Assembly: GCA_019704295.1 (NCBI GenBank) | Contig: AP024596.1 | Span: 1,248,001-1,312,000, forward strand | From: Sulfolobales archaeon HS-7 | GTDB lineage: Archaea; Thermoproteota; Thermoprotei_A; Sulfolobales; Sulfolobaceae | Length of the DNA stretch: 64,000 bases | Direction of reading: 5' to 3' | In this document: in pieces, positions 1 through 64,000 of the stretch | Layout: every line of letters begins with the position of its first letter | Position numbering within the stretch: the first letter of the stretch is position 1 | Notes under the pieces: generated by a model | Databases searched by the model: none | Told to the model about the DNA's origin: nothing | Seen by the model: only the letters and a program-made list of their open reading frames with translations | Position numbers and translations under genes: made by a program

Positions 1-700
1 GCGTAGGGTTTAATTTAATTTCTCCTCTTTATTATAATGGACCCTTTGATTTCCCCTGATCTTTTCTGATCTCATGACGATTGTCTGTTCTATTGAGAAT
101 ATTGGTAATGAAGCTTACCATGATCTCCATAACGGTAGGAAAGCAGTATTCGTTACTGCAGATGATAGGATAGATGGCAAATTGTACCAAATAGTAGCAG
201 ATCTAATAAAATTAAAGAAACAGTTTTTAGATATTAAGAAAATAATATGGAAAAACTGAAGAGTTATATTAGAATTAGTAGAAGGAGCGGTGTTTTAGTA
301 CAGCGTCTTCTCTATTACTATTCTGACAACCTTTATGAGGATATAGTAGTCTTTAAGAAACCGGTGAGTTCGCAACCGAAAAAAGGAGGAGAGCAAGGTA
401 AACATAACCAAATTTCAGAGGGAAGTGTGGTACTTAAGCGTGGGAAATAAGTAACGTTTTGCCTAACGATGAATACTTTAAGTTTACTGCTCCTTTTCTT
501 AAGGAGTTAGCAGAAAGAGTGATAACACTGTATCCCTTGTAGGAGATACTGTGCTAGACCCAATTGTGGGTAAGGGCACTACGCTAAAAGTAGCTGACAG
601 GCTAAGGAGAAACGTTGGTGGATACGAGATAGATCTAGAGCCTAGGAAAGTGATTTATAAAGATTAGGAAAGAACACTCTATCGGAACGCCTGAAGTTAA
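1..700 (+). pseudogene. Fragmented N4/N6 DNA methyltransferase (beta-class-like) pseudogene
   Basis: Reading across stops and frameshifts at ~488-660 gives APFLKELAERVITLY..GDTVLDPIVGKGTTLKVADRLRRNVGGYEID, a decayed DPFxGxGTT SAM-binding motif. ORFs 74-259 and 247-450 are probably upstream fragments. Confidence 0.75.
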
Positions 701-817
701 AGTAATAGAGAGGAGTGATATAAAGGGGCTGAGGACTAAGTTAAGGGAGAAAATAGAGTAAAAACTACAAAATAGGTAACGAGATGTATCATCTATGTGG
801 TAAAATAGGAGGAGTTA

Positions 818-956
818 TAGATGGTTAGATCTTAGAGTCATGGGGAAATCTTCCACAGGGCATAACACGTTTAACGTTGTGGAACACTAGGAGTTATAGT
901 TTGGGAGGCTTATTACGTAGAAACCAATTACCTTGGTTTTTATGATCGACAAAGTA
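818..956. mobile_element. Degenerate MITE with IS630-type ends
   Basis: Similar along its length to 10715-10860; ends in ...GACAAAGTA followed by TA. Confidence 0.55.
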
Positions 957-1022
957 TAATACTTGCCCCCAACAAACTAAGGTTAAGAAAAAGAGATATT
1001 ATCACCTAAGTTAATTTCGCTT

Positions 1023-1739
1023 ATGCAGTTAAAGGAGAAGTTTAGCAAGGATCCCGTGAAATACGCGTTTGAAATTTATGATATGGAGAACGAAAGTAAA
1101 TACACCGAGTTCATCATTCATAGGGAGGGATACTTAATGTTCTATAGGAGATTTAAACATCCAAATGTAATTCTTGAGGCCGACGAGGAAGAGACATTAA
1201 CTTACTTAATTTCCAAAATAAGCGAAAGTAAATATATCCTTTTTACGGATCCGAAGTGGCTAGGTGTAGTCAGAGAGAAAATACCGAATGCTAAAATTTA
1301 TGGGGAGATATTAATGATATGCGAGAATCCCAAAGCATTCCCAGATAAAAGGGTTAGAAGACTATCTTCTGACGACCTTGAACTCACCCCATACTCAGGT
1401 AAGAGATTGGAATTTCTAAGTGAGGCCCTATCTGCAGGAAAGACGACTGTTTATGGCGCTTTTGTGGATGAAAGGTTCGTTTCCGTAGCGTATACCTGGA
1501 TAGAAACTGAAAGTGTTGCTTATATCGGTGGGGTTCTCACTGAGGAGAGGTACAGAAATAGGGGTCTTGCAAAGGCAGTGGTTTCAGCAATTGCTAACGA
1601 TATCGTAAAGAGGGGGAAGATTGCCTCTCTCTACGTGAGGGATGATAACATCCCCGCAATAAAGGCCTATGAGGCAGTGGGCTTTAAAGCCCGTGGACGT
1701 AGGCTTTGGGTAGATGTAAATACGGGAGAGTCGCCATAG
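1023..1739 (+). CDS. GNAT family N-acetyltransferase
   Basis: C-terminal GGVLTEERYRNRGLAKAV acetyl-CoA motif A and NIPAIKAYEAVGF motif B. Confidence 0.9.
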   Translation: MQLKEKFSKDPVKYAFEIYDMENESKYTEFIIHREGYLMFYRRFKHPNVILEADEEETLTYLISKISESKYILFTDPKWLGVVREKIPNAKIYGEILMICENPKAFPDKRVRRLSSDDLELTPYSGKRLEFLSEALSAGKTTVYGAFVDERFVSVAYTWIETESVAYIGGVLTEERYRNRGLAKAVVSAIANDIVKRGKIASLYVRDDNIPAIKAYEAVGFKARGRRLWVDVNTGESP

Positions 1740-2436
1740 TGTTTAACGTTCAGGGGGGTAGCTGTTATCGTAATGGGCAGTATTTTTCTCAGATTGAAAA
1801 GGTTCTGATACATTCTGCTTGAGAAATCATGGATTCTAAATTGTAACAAGATTGTTTAGGCAGGTGATAACACTATCTTTGTAAAATTTTGGAAAGAATA
1901 ACTTTTATGGAGTAGGGGCTTTCAATAGTAAGCTCGTTTTAATTTCATTAAAAGACTAAGGGATGTACTGTTATACTTTCTTGGATTCTAAAGTTCAATG
2001 TACAACTTTACCCACCTTAGTATTATACATGTTGAACAAACGATGCTAGAGGGTCTGTATTTACCTTTAAAGAGTAAGGATTATCGTAGGTAATGGCAAA
2101 ATTCAGAGTGTAATTAGTGCCGAAAATGTAGCAAGACGTAAAGTTAATGAGGCCTATTTTACTTCTGAAAGAAAAGGGGATAAAGAACTAATCGTTGAAA
2201 GCCTAGCAATAAGCTTTTCCTGTTAAAATATTGTAAATATTAAGTAATTATTTTTATCTAAGAAAATAATATGGATATAAGTTAAATTAAAATTGATCAA
2301 CGAAATAAGTTATATGTTTCTTAGTACAAAGAGTGAGTTTGATCTAGAAAGGTGGATTAAGTCATTAAAAATTCTTCAGGTATACTATAGTACTAAAAGT
2401 TTAAAAACGAGAGGGCAGAATATATTATGAAAAGAC

Positions 2437-3162
2437 ATGGAAAAGGTTTTAGGACCCCAAACAGAAGAGGGATTAAAGTATCTCTTTTCAGCAAATGCGG
2501 AAGACTACATGAGGTTATTATTAATATCCAAATACTTAGATGCAATGGGTATGAAAAAGGAGGCTGAGGCCTTTAGGGAGAAAGCAAACGTAGAGCTTGG
2601 TCACGCGAGTGCTATATTAAACACGTTAATAAAGCATTACGGGCTTACGGCAATGGTTCAAGACATGGCTAAAGAGGAGAGCGAGCAGCACGTTTCCGAG
2701 TACAATAAGGTAGCTATGGCCGCCAAAGCCGAGGGAAATACCGAAGTTGAGTCCATGCTCTGCTCCTTCTCCGAACAGGAAAAGGATATAGCTGAGACGA
2801 TAAAAATGGGAGTAAAGAAGCTTGTCGAAGACATGGCTAAAGAGGAGAGCGAGCAGCACGTTTCCGAGTACAATAAGGTAGCTATGGCCGCCAAAGCCGA
2901 GGGAAATACCGAAGTTGAGTCCATGCTCTGCTCCTTCTCCGAACAGGAAAAGGATATAGCTGAGACGATAAAAATGGGAGTAAAGAAGCTTGTCGAAGAC
3001 ATGGCTAAAGAGGAGAGCGAGCAGCACGTTTCCGAGTACAATAAGGTAGCTATGGCCGCCAAAGCCGAGGGAAATACCGAAGTTGAGTCCATGCTCTGCT
3101 CCTTCTCCGAACAGGAAAAGGATATAGCTGAGACGATAAAAAGGATTAATGTATCATCGTAA
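2437..3162 (+). CDS. Rubrerythrin/sulerythrin-like ferritin-fold protein with triplicated C-terminal helix pair
   Basis: N-terminal G-x-x-T-x-x-x-L start, ELGH (ExxH), then EY..VA..A..EG..EV pattern typical of rubrerythrins; the last 56 aa occur about three times. Confidence 0.75.
   Translation: MEKVLGPQTEEGLKYLFSANAEDYMRLLLISKYLDAMGMKKEAEAFREKANVELGHASAILNTLIKHYGLTAMVQDMAKEESEQHVSEYNKVAMAAKAEGNTEVESMLCSFSEQEKDIAETIKMGVKKLVEDMAKEESEQHVSEYNKVAMAAKAEGNTEVESMLCSFSEQEKDIAETIKMGVKKLVEDMAKEESEQHVSEYNKVAMAAKAEGNTEVESMLCSFSEQEKDIAETIKRINVSS
2662..3142 (+). repeat. Perfect in-frame tandem repeat, 168-bp unit, ~2.9 copies
   Basis: gacatggctaaagaggag starts at 2662, 2830 and 2998; units appear identical. 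Confidence 0.95.
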
Positions 3163-3464
3163 TCTTTTTTACTTTTTTAACGTTATTTTTTATAACATAA
3201 AGGATATATTCGGGATTAATCATAATCACATTAGTTATTAGATATATCAGAATACCACAGGTACTAAAGGACATAAGGGAAAACATGTTGATCTTTAGAG
3301 TCAAAAAGAGTAAGTCAAACACCTGGCGTTTATGTACATTAGTCTATATTTAGGGCTCCTTTCCAATGTACACTAAAATTTTACGAAGTTGTATCGTTTT
3401 GGGCGGAACGTTTTATACGTTTGTTATAGCAAAGCTTAATATTTATAATGTATTATTATAATCT

Positions 3465-3740
3465 ATGACAAAGGTCATGGTTATACATGAATGGGATGAT
3501 ACGCAGAAAGAGAAAGTAATAAATTTCTTTGATCAATTGGTCTCAATGGCCAAATCGAAAAAGCTTCCCAACGGGTTTAAACTTGAAAGAGTCGATATGG
3601 ATGAGAAAAACAATGCTGCTGTATGCCAGTGGGAAGTTCCCAGTGTTCAAGAGCTCATGAACGTTGCAGGTCAGATGAATATAACGTGGAAAGTTAAGAT
3701 GATTTCTCCTTCTCCTAAATATGAACATAAACTAATTTGA
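3465..3740 (+). CDS. Small hypothetical protein, possibly dimeric alpha/beta-barrel (DUF3303/DUF4242-like)
   Basis: TATA-like tttataat upstream and T-rich tract downstream; pattern V-I-H-x-W ... C-x-W-E-x-P-S. Confidence 0.6.
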   Translation: MTKVMVIHEWDDTQKEKVINFFDQLVSMAKSKKLPNGFKLERVDMDEKNNAAVCQWEVPSVQELMNVAGQMNITWKVKMISPSPKYEHKLI

Positions 3741-3987
3741 ATTTTTTATAAAATATACTCTTTTTGTTTGTTTATATTACAACTTAACTTATATTCTATT
3801 TCGTATACAATATTTGCAAAAAGAGGTTTATGATTATTTTAGCGACTTACGCGTGGCTGGCATTGCAACATTTACGGATGTTTTCCCTAAAAAGTCTCAT
3901 GTTAATGGGATATTGTATTACTTATCAATCAATAAAATTTTTCAAAAACGCGTTAGGACACGCTAAGTTAATATCTAGAGGGGCGAT

Positions 3988-4124
3988 TTAGGGCTCTTTT
4001 GCGGACTAAAAGAGGGTATAATAAAGTAAACTGCAGAGTGTAAATCCCTACCTTGTATATGCGCTAATATTCAATTAAATTCATCATATTTCTTAAATAG
4101 ACTGAATTCTCAAAGGTACGTGAA
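3988..4124 (+). repeat. ~150-bp MITE-like dispersed repeat (family B), copy 1
   Basis: Shares core gtgtaaatccctacc...attcaattaaattca...taaatagactgaattc with the other copies. Confidence 0.6.
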
Positions 4125-4232
4125 CCAGCCGTAAGGAAGTCAGGTATACTCTCTTACAATATACCTTACAAGCCTAAATGTTCCTCCCCAACCCCCCGTG
4201 GATTCACAGGTTTATATGTCTCTCTCAGTTAC

Positions 4233-5231
4233 GAGTCTGGGACAAATTATTCTAATGGGTTCCAGATTTAAATATGATTTCAGGATTTTTAATCTAACGC
4301 TTTAGACCACAGGAGGTCGTGAATCGCGACCCTCGCTAGGACCTTCAAGTGGATCCTCTCTTCCTTGACCTTGTTTGTGATTCACCCTGTCCTCCTTAGA
4401 GGAGATCAGGGACTCTGCTTTCTCACGCTTGAAGTACTCCTCCAAGTACTCCAGCGGGTTCCTCATGAACCTCAATATCATCTCCACCTTTTCCCTCCTT
4501 TGATCGTGGCGTTAGACTTTGGTATCAAGTAGACCTCGGAATCAGGGAAGTCATCAGGTGTAGACCAGTACTTGTCAGTCCTCAAGGAGTCCACTTGCAC
4601 GCCAAGATCCCTCAGGACCTCGAGGGCTATCTCATAAGCCTCTCACTCTTAACCGAGTAACCGTAAGCGACGATCAAGTTACTGCCTAGGTAATGAAGAG
4701 TACACGAAGTCCTTCCCTTCCTTCACCTCTTCCCCGGACTTCTCCCCTTCATCCAGTTATGCTCACTAGGGAATAGCCTGTCCCGTCTATGACCGCGTCC
4801 ACCTTGAGGCCACTAATGCTCTTTTAGAGCATGTTGTAAAGGACAACGCAGACGTCGGATAAGTCTCTCTATCATGTTGTAGCTTATCTCCTCCTTCGTT
4901 AGTAGTGACGCCAGTTCTGCGCCTCCCCGTTGGCCTAGGTATTCCTTGATTATCAGTAAGTCTTGTGGGGTTAACTCTCTCCTCTCTTGTTTTCCCATGT
5001 CTTCACGAACTTCCCTTCATATATGTTCCGCCTTAACTCCTGACCGAACCTTAATCTAGCTTACCTCTCCTCTTCGCTTTCCTCAGCCTCCGCCTTACCC
5101 ACCCTACTCTCCTTGTATAGTGATCAAGTCCTCTATTGACTCCTTGAAGTCCTCGAAGTCCTTCTGAGTTAACTTCTTATTCACATGTTCGTAATACAAA
5201 ATAAGCGGTATCTGAAGTTTTTGTCCCAGAG
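4233..5231 (-). mobile_element. Decayed ~1-kb IS5/IS4-superfamily insertion sequence
   Basis: Terminal inverted repeats with TCTGGGACAAA; broken transposase with VIDGTG and YFKREKAES motifs; homologous to 27462-28418. Confidence 0.8.
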
Positions 5232-5439
5232 TAGCATAAAGCTAATATCCCCTCTAAATTGATTGGGAAAACAATTTTTCTCAGTGAAGCAGAGGGTTTA
5301 TTGAAGATCCCTCTCTTTTAGTTCTTGGTCTTTCAATAAGTAGAGAGTTTTATTATAAATCGGAAATCAGCTCAAGATATCAACGGATGCACCTATTCTT
5401 AATAGTTAAAATTTTAACGTGGAAGTAGAATATTTCCAT

Positions 5440-5898
5440 ATGGCAATTAAAGAAGCTAAGGAATTAGTGACTCTAATTCTAGGCTTGGCAGGAGGTCATA
5501 TCGCTACAGATACTAGATTTCAGAAGATAGCATTCTTGGTTAATGAGAAAGTCCTTAAGAAAGATGTTAAGTTTGAACCTATGGACTTCGGTCCTTACTC
5601 TAAGGAACTGGTTAAGGCCGTTAATAAGCTTAAAAAAGAAGGTAAGGTTATTTATGTACTTGACAGCGATAGTGTTTCTCATTATTCTCTGACAAGGGAA
5701 GGGGAGGAGGAATTTAAGCGTTTAGAGAATAAAATAAGTCCAGATACGTTAAATGAAATTAAGGAAATAATAGGAAAATTTAAGGATGTGCCTCTAACCT
5801 ATCTTTTAGCATACGTGTATACTAATTATCCAGACTACACTGTAAAAAGTAAAATTATTGATAAGGTTGAAGAGTGGAGGAACTATTACGGGATTTAG
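5440..5898 (+). CDS. YwgA/DUF4065 (Panacea/SocA-like) winged-helix protein
   Basis: TRFQKIAFL and F-x-P-x-x-FGPYSKEL motifs; ATG at 5440 preferred over the GTG at 5419. Confidence 0.7.
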   Translation: MAIKEAKELVTLILGLAGGHIATDTRFQKIAFLVNEKVLKKDVKFEPMDFGPYSKELVKAVNKLKKEGKVIYVLDSDSVSHYSLTREGEEEFKRLENKISPDTLNEIKEIIGKFKDVPLTYLLAYVYTNYPDYTVKSKIIDKVEEWRNYYGI

Positions 5899-6712
5899 GG
5901 CAACTTTTAGCCTTAGAAACTAATTCGTAGGGTAGATTAATTATAGTACCTTCATTCTGCTTTATCACAATTCCATACGATATGCTCTCTAGGTTACCAC
6001 AATATTCATTACCGGAATTGTCTATTATGCAGACGCAATATGCAGGGTCTTTTACTAAATCGAAAAGCTTCATCTCTATTTCCGTATCAGTATCAAGAAT
6101 ACCTAAATTAGGTCTTCTAGTAATATAAAATACATAAACACATATCGTTATGATAAACGAGATAATTATCGAAAATAAAATTAAGAGGCCTACTTGATCA
6201 AAATCCTTATCTATTACCATAAAAATTGCTGTAAGCACGAAAGTTATTGCCAATATGATTAAAAAGTATCTAATTACTAAAACGAAAATGCCTCCAAACA
6301 CTTTATTCCATTTTATGCGTAGGCTATCTACATCCGGAATATTATATTGAGACTCTTCCACGAGGTTATTGATAATTTTTTTCCTTTTACCTATAAATCC
6401 TATAACAACAAAGAAAAGAATTAAAAATATAATATAAGAAACTGTAGATAATATAATATTATTTGTAGTTTCTAAATGGTCAGATACAGGTGCAAGTGTA
6501 GCAAAAAATAACGATGCTAGTAACAATATGTAAGTTACTACACCAACATATTTTAAATTTATGAAATAGTATAATGGCCTATAGACATAGCCTATTAATT
6601 TTAAGATATTGTTCCTTTTGCTTATCTGTTGGATCCAATTAGTTATTATATAAACTAGTATAGATGCTGAAAACGTACCTAGAACTGCCGTAATCCCATT
6701 CAACAGTAACAT
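5855..6712 (-). CDS. Multi-pass membrane protein with small C-terminal beta domain
   Basis: About five hydrophobic segments followed by soluble VCIIDNSGNEYCGNLESI...; very AT-rich. Confidence 0.7.
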   Translation of the reverse strand: MLLLNGITAVLGTFSASILVYIITNWIQQISKRNNILKLIGYVYRPLYYFINLKYVGVVTYILLLASLFFATLAPVSDHLETTNNIILSTVSYIIFLILFFVVIGFIGKRKKIINNLVEESQYNIPDVDSLRIKWNKVFGGIFVLVIRYFLIILAITFVLTAIFMVIDKDFDQVGLLILFSIIISFIITICVYVFYITRRPNLGILDTDTEIEMKLFDLVKDPAYCVCIIDNSGNEYCGNLESISYGIVIKQNEGTIINLPYELVSKAKSCPKSRNSSSTLQPYQ

Positions 6713-6813
6713 TAAAAGAAAATTTGAGATCTCACGATAATAACTATAACTTTCATCCTATTTTAGTTCACAAGTTAGAAGTTTTTCTCAGTTATCTGGA
6801 GGAGTTCGGGTGA

Positions 6814-6964
6814 TTTAGAGTTCCTTTGCGAATTGTAATTCATAAGAAAGATAGATGAAATACAGAAAATTGTTGAGCGTATATCCCCTATTAGTAATTC
6901 CTGTTGTATTGAATTGAATTTGTTACAATTCTTAAAATAAACTGAATTCGCAAAAAGATGTGAA
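6814..6964 (+). repeat. MITE-like repeat family B, copy 2
   Basis: gttcctttgcgaattgtaatt ... aaactgaattcgcaaaaag, forming imperfect terminal inverted repeats. Confidence 0.65.
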
Positions 6965-7256
6965 TTACCCTATTCCCACTGAAGTTGTTGATTTATATCG
7001 AGGGAGGAACACCATCTCGAATTTTGACTAAGCATTATTTAGATTTACTGAGATTCGAGAAATAGGTATTATCCATATTTACACAGAACACTTAATGAAT
7101 TTTTCTCATGTTATAAATGACGACTGATGCTTATCTACTCTGCCAGTGTAATTCATCAAAATTCAATGAGAGGAGTTACGAAATCCTTTTTATGCATAAT
7201 GATAATCATATTTTTGGATTGAGGAAAAAAATTAGAATGGGGATGATTACGGGCGA

Positions 7257-7407
7257 TTCAGGTTTCCATTGTGAATTGAAATTATAGCAAAGATATATTA
7301 AATATGAAAAATTGTTAAGTGTGAATCCCTACCTAGTCCGTACCATGGTATTCAATTAAATTCAGTAGATTTTGCTAAATAAACTAAATTTGCAATAAAA
7401 GTGTGAA
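7257..7407 (+). repeat. MITE-like repeat family B, copy 3
   Basis: ttcaggtttccattgtgaatt ... aaactaaatttgcaataaaag. Confidence 0.7.
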
Positions 7408-7950
7408 AGGCTCCGACTTCTTGGTTATTGAGAATAAAGAGGATTTTAGGAAGTTCAAGGAGGACTTCCTAGACTAGCAAGGGAAAAAGCTAAGCTCTAT
7501 AAGCCCTTTTATGAGAGCTAACCTCTCAAATAAACACTGTAAAGTTTTTTGAATCAGCACTGTAAAGTATCATTATATTCCCTATAACATCTACCGAGAA
7601 CATGGCATTTCTATCCTTATCCCTTCCTAACTTCTCTCTGGAGTATTTGAAGGGTTTTTTCCTGTAATAATTCTAGTTTCTCTAAAACGAGCACTACCAG
7701 CTTATCATTATACGTATCCATAGCATACTCCAAAAACTATCTAAGGTTCTTTATCTCCCTTAGGCGTGGTCTCTGCGAACCATCTTGAGTTTGGATGGAA
7801 AGCCCAGGAAGGAATTCATGAAACACCTCCAGTATTTCAAAAATTTTCCCCTTGTTCCTCTAGTTTTCCGTTTTCTTTACGATTACTATGAGTTCATAAG
7901 CTTTAGGGCATTTACGTAAGGTTTATTTCTTATCTACCCTATCTTCTCCC

Positions 7951-8646
7951 ATGCACGTGAAGGTCGGCATTTGCGGATATAGGAAAGGACTTGACGTAGA
8001 CGTTATAGAAACGCAACAGACGTTTTACGATATAGTTACGGAATCTACAGCGTCTAGGTGGAGAGAGGGATATTCGGGAGAATTTACAGTAAAGGCTTTG
8101 CAGGTAATAACACACGAAAAGAGTAGTCCGACGTATAAAAGGATGAAGAAGTTCTTTGGTAATCCCGAGAACTACGGCGGGTTCAGGATAAATCGGGATA
8201 CGGAAAGGGGACTGGAATACACGTTAAGTGCTGCGAAGGTCCTCAATGCCACAATAATAGTGTTTCAGACCCCACCCTCCTTTCTCCCCACAGAGACACA
8301 CGTGAAATCCGTTATTGATTTCTCCTCAATTTTGGATAAGCGCTTTCTCTACGCATGGGAGGTAAGAGGTTCCTGGGACGATCAAACCATAAGGAAAGTT
8401 CTCTCCTCGACGGGCTTCATTCACGCCGTAGATCCATTTAAAAGGACCTCCCTTTCGGAGTTTAAGTACTACAGGTTGCACGGGATAGGTAAGGAGATTA
8501 ACTACAGGTATAGGTATACTGAGGAGGATTTTAGGGCACTGGTCAACGCCCTAGGGGATAAGGAAAATTACGTTTTGTTTAACAACGTTCATATGATAAG
8601 GAATTCGCTCGAGTTTAAGAATTACCTCTCGGGTGACGCTAAATGA
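7951..8646 (+). CDS. DUF72 (YecE/YunF) family protein
   Basis: VGICG start, E.QQTFY, FTVKA.Q.ITH, FQTPPSF, WEVRG, YYRLHG and VLFNN motifs. Confidence 0.9.
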   Translation: MHVKVGICGYRKGLDVDVIETQQTFYDIVTESTASRWREGYSGEFTVKALQVITHEKSSPTYKRMKKFFGNPENYGGFRINRDTERGLEYTLSAAKVLNATIIVFQTPPSFLPTETHVKSVIDFSSILDKRFLYAWEVRGSWDDQTIRKVLSSTGFIHAVDPFKRTSLSEFKYYRLHGIGKEINYRYRYTEEDFRALVNALGDKENYVLFNNVHMIRNSLEFKNYLSGDAK

Positions 8647-9575
8647 AGAATGAAATTTTCCCATGGGGAGTTAACGTACCATACCTAATTATTGCAGGAA
8701 TTTACTTTTTAGCAGGAGGGCTCTCTCTCTTTACTGGACAGAGTCACGGACTTTTAATGTTGTTGGGCGCGTACTCTCTTTACAGCGGTATGATACAGAG
8801 GCTTTTCTTCCCTGCTAGGAAGTACATCGTTCCTCAGTTAATCAATATGATACTCGTGTGTATTCCTATTCCCTTGGCTCAGGTTCTAGCCTACATTGCC
8901 CTTACAATTACCGCAGTATGGTCAGTACTGGACGTATCTAAGTACGGGGCGAAATATCCAATAAACCTCCTTGTTTTGTCCTCACCTATTCTCTCCGTGA
9001 TCTTCTGGACTCTTTTCTCAGCCTTTGGGAACTACTGGTTATTGATAATTCCGTTAATGTCTTACCTGTTTGGAGTGAACGTAGGGGTATTTACGGCTAC
9101 ATTAGGAGTCAAACCGAAGTATGGTTTACTTCAACTACCCATTCTGGCGGCAGTTTTCTCGATACTCCTCATACATTACGTAATAGTTCCGGTAGGGATT
9201 TACTTCGCATGGCTTTTCTTTAACGGGGTAAAGAGGTTTAACTTAAGCGCTGCAGTAACTGTTTTTACGGGAGGTTTCACCTCACTTTTATCCGTGTTTA
9301 CAGGAATGGAGATTCACGCATTCGCCTTAGGAGTAATGCTCCCCTTTTTCTACTCATGTATTACCTATTCCCTCTCCAGGTACAATTACGATTACGAATA
9401 CGTTATTCCTCTACTTCTGATGATATCCTATTTCATACGAATGTTCCTACTGATACCGTCAGGCATTGCAACTGCAGTTGGCATTATTCTATTTTATTAT
9501 CTAAATATAGACAATTTTAGTTTATTTACATTAAGAAACGGTCTCTCTAAGAAGTTCCTTTCAGGTAACGCTTAA
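8643..9575 (+). CDS. Polytopic membrane protein (possibly NnrS-like)
   Basis: About ten hydrophobic segments with HG..ML.G and IHAFALG histidines; 4-nt overlap with the DUF72 gene. Confidence 0.6.
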   Translation: MKNEIFPWGVNVPYLIIAGIYFLAGGLSLFTGQSHGLLMLLGAYSLYSGMIQRLFFPARKYIVPQLINMILVCIPIPLAQVLAYIALTITAVWSVLDVSKYGAKYPINLLVLSSPILSVIFWTLFSAFGNYWLLIIPLMSYLFGVNVGVFTATLGVKPKYGLLQLPILAAVFSILLIHYVIVPVGIYFAWLFFNGVKRFNLSAAVTVFTGGFTSLLSVFTGMEIHAFALGVMLPFFYSCITYSLSRYNYDYEYVIPLLLMISYFIRMFLLIPSGIATAVGIILFYYLNIDNFSLFTLRNGLSKKFLSGNA

Positions 9576-9667
9576 CTACATTTACGAGGAGAATATAAAG
9601 GGTTATAACTGATCACTAATAATATTAAATAAAATTATTAACGCATAGTTGCCTGAAACCTTGTATA

Positions 9668-10081
9668 ATGAAGTATCAAGTTTTTCCTATGGAGGAATAC
9701 AGGAAGTGGATGAGTCAAGCCGAAGAGGATTTGAAGACCGCTGAAATCCTACATGAGAACGGTAGATATTACGCATCGGTATTCTTTTGTCATCAGAGTG
9801 TGGAGAAAGCGCTAAAGGCTCTACTCATCAAGGGAAGAAAGGATCCAGGTAAAACTCGTTCCCTTTCGGATTTACTTGAGATGATAGAGTTAGATTTGGG
9901 CATTCAGATTACCGACGATGTGAGGAAGGCCGCGAATCAGATTATACCGCACTACACGTTAAGTAGATATCCTGACGTATCCAACTCCCTCCCCGCTCAA
10001 ATTTATCATGTGGAGATCGGCGAACACGTCATGCGAAGTTGTAAAAAGGTGTTGGAATGGTTAAATCAAAGTCTGCAATAG
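9668..10081 (+). CDS. HEPN domain protein
   Basis: W...AEEDLKTA, FFCHQSVEKALKA and SRYP motifs; true start may be 9689. Confidence 0.9.
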   Translation: MKYQVFPMEEYRKWMSQAEEDLKTAEILHENGRYYASVFFCHQSVEKALKALLIKGRKDPGKTRSLSDLLEMIELDLGIQITDDVRKAANQIIPHYTLSRYPDVSNSLPAQIYHVEIGEHVMRSCKKVLEWLNQSLQ

Positions 10082-10401
10082 AAAGTCAGAAAAGGATGGA
10101 GGAATTCGTCCGGGAAATAATATGCCAGTTAAAGGGGAGACTCCCTGTTAGGGAAGTATACGTATTTGGCTCCAGGGCACGGGGGGACTACAAGGACACT
10201 AGCGATATTGATCTTATCTTCGTCATAGACGGGATGAGTAATGTCGGGGTGGTTAAAAGAATGAACATGGTGACCCCTTTCATAAGGGGAAAAGTGGACT
10301 TCGTGGTCCTATCACCGGAGGAGAAAGAGGGTCATAAGCTAATGAAGGAAGCCAAGAAAGTCTGGGGAAGAGAAGAGGGATTTGTAGGCTTACCGACTTA
10401 A
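10057..10401 (+). CDS. Minimal nucleotidyltransferase (MNT), partner of the HEPN protein
   Basis: FGSRARGD....SDIDL motif; overlaps the HEPN gene. Confidence 0.9.
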   Translation: MVKSKSAIESQKRMEEFVREIICQLKGRLPVREVYVFGSRARGDYKDTSDIDLIFVIDGMSNVGVVKRMNMVTPFIRGKVDFVVLSPEEKEGHKLMKEAKKVWGREEGFVGLPT

Positions 10402-10432
10402 TAGCGAACCAAAGCACTATTTAACTGGAACA

Positions 10433-10573
10433 GTCAGGTTTATCTGATGAATTCAGTTTATTTCAGTAATCATAGCAAATTCAATAATAAGAAACAGCTA
10501 CGTGAGGTAAAACTTACCAATTTACTGTATTTATGTGTCTTTATTATAATTTAGTTCGCAAAAGAACCCTGAA
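10433..10573 (-). repeat. MITE-like repeat family B, copy 4 (reverse orientation)
   Basis: gaattcagtttatt ... ttcgcaaaagaaccctgaa matches the reverse complement of the other copies. Confidence 0.55.
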
Positions 10574-10714
10574 ACGCTTAGATAGTTACAGAATATATTA
10601 ATATTAATTAAATATAAATTATTTAAATGGAAACTTCCGCAATTTTACTCTATGATGTAAAATAATTACTCCATCTAAAACTTTTACCATGACTCATTGC
10701 CTTATGTGAGATTA

Positions 10715-10860
10715 TACTTGATCAGACCTTGAAGTCTAATGGAAAATCCCTCATAGGACAGCTCATGACATGCCAAACTTTATTGAACAATAGGAATCAT
10801 GGTTTGAAAGGTTTATTATATATAAACAAATAACCTTGGTTCTTAAGGTCTGACAAAGTA
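10715..10860. mobile_element. 146-bp MITE with IS630 (ISC1048/SM1-type) ends and TA flanks
   Basis: TA|TACTTGATCAGACCTT ... AAGGTCTGACAAAGTA|TA; ends match the IS630 element at 58459-59486. Confidence 0.75.
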
Positions 10861-10892
10861 TATAATAAGGAAAAAATAATTACTTCCCTTTT

Positions 10893-13562
10893 TCAAATCA
10901 AATATTTAACTATAAGTAAAAGTACTGCCGCTGCGATCATTAACACGATGGCGACCACAAATAGGCTTTGATTACCACCTTGGATGGCCGAAGTTGCTGA
11001 AAACTCCACAAGAGTTATTTGGAATCCGTAATTACTCACAGGTATTGGAGACGCCCCTACCTCAGCTTCAGTAACAGGAGCGTAGAGGATTACCTTATAC
11101 TCATTACTTGTTAAAGATGGTCTCGAAATTCTGATCTTCACGTTGTTTACTCCAGGATGTAGAGTTACTAGACTAGAGTAGTTCTGTGGACCTGCCTGTA
11201 CGACGACGTTTACCGTTATACTTTCCTGCAACCCGTTGTAGATCTTTACATGTACGTTTCTCCCATCAACCGATGCGGACTTTATAGTTATGTTATTGAA
11301 GGCCGACTTTACCGCACTTACTATAGTATTAGAGTAAAGTAGGGCCTGTTCCATAAACCACGATGGTCCATTAGCGGGGGGTCCGGTTTGCCACGTCCAG
11401 TCACTTCCTTCCGCCACGTAGAGGTAATTCCATAAAGTGTTAATCTCAGTTGTGGAGTTCGGCGTTTCGTTGAATAAGATGGGAACTGTGGGCGAGATAG
11501 AGTCCCCGAGAAGTGCGGTATACGCTACTAAATACTCCCTCGCTAGAGACAAGTTACCCCATATGTAGATTTTGCCAGGGTATCCGTTGTTCCAGTAATC
11601 TAGATTGAGGTCCCAGGAGCTTTCAGGTAGATTTGTGATTATAGATGTGGGTTTATGGGTTTCAATTGCCTGTTGCGCAGTCTGTGTAACTAACCATGTC
11701 CCCTGATACTCGGAAAGGGATTGATATATCGCGTAAAGGTCGGAGGGGCCGGTCGTGGGATTAAATATGAGCGGGTTCTCACCATCGAGCGCTACTGTTA
11801 CTACACCCCCGGGATTGTTCATGTATATGGTAGCTAGTTGGTGGATGAGTTCCTCCGCAGTTAAAGAGGGAGATTGGCTGAAGAAATAGAAGCTGAAGTC
11901 GTTAGAGAGCGTAGTGTTCCTGAAGAGAACTATTATTCTCTGTCCAATACTGTTTTCCACTATAAATGGCTGATCGGGATTTAGCGTACCGTTTACTAAT
12001 GTGGAGTATGGTAGGAAAGCCTGCTGGTCCAGAATGGTGTAGCTAATGCCGGATTCGTTATAAAGCGTAACAAGTCCCATGTCGAACGCCATCTCAGGAG
12101 TCCAAGTTCCCTTAGCCCATACTCCGAAAACCCTATGAGTCATATTTCTTCCCATCTGTATTTGGGCTAACACGTCACTATACCATCCGTTATTAAGCAT
12201 TATGGCTTGGAGAGGATGATAGAAAGGTACTGTAAGGACGTCGACTTTCCCCTCTTGTACGAGCTGTTTGTAAAGGGAGAGCGTGTAGTTCGTTGCGTTA
12301 ATATCATGAGATACGTTTACTCCGAAATTCGAAGAGAAGGTGGGTGTACCTTCGTTGAGGATGGTCTCCCATTGATAAAGGAGTACGGGGGTGAAATCTA
12401 TTGTAACGTTAACGTTAAACTGTTTTATTAGCATGGCCTGAAGCTCATAAGATCCGACCAACTGACCGTTCCAATTGAAATCCTGTCCTGTGTGTAACCA
12501 CACCCAAGGCTGTTCCCACGTTCCGTTAGGTCCAATGTAAAGAGGTTGATGCATATTCCACACGATGACGAAACTCAGAGGCTTCTTTCCAGTTACATTG
12601 AGGATGTAAAGGGCGGGGAGGTTTGCCGTCCTTGTGAGCTCTGAACCTTGATAAACGTTGAGAGTGGGGTAAAATATTCCTTGTTGAAGGTAGTTTGGTA
12701 CTGTTACGTTGATGAGGTTATTTCCAGCTTGTAGGATTTCAGATACGTTATAGGTGTAGGAGTTGAATACGAATGAGAGGGTTACCGGGATCTGCTGGGC
12801 CTCTAAGTTATTGAGTTCAAGTGTAACTCCTATGCTCTGATTTGTCAAAAATACGTACCTTGTGTAATTTGCACCACTGAACTCTATTGGTGAGTAAACG
12901 TCCTGAATTGCGAAATTTGCACCATTACTCGCGTGGTAGTACACACCTGTGGTTGCGTCGAAGTAAACCCACTGAATCCACTGTCCTGGGGAGAACGGTC
13001 CTAGCAATACAGTGTAGTTACCGTAAAGAGGATTATATTTCATTATTGCATTAGAGATGTTACTCCAGGGTAAACCGGTCTGAGGACCTGTTGTTAAACC
13101 GTAGTGGATCGTAAAGTTATCTGGCGCTCTTCCTATTGCTGTGATCAGTATGGAACCGTTCTGTAATACCGTAGCGTAAGTGTAACCTACGTCTAAGGGA
13201 TTTACTTGTAAATTCCAGTTCCAGAATGGATGGTTATCGTAATTTATCCATGTACCTGTCGTGTTATCGTAAAATACCCAACCTATCCAAGTATTGTTCG
13301 GAAAAGGACCTATAGTTGCGGAAAAGTTGTGACCATTCCATTGCATTTGTTGGTTAAATACTTGTGTCCATGCCTGCTGAGGGCCATTTTCAATTCCATA
13401 ATGAAGAGTCACAGTGTCGCTACTCGATGGACCTGAGATGTAAATCATAACATACCCACTAGTGGTTACGGTAAAGTTTACCTGATAACTCGTTTGAGCG
13501 ATAAGAATCGGTGTTATTACGGAAAGGAATAGAAATCCCAGAAAAAGGAATACTTTTCTCAT
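10893..13562 (-). CDS. Secreted, membrane-anchored GH57 glycoside hydrolase (amylopullulanase/alpha-amylase type)
   Basis: Signal peptide; GH57 motifs WNMHQP, PFYHP, WTPEMAF (nucleophile E), ALDGEN (acid/base D) and AEGSDWTW; C-terminal TM helix. Confidence 0.9.
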   Translation of the reverse strand: MRKVFLFLGFLFLSVITPILIAQTSYQVNFTVTTSGYVMIYISGPSSSDTVTLHYGIENGPQQAWTQVFNQQMQWNGHNFSATIGPFPNNTWIGWVFYDNTTGTWINYDNHPFWNWNLQVNPLDVGYTYATVLQNGSILITAIGRAPDNFTIHYGLTTGPQTGLPWSNISNAIMKYNPLYGNYTVLLGPFSPGQWIQWVYFDATTGVYYHASNGANFAIQDVYSPIEFSGANYTRYVFLTNQSIGVTLELNNLEAQQIPVTLSFVFNSYTYNVSEILQAGNNLINVTVPNYLQQGIFYPTLNVYQGSELTRTANLPALYILNVTGKKPLSFVIVWNMHQPLYIGPNGTWEQPWVWLHTGQDFNWNGQLVGSYELQAMLIKQFNVNVTIDFTPVLLYQWETILNEGTPTFSSNFGVNVSHDINATNYTLSLYKQLVQEGKVDVLTVPFYHPLQAIMLNNGWYSDVLAQIQMGRNMTHRVFGVWAKGTWTPEMAFDMGLVTLYNESGISYTILDQQAFLPYSTLVNGTLNPDQPFIVENSIGQRIIVLFRNTTLSNDFSFYFFSQSPSLTAEELIHQLATIYMNNPGGVVTVALDGENPLIFNPTTGPSDLYAIYQSLSEYQGTWLVTQTAQQAIETHKPTSIITNLPESSWDLNLDYWNNGYPGKIYIWGNLSLAREYLVAYTALLGDSISPTVPILFNETPNSTTEINTLWNYLYVAEGSDWTWQTGPPANGPSWFMEQALLYSNTIVSAVKSAFNNITIKSASVDGRNVHVKIYNGLQESITVNVVVQAGPQNYSSLVTLHPGVNNVKIRISRPSLTSNEYKVILYAPVTEAEVGASPIPVSNYGFQITLVEFSATSAIQGGNQSLFVVAIVLMIAAAVLLLIVKYLI

Positions 13563-14343
13563 TTATAGGACTGAAATAGTGTAACTTTTTAAAATTAATG
13601 AGTATTAACTAATTCATGTCGTAAGTGTAAAAGTCTAGGATACTCTATTAAACTACCCTACCGGTAGAACTTTAATTATTGGGCCGTAAAATCAAGAGGG
13701 AAAGGCTTAAAATGAGGAGCACATATTACTCATGGACAAGCGTGATAATTGGTACCCTCTGCCGCATTAGTTTTGATGTTACTTCTCAATATAGAGTTCA
13801 AGAAAAGAAAATCGGCTAGCGATAACTCTGATCCTAGCTTTTCTTTGAGGGATTTAGTACGGGAGACAATAACTAAATTTCAGCCGAAAAATTCGCGTTG
13901 AGGAACAGCGTACTCGCTCGGGTAAAAACCCTTAGGAGGGCTAGGAAATTCTAGTTAAGTCGTCTTAAGATAGGCCTATCCATTGCGTATATTACAAGGT
14001 TGAAGAGAGGAATAGGGCTGTGTCATGGATAGAGAAAGGAGGTACTTTAGTGCAACCTTCGCTCTAGTGAAAGCTCAAATGTAAAGGTTCCCTACGGCAG
14101 TATGTTTCAATTTGAGGTAAACGTCATAGCCCTTGCTCAGGCCTTTTCACGTTCAGGACACCCTACCTCCTAATTTAAGTACTTATCCAAGGAAGGCTAA
14201 AAGTCTACGACGAATTTGACGTTGGGGAAAAATAGGATAAAACGGGTAGCCTTCGTGTTGATGGTCCACGTTACGGTAACTCACGTTAGAATCGCTACCT
14301 AACTCGGTACTCCAAGGCGCTACACGCTTCGCCTCTAACATAG

Positions 14344-15417
14344 CTATGGAAACAGCGTGTTCAAAACACTACTTACGTTAACGTCGTAGTCCTTGACGTT
14401 CTTACCCTTGATCAACTTCGACCTCTTTGTAACTAAACCCCTGTACACGCGATCCACTAGAACGTGGTAGCTTATGCTGGCGAGCTTCCCCGCGAGCGCA
14501 CAAGTTACCTCAACACTACTTTTTTAGTGATGAGCCTCTCGTAGAAATCCGCAAAAGGTCCACGCCTAGCTATCCTAGCGGACAAGTAAAATGCCCTTCG
14601 CAAGTACTTGTTACCCTCTATCCACGTGGGACTTGCTATTTCCGCTCTGCTTAGTCCTTGGGGCACGCGTAAGCTCTCGCAGCCTTGGAACTTAGAAAAC
14701 GAGAGACGTCGCCGAACTCATCGTAGATCGTCGCAGCGGTTTAACTCCGGGGATCTTGGAGAGCTCTACAACTTCTTGCGGGATTTTCGAAAGTATTGCT
14801 TTCTCGACGCCATCATGTCCTCTAGTTGCTTTAACAGCTCCGCAAGCTGTTCAAGCTAGCCTCTCGGCTCGATTCAGTGTTTACCCCAATTTCTCGCCTA
14901 ACTCCCTCTTGCCCTTCTGCTTTAACTCTCCCTTGGACAGCTTCTCAAGCAGTTCCCCTCTTATTGAAAAGCTCTAACTTATACCGAGCGGTCTCTAGAA
15001 TTTTCCTTATCTCGTCACTTGCGCCTCTTTCTCCACAAGGCTTGTCCTGTATCTTGTTAGCTCCCTTATCTCCCCGTCAGGTATGAACCTTTGACTACTC
15101 CCGTCATGAAGGCCGTTACAAACCTTTGCGCGTCCAGTCCATCTTCTTCCCGAGTATTTCGGACAAATGTAGGGTTAACTACCGTTACCTTGAATCCTCT
15201 CTGAGTTTCTCGTGCAGGTAGTAGAAGGGCCTGTAGCCTCCATTATTCCCTCCCTGTAATCGCTAAGGAATTTCACGAGCTCCTCTATCCCCTCGTTGTC
15301 GTTTTTGATTCCCTCCTTGATTGAATACGGATTTCCCTTGTTCCACTAGAAGTTCTCCCTTTGCCACAGTTAACTCTCGGATATGTCTATCGCGAAGCCC
15401 TTGGTAACGACTTCCAT
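14344..15417 (-). mobile_element. IS110-family recombinase pseudogene
   Basis: Fragments read MEVVTKGFAIDIS (first DEDD Asp), P-x-x-x-QSG (catalytic Ser region), GNKYLRRAFY and CALAGKLA; many stops and frameshifts. Confidence 0.85.
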
Positions 15418-15579
15418 GGTGTATCTTGCTCACTCGTGAAATATTACCTTAACTAGTGTAATACCGTCTCCCTCGTTTCATAGCACCAGCTACCGTCAAC
15501 CCCTAGAGAAACTTGTTACAACCTCGGGGGTTCTATCCCCTCTTGTGTTCTAGAGACATCACAGCCAGCCTCTTCTACG

Positions 15580-16110
15580 GGGTTTTCCCTCCATTGGGTC
15601 GGCCTTACCTTGTTTTGCCCTTGTCGCCTTACATGCTTAACTCACGTAATACTTGTTTTATCTCCATAACTAGTGGTACGCGTTTTCCCCGTGGAAGTTC
15701 CCCTAACTTTTTCCCTTGTCTTACAAGGGATATATTCCCTTCCTCTATCCCCAAGAGGAGGGATAAGTCCATTATATAATGTTACGGAGTTAGAGAAAAT
15801 CTTCTTGAACAATTCCTCTGCAATCAATGAGGGACTTATCCCTTGCCTTAATTTCCCTCACAGCAAGATTGAGGATGTCCCTCGCTCAATCTCTGACGTC
15901 CTCATTTCTACCCACTTGATACTACCAAAGATAAGATATTATTATAGGCATAAAAACTAGGTTGCCTACCTTTCTCTAACATAGAAATTTATTATTTCTT
16001 CACTTAGATGGAAATTTAGCTAAGCTCCGCTCTAGATAACGAGACTTTTTAACTTTTTGAAATTGTCTCATATTTAGTAAAAATGACGAAATATGGCTAG
16101 CTTTAGGTGA
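15580..16110 (-). mobile_element. Fragment of ISH3/IS4-like element
   Basis: DNA similarity to the 5' part of 31230-32617 (agggacttatccc) and to 36535-36710 and 43400-43580 (ggggaaaac.cgta). Confidence 0.55.
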
Positions 16111-16252
16111 TTTAGGTTTCCACTGCGGATCGTAATTATTGCAGATAAGTACTAAATAAAGGGAAGTATTAAGTGCGAACTCCATCAGTCGATACGATAA
16201 TATAAATTCATTTGAATTTGCTAAATAAATTAGATTCACTATAGAGGCTTAA
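16110..16252 (+). repeat. MITE-like repeat family B, copy 5
   Basis: ggtttccactgcggatcgtaatt ... taaataaagggaagtattaagtgc ... ctaaataaattagattcac. Confidence 0.6.
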
Positions 16253-16405
16253 ATGGTTCTGGCTTTATTGGGAATTTAAATAATTGCTACATAAGGAGAA
16301 ATTACATTGAGGTAGATAATCTAAATGTATAATGGAGTTTAAACAAGGAAAAAATAATAAAGGGACTTACCACCCCATTTTAAATTAACATAAGTATGTT
16401 TATAA

Positions 16406-19400
16406 TCATATAACAATCTCGTATATCTGTCCATTACTGTTTAGCATATAACTGTTAGTCTGTAAAATCACTGGCACCCAGGTGTTAAACCCATTAAATA
16501 GCAAGACCGGTAGTGAGGTTGACGTCATTGTTGTCTCATTAAAGGTAAGCGCTGGAAATCCTGTTTCTACTCCTTCTAATGGGTATAGAGGTTCGGCATA
16601 TGTAGGGGATACTACGTGACAAGCAGCGCCCAAAAACGAACTCGATAACGAATTGGGATAAAATATGTTGGAGCTTGAGGGTAGATAACCGTCGCTTGAA
16701 GACATGAACATTACAGGATATTGTCCCACACCGAAGACGTACGATGATTGTACACCTACGTACTTTGTGTGAATCTCGACGCCGGTACTGTTTAGAACTT
16801 GTCCTCCAATGAAGGGAATCTGTTCTCCTAATGATTGGTAAATGTATCCCTGAATCTCCATAGCGAGGTTTAAAATATTCGATTGTGCAGCCATTTGTAG
16901 GCTCGGATCGTTAAGACCGCTCATTCGATTCAGCTCGTTTAGCATTGCGTTAGAGGAATAATCTACATCACTCTTTAACGTTAATAGTTGTTGAATATTT
17001 ACCCTATAATCCTTAAAGGAAGTCAAATCGTTCATGGAGTTAATTATGTTATCAATTGACGACTCTTCTTGAGATATGCACGATTGTATTGAACCCGAGT
17101 TCTGCTCTGCTAACATGGAAAGTACTTTCTGTCCCGCCGTTTCTATTCGATTTACCGAGTTCATTGTTTGTAAATAAGCTTGATAAACTTGGTAACTTCC
17201 TCCATATCCAATACCATTTATTATGTTTCCGAAAGTACTCTCCTGGTCCATAAATGAGGATAGAAGCTGCTGATTTATACCGCTATATAGCGCATTCATC
17301 AGATATTCTCCTGACGGTAGTAAAGATGTATATCCTGCCGTGGAAAGAAGTAGACCTATATTACTACCTAAATTCGCCCAGTATTCGTTAATGTTCTGAG
17401 CGGTGTAATTAAGGGCTGAGATTGCGCCGTACTCTCCGATACCATTCCCAAACCATCCCATATCGCACAAAAACGATGATAACCCAGGAACTCCCTCTAT
17501 TTCACTAAGCGCCTTATATACTGAGGACGTTCCAACATACCCAGATCCAATATCCGACATGATAGGTTGTATACCAAGATCGGATGAAAACTCAAAGTAA
17601 TCCCAAGGTTTAGGTGCGTTCGATAACTCCAGGAATGCCTGGATATTCTCTCCGTTAACTATAATTATTGGAACGGGTACTGCGACTCCATTGGAGTTTT
17701 GTTTATATGTTATTGGAGTCGAAATGCTAATTTGTTCCTGGTATACGAAAGCTCGTCCATTATTGTAATTAAGTCCAATTACCCCGATAGGAGAGTTTGA
17801 AGTTTGTGTTAAGCACAATCCTCCGTAGGAAAACCCGCTGACGTCTAGTTCAGCGATTGCGCCTGCAGGTATTCCGATTTTCTCTTTAGATGAAGAACTT
17901 AGCACGGAGCTTAACCCGGAGCTAGTCATGTTTATCTTGTACGTTTCTCCACCCTGTACAACAATTCCAGTAACATTCAGGAATGGTGAAAATATTGTTA
18001 TATTTGCAGTCCAGTTTTCAAGTGAGGGCGGGATTTTTAGGAAATTGAATACAACTGATGTCGGATTTATTACTGGTAACAATACTTCCTGAGAAAATTG
18101 TTCAAACGTCGAGCTAGTGTAGGATAAGAGATTTAGAGTTCCCCCAGTTCCATTCAGCAGCACCAGTGGACAATTCGAGGGCTCCGTAAAATTGCCCGTT
18201 ATATTGGAGAAGGCGTTGTACGGATAGGGTTCTCCCTCAATTAACAGTAACGTGTTGGCTGGAAAAGTCAGAACATTTTCTGTAGACACTACGCATGACG
18301 ACATGCCGTTAGAAACTAATACTATGCCGTTCATATTCGTACCTACAAATTCATTGACCTGTTTACTTCCCGAATACATCGCTATCACGTTAGTATTTCT
18401 ATTTACGATTATTGATAGGAATGCGTACCTCGATGGTAAATTATTTACACTGGATGGAAGCTGTCCATAGGACGAATATGTTCTGCTATATGTAACCCCG
18501 TTTACATTCCAACCGTTAGATGTAATAGAATTTATCCACGAATTGGAACTTATATTGAACTCATACTCATAGGGAACGAACGCTACTCCCTTCTGTCCAG
18601 GATTAACGGAAATTGTTTCATTCGTTCCCGTCAACGCATTTATAAACGAGGCCTGTAGAAACGAATCTCCCTGACTTGCAAAGGTAACCTCCTCTATAGG
18701 TCTCATGTAAATATTTCCTCTGTAAACCGTATCAGAGGATGTCACAGATGAGCTCAATGTATTCGGCGTGAAGCACGTAAAGTTCCTGAACAAATTATTG
18801 GAAAATGTCCCAATTCCTAAGTAGTTTAGTCGGGCATTGTAGGTGGGAGTTATAAAGGTCCATGAGTCGTTGTAATTCGTGTAGCCTGGAATATTTGGTA
18901 AATTAACTGGGGGGGGATTAGAACTTGAGTAAGTGAAATTGGCCTCTGAAACGCCCGAGGCATAAACGTTCTGATTTGATGCAATATTTTTGAAAGTTAT
19001 ATGCATAACCTGGAATTTATCATTTACTCTAACTATATTGTTATATATTGCAATTTCCGTTATGATCAAAGGACCATCTGGTGGAATGAAAGCTGGAATG
19101 TAGAGAGTCCCAACATATCCTATAGGAAAGTTGTGTACATATCCGCACAAGTTGACGCAATTATCTTCAGCGAAGTATAAATAGATGATATCACCGTTAT
19201 CCGTAAAACCACAAGGGATGGGAAGAGTGGCAGGATGAACAGAATAGCGTCCACGATAAGGTCCTGCCCACGATGACGGATAACTTGTCACACATCCTCT
19301 ATCTGTACCGGAATCATAATATGTCACGAACGCAGGTCCATTAGCTAATTCGCTGAATGGGGGGTAAATAGTTATCCCATATGCCAACCATGGACTTGGA

Positions 19401-20653
19401 AGGTATGAACTCCTCGACATATTGACATTACATATTCCGTCTTCTGGAAAACTAACACTTACGGTCCCTCCTAATGGATATCCAGGGGGATGATTAAATA
19501 CGAAGTATATCGGATCAACGAACTCAGGAGGTGCCCCCGTAAGAGTAAACCACGTTTCAGGTTCTGGTAGAAAAGGTGGAGCACCTTCATCCAGATAGGT
19601 ATTATGAGTTCCATAATGTGGAAATATTACCACGCGAGGTCGTATATTTGATATATATGGTACGCATCCTTTCCCTATGTAAACGACCACCTCGTTAGTG
19701 TCATTAGACGCATTAACATATTTGTAACTGGCAAACAGTGAACGTATTTCCCACTTTTCGAAATTAAATCCGTGACCCGTCAGTCCAGTATCCGCTCTTG
19801 CCATTGCTTCCAAATTCAGAAGTGTTCCATTTGGGATTAGGAAAGTTTTATAATAATTTTTATAATTATAAAATTCGGATATAGAAGGACGAATATAATA
19901 CTGATTTCCTCCTGACGAATCGAGGTAACTACATCCAAAAAGTGATGGTATGCCAGGGTATATTGTTGGCACGCACGGAATGGGTGATATAAATACAACA
20001 CAAATTGATAGATTTACGTTGGATTGTTGTTTTTGTATGAAGTTTTCCTGGCTTAAAAGCCCCATTTGATTCTTAAGTAAAGATGCAATGCTTCCCTGTA
20101 TCTGATTCTGATCGTTACCTAGTTTAAAGTATTGGGGAGTTGGAGGGGCGGGATACCAGAAAATTTTTCCTGTGGATGTTACGAATCCTACTACACCCGT
20201 AATGTAAGGCACGGCAATCTCTTCCCCAGGGTTGAGTAATAGTTTATTGTTAACATTTTGACCGTTGGTGAAGAATGTAAACGCGCTAGATAAGGGAAGA
20301 CTGCACTGTCTCAATCCCTTAGGTATCTGCAGAGACGACGTAGATGATAATGATGCATAATACGGGATGCATGAAGCAGGGTTGTTAAAATCTATTATTA
20401 AAGGCTGGGAATCTGGCGTCGAGTAATACATTATACCTACAACGCAAAATGGAACATTACCACTGTTTACTAAAAATGCCAGAGTCCCATCTCCAAACAC
20501 GTTACCTTCGGTTTGCGAGGCTTGAGATTCTGTGTAAAGAGAAACCTGTGAGGCCTGTAACGAACCCTGATACAAATATAAATAAGCTGCTAATGCGCTC
20601 AGAATGACTAACAACAATAAAGCGATCCCAATTATCCCCAAAACATCATTCAT
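16406..20653 (-). CDS. Giant (1415 aa) pilin-headed extracellular protein A, putative pilus tip component
   Basis: N-terminal TM helix, pilin-like globular domain (NSGN.P..VVGI...LNPGE...VGFVTSTG), many N-x-S/T sequons and a C-terminal helical domain; paralog of 44374-48684; directly downstream of the ATPase/platform genes. Confidence 0.8.
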   Translation of the reverse strand: MNDVLGIIGIALLLLVILSALAAYLYLYQGSLQASQVSLYTESQASQTEGNVFGDGTLAFLVNSGNVPFCVVGIMYYSTPDSQPLIIDFNNPASCIPYYASLSSTSSLQIPKGLRQCSLPLSSAFTFFTNGQNVNNKLLLNPGEEIAVPYITGVVGFVTSTGKIFWYPAPPTPQYFKLGNDQNQIQGSIASLLKNQMGLLSQENFIQKQQSNVNLSICVVFISPIPCVPTIYPGIPSLFGCSYLDSSGGNQYYIRPSISEFYNYKNYYKTFLIPNGTLLNLEAMARADTGLTGHGFNFEKWEIRSLFASYKYVNASNDTNEVVVYIGKGCVPYISNIRPRVVIFPHYGTHNTYLDEGAPPFLPEPETWFTLTGAPPEFVDPIYFVFNHPPGYPLGGTVSVSFPEDGICNVNMSRSSYLPSPWLAYGITIYPPFSELANGPAFVTYYDSGTDRGCVTSYPSSWAGPYRGRYSVHPATLPIPCGFTDNGDIIYLYFAEDNCVNLCGYVHNFPIGYVGTLYIPAFIPPDGPLIITEIAIYNNIVRVNDKFQVMHITFKNIASNQNVYASGVSEANFTYSSSNPPPVNLPNIPGYTNYNDSWTFITPTYNARLNYLGIGTFSNNLFRNFTCFTPNTLSSSVTSSDTVYRGNIYMRPIEEVTFASQGDSFLQASFINALTGTNETISVNPGQKGVAFVPYEYEFNISSNSWINSITSNGWNVNGVTYSRTYSSYGQLPSSVNNLPSRYAFLSIIVNRNTNVIAMYSGSKQVNEFVGTNMNGIVLVSNGMSSCVVSTENVLTFPANTLLLIEGEPYPYNAFSNITGNFTEPSNCPLVLLNGTGGTLNLLSYTSSTFEQFSQEVLLPVINPTSVVFNFLKIPPSLENWTANITIFSPFLNVTGIVVQGGETYKINMTSSGLSSVLSSSSKEKIGIPAGAIAELDVSGFSYGGLCLTQTSNSPIGVIGLNYNNGRAFVYQEQISISTPITYKQNSNGVAVPVPIIIVNGENIQAFLELSNAPKPWDYFEFSSDLGIQPIMSDIGSGYVGTSSVYKALSEIEGVPGLSSFLCDMGWFGNGIGEYGAISALNYTAQNINEYWANLGSNIGLLLSTAGYTSLLPSGEYLMNALYSGINQQLLSSFMDQESTFGNIINGIGYGGSYQVYQAYLQTMNSVNRIETAGQKVLSMLAEQNSGSIQSCISQEESSIDNIINSMNDLTSFKDYRVNIQQLLTLKSDVDYSSNAMLNELNRMSGLNDPSLQMAAQSNILNLAMEIQGYIYQSLGEQIPFIGGQVLNSTGVEIHTKYVGVQSSYVFGVGQYPVMFMSSSDGYLPSSSNIFYPNSLSSSFLGAACHVVSPTYAEPLYPLEGVETGFPALTFNETTMTSTSLPVLLFNGFNTWVPVILQTNSYMLNSNGQIYEIVI

Positions 20654-20674
20654 TCTGCCAAAAATTAAATACTT

Positions 20675-20695
20675 AATGGATATTTAAACTTTGTT
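20675..20695 (-). promoter_or_regulatory. Putative BRE/TATA for giant protein A
   Basis: Minus strand reads aacaaagTTTAAATA about 30 nt upstream of the ATG. Confidence 0.5.
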
Positions 20696-21024
20696 ATTTG
20701 AAGATCATGACCTTTTTATTAAAAATTCCGTAAGTAAAGGCTAACATAAGCTCAATCCCTCAAAACTTCCCTAATTTACCTAAGTAATGTTAATGTTTTT
20801 TGAGGAAACTTCACTAAAGTATTTCAAATAGTATATATATATTCTTTCCTTTTTTTGGACTTTTATGTATGAACAATTAAAGAAGTTCAAATTATAATTA
20901 GTCCCACCGATAACGCTAGTTATTCAAAAATTGGAAAATCGCCATTCTTAATATAAAAGGAGCCCCCAGAGAACTCAGGAAACATAAAAAAATAGCGGCG
21001 CGAACCCTTAAAGATAAATTGGCT

Positions 21025-23175
21025 TTAAAGTAATGCTAACAAATGAAGAGCTAGTATTACTGAGGAAGAGAAACCGAAAGCCGATTGTAAGGCAGGTTTT
21101 ATAAATGTGAATATTACGATGCTTATTGTTGAAACCGTAACTGTGCTCATAGCTAGCTTGGAATCAGCAATTGTTCCAGTAATAGCCTTGTTTAGTATTA
21201 AGCCTAAAATTATTGAGGAAATTTGAATGAATACATATACTATGTTGAAGTCTGAACTGTTTATCTGAGTGTTAAGGAAGGGGAGTCCCTGAGTGCTTAC
21301 CCCTTGAAGCCCTGAAAATATCTGGTTTGAATTAAAAGAGGACAATAAAGATAGAGTTATTAATGAAGTTAAAGCAAGCAAAGCAGGCGTAATAATGGAG
21401 ATTATTTTGTAGAACCTTAATCGCGCTTCTGCCTCCCTCTTAGCGTTAACATAAGTGGTTACGAAGCTATGTATTTCCTCTATTAGGAGGGGAGAAATGT
21501 TTCCAGACTCGGTAAGTATTCCTAGGAGGAAAAAGATAAATTTTCCTAACCAACTAACGGTCCTAACTCTCACATTATTTAAAGTCCTACCTCTTTTTAT
21601 TTGCATAGCTATGTTTTTAATAATTTTCGTGAAAGCCGGTTGATAGGTCTTTGACTCACTCCTATTTATTATCGCTTTGGAGAGATCGTATCCTATTTTT
21701 CTGAATTCTGCAAGATCTCTTAGCATAGTTGGAAGCGAAGTCTCCACCTCCTTAATTTCGTTAAGCTGCGGTCTTACTTGTACATAAAGGAGGAGAAGGG
21801 GTACTATTACCGCCCCGTAAAGTGTAAGATATATAGGCACATTTGTAAGATATAATATACCTCCTAGCGCAATACCCAGAGCTACCGGAATGGTTAGATT
21901 GTATCTGACTTTATCGGGAGTTTTAGGTCTTACGCCCTTCGTCATGAAGTACAGCGCAAGTCCGAAGAGAAATGGTAGGACGAGTAGAAGATTAATGATT
22001 TGTGTCCCTCCTAGACCAACCAGGACTATAAAGATACTGGGGACGACTAAGAACAGAATCACGACGGCTTCACCCAAAGATGATATTCTCTCTGAAAACA
22101 ACATCCACTTTAGCGCTAACCACTGGGTAAATTCCTTTTCCTTATCATTTAAATACGCCTCCAGATCTCCTCCACTTGTGAAAACAGCTGAATATCCGTA
22201 TAGGAATGCGGAGTACTCCTTTGAAGTTCTCAATTCGGCCCTTTTTGACACAACTTCTAACATAGATTTCCCAAAAGTCATAATATCGCGAAGGAAAGCC
22301 GATGCTTCCATCTTAAAAGCAGTAAATACGTCAGTTTCCCTTATTTTTCTAAAGACGTATGTTATTGGTAGTCCCGATGACGATGCTATGGCCACAAGGG
22401 CAGCAAAGAACGGTAATTCGTAAAGGTTGAGTTCTCTGGCTTGCGATGCCTTAGAATATGTGTCAAGATAAGGATAGAAGAAGAATAATGCGGGGATTGA
22501 TAAGATGACTCCATAAACTATTAGAAACATTATCGGAGGGAACGGTAGAGTTATGCCGATTAAGGGAAGTCCGTAATTTACAAGTGCAAATATCCCAGCG
22601 GCCAAGATCACTGATACTGGAATGTAGTCTATTCCCGTGGCGCTGTAATCTATTATCTTGAAAACCATGTCTTCGTAACTTCCAGCTACGAGAACGTTCT
22701 TCTCAATCTTCTTGACATACCATCTCACTAACCTCTGAAACCTCTTAGTACCCAACAATACCTTCGCAACTTTCACCGGATATATTCCGTGCAATTTATT
22801 GACTTCCTGCTCGATTGCCCTTTTGTACTCAGGAAGACGGAACGTTGAGGCTATTACCTCGAAGATTATAAGTCCTACAAAGGCCGCTACTACAGCCAGT
22901 CCTATTGTGTTTGCATAGAAAGGATTGTTAATAACTGCTATGAGGAAGTGATCTATCGGAATCAGGAAGAATGCAAGCACGACATCGAGTATTAGAAAAG
23001 CTAGGAGGAGAACGGTGTCCCTTGTTCGTGAAATAACAATAAGGAACAACATTAACTTTACGATGGGATCGTTACCTACCATTTTGCTCTTCTTAGTAAT
23101 GTTACTTTCCTCCTTCTCCTTGGGTTTCTTTTCCTTAGGTTTCATTAAATCCCTAAGTCCTGCCAACCCCCTCAT
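21025..23175 (-). CDS. Type IV pilus/T2SS-F membrane platform protein (TadC/FlaJ-like, two F domains)
   Basis: Two repeats of the F-domain start (ELPFFAALVAIASSSGL; LPTMLRDLAEFRKIG), multiple TM helices, ATGA overlap with the ATPase. Confidence 0.9.
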   Translation of the reverse strand: MRGLAGLRDLMKPKEKKPKEKEESNITKKSKMVGNDPIVKLMLFLIVISRTRDTVLLLAFLILDVVLAFFLIPIDHFLIAVINNPFYANTIGLAVVAAFVGLIIFEVIASTFRLPEYKRAIEQEVNKLHGIYPVKVAKVLLGTKRFQRLVRWYVKKIEKNVLVAGSYEDMVFKIIDYSATGIDYIPVSVILAAGIFALVNYGLPLIGITLPFPPIMFLIVYGVILSIPALFFFYPYLDTYSKASQARELNLYELPFFAALVAIASSSGLPITYVFRKIRETDVFTAFKMEASAFLRDIMTFGKSMLEVVSKRAELRTSKEYSAFLYGYSAVFTSGGDLEAYLNDKEKEFTQWLALKWMLFSERISSLGEAVVILFLVVPSIFIVLVGLGGTQIINLLLVLPFLFGLALYFMTKGVRPKTPDKVRYNLTIPVALGIALGGILYLTNVPIYLTLYGAVIVPLLLLYVQVRPQLNEIKEVETSLPTMLRDLAEFRKIGYDLSKAIINRSESKTYQPAFTKIIKNIAMQIKRGRTLNNVRVRTVSWLGKFIFFLLGILTESGNISPLLIEEIHSFVTTYVNAKREAEARLRFYKIISIITPALLALTSLITLSLLSSFNSNQIFSGLQGVSTQGLPFLNTQINSSDFNIVYVFIQISSIILGLILNKAITGTIADSKLAMSTVTVSTISIVIFTFIKPALQSAFGFSSSVILALHLLALL

Positions 23176-24797
23176 ACCCCTATGAGGTTTTTAGACTGTG
23201 AAGCAATTATCTGGTCTATTTGTGCAGGCTCCAAATAGTATAACCTAAGGTAACCTGCTAATTCGTTATAACTTGATATCTTCATTTTCATAAGTGCCCT
23301 AAGGAACTCTACCCTTCTCTCTGCTTCATACTTCAATGTGGAGTCATCCCACGCAAGGTAAGTGGCAGCGTCTTTTAATTGATAAGAGTTTTGTAACACT
23401 TTGGAAATACTATTTGGTGTAGTTTCGTTTAGTACGGTATTGTATTCAAACACCTTCTGATACGTATTACTCGTTCCCTGAGGAATGTTTTCCCATATAG
23501 TCATAATTCGTCTGTACTGTTCTCTAGTTTTGTAATCTATTAATCTGTTTACTGATACAATTGAGGACAATAGTTGTTCAAATTCCCTTGCGGTCACTTC
23601 AGGCAATAACCCTAAAATCCTCGCCCTAACTTCTTCTGGGTTAGCACCGTGAAATGTGGTTATGCCTCCGTGACCTGTTGCAGAAGCCTGAACTAAATTA
23701 CCCATTTCCGAACCTCTTACCTCTCCCACTATTACGTAGTCTGGCCTATACCTTAAGGATGTCTTAACTAGTGCATCCATTCCAATTTCTTTCCCTGAGG
23801 CAAAAGCCACAGTTCTCGTGAAAAGTCTTATCCAGTTTTCATGTGGAAGTAGTAATTCAGGTGTATCCTCAATAGTGAGGATTTTCGCATTAGGATGAAG
23901 CAGCGTTAATAACGCGTTAAGGAAAGTGGTCTTTCCCGAACCCGTAGGTCCCACGATTAGAATGAATTTCTTAGCCTCGGCTAAAATCCATAGATATACA
24001 ACCTCTGGTATACTCGTCATCCCCTTTTGTATTAAATCAATAATCGTAAAGGGTTTTTCTGGATGCTTCCTTATATCCATGGTAGAACCAGGGAGTGAAA
24101 CCTCATTACCGTATGTCGTTGCAACTCGATGACCCTCCTTCAGAATGGCATCCTGTATTGGGTTCGCCAAGCTAATAGTTTTTCCTCCTCTTTCCATTAT
24201 CTTTTCCACAAGGGACTTTACCTCAGTCTCGCTGTCAAATATAATGTTAGTCGGCAACCTGAGATATTTGGTAAAATACTTGTGTACAACTGTAACCGGC
24301 TTTCCAAATCCCGATATCTCAATTTCCTCAATGTTTTTGTCATAAATAAGAGGTGTTAGGATTGAATAACTCATTTCCCTGATAACCATATATACTAACT
24401 TATCTATGCTTGAACCTTCCACTATTAGATCAAGATTCTCCGCAATATTTTGTAAATATTCTCTTATTTGTTTTTTCATTGCAAAAGGTGAAACTTTCTC
24501 ATCATAAACGTCCCCCAAGATAGGTACAGACACATACATGTATTCTTGAATTTGGTTTATTATATCCTCCTCCTTTGGAAGAATGTTCGGCTCTTTTATA
24601 AAGTAGTATCCCCGACCGTTTATCTCCTTTATCGTTATTTTTACATAAGAAAGAATCGGATCTACTTCGCTAAGATCATATTCCGATAAAATTTTCCCTT
24701 CTGGGGGAATGCTCTTTACCTTCAAAATTTTCTCTGCGCCTGCATCCTCCTTATTCTTATCAAGAATCGTTTTCCTGAATACTGGAAACTTAACCAT
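23172..24797 (-). CDS. Type II/IV secretion (VirB11/FlaI/TadA-like) pilus assembly ATPase
   Basis: Walker A GPTGSGKTT, Asp box IEDTPEL, LRYRPD..IVGEVRG (Walker B), His box GHGGITTFH. Confidence 0.95.
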   Translation of the reverse strand: MVKFPVFRKTILDKNKEDAGAEKILKVKSIPPEGKILSEYDLSEVDPILSYVKITIKEINGRGYYFIKEPNILPKEEDIINQIQEYMYVSVPILGDVYDEKVSPFAMKKQIREYLQNIAENLDLIVEGSSIDKLVYMVIREMSYSILTPLIYDKNIEEIEISGFGKPVTVVHKYFTKYLRLPTNIIFDSETEVKSLVEKIMERGGKTISLANPIQDAILKEGHRVATTYGNEVSLPGSTMDIRKHPEKPFTIIDLIQKGMTSIPEVVYLWILAEAKKFILIVGPTGSGKTTFLNALLTLLHPNAKILTIEDTPELLLPHENWIRLFTRTVAFASGKEIGMDALVKTSLRYRPDYVIVGEVRGSEMGNLVQASATGHGGITTFHGANPEEVRARILGLLPEVTAREFEQLLSSIVSVNRLIDYKTREQYRRIMTIWENIPQGTSNTYQKVFEYNTVLNETTPNSISKVLQNSYQLKDAATYLAWDDSTLKYEAERRVEFLRALMKMKISSYNELAGYLRLYYLEPAQIDQIIASQSKNLIGV

Positions 24798-24824
24798 ATC
24801 CTATTAATTAAATCGTTTATTAAT

Positions 24825-24848
24825 AGATGTATATAAACTTTCATGAAA
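24825..24848 (-). promoter_or_regulatory. Putative BRE/TATA for the ATPase-platform operon
   Basis: Minus strand reads gaaagTTTATATA upstream of the ATG. Confidence 0.5.
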
Positions 24849-24858
24849 GAATAAGCAA

Positions 24859-25008
24859 TTAGGGTTTCTATTGTGAATTGTAATTATTACAAACCGCAAT
24901 TAAATAAAGGAAATTGTTAAGTGCTAATTCCTACCTAGTCTATGCAATTGCATTAGATTGAATTCATTTTATCTTTCTAAAAAAACTGAATTTGTGGCAA
25001 ACCAGTAA
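24859..25008 (+). repeat. MITE-like repeat family B, copy 6
   Basis: gggtttctattgtgaattgtaatt...caattaaataaaggaaattgttaagtgc; closely similar to the copy at 56164. Confidence 0.7.
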
Positions 25009-25493
25009 AAGGTCCACCATCTGGAGTTGAGGAAATTAATTAGATCTCTGTAATAATTTCATAAATTTCTACAAATAAATATAGAGTGAAATAGCAAAAT
25101 ACCAGATAAGTGAACTACCTTAATCCTCGCTGATAAAACAAAAATTTAGTAATTATATCGCTTTATACTCTAAAGTTCATGTGCCTACTTCTATGGAATT
25201 GAATTAACTCGGTTTAAGGAATCATCTTGAAGAAAAGAAATTGAGTCCTTTGTTTTTAAAATATGAGAAATAACTATCCTAGGATTATATCAAAACTAGA
25301 GTAAGTTAATACTACGTCGAATCTTACGTAAATATTATTAGTAGGAACTATAATGATCTCATCGGAGTTAAAAGCACTTAATTTCCTTTGCTAAACATTT
25401 CGAGAACTGACGGATTTCAGTAAAGTACTAATAAATTTTTGGTCTGCCTTAAACGAACTTGAGGGGTTTGCACAGCCCCACAGTCTCATTTGA

Positions 25494-25840
25494 AAGTGTC
25501 CAATGTGGGACTGTTAGTTCCTTCTAGGATTTAATTTTGAGATATGTGAATAAAAGGGATTACATTAGGCTGAATTGATGGTAAAATACAGGGATTTCAG
25601 TAAATTAAACGCCCTGTTAACATGTTCTGAACGCTTAGAAAAGGATCGACTAGTTACGCTAGAAAAGCTCAATCCCTAGGTTTGATTCTAAAAAATCACG
25701 CTCTTTCTACTACACTAAATAAACTAATTTTTATATTACTGCTTTTGAAATATCTGAACGAATTTTATCCATGATAGATACGTTTTATAACTTTCTAGTT
25801 TATCTAGTTATTCACATTAATTATGTATTGAACAATGTCT
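25494..25840 (+). mobile_element. Internally deleted non-autonomous derivative of the IS with CAGTGTCCAATGTG ends
   Basis: Starts aagtgtccaatgtg; 3' part resembles 43040-43232 and 29200-29385. Confidence 0.5.
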
Positions 25841-26224
25841 TGAGAAAGCACTCGTCGGAGCTGTATCTCATTTGCAAGAAGACTGAGAAATTCAAGGACC
25901 TTACATAATAAGCCTTAAAGGTCTAGGTGATACACTCCTTATACCCATGTCTATACTTCTTCTCCATACTTAATCCTTACCTAACGCTATCGTTGGAATT
26001 TAATCAAAGATATTCATTACTGAATTAAAACAAATGAAACTTAGAAAAACTGGAATCTGTCATCGACTCTTACGAATCTTAAGATTTTCAGACACTTGTA
26101 ATCACTCTAATATCGGCTCATAAAAATGGCAGCATATAGGTCTGAAATTATTAATCGGGGTGGATTATCCTTTTTAAGGAAAAATTAATCACCAGTATGC
26201 GATTATGAATTCACTCCATAAACG

Positions 26225-26617
26225 TTATTGTCTTAACGCATATAGGAGTTCTCTAAGAAGTTCAAGCTCCGCATTAACCTCCCTTTCTAAACTCCTTCTT
26301 AGAGGTAAAATTCTCTTTGTCGTGAACCTTAAGTGAAGAACTGTGTTATCGAGATAGGGAATAAGAAGGACTACCAACTGATCGAGTGTATAGTTATTCT
26401 TAGATATAATCCATATAATATATTGATCTTTCAGATGAAGTGTAGCGGTGACTTTACCGTTAATTAAATAGGTGAGATTACTAATTTTACTGATTTCCTC
26501 AACTTCATAGAATAGTCTTAGACAACCCGAATTTAGGAAAAAGGATTGTAACTTCCTGTAATTATAAGGTAACTCTTTCTCAAGTATGATTTCTTTCACA
26601 GTATTATTTCCTGTCAC
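26225..26617 (-). CDS. Hypothetical protein, possibly SRPBCC/START-like fold
   Basis: 130 aa; strand-helix start, beta-rich middle and long amphipathic C-terminal helix. Fold call is tentative. Confidence 0.5.
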   Translation of the reverse strand: MTGNNTVKEIILEKELPYNYRKLQSFFLNSGCLRLFYEVEEISKISNLTYLINGKVTATLHLKDQYIIWIISKNNYTLDQLVVLLIPYLDNTVLHLRFTTKRILPLRRSLEREVNAELELLRELLYALRQ

Positions 26618-26938
26618 ATCATATTTATCAATTTTTTGTTTGTCTAGAACTATGTTATTTCATTCAATTGTTGAATTATAATTAGATATTATTGGTACAA
26701 CTTATTATTAAAATACAGGAAGGGCTAACCCTGGAAACTACACGGAAAATTATTAAGATATTTAGCTGCGACATCTTTTTATTAAATCCGTATTGCGTTA
26801 TTATGGGGGATCTTGTTTATCTTAGGATAAACAAAAATTAGCATGAATCATACCTAGGGACTTATACTTACCATGTAAAAACAATTCGAAAACAAATAAA
26901 AATTTTAGCTTGAAGAATAATATAAACTCTATACTTCT

Positions 26939-27412
26939 CTAATATATAGTATAGTGTTCTGATATCGAGGTCGACTGGCTTGTACCAGAAGCAGTCGTTC
27001 CAGTGCCAGAAATTTGTATCTCTACCGTGCTACCAGACGGTATATTTGCTCCTTGTTGTTGTACTAAGAACCACACAACCATTTGGTCGCCAGGATTTAA
27101 TGTCCCGATACTAGTATTCGAAACCGGATTCACACTACCACTATAAAAGACGTTTCCAGTTAGACTAAGAGCTATGCCACCTGTATTTTGAACTGTGACG
27201 ATTATATATTCGGTTTCTCCCCCCAATACTATTGCATTAACATTAAGAATGGAGAGTGATGCCTTCGCTGAATTACTTGTAAGGAGATGGGCTACATAGT
27301 ATGCTACGAAAGCGGCAGCAACTATGACAATTAAGATCAACAACACCGTACTAATAATACCCTCTACTCCTCTTCTTACTTTCCTATTATTGTATCTTTT
27401 CTCTACTATCAT
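26939..27412 (-). CDS. Archaeal type IV pilin (probable major pilin)
   Basis: Class III signal peptide RKVRRG|VEGIISTVLLILIVIVAAAFV; globular domain VTVQNTG...LNPG...GSTVEI; stand-alone gene with strong TATA. Confidence 0.9.
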   Translation of the reverse strand: MIVEKRYNNRKVRRGVEGIISTVLLILIVIVAAAFVAYYVAHLLTSNSAKASLSILNVNAIVLGGETEYIIVTVQNTGGIALSLTGNVFYSGSVNPVSNTSIGTLNPGDQMVVWFLVQQQGANIPSGSTVEIQISGTGTTASGTSQSTSISEHYTIY

Positions 27413-27432
27413 TTCAAAAATATTTTTTCTGG

Positions 27433-27453
27433 ACTTATATATAAACTTTTCCG
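27433..27453 (-). promoter_or_regulatory. BRE/TATA of the pilin gene (leaderless transcript)
   Basis: Minus strand reads gcggaaaagTTTATATA about 25-30 nt upstream of the ATG. Confidence 0.6.
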
Positions 27454-27461
27454 CTTACTAG

Positions 27462-28418
27462 ACTCTGTAACAAAAACTCTAAGTAATCCTTACTTCCCAT
27501 TTCGAACACGTAAACAAGAAGTTGACTCAGAAGGACTTCGAGGACTTCAAGGAGTCAATAGAGGACTTGATCACCGCAAAAGGAGAGTAGGGTAGGTAAG
27601 GTGGAGATTGAGGAAAGGGAAGAGGTTAACTAGGTTAAGCCTCGGTAAAGAGTTAGGGCGTCACACAATGAGGGGAAGTTCATGTAAACATGGGAAAACA
27701 AGGGAGGAAGAGCAAGTTAACCCCCAGGGCGTACCAATAATCAATACCTAGGCCAACAGGGAAGCACAGGACTAGCGTGACTAACAAAGCAGGAGATAAG
27801 CTACAAGACGGTAGAGAGACTTGTTTAATGTTTTTCCTTGTGCTTTACAACATGCTCTCAAAGAGCGTAGTGGACTTCGTCAATGGACAGGCTATTCCCT
27901 AGTGAGCATTACTGGAAGAAGGTGAGAAGTCCGGGAAAGAGGTGAAAAAAAGGAAAGCACTTCGCGTACTCTTCATTACCTAGGCAGTAACTTAATCGCT
28001 TAGTTACTCGCTCAAGAGCGAGAGGCTTACGAGGCCCTCTAGTTTCTGAGGGATTTTACCGTGCAAGTTGACTCCTTGAGGGTTGACAAGTACTACGGCA
28101 AGTCTGCACTTGACGACTTCTATAATTCCGAGGTCTATTTAACCTAAATCTAACTTAACGATCGATGGAGGGAAGATGTCGAGATGACATTGAGGTTCAT
28201 TAGCCCATTGGAATAAAGGAGTCAAGCCTGAGAACAGAGTCCCCGATCTCCTTTAAGGAGGACAGGGCGTATCATAAACAGGGTCGATAAGAGAGGATCC
28301 ACTTGACGTTCCTAACAAAGGTCGTAATTCACGACATACTGTGGTCTAAAGCATTAGATTAAAAATCCTGAAATCATATGTAAATTTGCAACCCATTAGA
28401 TTAATTTGTCTCAGACTC
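27462..28418 (+). mobile_element. Decayed IS5/IS4-superfamily element, second copy
   Basis: Colinear with the reverse complement of 4233-5231; ends actctgtaacaaaaact ... aatttgtctcagactc. Confidence 0.8.
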
Positions 28419-28555
28419 CTCTTTTGCCTTGTAATTTCCCTAAATTTCTGCGGCCCTTTCTCAAACTTAATGCTCGGTAAGCGATAATCTTAGGTTTGAA
28501 TTAGGTACTATTAATATTGTAGAATTTCAGATGATTTGGAAAACAGAATATATAG

Positions 28556-29385
28556 CAGTGGTATTATCCCAATTTTACTAAAAATAATATAATTTCGAAA
28601 AACCAAGGGAAAATCTCGCCAGCTAAAGTAAAAATAAGTTAAATTTCTTTTTAAAGCGGGGAAAGGATCGACCTTTGTATCGGAGAAAGGTGCATAAGCT
28701 AGTTTTTGCGCGTATAGTGATACCTTGTGTTTGGCATTATCAAAAGGAAAGAAATGAGGACGTTAAAGTTTAACCGAGGGAATTCTCAAATCCTTGGTAT
28801 AAGGGTAAGGAAACCCCGGGATGAGTTCCTTGGCAAATAAGTTACTTAAACCCGTTTAAGTTCATTTCCTCCAATCCTAAGAACATCGTGAGATGGGTAA
28901 GATCCCCTCCTCAGGGTATAGGACTACATCTCCCTTGTGAGATACTGGAAGTGGTTGAGGAACTTTTGGGAAGGATTATCGAATTCTGTGAGTTGCACAT
29001 TATTTTTCAGAAGAGAAGAACGTCCTGGGACTTGCCGAGACCTTTCTGAGCTAGACAAGGGAGCAGCGACACTAAGGAACGATCTTTAAGGGGTAAGAGG
29101 CTTAAAGGGATTAAACGCCTTCGCCAGCTTCATAGGTCTAGCTTACAACATTCAACAATTTGGAACCCTTGTAAAACCCTGAAATCTTTGCTTTAAGACC
29201 TTACTAAAAAAACTCGTTCCTAGCCTTGAATCTCGAAAATTATATGATTACTTCTAATCATGCCTTAATAAACTGATTTTATATTATTTCTATTCTCATA
29301 ATCGAGCGAATTTAATTCCAGTAAGATGTGTTTTACAAATTTTTTAGTTTATCTAATTATTCGCAATAATTACACGTTCGACACT
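28556..29385 (+). mobile_element. Chimeric IS remnant
   Basis: Left part matches the left end of 31230-32617; right part matches the right end of the 42000-43232 element (..aattacacgttcgacactg). Confidence 0.6.
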
Positions 29386-29483
29386 GTAACATAATTAGCT
29401 AAAAATTTTTACATAATATTCAAGTAAACCTCAAAACTTGAGGTAACGAAATTTTTAAATAGAAGATAAGAAAAAAACTCCTA

Positions 29484-29987
29484 GTGAATAGAAGAGCAAC
29501 ATCGGTAATTATATCGACGGTCCTCCTATTATTGATCACTTTGGTAGCAATATCACTAGTCATGTATTATTATGGATCGCAAATACCATCAGCGGTTAGC
29601 GTATCACTACAAAAGGAAAGAATTGCTATAAGGGAGGGAGGGCAGTTACTTAATTTGATTTACTTTTACTGTAATAGTCCCTGTTACAGCGCTACGTTTT
29701 ACGTTGAAGACACATCTTCACTACCAATATATATACAGGCGGTATGCCTATTGAGTCCTGACGGAACTGTAAGTCTATATACGGAAGGGTTAAATGTGGG
29801 TAATTCACTTAATGGTTTGGTAGAAATCTGTAACAGTAACGGACCATTACAGACGACTAATATTGATGGCGTTGAATATATAATCCTCTTTTCACACGAA
29901 ATTTATTGGATTCATATAGATTATCCCGGAAATATTGCTTCAATGAAGCTTATTATCAAGAGTAATGGATTTTATATTGAGGTGTAG
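29484..29987 (+). CDS. Minor pilin 1a (class III signal peptide)
   Basis: MNRRA|TSVIISTVLLLLITLVAI; paralog of 38683-39204 (shared EGGQLL, ATFY.EDTS.LP.Y, KS.GFY.EV). Confidence 0.85.
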   Translation: MNRRATSVIISTVLLLLITLVAISLVMYYYGSQIPSAVSVSLQKERIAIREGGQLLNLIYFYCNSPCYSATFYVEDTSSLPIYIQAVCLLSPDGTVSLYTEGLNVGNSLNGLVEICNSNGPLQTTNIDGVEYIILFSHEIYWIHIDYPGNIASMKLIIKSNGFYIEV

Positions 29988-29990
29988 TTG

Positions 29991-30416
29991 ATGAGTATGA
30001 AGGCCCAAAGCTCTGTAATAGTTATGATTGCAGTAATGGCAATATTCTTTCTAGCGTTATCATCAATTGTTTATGTTCAAATGATAATGGGAACCATTAC
30101 CAACGAGTATAAGTCAATATACCAGATCGATGTATTGAAGGGAAGGGAATCGCTACTTGTAACGGTGTATCAAAGTGAGCAAGGCTATGTCCTTACTATT
30201 GTAAACAACGGTCCAATACAGACAAGAATTACCGGAATTTTTGCAGTATGTAACAGCGGTAATTATTTAATGAAATGTCCGTTGAATAACGGTGCAGATC
30301 AAACTTTGTCTCCTCAACAAAGTATAGTATTAACCTATAACCCGCCTAACCCAACTAACGTTGAGGCATACATAGTAGTTACTATGTATGGAAACGTTTA
30401 TTATGCAGCGACGTGA
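29991..30416 (+). CDS. Minor pilin 2a
   Basis: MSMKA|QSSVIVMIAV; NNGPI.T.ITGIF, SPQQ and TMYGN shared with 38231-38680. Confidence 0.85.
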   Translation: MSMKAQSSVIVMIAVMAIFFLALSSIVYVQMIMGTITNEYKSIYQIDVLKGRESLLVTVYQSEQGYVLTIVNNGPIQTRITGIFAVCNSGNYLMKCPLNNGADQTLSPQQSIVLTYNPPNPTNVEAYIVVTMYGNVYYAAT

Positions 30417-30420
30417 GAGC

Positions 30421-30891
30421 ATGATGAGGAATAGAAAAGAGACTAGAGCAGTTTCAGAGGTTGTAGCCTCGGTTATCTTAATTTTAATAACTCTTTCTGC
30501 AATGAGTTATGTCATATATTACTTTATGTACAGATACTATGAAGAAGGAGCTGGACTAAATTTAGAAGCAAATAGACTAATATTATCGTCAGGGCAGATA
30601 ATATCAACACTTTACGTTTATAATAACGGTACGGATTACGTTTTCTATTTTGAAGATATTGGTAATTTCAAATTGGATCTGCAGGGGGTATGTTACATGA
30701 CCGGCGGAAAATTAGTTAACATAAGCGCTAACGCGCCTATATATAACTATTCTAGTGTGGTTAAATGCGCACCAACCACAATTTGGCCGCGAGAAGTTTA
30801 CTGGATAGTTCTAAATGATGGTGAACTAAGCTCCTTTAATGGTATTCTCTATCTTAAAATAAACGGTGTATTCATACAGCTACAGGGATAA
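30421..30891 (+). CDS. Minor pilin 3a
   Basis: RKETRA|VSEVVASVILILITL; YFED.GNF, PR..YW and GILYL.I.GV.I shared with 37706-38221. Confidence 0.85.
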   Translation: MMRNRKETRAVSEVVASVILILITLSAMSYVIYYFMYRYYEEGAGLNLEANRLILSSGQIISTLYVYNNGTDYVFYFEDIGNFKLDLQGVCYMTGGKLVNISANAPIYNYSSVVKCAPTTIWPREVYWIVLNDGELSSFNGILYLKINGVFIQLQG

Positions 30892-30959
30892 TATCTAACA
30901 TATTTCGTCGACAAATACTTCAATTGATAAATTCAAAATATTTTCCTAATAAAATAGTA

Positions 30960-33382
30960 CTCGCCAGAGTGTTATGTAAATAGCGTTAACAAGGATTGAT
31001 AAGCTAATTGGAATTTAAAACTTTCAATTGCTTTCTATCAAGAAGAATACAGCGGAGCTTAGGAAAGTGCTTGTTTTATAACCTATCTCGGAACTACACG
31101 AAAATCTTTTGACCAATTACGATATACAGGAAAGAAGTCCTATGGCTTTAGGTATGATAACGTCTTAACTAGGTTGGGTCTATGTCCCCTCTTTCACGTC
31201 TTAGAGAGGATGTTGACTTACTCATGGAGCAGTGTTGTTTCGCCAATTTTACTAAAAATGAGACAATTTTTAAAACATGGGAAAATCTCGCTCAAGAGAG
31301 TAGAAATTAGCTAAAAATTCGGTTAAAGTAGGGAAAAGATCAACTTTTATCTCAGAGGAAGATGCGTAACCTAGTTTTTATACGTATAGTAATACCTTGT
31401 GTATTATCAAGCGGGTAGAAATGAGGACGTTAAAGTTTAAGCGAGGGACTTGCAAAATCTTAGTATGAGGGAAATCAAGATTAGGAACAAGTCCCTCGCT
31501 AATAGTAGAGGAAGCGTTTAAGAAGATTTCCTCTAATCCCCGGGACATTATCAGGAGGAGTAAATCCCTCCTCTTGGGGAATAGAGGAAAGGATTACATT
31601 TCCCTTGTAAGACAAGGAAAAAGCTAGGTAAACTTCTGGGTAGAACCTTAGAGTTCTGGGGGCTGTGCTCGATCTTCTCTGATATCGTGCTTGGATTTGA
31701 CGAGACCTTCCTAGGTTTGGGTGAGAAGGAGGCGGAAAGAGTGGGGGACAAACTCTTCTCGGGAAAGGCCAAGGTTAGATCCACGGATATCTTGTCTCCC
31801 GTGAGATGTAACGTGGTTACCCAATTCGCAGTTCCAGGGGATCAAAAGCCCTCAGAGTTTCTTCAAGATTTCGTCAAGAAGGCTGTATAGTACATCAACT
31901 TGAGTTACGTTGTTGCTGACGCTGGATTCCTCAACCTCGAGATCGTCAAGGAGTTACCCGCTAAAACCGTGATCAGAGGGAAAACTAACTTGAAGGGAGT
32001 CAAGGAACTCTTTGCCCAGCCCCTTACCGTGAAGTACTACAGTTAACGATAGAACTTACGTTGCTTACAGGGAAGTAAAGTACGAGGGACTCTACTATTA
32101 CGACGTGATTTACGTGAAACACAAGGGGAAACCAACGCACTTCGTTTTCCTGTCCAACATCGAGGGAGATCCCTACGAGTTGGCCGAGACCTGCAGGTCG
32201 AGGTGACAAATAGAGGAAGGGTTTAAGACGAGGAAGGCTAGAATAGAACTCATAAGGAGATTGTGCAACAAGCTCTTCCTCTACCTGATCTAGCAATCCT
32301 CAACACAGCCTGGAACTTGTACCTCTTCCTCTCGTTTAACTTCAAGGCACCGAAAGAAAAGCCCGTTGCGTTTGACCAGTTCGTCAACCTCCTCTAGGCG
32401 TTTTCGAGCAGGGGATGGACTATGTACCTCGCTTTGAACTCGTGAGAAAATTTCAGAACTTATTGCGTTCCTTATCCTTAACTTGTAAAATATTCCGTAT
32501 CTTGACTAAACATATGATATTGTTACGCCCCTTAAGTTGACTTAATCCTATATTTCTATGTATAAGTCACCCTAATAATATCTTACAAGTATGAGATTTT
32601 TTGGCGAAACAAGACTGCTTATGGAGAATATATACGGTAGAAGTAAGGATAAGCTATCAAGGTGTTCATTAATTTGTTGGCCTTCCTACACCTCCTCCTG
32701 CATTACGTACAGCAAAAGGTGTTCAAGGCCTTAAGGAAGACGAAATTGATTCCCATAAGCTCTTACTACATAACAATAAAAGAGATCCAAGGACCTTCCA
32801 GGAGGCCAGCAGAGAACTCAGAGGTCATGACGCACAGTATTGTTATTAGTACGAAAACGGGAGGTCATTATGTGCTTATTAAGTAGGAGAAGAAGGACTC
32901 CAATTTCCTGGAGGCTGTCATGGAAAAGATGAGTTTAGCGTGATAAGCGCTTAGGTTACAACTAATGAGGCAGTAGTTAAGAGCTTTGAGGAAATAAAAT
33001 CCCTGGTAGAAAGAGGTTTAGATATTCCCCGGTAACTAGAGATATCACCTCTATTAGAGGTCGTAGTTCTATCTAGGAAGAAAGTCCATACCAGGCGTGA
33101 TCACCTAATAAGCGTAAGGCAGTGTCCAAGTTTAGGAAGTTAAGCTACAATCTCCGGAGGACTGTTATGAAACGGGCTCTCCTTTGAGACAATCTTCTCA
33201 GTCGTAAAGCGTATCCTCAGGGGGCCAATTATGGGAATAAGTTTTCTAGGACAAGAACTTGAGTCGAAATTCACTTTAGGCTACTCTTTAATCACCCGTA
33301 CGACCAATAAGGTTGTGAGTAAGGGATATGCGCAGCGAAGCGAAGGAGTAACGAATACGTTAAAATAATTACTGGATAAGCT
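30960..33382 (+). mobile_element. Decayed IS5-family element interrupted by a nested IS
   Basis: Transposase fragments on both sides of 31230-32617, including FETIFSVVKR (IS5 C1-type motif); boundaries approximate. Confidence 0.55.
31230..32617 (+). mobile_element. 1388-bp ISH3/IS4-like element with TIRs and 9-bp target duplication; transposase inactivated
   Basis: TIRs CAGTGTTGTTTCGCCAA / TTGGCGAAACAAGACTG; flanks ctcatggag / cttatggag; DDE fragments LGFDETF, VVADAGF and R..IEEGFK. Confidence 0.85.
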
Positions 33383-33520
33383 CTTTATACTATATTATTT
33401 TTTAAATAAATTAAACTAATCCACTAAGCATATGAGAGAACCGTCCTCTTACATGGGTCTTCAGCTCCATTAATTACCGATAAGTTAAAACTTAATAACA
33501 GTTAACATAATGTACTTATA

Positions 33521-35662
33521 ATGAATTCAGTGAAAGTAGTTATTGGAATAATTCTTATTATAATTTCTATTGGTATGATGGAATTTCTTCCCACTACCGC
33601 TAATGTCAATCTTCAAATCCAACAACCAAATACTTCGATACTTGCTAAACTCCCAGCTTTCAGTTTATGTCCGTATACTAATTTTACTTCTACTTATGGT
33701 GTTGAAAAATTCTATACTCCGACTTTTTATCGAGGTCTCATTTTCAACTATTCACTAAACAACTTGTCCGTGGTTACATCTAATGGAAAAACCATCATTA
33801 ACAACCGTTTCAATCCACCACTACAATTCGGATGGGACGGAAACTACACATACGTTCTTAGCATAGGACAGATACTCCTTTTAGATTCTTCTAACCTTTC
33901 TTATCGAATTGTTAATATCTCAGCATATGATAGGTTGGCTTTGGGGAAAGGTTTCGTTTTCCTGACAATTAACTCATCCAGTTTTGCTCTTATTAACGGA
34001 ATTTATATGACGGTAGTACCCTATGAATTCCAGAATTACTCTTCTGATGGAAACAACTATTTCGTCTATCAACCTTATCCGGGATATTTCTTTATACCTA
34101 ATGGTACCAATGTCTTCATTTATGCAGGTCTAAGACCTAGCTATAATATACGAAACGTTCTTTTCTATTATAACGGTGGCATCCATTTCATTGCTTCATT
34201 TAAAAATTTTATTATTACTACCAATTCAACTTTCATATTATTTTCGAACGGATCTCTTGGTGAGGTAAATCATCCCGTTTATTGCCCTATAAAGTATAAT
34301 GGGGGGTTAGCTGGAATAGGCTTTAGTATTAAGGGAAACTCAGTTATACTTTCGTACTTCACGTGCTTCTTAGGACAAGTAAACGAGCGCGGAAAAATTC
34401 CAGTTCAAATCGGTCATTATAACTTTACAGAGAATTTGGGAGTATTTAAGGACTACTTATGTGCTTATGAATACGTTATATCCCCTAATAATTCGACGCA
34501 TGGAGAAATAGCGATAGCTTTCCCAAATTTATCTATAAATATTTTAAACATTACGAAATACGCCTCAGTTCATTTAGCGCTTAGCAACAATAAGGGATCG
34601 GCATACTTTGCATTCCCATGGAGTAAATCCTACGAAAGACTATACTACATATCTCCGCCTAATGTTACGTACTTAGGCACATTTCTAAATGTCACGGAGA
34701 TAGGAGATTTCTTCTTCGGGTTAAATAAAACGTCAGTAGGGAACATTTCAATTGAGTACAAGGGATCGTCGATTGTTAATGTCTTCCCATACTCGCTTTT
34801 CTTAAGGTCAGAAAATATTACCTTTTTTGTATCTATAGGAGATGGAAAAACCATAATATCGGAGTATTATTCCAATGGGACTATCAACCAAGTTCAACTG
34901 AATTTCTCTGCGGTGAATGTAGGCGTATCATACGATGAATCGCTGCTAGTGGTGACAATGCCCGATTATATCCCTTGGAATATTACATATCACCTAAATA
35001 TATCCAGACGGTTTGGAGAGACGATACCGATAGGGCGCGAGGGCGTAGTTGTATGCGGAGACAACGTATCGCAACCTATATTTTTTGAACCTGGATACGT
35101 GTGTGATTTAAATCAAAATGTGACGACCGGAATTGTGAAAGTCACTATACTGTATCAGTTCGGATTCTATAAACGACTAGCCTACAGAACAATAAACACT
35201 TACTATACGGAGACAGGATCCTACCTAGTAGGCGTAAAAAGTAATGTAAGTAAAGTAAACGCAACTATCACGGGAAACTACTTTGGTATAGTTCTAAATA
35301 GTACATTAAATTCTACTATCTTGCTTCCGAAGGGGAATTACTCCGTCGCGTTTTACCCTATTATTTCGAAACCGGTTACTTTAATACCGTCAATAAATGC
35401 CAGTTACATCAACTCGTCCGAAGTACTTTATGTGAAATATACACCATTCACCATAACAACAACCCATAGTACACATAGTATCATAACGCAGAGCTCTATC
35501 ACGACTGCAACCTCACTTGCCTATACGACGGTAGGGGGGGTGTTAATAACAACTAATACTTCTCCCATGACGTTAGATCTATCCAAATATTTACCAGTTA
35601 TAATGGTGGTAATACTGATAATAGTAGCTTTTGTTGTATTTTTAGTACGAGGAAAAAGGTAA
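33521..35662 (+). CDS. Membrane-anchored cell-surface glycoprotein (beta-rich)
   Basis: N-terminal signal, many N-x-S/T sequons, Thr-rich linker, C-terminal TM plus RGKR. Confidence 0.8.
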   Translation: MNSVKVVIGIILIIISIGMMEFLPTTANVNLQIQQPNTSILAKLPAFSLCPYTNFTSTYGVEKFYTPTFYRGLIFNYSLNNLSVVTSNGKTIINNRFNPPLQFGWDGNYTYVLSIGQILLLDSSNLSYRIVNISAYDRLALGKGFVFLTINSSSFALINGIYMTVVPYEFQNYSSDGNNYFVYQPYPGYFFIPNGTNVFIYAGLRPSYNIRNVLFYYNGGIHFIASFKNFIITTNSTFILFSNGSLGEVNHPVYCPIKYNGGLAGIGFSIKGNSVILSYFTCFLGQVNERGKIPVQIGHYNFTENLGVFKDYLCAYEYVISPNNSTHGEIAIAFPNLSINILNITKYASVHLALSNNKGSAYFAFPWSKSYERLYYISPPNVTYLGTFLNVTEIGDFFFGLNKTSVGNISIEYKGSSIVNVFPYSLFLRSENITFFVSIGDGKTIISEYYSNGTINQVQLNFSAVNVGVSYDESLLVVTMPDYIPWNITYHLNISRRFGETIPIGREGVVVCGDNVSQPIFFEPGYVCDLNQNVTTGIVKVTILYQFGFYKRLAYRTINTYYTETGSYLVGVKSNVSKVNATITGNYFGIVLNSTLNSTILLPKGNYSVAFYPIISKPVTLIPSINASYINSSEVLYVKYTPFTITTTHSTHSIITQSSITTATSLAYTTVGGVLITTNTSPMTLDLSKYLPVIMVVILIIVAFVVFLVRGKR

Positions 35663-35795
35663 AGGTTTCTAAACGTTATTAATACTGAAAGTATAGTAAA
35701 GGTATTTTTGATTTTGTGGGTGTCTGCCGTCAATTCCGATTCTACTTTCATTTTCAACAAGTAATCCCCAAGTTTCTGGAAATACATTATTTTGA

Positions 35796-37340
35796 TAGTC
35801 GTGTTAAGCCAATTTTACTAAAAATGAGACAATTTCTAAAACATAGGAAAATTCCGCTCAAAAAATAGAAATTAGCTAAATTTCCGTTGAAGTGGAGAAA
35901 GGATAGATTTTTATCTTAGAGAAAGGCCCGTAACTTAGTTTTTACACGTATAGTAATACCTTGTGTGTTATCAGGTAGGTAGAAATGAGAACGTTGAAGT
36001 TTAAGCGAGCGATTTCCTAAATCTAGGTATGAGGATAAGCAAACTAGGACAAGTCCCTCGCTAATAGTGGAGAAAGTGTTTAGGAAGATTTCCTCTAACT
36101 TCCGTGACATCATCAGGAAAATTAAATCCCCCGTCCTGGGGAATAGAAGGAGGGACTACATTTCCCTTGTAAGATAAGGGAAAAAGCTAGGGGAACTATT
36201 AGGTGGTACCTTCGAGTTCTGGGAACTGTGCTTGATCTTCTCTGAGACCGCGCTTGGTTTCGACGGGACCTTCCTGAGGGTAGGTGAGATGGAGGTGGAG
36301 ATAGTATGGGACAAACTCTTCTCAGGAAAGGTAAGTGCCGCGGATCTCTTGTCTCCCGTGAGGTGTGACGTGGTTACCCAATTCGCGGCTAGAGGAGATC
36401 AAAAGCTACCTGAGTTTCTTCAAGAATTCATTAACAAGGCTGTACAATACGTTAAACTGAGTTACGTTGTTGCAGACACTGGATTCCTCAACCTCGAGTT
36501 ACTCAAGGAGTTACCAGCGGAAGCCGTGAACAGGTAAAGAACAATTTCCACGGGGAAAACACGTAACATTAAGGATGAGGATAGCGAGTCCCTACAATGG
36601 TTTACTCTTAAAAGGTGCAAGTTTACAAAGAGTAAGAACGTGGAGAAATTCAACGTTGACTTAGGTACCGTTCTAAGCTTGCTGCTCGCATAGCCGTGTT
36701 AGAGACGAAGTGTATAGTGTCTTAAAGGGAGGGAAGGAACTCTTTGCCCAACTCCTTACCGTGAACTACTACATAGTTAAGAACAGAGCATACGTTACCG
36801 ACAGGGTGATAGAGTACAAGGGACTCTACTATTACGATGTGATTTACGTGAAACACAAGGAGAGACCAAAGCACTTTATTTTTATATCCATCATCAAGGG
36901 AGATCCCTACATGTTGACCAAGACCTACAGGTTGAGATATTGAGCAAGAATTTAAGGCGAGAAAACGAGGATTGAACTCATCAGGAGGTTGTGCAATAAA
37001 CCCTACCCGATCTACGCGCTCCTCGACACTTCCTGTAACTCGTATCTCTTCCTTTCGTTTAACTTCAAGGCAATGGGGAAAAGCCCCTAGCGTTTGAATG
37101 ATTCGTCAATCTCCCCTAGGCTTTTTCCAGCTTCAGGGTAGACTACGTACCTCGCTTTGACCTCGTGAGATAAATTCAGAACTTCTTGTGTTTGTTACTA
37201 TTAACTTGAAAAATATATCAGATTTTTACTAAACATATCATATTGCTACGCATCTTGAGTTAACTTAATCCTATATTTTCATACACTAATTACCCTAATA
37301 ATATCTTACAATCATGAGATTTTTTGGCGAAACAAGACTG
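35796..37340 (+). mobile_element. Decayed copy of the ISH3/IS4-like element carrying a foreign IS segment
   Basis: Colinear with 31230-32617, same right TIR ending at 37340; 36535-36710 matches 43400-43580 instead. Confidence 0.8.
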
Positions 37341-37705
37341 TAATAAACTATTTTGTGGTCTGTCGTGGGAGGGGAGAGGGATCCCTCCTAGAAGGATCAC
37401 CGTTCCTACCATCGATTCGGGGCTACATCTCTTTGAGGCACGGAGGTCGCCAGAACTCCCCTCATCTGAAAGAGGGGGCCCGTCATACAATGACTTTGGT
37501 TCCCGTGATAATAATGAAGCACGATGATAACAGTTGTTCCTAACGCACTCCCACTAACTCTCCCCAATCGAGTTTGAAAGGAGCACCGTTAGCTTACTGT
37601 AAGGTATCTCGATAAAGGGTACTTACGTAAGGGCTATCTCTGGTATGAAGTCTTGGGCCCCTTAACCTCGATTTCATAAATTACTTCTCTACTCAACAAC
37701 TTATT

Positions 37706-38221
37706 TTATCCAACTAACCGTATGTATACTCCACTTATGTTCAGGTAAAGTATACCTCCAGTGTTCTGAGTTATTCCTCCGGAAGCCCCTATAGGAACGA
37801 CTAACCAATATATTACCCTGGGATATATCGTTAGGGGAAAAGTCACTTGTTGTTTATTAATTGAGTTATAGCCCTGAGAATAATTACATATATAATAGGT
37901 TCCCGTTAGCGGGGATAGTTTCCCGGTTTTAGGATTATACAGTAGAATATTGCTCACGCGTACTAGAAAATTTCCAACATCTTCAAAATAATACACGTAG
38001 TAACTACTGTTGCTATATACGTTAAGCGTTACTATTATTTTTCCCGAACTTATTATTGATTTTTCAACTGAGGATGAGATCCCCGCTCTATCGACGTAAT
38101 ATTCCCTAAGGAAATAGTAGTACGCATATCCCATCGCCATAAGGGTTATCAATATGAGTAATACCGATGCAACTGTTTCTGATACGGCGACTCTGCTTCC
38201 ATTTTTCTTTTCGACTCTCAT
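37706..38221 (-). CDS. Minor pilin 3b
   Basis: SRVA|VSETVASVLLILITL; paralog of 30421-30891. Confidence 0.85.
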   Translation of the reverse strand: MRVEKKNGSRVAVSETVASVLLILITLMAMGYAYYYFLREYYVDRAGISSSVEKSIISSGKIIVTLNVYSNSSYYVYYFEDVGNFLVRVSNILLYNPKTGKLSPLTGTYYICNYSQGYNSINKQQVTFPLTIYPRVIYWLVVPIGASGGITQNTGGILYLNISGVYIRLVG

Positions 38222-38230
38222 CCGATCACC

Positions 38231-38680
38231 CTATATCGAACTATAGTACTCATTTCCGTACATGGTTGTCACTATAATTCCCTGTAAATTGGGGTATTCT
38301 GATAAGTTAATGATAGTTGTCAACCTCTGTTGAGGGCTAATACATCTGCCCACCAAATTACTGGTTATAGCTATGAGAGATCCGTTTTGAACACCATTAA
38401 CCTCTGAAACGCCGAAAATCCCGGTGATTTTAGTTTCTATCGGTCCGTTATTAATTACGTTAACTACAATTGCTGGAGAACCGTCAACCGTTTCCTCGCA
38501 CAGTATAACTAATAAGCTCTCTCTATGCTTTAATACCTTCACTTCATCTATACACTTATATTCGTTGTTCACTTGAGATATTATCATCTGAGCATAAAGT
38601 ATTGACGATAAGGTTATAAGAAATATTCCAATTACGGCTATCATAACAATTATTGAACTTTGGGCTCTCTTGATTGACAT
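38231..38680 (-). CDS. Minor pilin 2b
   Basis: MSIKRA|QSSIIVMIAV; paralog of 29991-30416. Confidence 0.85.
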   Translation of the reverse strand: MSIKRAQSSIIVMIAVIGIFLITLSSILYAQMIISQVNNEYKCIDEVKVLKHRESLLVILCEETVDGSPAIVVNVINNGPIETKITGIFGVSEVNGVQNGSLIAITSNLVGRCISPQQRLTTIINLSEYPNLQGIIVTTMYGNEYYSSI

Positions 38681-38682
38681 GG

Positions 38683-39204
38683 TTACACCTCCACGTAGAA
38701 TCCATCACTCTTAAACAACAGTTGGTTTCCTACTACTTTTCCGTTTATCAGCACTTTTGCCCAATACACGATATTAGGCAACAGAAGAATATAATTATTA
38801 CCGTTAATGAAAATGGGATCTACCTGACCTTTATTATCACAAAAGGTTATCGTACCGTAATACCGCGAGCTACTTGTTGACCCTAGGTTAGTAATTGAAA
38901 GGGGTAAAAGTTCCTTGCTACCGTTTCCCATACACGCAGCAAGAACGTATACAGGTAAATTCGACGTATCCTCTATGTAAAAGGTGGCATTATATTGACA
39001 TGGATTTGTGGTAGAATTGTAAAAGTAAACCACTGTAAGGAGTTGTCCTCCCTCTTGAATTATTTCCCTCTCTTTCATTAACATACCACTGACAGCTGCA
39101 GGAACTCGCGAACCGAAATAATAAAGCACGAATGACATAGCTGCTAATATAATAAGTATTAGAAGCATGGTGGATATTAGTTCTGAGACTCCTCTGTTTA
39201 ACAT
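38683..39204 (-). CDS. Minor pilin 1b
   Basis: MLNRG|VSELISTMLLILII; paralog of 29484-29987. Confidence 0.85.
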   Translation of the reverse strand: MLNRGVSELISTMLLILIILAAMSFVLYYFGSRVPAAVSGMLMKEREIIQEGGQLLTVVYFYNSTTNPCQYNATFYIEDTSNLPVYVLAACMGNGSKELLPLSITNLGSTSSSRYYGTITFCDNKGQVDPIFINGNNYILLLPNIVYWAKVLINGKVVGNQLLFKSDGFYVEV

Positions 39205-39600
39205 TAAATTTATTTACGCAAAGGGAATATATATGCTTTAATTAACATTACGATGTATCCATTTAGTTATTAAGAGCTTCGAAGCTTTTGATATTTTACG
39301 TATAAGAAGTTGATAAAGGCGTTAACTCTCCCCAGTTTCAGTGAGACCGTTATTAGGAATTTAGTAAAAAATTATTATACTTTAACGTAATTTAAAAGTT
39401 ATTATCAAACCTAGAGCACCCCCCTGAACGAATTTCAATAAATTGAAGAGCCTCCCCACATTCTTAAAGTTAAGAAAGCCTCGGCCTATGAATCAACTTA
39501 CGCTCATTCCTGAGGTCGCTTCATCAACATTTTCCGAAATAATAAGTCCTATCAAAATAAATTGGATAAACTTTATATTCAGGTAGGTTGCCCTACTCTT

Positions 39601-41844
39601 ATGAAAACTGGTAGAATTGAGTACGACTGTATCTTTAAGGGCATCCTAGCTCTTACGTTAATAGTGCTCTCTGTTATACCGATTTACGCCATCGCTCAAA
39701 ATAACGGTAATTCAACTTCGTATAAGTTGACAGAGTTCTGCGAACAGAGTTACGATTACAAACACGGGAGGATAATTTACGATTCCGCTCTTAATGCAAT
39801 AGTAACTTACGAGCACTATTCGCAAGGATTTATAATAACTTATCTGAGTAACCATTCAAGCTATTTCGTTGGCGTTAATGGTTCAGTGTGTTACGTCTTC
39901 TTTGATCGGCATAATTCTCTACTTTACGTTCAAACTAACAACGCACTTTGCGTCTATAACGGTGATAAGGTAATAAAGGCGTTAAATTCGTTAGGCGGCC
40001 TTAACTCGAACTCGAGTTTTGAATTTTGCTACTCAGCTGTAGATACTTCAAACGGTGAAATCTATGCTCTCGTGGCTACGTATATTTATCCTAATGAAAT
40101 AGTGGCTATAAATCCTAACAATTACTCAGTGATGGTGAAAAAAATATCGTCATCAGGGCTGTCCACTTTTCTAAACTCCATAGTATATGATAGTTACAAC
40201 AATAAGTTGTTCGTATTGGTGGATAGGAACGGAAATAGAGGACAGATTTACTCCGTAAATCCGTCCAATCTTAACTTAACCCTAATTGCAAATACATCAA
40301 TTGGATTTGCGATGGGATATTATAAGGATAACCTTTACGTTTTTGTGGAGAACACCTCCCCGGGAAATTGTACTGTGGATGTGGTTAACACGGTAACGGG
40401 AAATGTTACTCCAACTAACTTGAAACTTCCCTCAACTAATCTAGCAATAAGCTTACCTAACGGAGAAATATACGCTGGCACGAGTAACGGTACGTATGTG
40501 ATAAACGCAAATACCACCAGTATAGCGGCGGAAATACCAGTGACTCCAAACATTCTCTCCGGAATGGCCTACGATCCCAGCAACGACCTCGTTTTCATAG
40601 ACGGTACGAACCTTTTCTTGATAGCTGAAGTTAATCCCGTGAGTAATAGCATAACCGGATACCTCAATGCCTATCCGGTGGAGCCAGATTCTATGGTGTA
40701 CTTGGGGAACTCGATGTTGTACTTGGGCACGCCTAACTCGCATTACCTTTATCAGGAACAGCTTTCCCCATTAAGGATTATAAATCTCTTCGGACCATTC
40801 AGCAATCGCATAACGTCGATAGTGTATGATCCTGAGAACGGTTATCTTTACATAGGCCTGTATCACGATGAAATAGTTGTATTCAATCCCTCTAACGACT
40901 CCGTGGTAAAGGAAATCTCGTATTATCCAGATTTCGCTCTCACTAATTGCCTTGATTACATTCCCTCACTGAATGAGGTAGTGGCGACTACTTCTACGGG
41001 TGTAGTTGGAGTAAACGCTACAGATAACTCGGTGATTTACGAGTTCAATACGACTTTCAATCCAACGCAGATAGCTTACGACCTAAGCAACAACAACATA
41101 TACTTAGCAACTCAGGTGCATGATGCCATTTGCGTAATAAACGCTAAGAACGGAAGCAAGGTTGGAACTATAAACCTAGACGTCTCAGCAATACCGGCCA
41201 TAGCTTACGATCCCAATACCAGTTATATTTACGCGGCAACGAGTAATCCATCGTACTTTGACGTGATTAACGCTGACACTGGGAGAGTAGTATACAACGT
41301 ATCTATAGGTTTCAGCCCTAACAAAATACTGTACAATCCAGTAAATAAGTTAATTTACTTACTAGGTACCAGCGGTAACGGCAGCGGTGTAATAAAGGTC
41401 TTTTACCCATACGGATTTTACTTCATCTCCACTATAGGGATAAAGGGTAGTCCGGGGGCATCGGTAATAATTCCTCAAACCGGATGCTTATTAATTACGT
41501 CCTCAGCCGTAATAACTGAATATCCAACCTTAACTTACTTCAACATGTTATCACTAACGCAAGTAGTAACTCAAACAACGTCTCAAACTACGACACAGAC
41601 TACCACTCAGAGCAACACTCAGACTACTACTCAGAGCAACACTCAGACCTCGACCCAGACTTCATCGCAAACGACAGTTGAGCAAACTTATACGTCTCAA
41701 ACTATTTCTAGCACCTCCACACTGACCTCCCCTAAGCCTCCTACAGTGACCTCAAGAAGCTCCTTTAATCCACTTTTAATAGCTATCGTCGTTATTGTGC
41801 TCCTTATCATCATAGGAATAATCCTCATCTTAAGGAGAAGATAG
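39601..41844 (+). CDS. YncE/YVTN-like beta-propeller surface protein with Thr-rich stalk and C-terminal anchor
   Basis: Repeated (A/V)YDP.N..LY blades, probably two propellers; TTTQSNTQ repeats; TM plus RRR; TATA at ~39571 favours the ATG at 39601. Confidence 0.85.
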   Translation: MKTGRIEYDCIFKGILALTLIVLSVIPIYAIAQNNGNSTSYKLTEFCEQSYDYKHGRIIYDSALNAIVTYEHYSQGFIITYLSNHSSYFVGVNGSVCYVFFDRHNSLLYVQTNNALCVYNGDKVIKALNSLGGLNSNSSFEFCYSAVDTSNGEIYALVATYIYPNEIVAINPNNYSVMVKKISSSGLSTFLNSIVYDSYNNKLFVLVDRNGNRGQIYSVNPSNLNLTLIANTSIGFAMGYYKDNLYVFVENTSPGNCTVDVVNTVTGNVTPTNLKLPSTNLAISLPNGEIYAGTSNGTYVINANTTSIAAEIPVTPNILSGMAYDPSNDLVFIDGTNLFLIAEVNPVSNSITGYLNAYPVEPDSMVYLGNSMLYLGTPNSHYLYQEQLSPLRIINLFGPFSNRITSIVYDPENGYLYIGLYHDEIVVFNPSNDSVVKEISYYPDFALTNCLDYIPSLNEVVATTSTGVVGVNATDNSVIYEFNTTFNPTQIAYDLSNNNIYLATQVHDAICVINAKNGSKVGTINLDVSAIPAIAYDPNTSYIYAATSNPSYFDVINADTGRVVYNVSIGFSPNKILYNPVNKLIYLLGTSGNGSGVIKVFYPYGFYFISTIGIKGSPGASVIIPQTGCLLITSSAVITEYPTLTYFNMLSLTQVVTQTTSQTTTQTTTQSNTQTTTQSNTQTSTQTSSQTTVEQTYTSQTISSTSTLTSPKPPTVTSRSSFNPLLIAIVVIVLLIIIGIILILRRR

Positions 41845-41999
41845 TCAACTAAAGCATAAACATTCAATTTACCATAACAATTACTTTTTCCCCTAACTAA
41901 GGTATCAAATAATCGAGATCTGACTAAACTTCGATTTTCATATACCGCTGAATACTTCAAGCTTAAAGAGTCGGTAAGGAAGTTTAACTTCTCGTAATT

Positions 42000-43232
42000 C
42001 TGCATATTATTGTTGTGATTAAGTATTTTAGGTCAGGTTATTATATATTAAATTTAGTTTTTAAAATAAATTATATTTATAATACATAAGACATTATTAC
42101 GTGTCTTTTCTCGTGGAAGTTAGGTTGAAAGAGTAAATCCCTTTTGGAGTGCGAGGAAATCCTGAGTAAGATACAGGACGTAATTGTCAGGGAGTTCAAG
42201 GACCGCGAGTTCTCCAAGTATGAACGCGGTCTACTTGAGATGCTGATCGTGAGGGTACTTTTCGGAAAGTCGTTTAGGGGAGTAATTGAGCTTGCGGTTA
42301 CCAATGAAGTGGTCAAGGTTTTCCTCGGCGTAAAAGAGGTTCCCTCGAGGTCCTCTTGAACTGGTTTGTGTATGAATACGAAGATAGAATTAGGGATCTG
42401 CTTCTCAAGGTCTTCAGGAGATTGGAGTCTCACGTTAACGAGGAGCAACCTCCACCACTTCCTAGCTAAGGAGAAGTTCAGAAGGCAAAGGTTGATGGAC
42501 AGCTTTCCCGTGGAGCTTCCTCACGGGGAGAAGATCGTGGAAACGCACAGAAACTTGTACTGGATCTCAGGGAAATTGATCCAAGGAGGAAACCTCATGA
42601 AGTACTTGCGACGCTCGATGAGAGGAAAAGGGATCAACTTTTCTCTCATTTCCGAGGAATTACACCCTTGGGGACATGAGGGAAGCTGGGGAAAGAAGTG
42701 AGGCAGAGCCTGGTTCGGAGGGAAGTGCTTCGCCGGGTTCTCCTTAAGACCCTCATGGTTTGCAAGGTTAAGATAGTTCCGGCTAAAGTTTCAACTTTAA
42801 GTCTCCCGTTTGCAACGTGATCACGCTTGTAGACAGAGGGTTTGCAGAGAAAGGCAAGGTGATCAGAGTCAAGAGGGGCTTTGGTGTACTGAGAGGTGGT
42901 GTAGAGTTCTTTGACACTTTCCTCAGAACATGAGGCCTTACGCGAGGAGCATGAGGGGATTTAACGTCTTTGCCAACCTACTCGGCCTGGCTTACAATAT
43001 TCAGCGGTTTAGCTCCGTTAGAAAGCGCTGAAATCTCCACTTAAAACCCGGCTAGAGAAGCTCGTCCCTAGCCTTGATTCTCGAAAAATCGAGATTACTT
43101 GCAAGTGTACTTAATAAACTAGTTTTATATTGTTTCTTCACTAGTAATTAAGCGAATTTAATTCTAGATTTACGTGTTTTATAACCTTTTAGTTTATTTA
43201 GTTATTCACTTTAATTACACATTGGACACTGT
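42000..43232 (+). mobile_element. Decayed DDE insertion sequence with ..CACATTGGACACTG right end
   Basis: Broken transposase (LMDSFPVEL, LVDRGF); left boundary approximate. Confidence 0.65.
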
Positions 43233-44270
43233 CTCGAGCTCAATTACTCCCTTATACGACTAACTGAAGAGTATTATGACCATAAGCATCTTCAGGCAAG
43301 TCAGGATTTCATGTTCAGAGAACTTAGAACCCCTTAACCCCCTTTCAATCTTCTTCTTTAACTCCCTTAAGATGTCCTTGAGATTCGAAAGGTATTTACT
43401 CTTCCAGTCCAAGTACTTCCGCGGGGAAAAACACGTAGCACTACGGATAAGGATAGCGAATCCCGACAATGGTTTAGTCTCAAGAGGTCTAAGTTTGTCT
43501 AGAGCAAGAACGTCAAGGAATACAATGTTGATCTAGGTACCATTCGAGATTCATGTTCCCATAACTGCGTTAGAGATGAGGCATGTTGCGCCTTTAAGAG
43601 ATTACGTCCTAGTATGTGTAGATCACGGTATAACCTAGGCGTAATTCCCCTTAAGTATTATCCCGTTAGTTAAGTTCTTAGCGTTTATTTTTCCCGCAAA
43701 AATTTACTTAATAAACTAGATTACATTATTGCATATTGGACACTGTCACGTACTTGAAGTCGCCCCTTACGTCTAGATTTGGCATTGGAAGGCTAACTTT
43801 CAATTTCCCCCTATGCACGAATATGAAAAGGAAAGTGAGGAATGACTCTCTATTTCCTCCTCCACGCGCGTTTTCACCCTCTTACCATCCTTGCACAAGA
43901 CGGGTAATTTCACGCTAACGTAAAACGTTGTAGATCTTCCTCTATTCTCCGTTAACAGCACGATGCCCTTGAGGAAGCGGAAACTAGAGTGTCCTTTCCT
44001 CTTAACCCCCTCTTCCCTACTTTAGACTTATCTCCTCCTCAAGGGCTTTTCTTCTCCTCGACCGATTTGTTTGATAACGTGTTCTGCGGAAGGTGGATTA
44101 ACTAAAAGGTAATACTACACTCGGTGATACTTGGTAATTCAGGTTGTTCCATGGTATTATCTCCGGCTCGTCTCCTATTTGATATTACCAATCTACAATG
44201 AATTAGTTAATTTCCAACTGATAAAATAAAGTTAATTTGCAATGAGCGCGTGAACGACCCCACGGGTAAT
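43233..44270. mobile_element. Mosaic of IS remnants, including a probable IS200/605-type (tnpB) fragment
   Basis: Second ..ATTGGACACTG end at ~43745; segment homologous to 36535-36710; gaacgaccccac motif near 44252. Confidence 0.4.
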
Positions 44271-44331
44271 ACATAATGTGATTGGTCAAAATTTTTGTAT
44301 TATTCTGAAGTGGTCCGTGATACACAGTATT

Positions 44332-44348
44332 AAGAAATATTTATATAA
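44332..44348 (+). promoter_or_regulatory. Putative BRE/TATA for giant protein B
   Basis: aagaaataTTTATATA about 30 nt upstream of the ATG at 44374. Confidence 0.55.
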
Positions 44349-44373
44349 AACTAAGAACATAATATTATTTAGA

Positions 44374-47300
44374 ATGGATGATGTAATAGGCTTAATAGGA
44401 TTAGTCTTTGTCATAATAGTTTTAATTGGCGTTGGGTATTTATATGTATATTACAACCAACAAATAGAACAGTCCTATGAGAACTCTCTTATTGCTGAGG
44501 CCGAAGCAATGCAACAAGTGGGCTCCACTTTTGGTAATGGGACAATAGCCTATTACCAAAACCAAGGTAATGAGCCGATAGAGATAGTAGGGGTTATATA
44601 CTTTCCTGCAGGTTACAAACAGCCTTACGTTATAGACTTTAATTTCTCCGTCTCTAATTTACCCTTTTTTGCTAGTCCGTCCCTCCTAAAATACTATAAT
44701 TCATCCCTCGTAGAAGTTTACCCCGTTCCCAAGGGGAGCGAGTTCGAAGTTGTTACTAATGGAGAGGTAGGACTTGGCGGAGTATGGCTTGACCCTGGAC
44801 AAATAATTGGCGTTCCCTATGCATCTGGTGCAGTAGGATTTATAACGAATCTTGAGAGCACGTTTTACTATCCCTCCTATCCAATGTCTTACAAGCAAAA
44901 TGTCTCTCAACAGATTTCGGAATATGTAAACAATACAATTAACTCTATAAAAGCCGGTGCGTCTCAGGTTGCATCTCAAAATGAGGGAAAATCTCCACTA
45001 ATGTTAACCGTAAATGCAAACGGTATTTGTGTCTACGTTGATACTGCATCTGGGCTAGCGTATAAAACAACTGGAACTTTAGTAATTCCCCTAGTTCGAA
45101 ACACTACAGTATATATTGCGGCGTTAGGCGGAAACGAGTTGAGCTTTTCCTCATGGTCAGTTTCACCGTCCATAAGCAAGTTTAATGACAACAACCCAGC
45201 TAATATGTTCAACATAACGCAGAGCGAAACTATTACGGCGGAATCTACAAGTTTAAACACTAGTGAGTTTAACACTGGTAAGGATACGATAATTCCGGTA
45301 AGCGTAGATTTCCCTCACCCGGGTTTCCCGGCTGAAACAGCTGGGTATGCTGTTGTTAACAATAAGGTAACTATATCTAAGGATACCACGTTTGAAATAT
45401 CGAATCTCTCATGTATTCCCGTGTATGTTAATTCCTTTCCGTGGGCAACGAGCGGAAAAGCGCCTCGCATTGTTAATCAACAAATAATACCAAAGTGGGT
45501 AAGTCTAATAAGATATGTAAAGTGCGTCATAGACAAAGTTACTTATGAAGTTCCCGTATACAAAGTAGTCGAATGGGATTTCAGAACGTTGTGTGTAAGT
45601 TCGCCGGGTAATTATCAGTTGGGTTACGTTGGATGCACTATCGGTCCTCCTGTGAATGATGCGCCAAGTGCAATATACGAATACTACATAGACCAATTCA
45701 ATGTTCAAATTAACGTTGAATTCCCATACACAATATACTTATCCTATTACGTTAACATGCAAAATGGAAGTTTAGTCGGAGTAAATGGTTTCTCATACTC
45801 GAACTACACCGCAAACAACTTGTATACATGTAACGGGTGTCCAAATTACTACGTACCTAATACCGAGTACTTTAACCAAACCGGACTACTCCTACCGAAT
45901 ACTAGCGGAATATGGGCTTCGATAAAACCCACTAATGTTCAGGGAATAGAACAGTTAATATCCTATGCTCTTGCCCCAGGTTATTATAAGAATTTCACGA
46001 TATTAACGTCTGGGAACTTTTTGTCAAGTGTTACCGACGAGGTTACTGAGGAACAGTCGATAATTTGGATGCGGCCGTTAATTACTGTGCTAATAAATAG
46101 TCCTAATGATTCATTGCTAGAGGCAGGGTTTGTTAACGGGCAGTCAGGCAGTAACTCAACTGAGATCGTAAATCCGGGACAGATTGGGGCAGCCGTGGTC
46201 CCGTTTGGTTTTCAGTTAAACGTCTCAGCGAACTCCTGGGTTCAAAGTATAACATTCAATAAATGGAATATAGAGGGTATATACTTAAGCGGTAACATTC
46301 CGACGAGCAGTATACAGTATGTGAATCAAAAATTACAATCTCTTTACTCGTATTTAATCTCAAATATGAATAAAATTTGCTATTTTGGTAAATACAATAA
46401 TTTACTCACTTACTACAATAATAATATTCAAAACCTAAATAACACAGTAACCACCTCCAAATTAATAGGATTCGCGTCGTTACCGGTATTCAATTCCGGT
46501 ATGGTTGAAGCACTTTACAACGGAGGATATAACATAACATTAGTAATAGCGAACACGTTAGGAGGTACGTCGTTTGTAACTGACGGCATTGAAAACTTCC
46601 AAGTTGTTACCAATTACCAATTTGTCGCACCTGCAAACACAATGGTGCTTATTGTACCGGAAAGCATCACTACTTACTTCTTCTCAAACATTACAGGAAA
46701 CATAACAGAGGCAATGGGAAATGATCATTTATGTCTGTTAAACAGTTCGGGAGAGAATGAACCAGAGGTAGGTTCGCCTCCAACTTACTACTACCCGTTC
46801 CAAACATTTATATTAACTAAATCATACGGCGTTACAGAAAACTTCGTTAATTTACCCCCAAGGGTAGATCTAACTCCACTCTCCATGAAGATAACGGGAG
46901 TTGGCCAATTTAATATAACGGAATATGTTGATGACCAATTTGGTGGTTACAACTTCACGTATTCAGCTGGTACACCCTCGTCTACATCTCAATCTACGAT
47001 AACAGTAAAATATCCAGCAGGTTCCATAGTCTATATAAATGGCACGGGTGAAGTAACTTCCCAACCTCCTAATAATAAAATAACTATATGTTACCAACGG
47101 GGAGAAAACTCTCCTCAGGTATTATTTAACTCTCCAGATTTGGGCAGTAATAAACAGATCATTAATATGACTTATGTTTTTTCCGCTGCAGTTTACAACG
47201 TTATAATGGACAACGGGACATGGGAAGACGTGGCAATAGTATTGAATCCTTTGGTATATGCTATTGCCCATGTACATATAACTCCTTCAATATGGGACTG

Positions 47301-48684
47301 GTTAGCTTTCATAGCAGGAGTAGCAATTAATATAGTATTAATGGTATTGACTGCAGGGACGGATGAGGGGGGAATTGCGGGATTAACGGCGTTTCGAAGT
47401 GTTGATGATTTTATTCAGGCATTTGACAATGCTTTCGGTATAACAGCACTGAAAGATCTCGCATCAGATATAGGGGACGCAATCGCTGGAGATGCAGCAG
47501 ATAGTGTTTCGGACGTAATGGATAACATTTTAAGTGATCTCAGGGAATTTGTAAGTAAACCTCTTTTCAGTTTAGCGGGACAACTAGTAGAGATAGCTGG
47601 ATTAGCACTTCACAATAATATACTGATAGATATAGGAGATATAATGGTATTTATCAATTTTATAACCGGTATTTTAAACCTTAAGAAGATTATTCAGGAT
47701 ATAGGTGATTTTATAGACGAGGCCAGGACTGGAATCGGTAATATTATTAAAGATTTGAAAGGAATATCATCTAACCTGCAAGAGTTTCAAGAGGAGAGTA
47801 CTAAAATGGAGTACTTAATGAACGGTATATACTATTTAAATAATGGAATTGCTAAGATACAGGATGCACTTCATGATGCTGATTTCTTAGATTACGGTAC
47901 GGGAGTGGATGTACTTAAATGTCTCAATAACGCCAAGAGTGCATTTGAGGAAGCATTTCAGGGAGCAGACGTTCTTAATACACAGGGTCTGGACGACGCG
48001 ATTAATACGCTTAATGATATTCTAAATCATGGAGGAGGGCCAGCATCAACAATTGATCTACCTGAATTGGCTTCAGTTCTTAGTTCATCTAGGGACATAC
48101 TCGCTGAAACAGAGTACGCTGCATATGGAAACTTGATCAATATAGCGCGAAATCTAGTTGATATGGGGCAACAAATCTATTCGATATTATCTGAAGGCAT
48201 GGAAGTGTGGAACAATATAAAAGAGTTGGAGTACATACACGACTTCATAAATGCTGTAGAAAATGGGCAACCATTTGTAGTGTCTCAGTTATATATTAGA
48301 AATGGAGACAAATCAAATCAACTTTCGTTAACCATATCCTCTGTAACAATCGGAAATAAAACGTGTTATACTGTAAAAGGAACCGGAGGAAAAATTAATG
48401 CGAGTATACGTTTTAATACTCAAGGCGATTACAACATTGAGGTATGGGCGCAGACTCCCTCAATAAACTCTGGGAGTAAATCACTAATTTTCATTCCTTA
48501 CGGAGGTAAGATAACGAGCCCCTACAACCTACTAGACTCGTTCTTTAACGGATTAACGCTAAACATAGTTGCAGCTTACCAAATGTTCCAAGGTCAAACT
48601 AAGGTTATGCCAATACAAGTAACAATATTTGAGTACTCGAGTAATCAAATAAGTAATACTGGAGGATTCATAATTAACTATTAA
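44374..48684 (+). CDS. Giant (1436 aa) pilin-headed extracellular protein B, paralog of protein A
   Basis: Start moved to MDDVIG by homology with MNDVLG and by TATA position; shared blocks FG.GT.A...N.GN.P, MRP, VNPGQ, NSW..SIT...WN, PANT and FSNITGN.TE. Confidence 0.85.
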   Translation: MDDVIGLIGLVFVIIVLIGVGYLYVYYNQQIEQSYENSLIAEAEAMQQVGSTFGNGTIAYYQNQGNEPIEIVGVIYFPAGYKQPYVIDFNFSVSNLPFFASPSLLKYYNSSLVEVYPVPKGSEFEVVTNGEVGLGGVWLDPGQIIGVPYASGAVGFITNLESTFYYPSYPMSYKQNVSQQISEYVNNTINSIKAGASQVASQNEGKSPLMLTVNANGICVYVDTASGLAYKTTGTLVIPLVRNTTVYIAALGGNELSFSSWSVSPSISKFNDNNPANMFNITQSETITAESTSLNTSEFNTGKDTIIPVSVDFPHPGFPAETAGYAVVNNKVTISKDTTFEISNLSCIPVYVNSFPWATSGKAPRIVNQQIIPKWVSLIRYVKCVIDKVTYEVPVYKVVEWDFRTLCVSSPGNYQLGYVGCTIGPPVNDAPSAIYEYYIDQFNVQINVEFPYTIYLSYYVNMQNGSLVGVNGFSYSNYTANNLYTCNGCPNYYVPNTEYFNQTGLLLPNTSGIWASIKPTNVQGIEQLISYALAPGYYKNFTILTSGNFLSSVTDEVTEEQSIIWMRPLITVLINSPNDSLLEAGFVNGQSGSNSTEIVNPGQIGAAVVPFGFQLNVSANSWVQSITFNKWNIEGIYLSGNIPTSSIQYVNQKLQSLYSYLISNMNKICYFGKYNNLLTYYNNNIQNLNNTVTTSKLIGFASLPVFNSGMVEALYNGGYNITLVIANTLGGTSFVTDGIENFQVVTNYQFVAPANTMVLIVPESITTYFFSNITGNITEAMGNDHLCLLNSSGENEPEVGSPPTYYYPFQTFILTKSYGVTENFVNLPPRVDLTPLSMKITGVGQFNITEYVDDQFGGYNFTYSAGTPSSTSQSTITVKYPAGSIVYINGTGEVTSQPPNNKITICYQRGENSPQVLFNSPDLGSNKQIINMTYVFSAAVYNVIMDNGTWEDVAIVLNPLVYAIAHVHITPSIWDWLAFIAGVAINIVLMVLTAGTDEGGIAGLTAFRSVDDFIQAFDNAFGITALKDLASDIGDAIAGDAADSVSDVMDNILSDLREFVSKPLFSLAGQLVEIAGLALHNNILIDIGDIMVFINFITGILNLKKIIQDIGDFIDEARTGIGNIIKDLKGISSNLQEFQEESTKMEYLMNGIYYLNNGIAKIQDALHDADFLDYGTGVDVLKCLNNAKSAFEEAFQGADVLNTQGLDDAINTLNDILNHGGGPASTIDLPELASVLSSSRDILAETEYAAYGNLINIARNLVDMGQQIYSILSEGMEVWNNIKELEYIHDFINAVENGQPFVVSQLYIRNGDKSNQLSLTISSVTIGNKTCYTVKGTGGKINASIRFNTQGDYNIEVWAQTPSINSGSKSLIFIPYGGKITSPYNLLDSFFNGLTLNIVAAYQMFQGQTKVMPIQVTIFEYSSNQISNTGGFIINY

Positions 48685-48785
48685 ATTATTTAAAATTTTT
48701 TGTATTATTTTATATATCGATTAAGTTATATTGCCAGTGATCTTTATAACTTTTAAGGTAAGTTCGTTAGGTTTTAAATTCCTTA

Positions 48786-50155
48786 CAGTCTTATTCTACA
48801 AAAAATCTCAAAATTATAAGATATTATTGGGATAAATTGTACATAGAAATATAGGATTAAGTGAACTTAGAATGCGTTATAATATGATATGTTTAGTCAA
48901 AATCTGGTGTATTTTACAAGTTAGCGCTAGGTATCACGAGAAGTTCTAAATTTATCCTACGAGTTCAAAGCGAGATATGTAGTGAAACCCCCCTGGCTTA
49001 AAAAAGCTTAAAGGAGATTGGCGAGCTAATCAAACGGTAGGAACTTTTCTCCTGGTACCTCAAAATTAAACGAGAGTAAAAGGTGTAAGTAGTGTTGAGG
49101 AGTGCGTAGATCAGGTAGAGCTTGCTGTACAAACTGCCTATGAGTTCTATCCTAGCTATCCTTCTCCTAAAGCCCTTCTCGACACCTCAATCTGTAGGTC
49201 TCCACTAGGCTATAAGAATCTTTCTTAATGTTCTATATGAGAACGAAGTGCATTGGTTTCCCCCCATGTTTCACGTAAATCACGTCGTAATAGCAAGGTC
49301 CCTTGTGCTCTATCACCCTGTAGGCAACGTAAGTCTTGTCCTTAACCCTGTAGTACTTCACGGCAAGGAGCTGGGCAAAAAGCTCCTTGGCTCCCTTTAA
49401 GTTGCTCCTTCCGTTAATCACAATGTTCGCCGAAAAATCCTTGAGAATCTCGAGGTTAAGGAATCAAGCGTCTGCAACAACGTAGCTTATGCTGACGTGC
49501 TGTACAGTTTTGTTGACGAACTCTTAAGGAAATTCAGAGGGCTTTTATCCCTTCTAGCCGTGAATTGGGTTACCGCGTTACACCTCACAGGGGATAAGAG
49601 ATCTGCAGATCTAAGCATGGTCTATCCCGAGAAGAGTTTGTCTCCTACTCTTTCCGCCTCCTTCTCACCCACGCCTAGGGAGGTCTTGTCGAATTACAAC
49701 ACGATCTCCTTACTCACGAAAATTGAACACAGGACCCAGAACTTAAAGGTTCTACCCAGGAGTTCCCCTAATTTTTTCCATGTCTAATAAGAGATATGTA
49801 ATCCTTTCCTCTTTTTCCCAAGGGGGGATTTAATTTTCCTGATGATATCACGGGGGTTAGAGGAAATCGTATTAAGCACATCCTCTACTATTAGCGAGGG
49901 ACTTATCCCTCATCCTGTTTTCCCTCATACTGAGATTTCGGAGGTCCCTCGCTTAACTTCCACGTCCACATTTCTACTCTCTCGATAATACACATGGTAT
50001 TACTATACATGTAAAATCTAGGTTACACATCCTTCTCTGAGATCATTGTAGATTCTCTCCTCAGTTAAAATTTAGCTAATTTCTACTCTCCTGGACGAAA
50101 TTTTCTCATGTTTCAGAAATTTTCCATTTTTAGTAAAAGTGGTAAAATACGACCG
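48786..50155 (-). mobile_element. Decayed copy of the ISH3/IS4-like element, inverted
   Basis: Reverse complement is colinear with 31230-32617; right end cagtcttattctacaaaa. Confidence 0.8.
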
Positions 50156-50682
50156 TATTACCATTAAATTGTTATGATTGTCTTTTCTTACTGAAAAATC
50201 TTTCATAGGGGAAATATGCAGCAGTGTATAATGTGTAATTAATATAATTAATTATATAAACTAAAAAGTTGTAAACCGCGTTAGTATTAATCGAATTCAT
50301 TTAATTATAAGAGAAACATTATAAAATCAGTTTATTATCATTAATAGGAAGCGATAAAACTTTTTTAGGGGTAAGTTAAGTCTCCCTTCATAAATTCTAT
50401 TTAGTTAAAAGGTTTTAACTTAAAAGCTCACTTATTTTACCCGCCTTTCTCACAAATCACAATTGATAAATAGCACCTTAAATGTTTCGGTAACAACCCG
50501 CACTGTTATATTGATTCATAAATATAGTAATACGCAGTCTTTACCATTAACCTTTTTTCTCTCGTTCTCTTCCTTAAAAGATATTCAATCATAGGGAGAA
50601 GTCGTATTAAGTCCGCTGGTGGAAGAGAGTTGCTGCATCACCTGTCAAAAATTATTTATAGTGCATGTACTTACTTTTAATT

Positions 50683-52338
50683 ATGAAAAACGTATTAAAG
50701 TATCTCATTTTACTAATATTACTATTTGAGATCATACCTCTTTTCCATACTACTGCAGCCCATTCCCAGGTACAATCTTTTGGCGATATTTACGGGGTGT
50801 TACTCACTTCGATTAGTTCACCACAAGCTCAGTTTACCATGCTAAATGTACAGAGCGGTATAACATATCCTGGAAACGATACGGCAAATATCACGCATGA
50901 AAACCTACTATTGAACTTCTCCTCTTACAAGTACTTTTCTGGGACTATTAGCGTGTCCATTACAAACAATTATGAGTTTAACATTTACTCTCAGATCCCG
51001 CAGCTCTTGGACGTAATTCTCGAAAGTGATGCAGGAACCTACGTAATCTGGGCAGGTTTCAGTAATTCAACGGTTAAGGCAACAGGCTACGGCTATTTAA
51101 ACCGGACTGGGATCTTGGTTTTTCAATACCTTAACGGTTCTAATCTCGTTAACGTAACGTTTAATGTAAGACCCTCCTATAACACGTCAATTAACACGGC
51201 CCTGCAGTTGAAAGTCGCGTTGATAACAGGGAATGTTACCAGTGGGATTTCTTCCTTCCCGTTCTTTCCTCCTCCAATGAGGTATTCCCCAGTAAGCTTA
51301 GAGTACGGTCCTCCACTTCCGAATTTCTTAACGAATTACACTATTCAATACTCTGTATTAAATGGCGAACTTTATCCAGTGATGATATGGACTTACAATA
51401 GGACAACGCAAGAGGGTAATGTGCCTACAATTAATGACATCATCAATATGGAGTTTTTCGGGCAACAAGGAACCGTTAAAGCCTATTTGCAATCATTCGC
51501 AAGACTCTCGTCAGAGTTAAGTTCCCAATATTCATCTGTGGCAATATATTACAGACAGGAGATATTCGGACTCCAGATCTTTGGTAAATCCGGGGGAGGG
51601 ACTCCATTACCTATAACAGAAGTGGGAGGTGCTCCTGTTCTAGTAACTTATAATTCCTCAAACAACTCATTTGACTCCTCAGCATACATAGATGCGGAAT
51701 TTCCCGTGATTTTACAAACCCAAGGCGTAATTTTAGCACTTCAAGTTAATTCGTCAATAGGTTTCTACTTATATTACGAAAATACGGGACATAATGTCAC
51801 TCCGGACATTATAACCTCTACTTCTAATACTACGGTTAACTTGAATGGAAAGCAGTACGTTGCGGAAGAAATTAACGTTGAATCAAGTAGCTTATATTCT
51901 ATATTTAATGTCACAGCGCCGACGGGAGTTTATAGCATTTATGTTCAAACGTTGTCGGGATTAGTGCAGGTCAATCCCTCAAACTATTTCATCTTCGAAG
52001 GTAGACTTTTCGTGTTTTCTGACCCTTCGTCCACCTACTATATTGTGTACTCCATTGCTCCTTCGAATACCTCAACTACATCATCCTCATCTTCTACCAC
52101 AACGTCGAGTCCTACCTCAACTACATCCTTAAGTCAGACTACCCAATCGAGTTCGGCATCTACAACAACTTCCACTGGAACAACGTCCTCAACCTCAATT
52201 CAACAGACATCCACATTAATTCAGCATACTTTACCTATATCATTGTCAAAAGGTGGAAATCCAACAATTTACATTTTAATAGTCATTATTGTAATAGTAA
52301 TGATAGGAGTTGTCCTACTTCTTAGAAGCAGAAGATAG
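50683..52338 (+). CDS. Membrane-anchored surface glycoprotein with Ser/Thr-rich stalk
   Basis: Signal peptide, many sequons, S/T tract, TM plus RSRR. Confidence 0.8.
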   Translation: MKNVLKYLILLILLFEIIPLFHTTAAHSQVQSFGDIYGVLLTSISSPQAQFTMLNVQSGITYPGNDTANITHENLLLNFSSYKYFSGTISVSITNNYEFNIYSQIPQLLDVILESDAGTYVIWAGFSNSTVKATGYGYLNRTGILVFQYLNGSNLVNVTFNVRPSYNTSINTALQLKVALITGNVTSGISSFPFFPPPMRYSPVSLEYGPPLPNFLTNYTIQYSVLNGELYPVMIWTYNRTTQEGNVPTINDIINMEFFGQQGTVKAYLQSFARLSSELSSQYSSVAIYYRQEIFGLQIFGKSGGGTPLPITEVGGAPVLVTYNSSNNSFDSSAYIDAEFPVILQTQGVILALQVNSSIGFYLYYENTGHNVTPDIITSTSNTTVNLNGKQYVAEEINVESSSLYSIFNVTAPTGVYSIYVQTLSGLVQVNPSNYFIFEGRLFVFSDPSSTYYIVYSIAPSNTSTTSSSSSTTTSSPTSTTSLSQTTQSSSASTTTSTGTTSSTSIQQTSTLIQHTLPISLSKGGNPTIYILIVIIVIVMIGVVLLLRSRR

Positions 52339-52561
52339 AGTACCTTAAGCTAGTGAGTTTTTTCTCCAATGTGTTTGCAATAGTGTGCTCTGGAAATTGT
52401 GTGACGTTTTGATCAACTCAACGCTGAAATGAGGTGTGATAAGAGATCACTGTCTGATAGAATCAAAAGTTTCTTAAAAAGTGGAGTAAGGTTAATTATA
52501 ATTTTTCCATAATTATTTAAGAAAGAATAGCTTTTTATTCTTCTCATGTTAACGTAATCGC

Positions 52562-53725
52562 ATGCAGGTTAGGGAACACATAAGGGTTCTAACTTTACTA
52601 ATCATCTGCCTATTTATTTGTACGATAGCGTGTTCAAGTGTAATTAGTTTATCAAGCAATTATACTATTGCAACTATTCAGGATAGTCAAAACGCTCACC
52701 CTACATGTGTTGTCTACGATCCTCAAAACAACGAGATCTACGTTACGAACTCAGGGGATAATGAGGTTTTAGTAATAAACGCTTCTGATAATAAGGTCCT
52801 AGGAGTTATTTATACAGGGCAATGTCCATACGGCGTTCTATACGATCCTCAAAACAACGAGATCTACGTTACGAACTCGTTCTCTAACACCGTATCTGTA
52901 ATAAACGCTTCCGATAATAAGGTAGTGTACACGATAAAGGTAGATCAGTGCCCTCGCGGCATAGCCTACGATCCTCAAAACAACGAGATCTACGTTACGA
53001 ACTCGTTCTCTAACACCGTATCTGTAATAAACGCTTCCGATAATAAGGTAGTGTACACGATAAAGGTAGATCAGTGCCCTCGCGGCATAGCCTACGATCC
53101 TCAAACAGGAATTGTCTATATAGCCTACTACTTTACGGATCACTTGGCATATATGAGTTCCATGACCTACGAGGTTAAGGGGAATATGACTGTAGGTAGG
53201 GGTCCGTTTGCGTTAGCTTTCGTATCAGGAGAGATCTACGTTACGAACTCGTTCTCTAACACCGTATCTGTAATAAACGCTTCCGATAATAAGGTAGTGT
53301 ACACGATAAAGGTAGATCAGTGCCCTCGCGGCATAGCCTATGATCCTCAAACTGGAGAACTTTACGTAGCTAACTACGGGAGTAATACGTTATCCGTGAT
53401 AAACACATCTAATAATGAAGTTATTGAGGAGATATCCGAGAAGTCTCCTTTTGGAATTTCATATGATCCTCAAACTGGAGAACTTTACGTAGCTAACTAC
53501 GGGAGTAACACGATATCCGTAATTAAAATAACAGGTGCAGTGCTTAATAAGACACAAGCACAAGAAACGAGGACGACCACTTATCATAGTTTACAGGTAG
53601 CTAATGGTAACTACTCGAGCGTAAACCCTCACAAAAGTGTAGTTAGAGGTAATATAGTGATTTTATTTATTGGAATAGTGATTTCAAGTATAGTTATACT
53701 CCTATTGATTAGGAAATGGAGGTAA
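52562..53725 (+). CDS. YncE/YVTN beta-propeller surface protein
   Basis: 42-aa blades YDPQNNEIYVTNSFSNTVSVIN; signal peptide and C-terminal TM. Confidence 0.9.
   Translation: MQVREHIRVLTLLIICLFICTIACSSVISLSSNYTIATIQDSQNAHPTCVVYDPQNNEIYVTNSGDNEVLVINASDNKVLGVIYTGQCPYGVLYDPQNNEIYVTNSFSNTVSVINASDNKVVYTIKVDQCPRGIAYDPQNNEIYVTNSFSNTVSVINASDNKVVYTIKVDQCPRGIAYDPQTGIVYIAYYFTDHLAYMSSMTYEVKGNMTVGRGPFALAFVSGEIYVTNSFSNTVSVINASDNKVVYTIKVDQCPRGIAYDPQTGELYVANYGSNTLSVINTSNNEVIEEISEKSPFGISYDPQTGELYVANYGSNTISVIKITGAVLNKTQAQETRTTTYHSLQVANGNYSSVNPHKSVVRGNIVILFIGIVISSIVILLLIRKWR
52715..53520 (+). repeat. Intragenic 126-bp repeats, several identical at DNA level
   Basis: tacgatcctcaaa at 52715, 52841, 52967 and 53093; identical block reused at ~53231-53340; a second blade type duplicated at ~53339 and ~53462. 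Confidence 0.9.
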
Positions 53726-54660
53726 ATAAAAATCTTAGCCTTTTTATTTTTAAAATATTAAAAGTTAGATTATAGAAATAATGTCTGGACGCACTTTCTT
53801 TCGTTTTTCTGGTCTCTCTATATCTTAAAGGAAGGGTTTACCGCTTTATGAAAGTTTTTATCTTTATAAAGGTTCAAGCGAAGACCCTATCCATGATGGT
53901 TAGTCTCATTACATGAAAACGTAAATATGATATACACCTCTCAAGCACGCTCATAAATGGATTAAGCGTCGTCAAGACCCTTAAGCGAGGGTCTGTGAGG
54001 TATGCCTCCTTTCCGATCAGCAATTTCGTACCGAACAAAGTCGCTATGTTCATCATGGAAGTGAAACCATCAGGGGTTGTAGAACCCTCTAGGCACGACG
54101 GAGGGGTAGGAAATCGCTAAATGGAGAGATATCCGTCTTGTTAGGGAAGAGATCGCCGAAGATCGTCTCATTCTATTTCGTAGACTTTAATACCTCAAAG
54201 CGTTATTTTCTTGAGTTAGCGAATTGCATAATATTTAACATAAGCCGTTCAATTCTAGAAATAATTGATTACTTTCACTTTATCCCATGTGATCTACCCA
54301 GCCCTATGGATTTCGCTTTCCAATGTGATCAAGGGATCTGCAGATACTAAGGACAATCCGTGTTCTTCTTCACGTTCAGCGTACTCTACACAGCACTGTT
54401 GATCAGAGTAGATTTCTCAATAATAATTACGACTCGGGTGTTTGTCACTGCGTAAATTGCCGTAACTAACATACTTAATTTAACCTATATTTGTAAAGAA
54501 GAGGTAATCCCATGCTTTTTTCGCGTTAAGGCGAAAATCAAAAAGTGACAGAATATACCTTAGAGCCCTATGAAAAAATTTCTTAAATCTTTAATACTAC
54601 AGAGAAAATCCAGGTTTAGTTGATGATAACTTTATATATCACTGTATGGAAATTTCCATA

Positions 54661-55788
54661 ATGATAAAATTAAAAGCTTCCCTAAGTGTTATATTTGTTT
54701 TGTTTATTGTTTTCATGCCAGTGGGTGCTTCTTTTTCTTTTGGGTTCGGAGATATTACACACACACTAATTAAAGTAAGAAACGTAGAGTTCGGAGATAA
54801 TCAGACATTATATCATCCCTTAATATCAAGAGATATATACGATACTAATCACCACCATATAAAACATCCACTTTCAATAAGTCCTTACAACTCGTACACT
54901 TCATCTCCAGCTCCAACAGGTATAGCTAATTACGGGCTCGACAACAAAACTGGATCATCGTATCTTTTATTAACTAATACAGTTATTGGTTATACGGATA
55001 TACACTCTGTTTCCGCGTACTGCCCACAAGCTACTAACAGTGGTGTAGGTACCACATATGCGACTCTACAATTAAACGTTGTTTTGATGGCAAATACCAG
55101 CTACGGAACATACGCATACTGGTTACAAGATGTGGGAAGCTTCCAGACAAATACTTCGACAATTACATTTATAGACAACGTGTGGAATCTGAGCGGTAAT
55201 CCCTCATGTTTTGCTTCGTCCTCTATTTCTGGTTCTGGACAGGTGTCTAACTCCCAGGGACAATGCTTCTATTACGACGTAGGACCAAGTTACACCTTTT
55301 CGACGCCTTTTGCCTACGAATACGTTATAAACGTCTCCTACAACAACGTCACTGGTAATATATTAGTGCAAATGGGTTATGCACTTCTTCAGAACGGAAG
55401 TTCTACGTTGAATACAGGTATAATTTACTATGACAACATCACAATAAACCAGTTTAACGCTACGGGAATAGCGATAGCCGTAGATGGGAACTCCTATACA
55501 CCAAACGCACTTTACTATGATGCTGAGCTCGTATGGGGAGGAGGAGGAAATGGTGCAACCACGAATTTCAATTCACTCAATTCAGAGCTTGGACTTTATT
55601 ATCTCTCATCCAGCGGAACCTTAACTCCGATGCAGACTTTATATACTTTTGGTTCAGACACTGGGGAGACTGCAGGCAACGTTAACGTTACAATGGTAAA
55701 CGGAATACCAACAGCTGTTAATGGTCAGGAAAGTCTAACGTTTTTAACGGATTCGTTTAATTACATCCCAGGTAACTTAATAGATTAG
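54661..55788 (+). CDS. Thermopsin family acid protease (peptidase A5)
   Basis: PAPTGIANYG, LQLNVVL, YWLQDV, DNVWN, YDAELVWGGGGNG and FGSDTGE motifs; signal peptide. Confidence 0.9.
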   Translation: MIKLKASLSVIFVLFIVFMPVGASFSFGFGDITHTLIKVRNVEFGDNQTLYHPLISRDIYDTNHHHIKHPLSISPYNSYTSSPAPTGIANYGLDNKTGSSYLLLTNTVIGYTDIHSVSAYCPQATNSGVGTTYATLQLNVVLMANTSYGTYAYWLQDVGSFQTNTSTITFIDNVWNLSGNPSCFASSSISGSGQVSNSQGQCFYYDVGPSYTFSTPFAYEYVINVSYNNVTGNILVQMGYALLQNGSSTLNTGIIYYDNITINQFNATGIAIAVDGNSYTPNALYYDAELVWGGGGNGATTNFNSLNSELGLYYLSSSGTLTPMQTLYTFGSDTGETAGNVNVTMVNGIPTAVNGQESLTFLTDSFNYIPGNLID

Positions 55789-56163
55789 ACCATTTTTAAT
55801 TAATATTCCTCAAATTTTTAATATACTTGTGTCTACGATTTCTTCGTAGTTGATTTAGGCTTCTTTTTTACATATGCTTCCTGGGTTTCGTGAAAGGGCT
55901 TAAGGGGTTAATATAATTTAGGATGAATAGTAGAGTTTCGTCAGTTTTGTTACGTTAATTTTTTCAAGAGCGAGACAATCAGCAAAATGTAGTATGATTT
56001 TGCTAAAAAGAGTAAAAATCAGGTAAATTTCTTTTAGAGGGTAGGGAAGAATCAATTTTTGTCTTAAGGTCAATTAGTATGGCAGATTTTGCTCTAATTG
56101 TGGTCTTGTTTATCAAGAAATCTCATATGTAAGATATTATTAATGTAATTTGTATATAGACGA

Positions 56164-56313
56164 TTCATGTTTCAATTCCGAATTGTAATTATGGCAAACG
56201 GCAATTAAATAAAGGAAATCGTTAAGTGCAAATCTTTACAGAGTCTATACGATATTGTTTAATTAAATTCATTTTAGTTTTCTAAATAAACTAAATTCGC
56301 AATGAACATGTGA
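56164..56313 (+). repeat. MITE-like repeat family B, copy 7
   Basis: ttcatgtttcaattccgaatt ... aaattcgcaatgaacatgtga terminal inverted repeat. Confidence 0.7.
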
Positions 56314-56369
56314 GCAACCCCTGGTTTTTCGAGCAAAAGTTTTTATATGAACATTTAGACAAAATTACT

Positions 56370-57458
56370 ATGAACAGAGTTGCTAAGGCTTTAGTGGGAT
56401 TACTTTTCCTCTTACTGATATTTTATATGTACTTGGTTTACATACCCTCAATAACAGAACATGTAAACACGAAGTTTTTCGTGAATTGGCACGAATGTTT
56501 CACATTTATTGCCTATTGTAAGAGGATGTCGTATTCGAAACAGTATTCCGTGGGTTTGTTAGTACCGCTAACTCCTCAAAACGTTAACAAATACCTTAAC
56601 CTGTCAGTAGAACCCAAGAGCGCTGTTCTCTACCCCTCTGAACCTATTGAGCTAAAATATCAGGTGTTGGCTCCAACGACAACGAACTTGAATCTGTTCG
56701 GTTTCTACATGAACCCATTAACCACGAATACGACGTGCAATATCTCTATAACTAAGTTAAACCTATCTTATGATGGAACCTGGTTTGAGAAATTGGGGGA
56801 AATAAATAAGTCCTTTATTTACCCTTGTCCACCGTTTCCGACAGGCTCCATCCCGGTAATTACCTATAATAATATCTCAATGTCTATTAACGCTTACCTA
56901 TCAAGTGACGGAGTGCCGGTAAAATCCCTTGTGTATTGCTATCAAACTAACGTTTCTACGTATCTCAACGGATTCGAGATCAGTGGAACCCTCACCAAGA
57001 TAACTTACGGACCATTTTATACCTCACCCAACCAGTACCTGATGACGGTCACAATAATAGGAGGTATTAAAGACCTCAGTAATGGCCTTGTAATAAGGGG
57101 TTCCCTAACCCTGGTAAACTACACCGGGAAGGTGTTTGTCAACGTCAGGCCTAGTTACGTGAGTAACCTCAAGCTGTTGGACGAGGTAATGGGGCCGAAC
57201 TTCGCAGTCCTAAACGTCACTGCTCTAAATTCTAACACCCCCGAATTCGTGACCCCCGTGCCTCTGAATGTGCCGGGAGAGATCCCTTACAACTCAACTT
57301 TCAATTACATTGAGCTACAATTTCTTCAAAATTCCGTGAAGAATGGAGTGGTTTTGATTCCCTCTCACTACTATAACGTCTCTGGAAGTAATGAGATATT
57401 CACCGCAATTCCAGCACAAGATGAGATCTTACCAGGGATAGTTTTTGCGTTAACCTGA
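56370..57458 (+). CDS. N-terminally anchored extracellular hypothetical protein
   Basis: TM helix after MNRVAK, beta-rich glycoprotein-like body; TATA at ~56341 favours the ATG at 56370. Confidence 0.75.
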   Translation: MNRVAKALVGLLFLLLIFYMYLVYIPSITEHVNTKFFVNWHECFTFIAYCKRMSYSKQYSVGLLVPLTPQNVNKYLNLSVEPKSAVLYPSEPIELKYQVLAPTTTNLNLFGFYMNPLTTNTTCNISITKLNLSYDGTWFEKLGEINKSFIYPCPPFPTGSIPVITYNNISMSINAYLSSDGVPVKSLVYCYQTNVSTYLNGFEISGTLTKITYGPFYTSPNQYLMTVTIIGGIKDLSNGLVIRGSLTLVNYTGKVFVNVRPSYVSNLKLLDEVMGPNFAVLNVTALNSNTPEFVTPVPLNVPGEIPYNSTFNYIELQFLQNSVKNGVVLIPSHYYNVSGSNEIFTAIPAQDEILPGIVFALT

Positions 57459-57699
57459 AGATAATAAACGACAAACCTTCCATTTACGGTAAGGTAAGGT
57501 TTTTTTAACCAGCTTAACAGCATCTTCATCATTACACTTACCTCTGGTCGACTTTTTAAGGATAAGGGGCTCGAATCGGTAATTCTTTACCGATACCGGA
57601 GGGAAGTGTTTATGAAGTTAAGTTTAAGAACAAAAGAATAAACATCGTAAGACTTCTATCTAACGGACACCAACGTGGAAAACTGTTGAAATCGGCCGA

Positions 57700-58458
57700 C
57701 ATATAATCAAAACTAATTAGTGAGTTAAATCACTAAAGAATACAGTAGTTCTTTTACGAAGGTAAAGTAGATCCGAAAGTTACGCGGGATAAGTACTATG
57801 AGAAGTACAAAGGAATTCTGAGTGTTAACGCTTAAGCAGTAATGCGGGGTATGAATGAAGCCTAGTTATCATTCTTTACTTAGTTGAGGCTGAAGAAATA
57901 GGGAAAAACTAACACAACATATCACTCGCGTCCTACCACCAAGATGTCGGAAAGACAAGGAGAACAAGAGAGGAAGGAAAATCCTTGTACTCAGATAAGG
58001 TAGATATGAGGTTGATGAGGAAAGGAAGAAACTTATCCTTAAGGACTTTTATATGGAGATCAACTTCGTAGGTAGATTAGGGGGTATAATAAGCAAAGTA
58101 GATTAGAAGTCGCATACGACGAGGATGTAAATAGAAGGTATGCAGATATACCTCTCGGAGTAGAATCTACTAATAGCGGAAAGAAGAGTGAGTATATCAT
58201 AAGTGGTGAATGAAAGTCGACTTATATTACCTTATTACTAGGGGAGGGGTAAGCTTCTATCGACCTGAGCTTCAATATTTTAGTAGTAGACGACAACACC
58301 CGGTTGCTATATAAGGACGTTAGGCTTAGGAGGACTACCTCTATTTTGAAAAGAGGATAGCGAAAGTCAAATAATACGCCTATAGGACAATGAACATCTA
58401 CGAGTTTGAGGCTTATGAAGAGTTGGAAAAGGAGAAAAGAAGACTATTTAAGAAGTTA
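57700..58458 (+). pseudogene. tnpB (IS200/IS605 OrfB-like) remnant
   Basis: Fragments such as KASIDLSFNIL (RuvC-I-like) and YFEKRIAKVK...EKEKRRLFKKLY; truncated by the IS630 insertion. Confidence 0.6.
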
Positions 58459-59486
58459 TACTTTGTCAGACTTTAAAGGACAAGAAGACTTCACTTAGTA
58501 TTGACGTTCATGGTTCATTACATTCACACTGTACACAAGGTCACCTGTTCTCTTGGATATTGAGCATGGGAACCCAGTTGTGTCTTACGTTAAGGCCTCG
58601 AAATCCGTGTAGATCTCGGAGTAGTGCCTCCTCTAAGGATCACCTAAGGACCCTTAACTAGGCTCTTGTTCAGGAGCTAAGGCAATAAGTAAATGAGCTC
58701 CACGCGTTTTCTACAAGGAATTCCTTTACTCAATTACTGTGAATTCTAGCGTTGTCCATTATCACTAGGACCTTCTCTCCCTTTGTCACCTTTCTAAAAT
58801 ATAATATTCTAGGAGTTTAACGAGGGTTTCTTGTAGCTCGAGTAGGTAAAGACTATTTCTGCTTTGATCATCGTTATTCCTTCTATTATTGCAAGACTTC
58901 CGGGTTAACTTTTACCCCTCCTTCCGCCTTCATCTAACCCTTGTTTACGGGCAACACTACTCGTTAAAGACGTGTAACTTGTATACCTCGCCTATTTTTA
59001 AAGGTCTCTTCCACTGTTCCTTAATTCATCCGCGGCCTTCTTGTCCCTCACCTAGGTTTTTCCCCTTCTTATACTTGAAGCCCAACATGGCGAGGATCGG
59101 GATAAAGCTCCTTAGATTGCACTTTATCCCGAACTCCCTCTTATGCACGTAGGCTATGCGCTTTAAGGTCCGAAAATCGTAGTTTAACCCCTAATTCCTG
59201 GGGCTCTTTTCCAAGATCTGGACGAGTTTTTCCTCGTCCTCTATTTTCACTCTTCTTAATTTCTCGCCTAAATCTAAACTCCTTAACTACTTGTATATTG
59301 TGAAGATGGACACGTCGTACTTCTTTATCCTGTCCTCCACCAGTCCGACACGTCTTTCACCGCGTTAATCCTCCTCTTCTCCTCTTGCTTCTTGTCAAGG
59401 CTTATTCCGTACATGGCAGACTTCAATAGAACAATTTGGTATTACTCACGAAATATTAATCTTGCTACTTAAGGTCTGACAAAGTA
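58459..59486 (-). mobile_element. IS630-family element (ISC1048-like), 1028 bp, TA target duplication, inactivated
   Basis: TIRs TACTTTGTCAGAC / GTCTGACAAAGTA flanked by TA; transposase fragments EFGIKC...LGFKYKK and VIMDNARIH. Confidence 0.85.
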
Positions 59487-59688
59487 TAATCTGTTATAGC
59501 TCTACTATACTATGATCCTAATTATGGGGGGTAAGGTGGATTATTCCTATATATTAAAATTTAGTGAATAAAGTAAATAACATTTATTTCACATTGGACA
59601 TCATCATGTAAAGCTCAATACGGTACGTCCGATTTGTAACGTTATAATAAAGATAAGCTTTATTAGGTTCTAATAAAAAATATTAATC

Positions 59689-60756
59689 ATGTGGAATTCA
59701 AATAATGAGTATAACGGCATTTCAAAATTAAGGTTTGCAGTTATATTAGCACTAGTTTCTTTTATATTGATTGTAGCTGCTTTATCAGCTGGATATTCAA
59801 TTTTAATAGCTTTAGCTGCTTCAGGAGGAGCCCCTGGGGCGTTAGCCGGTATAGGATTAGGAACTTTAATAGCTGTGGGGGTAGTAAGTTTAGCCTCATT
59901 TATCATATATATTATCGGTATATTTAACCTCAGGGGAGGATTTAATGATTTAGTTAGTGCGGGAGTTTCCGAAATGGGAATAGGTTCTAAGGGTGCCTTG
60001 CTTCAGATTATAACAATTATTATAGCAATAATTTTAGCAATTTTAGTACCCGTAATCGGATTTTTTTTACTTGGCTCATATTCACATGGACCCGTAACGC
60101 CGGGCTACGCTCCTGGAGTAATGCAACCGACAGGTATTCTACCAGCCATTAGCATTATATTGACGATAGTAGAAATCATTCTGGGAATAGTCTCTTTTGT
60201 AGGAGGGATTTTAATAGGAATCGGATTCTATAGAGTTGGTAGTAGATACGATGACGGCCTAACTAAAGTTGGTGGAATTCTATATATAATTCCTTTCCTC
60301 AACATAATAGGGGTAATACTGCTAATTCTAGGGCTTGGAACAATAAGGAATAAGCTCCAGGGAGGTTTTAGGCCTAGTAGCGGGCAATATATCCCGCCAG
60401 GACAACCCTATGGTCAACAGTATCCTAATTACGGGAGCAATACTTATCCAAGTTACGGTCAACCGCAGTATGGGGGACAGTCGCAGTATAGCCAATCTCC
60501 GTATAGCCAACCCCCTCAGCAATTTCCCCCTTCACAACCTTCAAGCAACCCGCAATACGGACAGGGAGGTTATGTCCAACCTACATACACACCTCAGAAT
60601 CAACCTTACTCCCCACAACCTCAATACAATCCTCAACCGCCTCAGACGCCGCCAACCACTCAACTGCCTAGTGAAAACAAGAAGATTTGCCCTGTTTGCG
60701 GGTATCAAAACGAACCAATCGCAAACTTCTGTACTAGATGTGGTCAGAAGCTTTAA
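59689..60756 (+). CDS. DUF973-family membrane protein with P/Q/Y/G-rich tail and C-terminal zinc ribbon
   Basis: LRGGF..L, GIG..G, GIGFYRVG..Y...L.KVGGIL.IIP pattern; CPVCG..N...ANFCTRCG. Confidence 0.85.
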   Translation: MWNSNNEYNGISKLRFAVILALVSFILIVAALSAGYSILIALAASGGAPGALAGIGLGTLIAVGVVSLASFIIYIIGIFNLRGGFNDLVSAGVSEMGIGSKGALLQIITIIIAIILAILVPVIGFFLLGSYSHGPVTPGYAPGVMQPTGILPAISIILTIVEIILGIVSFVGGILIGIGFYRVGSRYDDGLTKVGGILYIIPFLNIIGVILLILGLGTIRNKLQGGFRPSSGQYIPPGQPYGQQYPNYGSNTYPSYGQPQYGGQSQYSQSPYSQPPQQFPPSQPSSNPQYGQGGYVQPTYTPQNQPYSPQPQYNPQPPQTPPTTQLPSENKKICPVCGYQNEPIANFCTRCGQKL

Positions 60757-60766
60757 TGTAAATTTA

Positions 60767-60917
60767 TTTTGATACTTTGGGAGATTTAGATTTTCATTAC
60801 TAGTTGTGATCAAATAAAGGAAATTATTAAGTGACAATCCTTAGCTATTTCGCAGGGTTAAATTTAGTTGAATTAATCTAATATTCTAAATGAGCTAAAT
60901 TCGCAATAGACGGGTAG
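60767..60917 (+). repeat. MITE-like repeat family B, copy 8
   Basis: aaataaaggaaattattaagtg ... ctaaatgagctaaattcgcaatag. Confidence 0.6.
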
Positions 60918-61872
60918 ATATCCCATTCTAATATCATACATTCTTTAAATTGAAAAGTAGAACAAGTATTATTTAAAATATTATATATTAATAATTAAAT
61001 TAAAGCTAATTAAATAAGATGACAGTATGAAAATACCCATTCATTTAGATATTAAGGAGTTGATCTCCCTCAGTACCCCTTAATTCCAATAAGAATTACC
61101 CTTATCAGAAACTTTTCTATACATTGATCTTTTGATTAATTTATTATTTAATTGCTTTTTTTAAAATATTTTGAACTTTACAGTTAAAATGTTACCTACT
61201 ACGAGAAGTCCTGATAAAAGATTTAAAGACTTTATATTTAAATAATTCATGTTTTACTTACGAAAATGGAGAAAATAGAGTGTAACAATTTGGTTAAACC
61301 ACTTTCGTTGTTGCATTCATAGCAGTTTCTATTGCACGATCTACGGTATTGCCAAAACATTACGAATTCGAGCTACACCAGTTGTTCGCCCTCCTACAAG
61401 TTAGCGGAGTTCCGCTGGCACAGTTTCAATTTCTAGTACTCAAGGATGATTTACGATTTCATTCTTAACGCGACTGTAACTATTAACTAAGTTCACAAGG
61501 GTTTAACATAACTTACCTCAATAACATTGGAACACTTTTATTGGTACGAACGGTTGAAAATGTTACGCATTCTTTGATAATCAGAATTAATTACTTTACG
61601 TCCAAACTAACCCTACGTTTTGCATATTCAACGTGACTAAGGTAATTAAAGGGGCAAATTCCTGAGCCAACTCAACACAGGTTATAAATTTAGTCATGGG
61701 ATTGTAAATACCTCAAACAGTAAAATTTACCTTCTTTCGGTTACATCCATCTTTTCCGTAAAAAATATTTTTTTCCTATGAATCAGAGATTAACGACTCA
61801 ATAGCAAGTATCGTAAATCGTCTTAGATTTATTATGATAACATTTTTAAACTAGTTTATAAACTATTACTAT

Positions 61873-62454
61873 ATGAGAGACTATTTGAGAGTAAAAGATA
61901 TTACAATACTTACCTCTTGTCGTTATAATAAGAAGACAAATCAGATAGAATTCCCCCCGGGGGTCCCGAATAACGTCGTATATGCAGCAGGAAGGAAAGG
62001 TATCTATACGTTAGATATCGTGGGACTTTTTCAAAGGGCAACCAAAAATACTAATAGAGCTAAGGGTGCGCTCGTAGCACGTTCGTTATTCGCTCTTCTC
62101 ATAGGTATAGCCGTATTTTTTTCTGATTACCATTATTTCTCTCTAAATATTCTAACTCTCCTAGGGGGTATTCTATTGGGAATTTATATAATTGCAGTTA
62201 TAGTATATACGATACGTATTTTATCTCGTAAAGTAATAGTTTCCAGTCGATGGCCTGCTGACTTAGTAATAGCTTGGCCGCAGATCACGAATATTAGCGT
62301 AACCGAGTCACAATCTTTAAACAGTAGCGCTACCATCGGTAGTTGGTACATAACTACGGCCGATGGGAGAAGTATAATTATACCTAACGTGGATAATCCT
62401 TACCAAAAACTTGACCTAATCAAAAAGAAATATGGATATAATATTAAATTTTAG
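61873..62454 (+). CDS. Hypothetical two-TM membrane protein with possible PH-like soluble domain
   Basis: Two hydrophobic helices inserted in a beta-rich domain (IAW..I..I.V ... I.T.DG..I.IPNV..P). Confidence 0.65.
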   Translation: MRDYLRVKDITILTSCRYNKKTNQIEFPPGVPNNVVYAAGRKGIYTLDIVGLFQRATKNTNRAKGALVARSLFALLIGIAVFFSDYHYFSLNILTLLGGILLGIYIIAVIVYTIRILSRKVIVSSRWPADLVIAWPQITNISVTESQSLNSSATIGSWYITTADGRSIIIPNVDNPYQKLDLIKKKYGYNIKF

Positions 62455-63168
62455 AGTGTAATGCCTTTGATTCTTTTCCGCAAGCACGCATCAATGGATT
62501 TTTGAAGCTCAATGATTGTCGTTTATACTAATTTTATCCAGACCATACCGGGATATCGTAAATGATAGTAATCTCTAAAGGTGCAGAATTAAGCAATGAA
62601 TGATATTCGGTTTTATTTAGTATTAATTTAATGTATCTTTAAGTAAATACTTAATTAATGGAAAAGAATATGAATCACAGATAAGGGGTTTAGTTCCTTC
62701 AACTAAGGTAAGGGAAATACGGGAGATCAATTTACTTATTTTGCCTAAAAGTTATGTAATTTCCTTAAATCTAAGAGTTAACGAATGCGATAACTTGGGA
62801 TTAACGGTTTACATGGGGTTCTCGATTTCCCAGTTATGTATCACCAATTTTGCTAAATATGAGAAGATTTCGAAAATATGGAAAATCATGTTAGCAAGAG
62901 TAAAAATTAGTCAAACTTTAGTTAAATTTTCCTCCGCAAATCTGATTAGTTTCTACGTTATGTATTACCACTTTTACCAAATGAGAGAATATTCCGATAT
63001 CATAAGTCAAGGGCTTATTGTATCGTAATAACTTAACACTATCCCCTCGTATAATTGATTATTATAATTTAAGACGTTGACATAACTCACCTTAAAAAAG
63101 GATGAAAATAAATATACTTACCGTACACGTCGAGATTTACGTGAAAAATTCGTAGTGCTCTATGAGTT

Positions 63169-64000
63169 TTATCTGGCCTCCTTTCCGCCAGTTATCAGCC
63201 TTCCACCGTGCTCAGTTAGGTATGAGACAACCGTGGATTTCTTCTGCCTTAACGCGTAATAAAGTACGCTATTTCCCATCATATCAATGAAATTAACGTC
63301 AGCTCCTGCTTCCACTAGAAACTTTATCACATCTAAATTCTCTAAATTACTAAGTGCTGCAGAAAATAATGGAGTCGTCTTGTAACAACCTACGATATTA
63401 GGAGCGGGATAAATGTTAAATAGGAACTTTAGGATGTCGAGGTAACCTTTATAAGCGGATAAATGATAGGGAGTACTTAAATTATCATTGCTCTCCTCTA
63501 CTTTAGCCCCGTATTGAATTAGTAATTCAACAATTTTTACATCTCCTACATATGCCGCCTGACCAATGGGTTTCACCTGGCACCCGTCTTTACCTATAAT
63601 ATACGCATTTACATCTGCGCCGTTATCTAAGAGTAACTTAACCATTGTATAATCTTTTTTTGCAATAGCCATTATTACGGGTGGCCCCATACCAATATCC
63701 GAATTGCTTTTGAATAAATTTACATTCGCTCCATACCTTATGAGCGTTCTGGTGATATCGTATTTTTCAGGAGCTCTGCTAATTATTGCAGTTTGCAAAG
63801 GAGTTAAAAGTTCAGGTAGTTCACGTGATGACTTCGAGAGCACATTAGGATCCCCGCCGTGTTGTAAAAGGATTTCGACCATCTCTAGGCGCCCCGATAT
63901 GACAGCTAGATGAATTGGAGTAAACCCTTTGAGCGTGGTGTGCTCGTTGGGATTCAATCCCTTCGTTAAGAGCTTGTTTAATTTAGACACATCGTTATTC
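63169..64000 (-). CDS. Ankyrin-repeat protein, 5' end outside the window
   Basis: Repeats TPIHLA..G..E.V..LL..G.D.N, TPLQTA, TPYHLSA, TPLFSA; the frame is still open at the window edge (..NNDVSK), so 63990 is probably not the start. Confidence 0.9.
   Translation of the reverse strand, partial: NNDVSKLNKLLTKGLNPNEHTTLKGFTPIHLAVISGRLEMVEILLQHGGDPNVLSKSSRELPELLTPLQTAIISRAPEKYDITRTLIRYGANVNLFKSNSDIGMGPPVIMAIAKKDYTMVKLLLDNGADVNAYIIGKDGCQVKPIGQAAYVGDVKIVELLIQYGAKVEESNDNLSTPYHLSAYKGYLDILKFLFNIYPAPNIVGCYKTTPLFSAALSNLENLDVIKFLVEAGADVNFIDMMGNSVLYYALRQKKSTVVSYLTEHGGRLITGGKEAR

Follow-up and report, generated by a model that had tools for sequence, protein, structure and literature searches.

Bindosome-type type IV machines of the Sulfolobales are poorly understood, and the role of their accessory protein is not known. 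In Sulfolobales archaeon HS-7, an acid-loving archaeon, this protein has tripled in size, is present in three copies and carries a tail that matches nothing in databases. The locus analyzed here, which encodes one of these copies, raises the question of what such a tail does. An earlier note on the same DNA, made from the letters alone, had proposed that the tail is a membrane-inserting domain, similar in kind to alpha-pore-forming toxins and type III secretion (T3SS) translocators, which would be displayed at the pilus tip.

Architecture of the gene B product

Coordinates refer to the window, that is, the whole stretch of 64,000 nucleotides under analysis. Gene B, whose product is a pilus-associated surface protein, lies in an intact ORF at 44278-48684 (+). 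The ATG at 44374 is the likely start, given a TATA-like box some 30 nt before it and paralogues that begin at the equivalent Met; residues are counted from this position. The gene and its product comprise the following features.

44340..44348, + strand: TATA-like box, about 30 nt 5' of the ATG at 44374; leaderless-type start
44374..48684, + strand: gene B, 1436 aa, giant surface protein with a pilin head; the bindosome-type accessory protein in enlarged form
44374..44454, + strand: apolar pilin-like head at the N terminus: M-D-D-V-I-G, then a hydrophobic helix (Kyte-Doolittle 2.88, Hessa sum -3.1)
44458..47283, + strand: beta-type ectodomain with 27 N-glycosylation sequons, K+R 3.7%
47284..47301, + strand: boundary motif P-S-I-W-D-W (aa 971-976), its D-W invariant in protein B, paralogue C and protein D of genome G111
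47299..47358, + strand: apolar helix 1 (aa 976-995), marginally hydrophobic with no polar face, Asn at its centre
47359..47622, + strand: T-D-E-G-G as acidic flank; acidic amphipathic helices, 88 aa, separating the apolar segments (K+R 4.5%, D+E 17%)
47623..47682, + strand: apolar segment 2 (aa 1084-1103), containing two Asp and one Asn
47683..48273, + strand: acidic amphipathic helices with Gly-rich breaks (aa 1104-1300; K+R 6.1%, D+E 16.2%; periodicity of 100-110 degrees)
48274..48681, + strand: C-terminal beta domain, 136 aa, 2 sequons, K+R 6.6%, N/S/T/Y 35%, of secreted-type composition

The architecture read from the letters in the earlier note is confirmed. The abrupt switch it had placed at P-S-I-W-D-W falls at aa 971-976, where beta-type, sequon-rich sequence gives way to 330 aa of acidic amphipathic helices (hereafter the module). 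The two internal apolar stretches are found where they had been located (aa 976-995 and 1084-1103), and the helices are followed by the beta domain described as closing the protein. Across the boundary, composition changes from D+E 6.8%, K+R 3.7% and N/S/T/Y 34.5% in the 942 aa of ectodomain, with its 27 sequons, to D+E 15.2%, K+R 4.8% and N/S/T/Y 19% in aa 971-1300, which contain no sequon, an absence that is not significant (2.3 expected from composition, P=0.08). The mean hydrophobic moment at 100-110 degrees in the module (0.29) is twice that of the ectodomain (0.14). Both AlphaFold2 runs returned continuous helices over aa ~973-1296 and strands afterwards, helices and strands alike at a low-confidence pLDDT of 35-45; in the same models (pLDDT 35 and 45) the module helices are short and interrupted by Gly-rich loops, forming no single long stalk. 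The module helices carry a net charge of about +16 at pH 3, which would be about -33 at pH 6.5, and a stretch with such tail chemistry (acidic, Lys/Arg-poor, with protonation-dependent apolar helices) is unusual for the genome, being contained in only 3 of its 1184 long ORFs.

Relatives and gene context

The N-terminal head of protein B is kept in A, C, D and a 514-aa protein of genome G055. Together with the first beta region it matches D, A and C at E 5e-18 to 6e-50 and the G055 protein at E 1e-4, and parts of the ectodomain are 29-35% identical to the paralogues. In Sulfolobales, the bindosome (Bas) locus encodes an arCOG08524-type accessory protein, secreted and of about 500 aa, which has been described as "either an adhesin or a S-layer protein" (Makarova et al. 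2016, PMC4858521). Protein B shares with this type the head (Met, an acidic/polar pair, x-[IL]-G and an apolar helix) and, via the G055 protein, homology over the first ~180 aa, and both B and the 514-aa form are sequon-rich and beta-type. B is nearly three times longer, however, and adds the 330-aa helical module and the C-terminal beta domain; at 1436 aa it departs from the "~500 aa, all-beta" character of arCOG08524. The 514-aa ordinary form in G055 adjoins a TadC-like gene and has neither the helical module nor the extra beta domain. The module thus appears, as far as the sequences indicate, to be an addition to a bindosome-type pilin-headed surface protein whose canonical 514-aa form lacks such a tail.

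Two further features of the window bear on this comparison.

16406..20653, - strand: paralogue A, 1415 aa, with a helical tail and without an apolar helix at the equivalent place
37706..39204, - strand: three small ORFs (171, 149 and 173 aa), divergent from gene B and 5 kb upstream of it

Paralogue A indicates that the helical tail can exist without an apolar helix. A neighbourhood with BasE/BasF-type ATPase and platform genes and three pilins is present around D, which in G111 sits directly after T2SSF (2e-13), T2SSE (1e-35) and three pilin genes (weak Pilin_N), whereas gene B has only the three small ORFs, for which a Pfam scan gave no match at E<=0.01 and hence no confirmation as pilins. 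Cassettes of three small pilin-type genes occur near C and near D. Beside gene B there is no ATPase or platform gene, the nearest candidates being the three ORFs 5 kb upstream; among the neighbouring ORFs, those scanned code for secreted propeller proteins and a thermopsin. Downstream, the interval 48685-50664 contains no convincing gene and no partner or immunity-like gene.

The first 130-170 residues of the module are common only to one same-genome paralogue and one protein of a neighbouring genus. Beyond these two, searches of 151 genomes of the order and of metagenome contigs yielded no relative of the module, nor did 1.84 billion representative proteins, Pfam, NCBIfam, the PDB or phage records, and no sequence, profile or feature search that was run returned a homologue of known function. 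The C-terminal third of protein B would seem a lineage-specific module, with no relative detectable by these searches.

Hydrophobicity of the apolar segments

Within the gene B product, 19-mers above 1.6 on the Kyte-Doolittle scale occur only in the N-terminal head and in the two apolar segments, whose maxima are 2.34 (aa 976-995) and 2.04 (aa 1084-1103). Helix 1 has a Hessa sum of -0.75 and Wimley-White octanol values of -8.7 (neutral) and -11.1 (acid form); its mean hydrophobicity (0.62-0.68) and hydrophobic moment (0.27-0.31) indicate that none of its faces is polar. Paralogue C and G111 protein D share its position, length and flanks at 26-34% identity, and in both it lies between D-W and an acidic G-x-D/E-E-G-type flank. 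Shuffling the module gives a 19-mer that matches segment 1 in hydrophobicity in 10% of cases and one that matches segment 2 in 33%; the weight of segment 1 therefore rests on its conserved aligned place and flanks.

Segment 2 is loosely conserved and has a Hessa sum of about +4.7 (calculated by hand, as it fell outside the values below 1.0). On the Wimley-White octanol scale it moves from -4.3 to -10.6 kcal/mol once Asp and Glu are protonated, the level of the N-terminal membrane helix. The idea that protonation at pH 2-3 favours insertion survives in part: segment 2 is of membrane-grade hydrophobicity only with its Asp protonated, but a constant external pH of 2-3 provides no trigger. The two stretches had also been described as hairpin-like. 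Segment 1 stands at the very start of the module and 88 residues separate it from segment 2, and on this spacing we rejected an adjacent hairpin or tongue.

Probable export and topology

The K+R content of the module (4.8%) resembles that of 63 putative secreted glycoproteins of the genome (mean 4.6%, sd 1.7) and is unlike that of 802 TM-free, mostly cytoplasmic ORFs (mean 13.3%, sd 2.2), a single one of which is as low; among 330-aa segments of the TM-free ORFs, 0.3% reach so low a value. Because of this resemblance, a statistical argument from composition, the module is probably exported and located on the acid side of the membrane; if it is outside the cell, as seems most likely, it would be acid-exposed. 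Its counterparts in A, C and G111 protein D are likewise K/R-poor (2.9-6.0%), and contain two sequons in A and one in C. Since the beta domain that follows is of secreted type and has two sequons, the number of membrane crossings within the module should be zero or even.

As a reference for membrane anchors we took the 43 sequon-rich ORFs of the genome with a C-terminal apolar 19-mer. Behind the 19-mer, each of the 43 has a short tail containing K/R (1-15; at least two in 42), nearly all end within about 15 residues, and the median Hessa sum is -3.5. Helix 1 shares with these surface-glycoprotein anchors, which follow an SlaB-like grammar, a stretch of about 20 apolar residues after a long glycosylated ectodomain. 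The canonical anchors differ in the Ser/Thr-rich linker ahead, in their Hessa sum (median -3.5 versus -0.75), in the K/R tail and in the nearby end of the protein, whereas helix 1 is followed by the acidic T-D-E-G-G flank and 440 more residues. A simple cis anchor of the genome's canonical C-terminal type, one of the alternatives that the earlier note had set against its own proposal, was rejected on the last two features. Eight of the 43 anchors are weaker than helix 1 on the Hessa scale, which puts helix 1 among the weaker of the real anchors and makes a true stop-transfer helix possible.

Comparison with pore-formers, translocators and acid-inserting helices

Searches by sequence and by profile gave no match that would support the proposed kinship with ClyA/Hbl/YaxAB toxins or T3SS translocators. 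Among the Pfam matches of protein B at E<=5 there is no HlyE or HBL model, no toxin chain in the PDB was retrieved by phmmer or profile searches at E<=10, and PF04888 (SseC/SipB/YopB) has no match in protein B or anywhere in the genome, nor do the solved translocator fragments in the PDB match. The weak Pfam rows for the module are all of coiled-coil type and at noise level, and an ESM feature search named SseC, PT-TG and Tle1-like clusters at chance-level scores (0.76-0.81; SseC 0.76). Structure prediction followed by Foldseek, the check that had been suggested, produced AlphaFold2 models with pLDDT of 35 and 45, too low to be usable; the Foldseek rows drawn from so unreliable a model (best E 0.06, TM up to 0.34), including those for MakA, ClyA and YaxAB (TM 0.14-0.19, rmsd 34-41 A), are noise.

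Resemblance to these systems is general. The ClyA family (ClyA/HlyE, Hbl/Nhe, YaxAB/XaxAB, MakA) also consists of all-helical domains of about 300-350 aa that combine amphipathic helices with an apolar segment, but its members are free soluble toxins with one contiguous tongue or hairpin in mid-domain, whereas the module has two separate 20-mers and forms one polypeptide with a 970-aa carrier. Some members of the family, Hbl/Nhe, leave the cell by Sec even though they contain apolar parts. T3SS translocators (SseC/SipB/IpaB/YopB) likewise pair a delivery filament with a helical protein bearing moderately hydrophobic membrane segments; the module differs in having neither an adjacent pair of TM helices nor a PF04888 match. 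In acid-driven inserting helices and "inside-out" bundles (the pHLIP peptide, the diphtheria toxin T domain and colicin pore domains), apolar helices contain or are flanked by Asp/Glu whose protonation favours insertion, and a pH drop is the trigger. The module would be similar in the aromatic N-cap and acidic C-flank of helix 1 and in the ~6 kcal/mol that segment 2 gains on protonation, but it has no homology to them and would always sit at pH 2-3.

Discussion

We tentatively favour, at somewhat less than an even chance, a reading in which the exported, acid-side module engages a membrane or another hydrophobic surface from outside and gives the giant protein a second, non-canonical hold. Asp/Glu-rich, Lys/Arg-poor amphipathic helices would lie on the acid side of the membrane, together with an all-face apolar helix of about 20 residues, set between W-D-W and the acidic T-D-E-G, and a second segment that would be apolar only with Asp protonated. 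As the constant external pH of 2-3 offers no trigger, shielding has to be assumed: the amphipathic helices would cover the apolar segments until a lipid layer or other hydrophobic surface is met, and the module would then engage that surface from outside. Candidates for it are the membrane of the cell itself, a foreign one and a hydrophobic mineral surface, and a real pore or translocator would be a minority sub-case only.

A soluble helical bundle or oligomerisation stalk, with the apolar helices buried in the core of a trimer or of a filament or tip complex, would space or present the beta domain and have no membrane activity. The tail of paralogue A, helical without an apolar helix, agrees with such a bundle, as do the amphipathic periodicity throughout the module, the coiled-coil type of its weak Pfam rows and the fact that its apolar segments are not far beyond chance for its composition; the pilin-like head, moreover, is a precedent in this family for an apolar helix buried in an assembly of proteins. 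Yet an all-face apolar 20-mer with a W-D-W cap, its length kept in three diverged members, would be unusual there, and short helices broken by Gly-rich loops argue against a stalk; we consider this reading unlikely. We regard as very improbable a conventional topology, in which helix 1 is a stop-transfer helix with a cytoplasmic tail, or helices 1 and 2 pair as a TM hairpin around an 88-aa cytoplasmic loop, stapling the ectodomain at both ends. The Kyte-Doolittle (2.34) and Hessa (-0.75) values of helix 1 are within the range of the genome's real anchors, aa 971-1300 lack sequons (not significantly, P=0.08), and D+E of 15% is closer to the cytoplasmic 13% than to the secreted 6%. Against these stand a K+R content far under the cytoplasmic range (4.8% overall, 4.5% in the loop), an acidic flank with no K/R cluster after helix 1, unlike all 43 canonical anchors, the value of about +4.7 calculated by hand for segment 2 on the translocon scale, and a C-terminal beta domain with sequons and secreted-type composition.

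The module might instead act in trans, as a pore-former, translocator or fusogen-like device carried at the end of a bindosome-type filament to the membrane of another cell and inserting there. Probable export and acid exposure speak for such a device. With its marginal hydrophobicity and acidic flank, helix 1 could cross the Sec channel first and enter a membrane afterwards, and segment 2 needs protonation to become apolar. The giant protein also has links with pilin-type cassettes and, in G111, with a T2SSE/T2SSF machine. The SseC, PT-TG and Tle1-like clusters named by the ESM search point the same way at chance-level scores only. The module has, however, no sequence or profile likeness to any pore-former or translocator, its low-confidence models offer no fold evidence for one, its apolar segments lie 88 aa apart and form no hairpin, 48685-50664 holds no partner or immunity-like gene, and a constantly acid habitat supplies no pH trigger. 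In this group, target cells carry an S-layer, which also counts against action in trans, and we judge it improbable. A specific form, distinctly improbable in our view, is a device for membrane insertion that is adapted to acid and armed at all times, presented on a bindosome-type type IV filament by a leaderless giant with a pilin head. With Asp/Glu neutral at pH 2-3, its helices would enter a neighbour's membrane, and the near-neutral cytoplasmic side would recharge and lock them. If this slender prospect were true, Archaea would have their first contact-dependent system of a pore-, translocator- or fusogen-like kind, unrelated to any bacterial family.

Should the tail engage membranes, as in the reading we favour, its construction would reveal how an extracellular membrane-active protein is made by an organism that lives at pH 2-3, and the giant subunit would gain a function. 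Should it be only a structural bundle, it would still mark where the family grew. The tail also offers a clean case for the passage of marginally hydrophobic helices through the archaeal Sec channel.

Architecture of protein B

Gene B forms one intact open-reading frame (ORF) at 44278-48684 (+). Translation most probably begins at the ATG at 44374, because a TATA-like box (44340-44348) lies approximately 30 nt upstream and because its three relatives likewise start at the corresponding Met, which precedes a polar pair, x-[IL]-G and an apolar helix. From this ATG the protein comprises 1436 residues, and residues are numbered here from its Met, as they were in the earlier note on this sequence. 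That note had described an abrupt switch from a beta-type ectodomain to a helical domain at the motif P-S-I-W-D-W, and a sharp change in composition is indeed located at aa 971-976 (47284-47301), where acidic residues become more frequent and Asn, Ser, Thr and Tyr less so.

Composition of the ectodomain and the helical module of protein B
aa 29-970 (942 aa), ectodomain: D+E 6.8%, K+R 3.7%, N/S/T/Y 34.5%, 27 sequons
aa 971-1300 (330 aa), helical module: D+E 15.2%, K+R 4.8%, N/S/T/Y 19%, 0 sequons

The helical character claimed for the module is supported by an amphipathic periodicity (100-110 degrees) twice that of the ectodomain and by two AlphaFold2 predictions, the first based on a 4-row alignment and the second, limited to the module, on its single sequence, which place helices throughout the module and strands beyond it in low-confidence models (pLDDT 35.1 and 44.6). 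The final beta domain was also correctly recognized: the last 136 residues are of beta type, again rich in N/S/T/Y, with two sequons.

Family and genomic context

Three giant paralogues (A, B and C) are encoded in this genome, and full-length relatives outside it were found in one other genus only, among 47 family and 151 order genomes; this relative, D, is encoded in genome G111. In addition, the head of B alone matches (E 1e-4) a 514-aa protein in genome G055.

Relatives of gene B and associated loci
16406-20653 (window), -, paralogue A, 1415 aa
L018:10236-14138, paralogue C, 1300 aa
L011:6776-10348, D, 1177-1190 aa
L022:445-1989, -, canonical short form of 514 aa in G055, directly adjoining a TadC-like platform gene
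L018:328-1834 (G000:C1:1604327-1605833), cassette of three small pilin-type genes, ~8 kb from C

The gene for D lies directly downstream of genes for a T2SSF-type platform protein, a T2SSE-type ATPase and three small pilins, a layout of the bindosome (Bas) type. Three-gene cassettes of small pilin-type genes occur near both C and D, the former separated from C by glycosyltransferase, epimerase, Nramp, Rieske and ferritin-like genes. The three equivalent small ORFs near B (37706-39204) have no Pfam match. Each giant seems to be loosely paired with a three-gene cassette, of pilin type near C and D.

The G055 protein opens with M-Q-D-T-L-G and an apolar helix and has a beta-type end, without the W-D-W motif, the apolar helix that follows it in B or a helical tail; the module is therefore an addition limited to the giant forms. 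The short form fits arCOG08524, a secreted protein of ~500 aa that Makarova et al. 2016 (PMC4858521) include among the bindosome accessories and describe as possibly "an adhesin or a S-layer protein". Taken in full, protein B represents a new variant of this bindosome accessory protein, greatly increased in size.

Within the module, approximately 130-170 residues after the motif are common to B and C (28.9 bits), and the similarity between B and A is not significant (E 0.16), A having a polar stretch at the position expected for the first apolar helix. Close to its C-terminus D carries an extra apolar segment (aa ~1123-1141), rich in Gly and with a GxxxG-type pattern, which is absent from B and C.

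Searches for relatives of the module

A HMMER search with the C-terminal 469 aa of B against 1.84 billion representative proteins returned only B itself, as did a word-indexed homologue search that was saturated by low-complexity words and missed even the paralogues from the same genome. No match to the whole protein was obtained in Pfam or NCBIfam, and the module yielded only sub-threshold, coiled-coil-type rows in Pfam at E<=5 (NPV_P10, TMP_N, Baculo_PEP_C), no match in the PDB by sequence or by profile, none in phage records by tblastn, and chance-level scores (0.76-0.81) in the ESM Atlas. It was detected only in B, C and D among the 47 family genomes and, by profile, the 151 order genomes, and the metagenome and species-genome contigs scanned held no relatives. 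The module itself is without known relatives.

Apolar segments and their chemistry

Both apolar stretches that had been pointed out in the module are present, and together with the N-terminal head they account for all Kyte-Doolittle 19-mers above 1.6 in B. Insertion was assessed on the established Wimley-White octanol scale, with Asp and Glu taken as charged or neutral.

Apolar segments of protein B (Kyte-Doolittle 19-mer value; Wimley-White octanol energy)
47299-47358, +, helix 1 (aa 976-995): 2.34; -8.7 kcal/mol in the neutral-pH form, -11.1 kcal/mol in the acid form
47623-47682, +, segment 2 (aa 1084-1103): 2.04; -4.3 kcal/mol in the neutral-pH form, -10.6 kcal/mol in the acid form
N-terminal head (reference): -11.5 kcal/mol in both forms

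Shuffled versions of the module contain a 19-mer as apolar as helix 1 in 10% of trials and as segment 2 in 33%, so the weight of helix 1 derives from its conservation in C (L002) and D, where it is kept at the same aligned position over ~20 residues with 26-34% identity, preceded by an invariant D-W and followed by an acidic flank of G-x-D/E-E-G type. All faces of helix 1 are apolar (mean hydrophobicity 0.62-0.68, moment ~0.3), and the helix therefore needs full enclosure, whether in protein or in lipid.

In the acid form both segments attain the level of the N-terminal head, with no remaining 19-mer of B going past -7.7 kcal/mol, and the net charge of the module shifts from -33 at pH 6.5 to ~+16 at pH 3. 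The chemistry of the proposal that protonation of acidic residues favors insertion is thus supported, but in a constantly acid habitat protonation is permanent and cannot serve as a trigger. It follows that the apolar parts are either shielded by the amphipathic helices or embedded from export onward.

Location of the module

As a yardstick for location we used the K+R content of ORFs from this genome itself, which averages 13.3% (sd 2.2) in 802 TM-free ORFs of >=200 aa and 4.6% (sd 1.7) in 63 putative secreted glycoproteins. A value as low as that of the module is found in one of the 802 TM-free ORFs and in 0.3% of their 330-aa windows. K+R amounts to 4.5% in the stretch separating the two apolar segments, to 6.1% beyond segment 2 and to 2.9-6.0% in the equivalent modules of the other giants (A, C and D); the terminal beta domain of B (6.6%) is likewise of secreted-type composition. 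The lack of sequons in the module was rejected as a sign of a cytoplasmic location, 2.3 being expected from composition (P=0.08, not significant), and the modules of A and C hold two and one, respectively. The simplest reading of these compositions would be a chain that does not cross the membrane again past its N-terminal head, with the entire tail exposed to acid.

Only three ORFs in the genome contain an acidic, K/R-poor 200-aa window. One of them (G000:C1:1208922-1209884, -) encodes a secreted, canonically anchored glycoprotein of 320 aa, and the third (G000:C1:79398-80375) resembles the gene for a cytoplasmic enzyme of deacetylase type. The region around gene B is rich in secreted-protein genes, among them, a few kb downstream, those for an NHL-repeat beta-propeller protein (52562-53725) and a thermopsin-family acid protease (54646-55788). 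The ~2 kb past gene B (48685-50664) contain no ORFs other than short, overlapping ones, of which the longest are of 96 aa (49497-49787) and 62 aa (49233-49421, minus strand); this stretch could represent decayed sequence, or else a regulatory or RNA region.

Possible roles of the module

The earlier note proposed a trans-acting pore or translocator of the ClyA/Hbl/YaxAB or type III secretion kind, displayed at the pilus tip. Neither ClyA/Hbl nor translocator (SseC) membership is seen by sequence (Pfam at E<=5; PDB by sequence and profile), and an SseC lead from an ESM Atlas listing failed when tested. Foldseek against the PDB with the low-confidence AlphaFold2 model gave no row at E<=0.001; rows for MakA, ClyA and YaxAB stand amid chemoreceptor and GPCR rows (TM 0.14-0.19, rmsd 34-41 A) and are noise, because the helical model is extended and unreliable. 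Helix 1 and segment 2 lie 88 residues apart and so form no adjacent hairpin or tongue, and no partner or immunity-like gene follows B, with no convincing ORF in 48685-50664. We consider a pore or translocator improbable. A polymorphic toxin, with a conserved carrier, a variable C-terminal toxin and an immunity gene, was also rejected for now, because no plausible gene follows B and because B and C still have ~130 aa in common at the start of the module.

A conventional transmembrane topology, with part of the module cytoplasmic, and the simple cis anchor that the same note had named as an alternative can be set against 43 sequon-rich ORFs of this genome with an apolar 19-mer near the C-terminus (median Hessa sum -3.5, range -8.2 to +0.95). 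Their pattern is uniform: nearly all end within ~15 residues of the 19-mer, and the short tail carries K/R in 43/43 (1-15 residues), with at least two in 42. Textbook examples occur in neighbors of gene B (39562-41844 and 50665-52338), in which a Ser/Thr-rich linker leads into ~22 very apolar residues and these into a 2-5-residue R/K tail. Helix 1, at a Hessa sum of only -0.75, is less hydrophobic than 35 of the 43, has an Asn at its center, unlike the canonical anchors, and instead of a short K/R tail has after it the acidic flank T-D-E-G-G and then another 440 residues. Segment 2, at ~+4.7 on the same translocon scale (a hand calculation, outside the listing threshold of <1.0), would not be recognized as a transmembrane helix at neutral pH. 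These differences disfavor a single-pass or hairpin topology, which we rate as the least probable of the arrangements considered.

The enclosure that helix 1 needs could also come from protein, the module being a purely proteinaceous bundle or oligomer, which we regard as unlikely, if less so than a pore. We tentatively favor, at a little short of an even chance, a helical module that is exported and adapted to acid and that uses its apolar helices to engage lipid or another hydrophobic surface from outside. The 43 ORFs also constitute a clean internal reference for predicting surface anchors in this organism.
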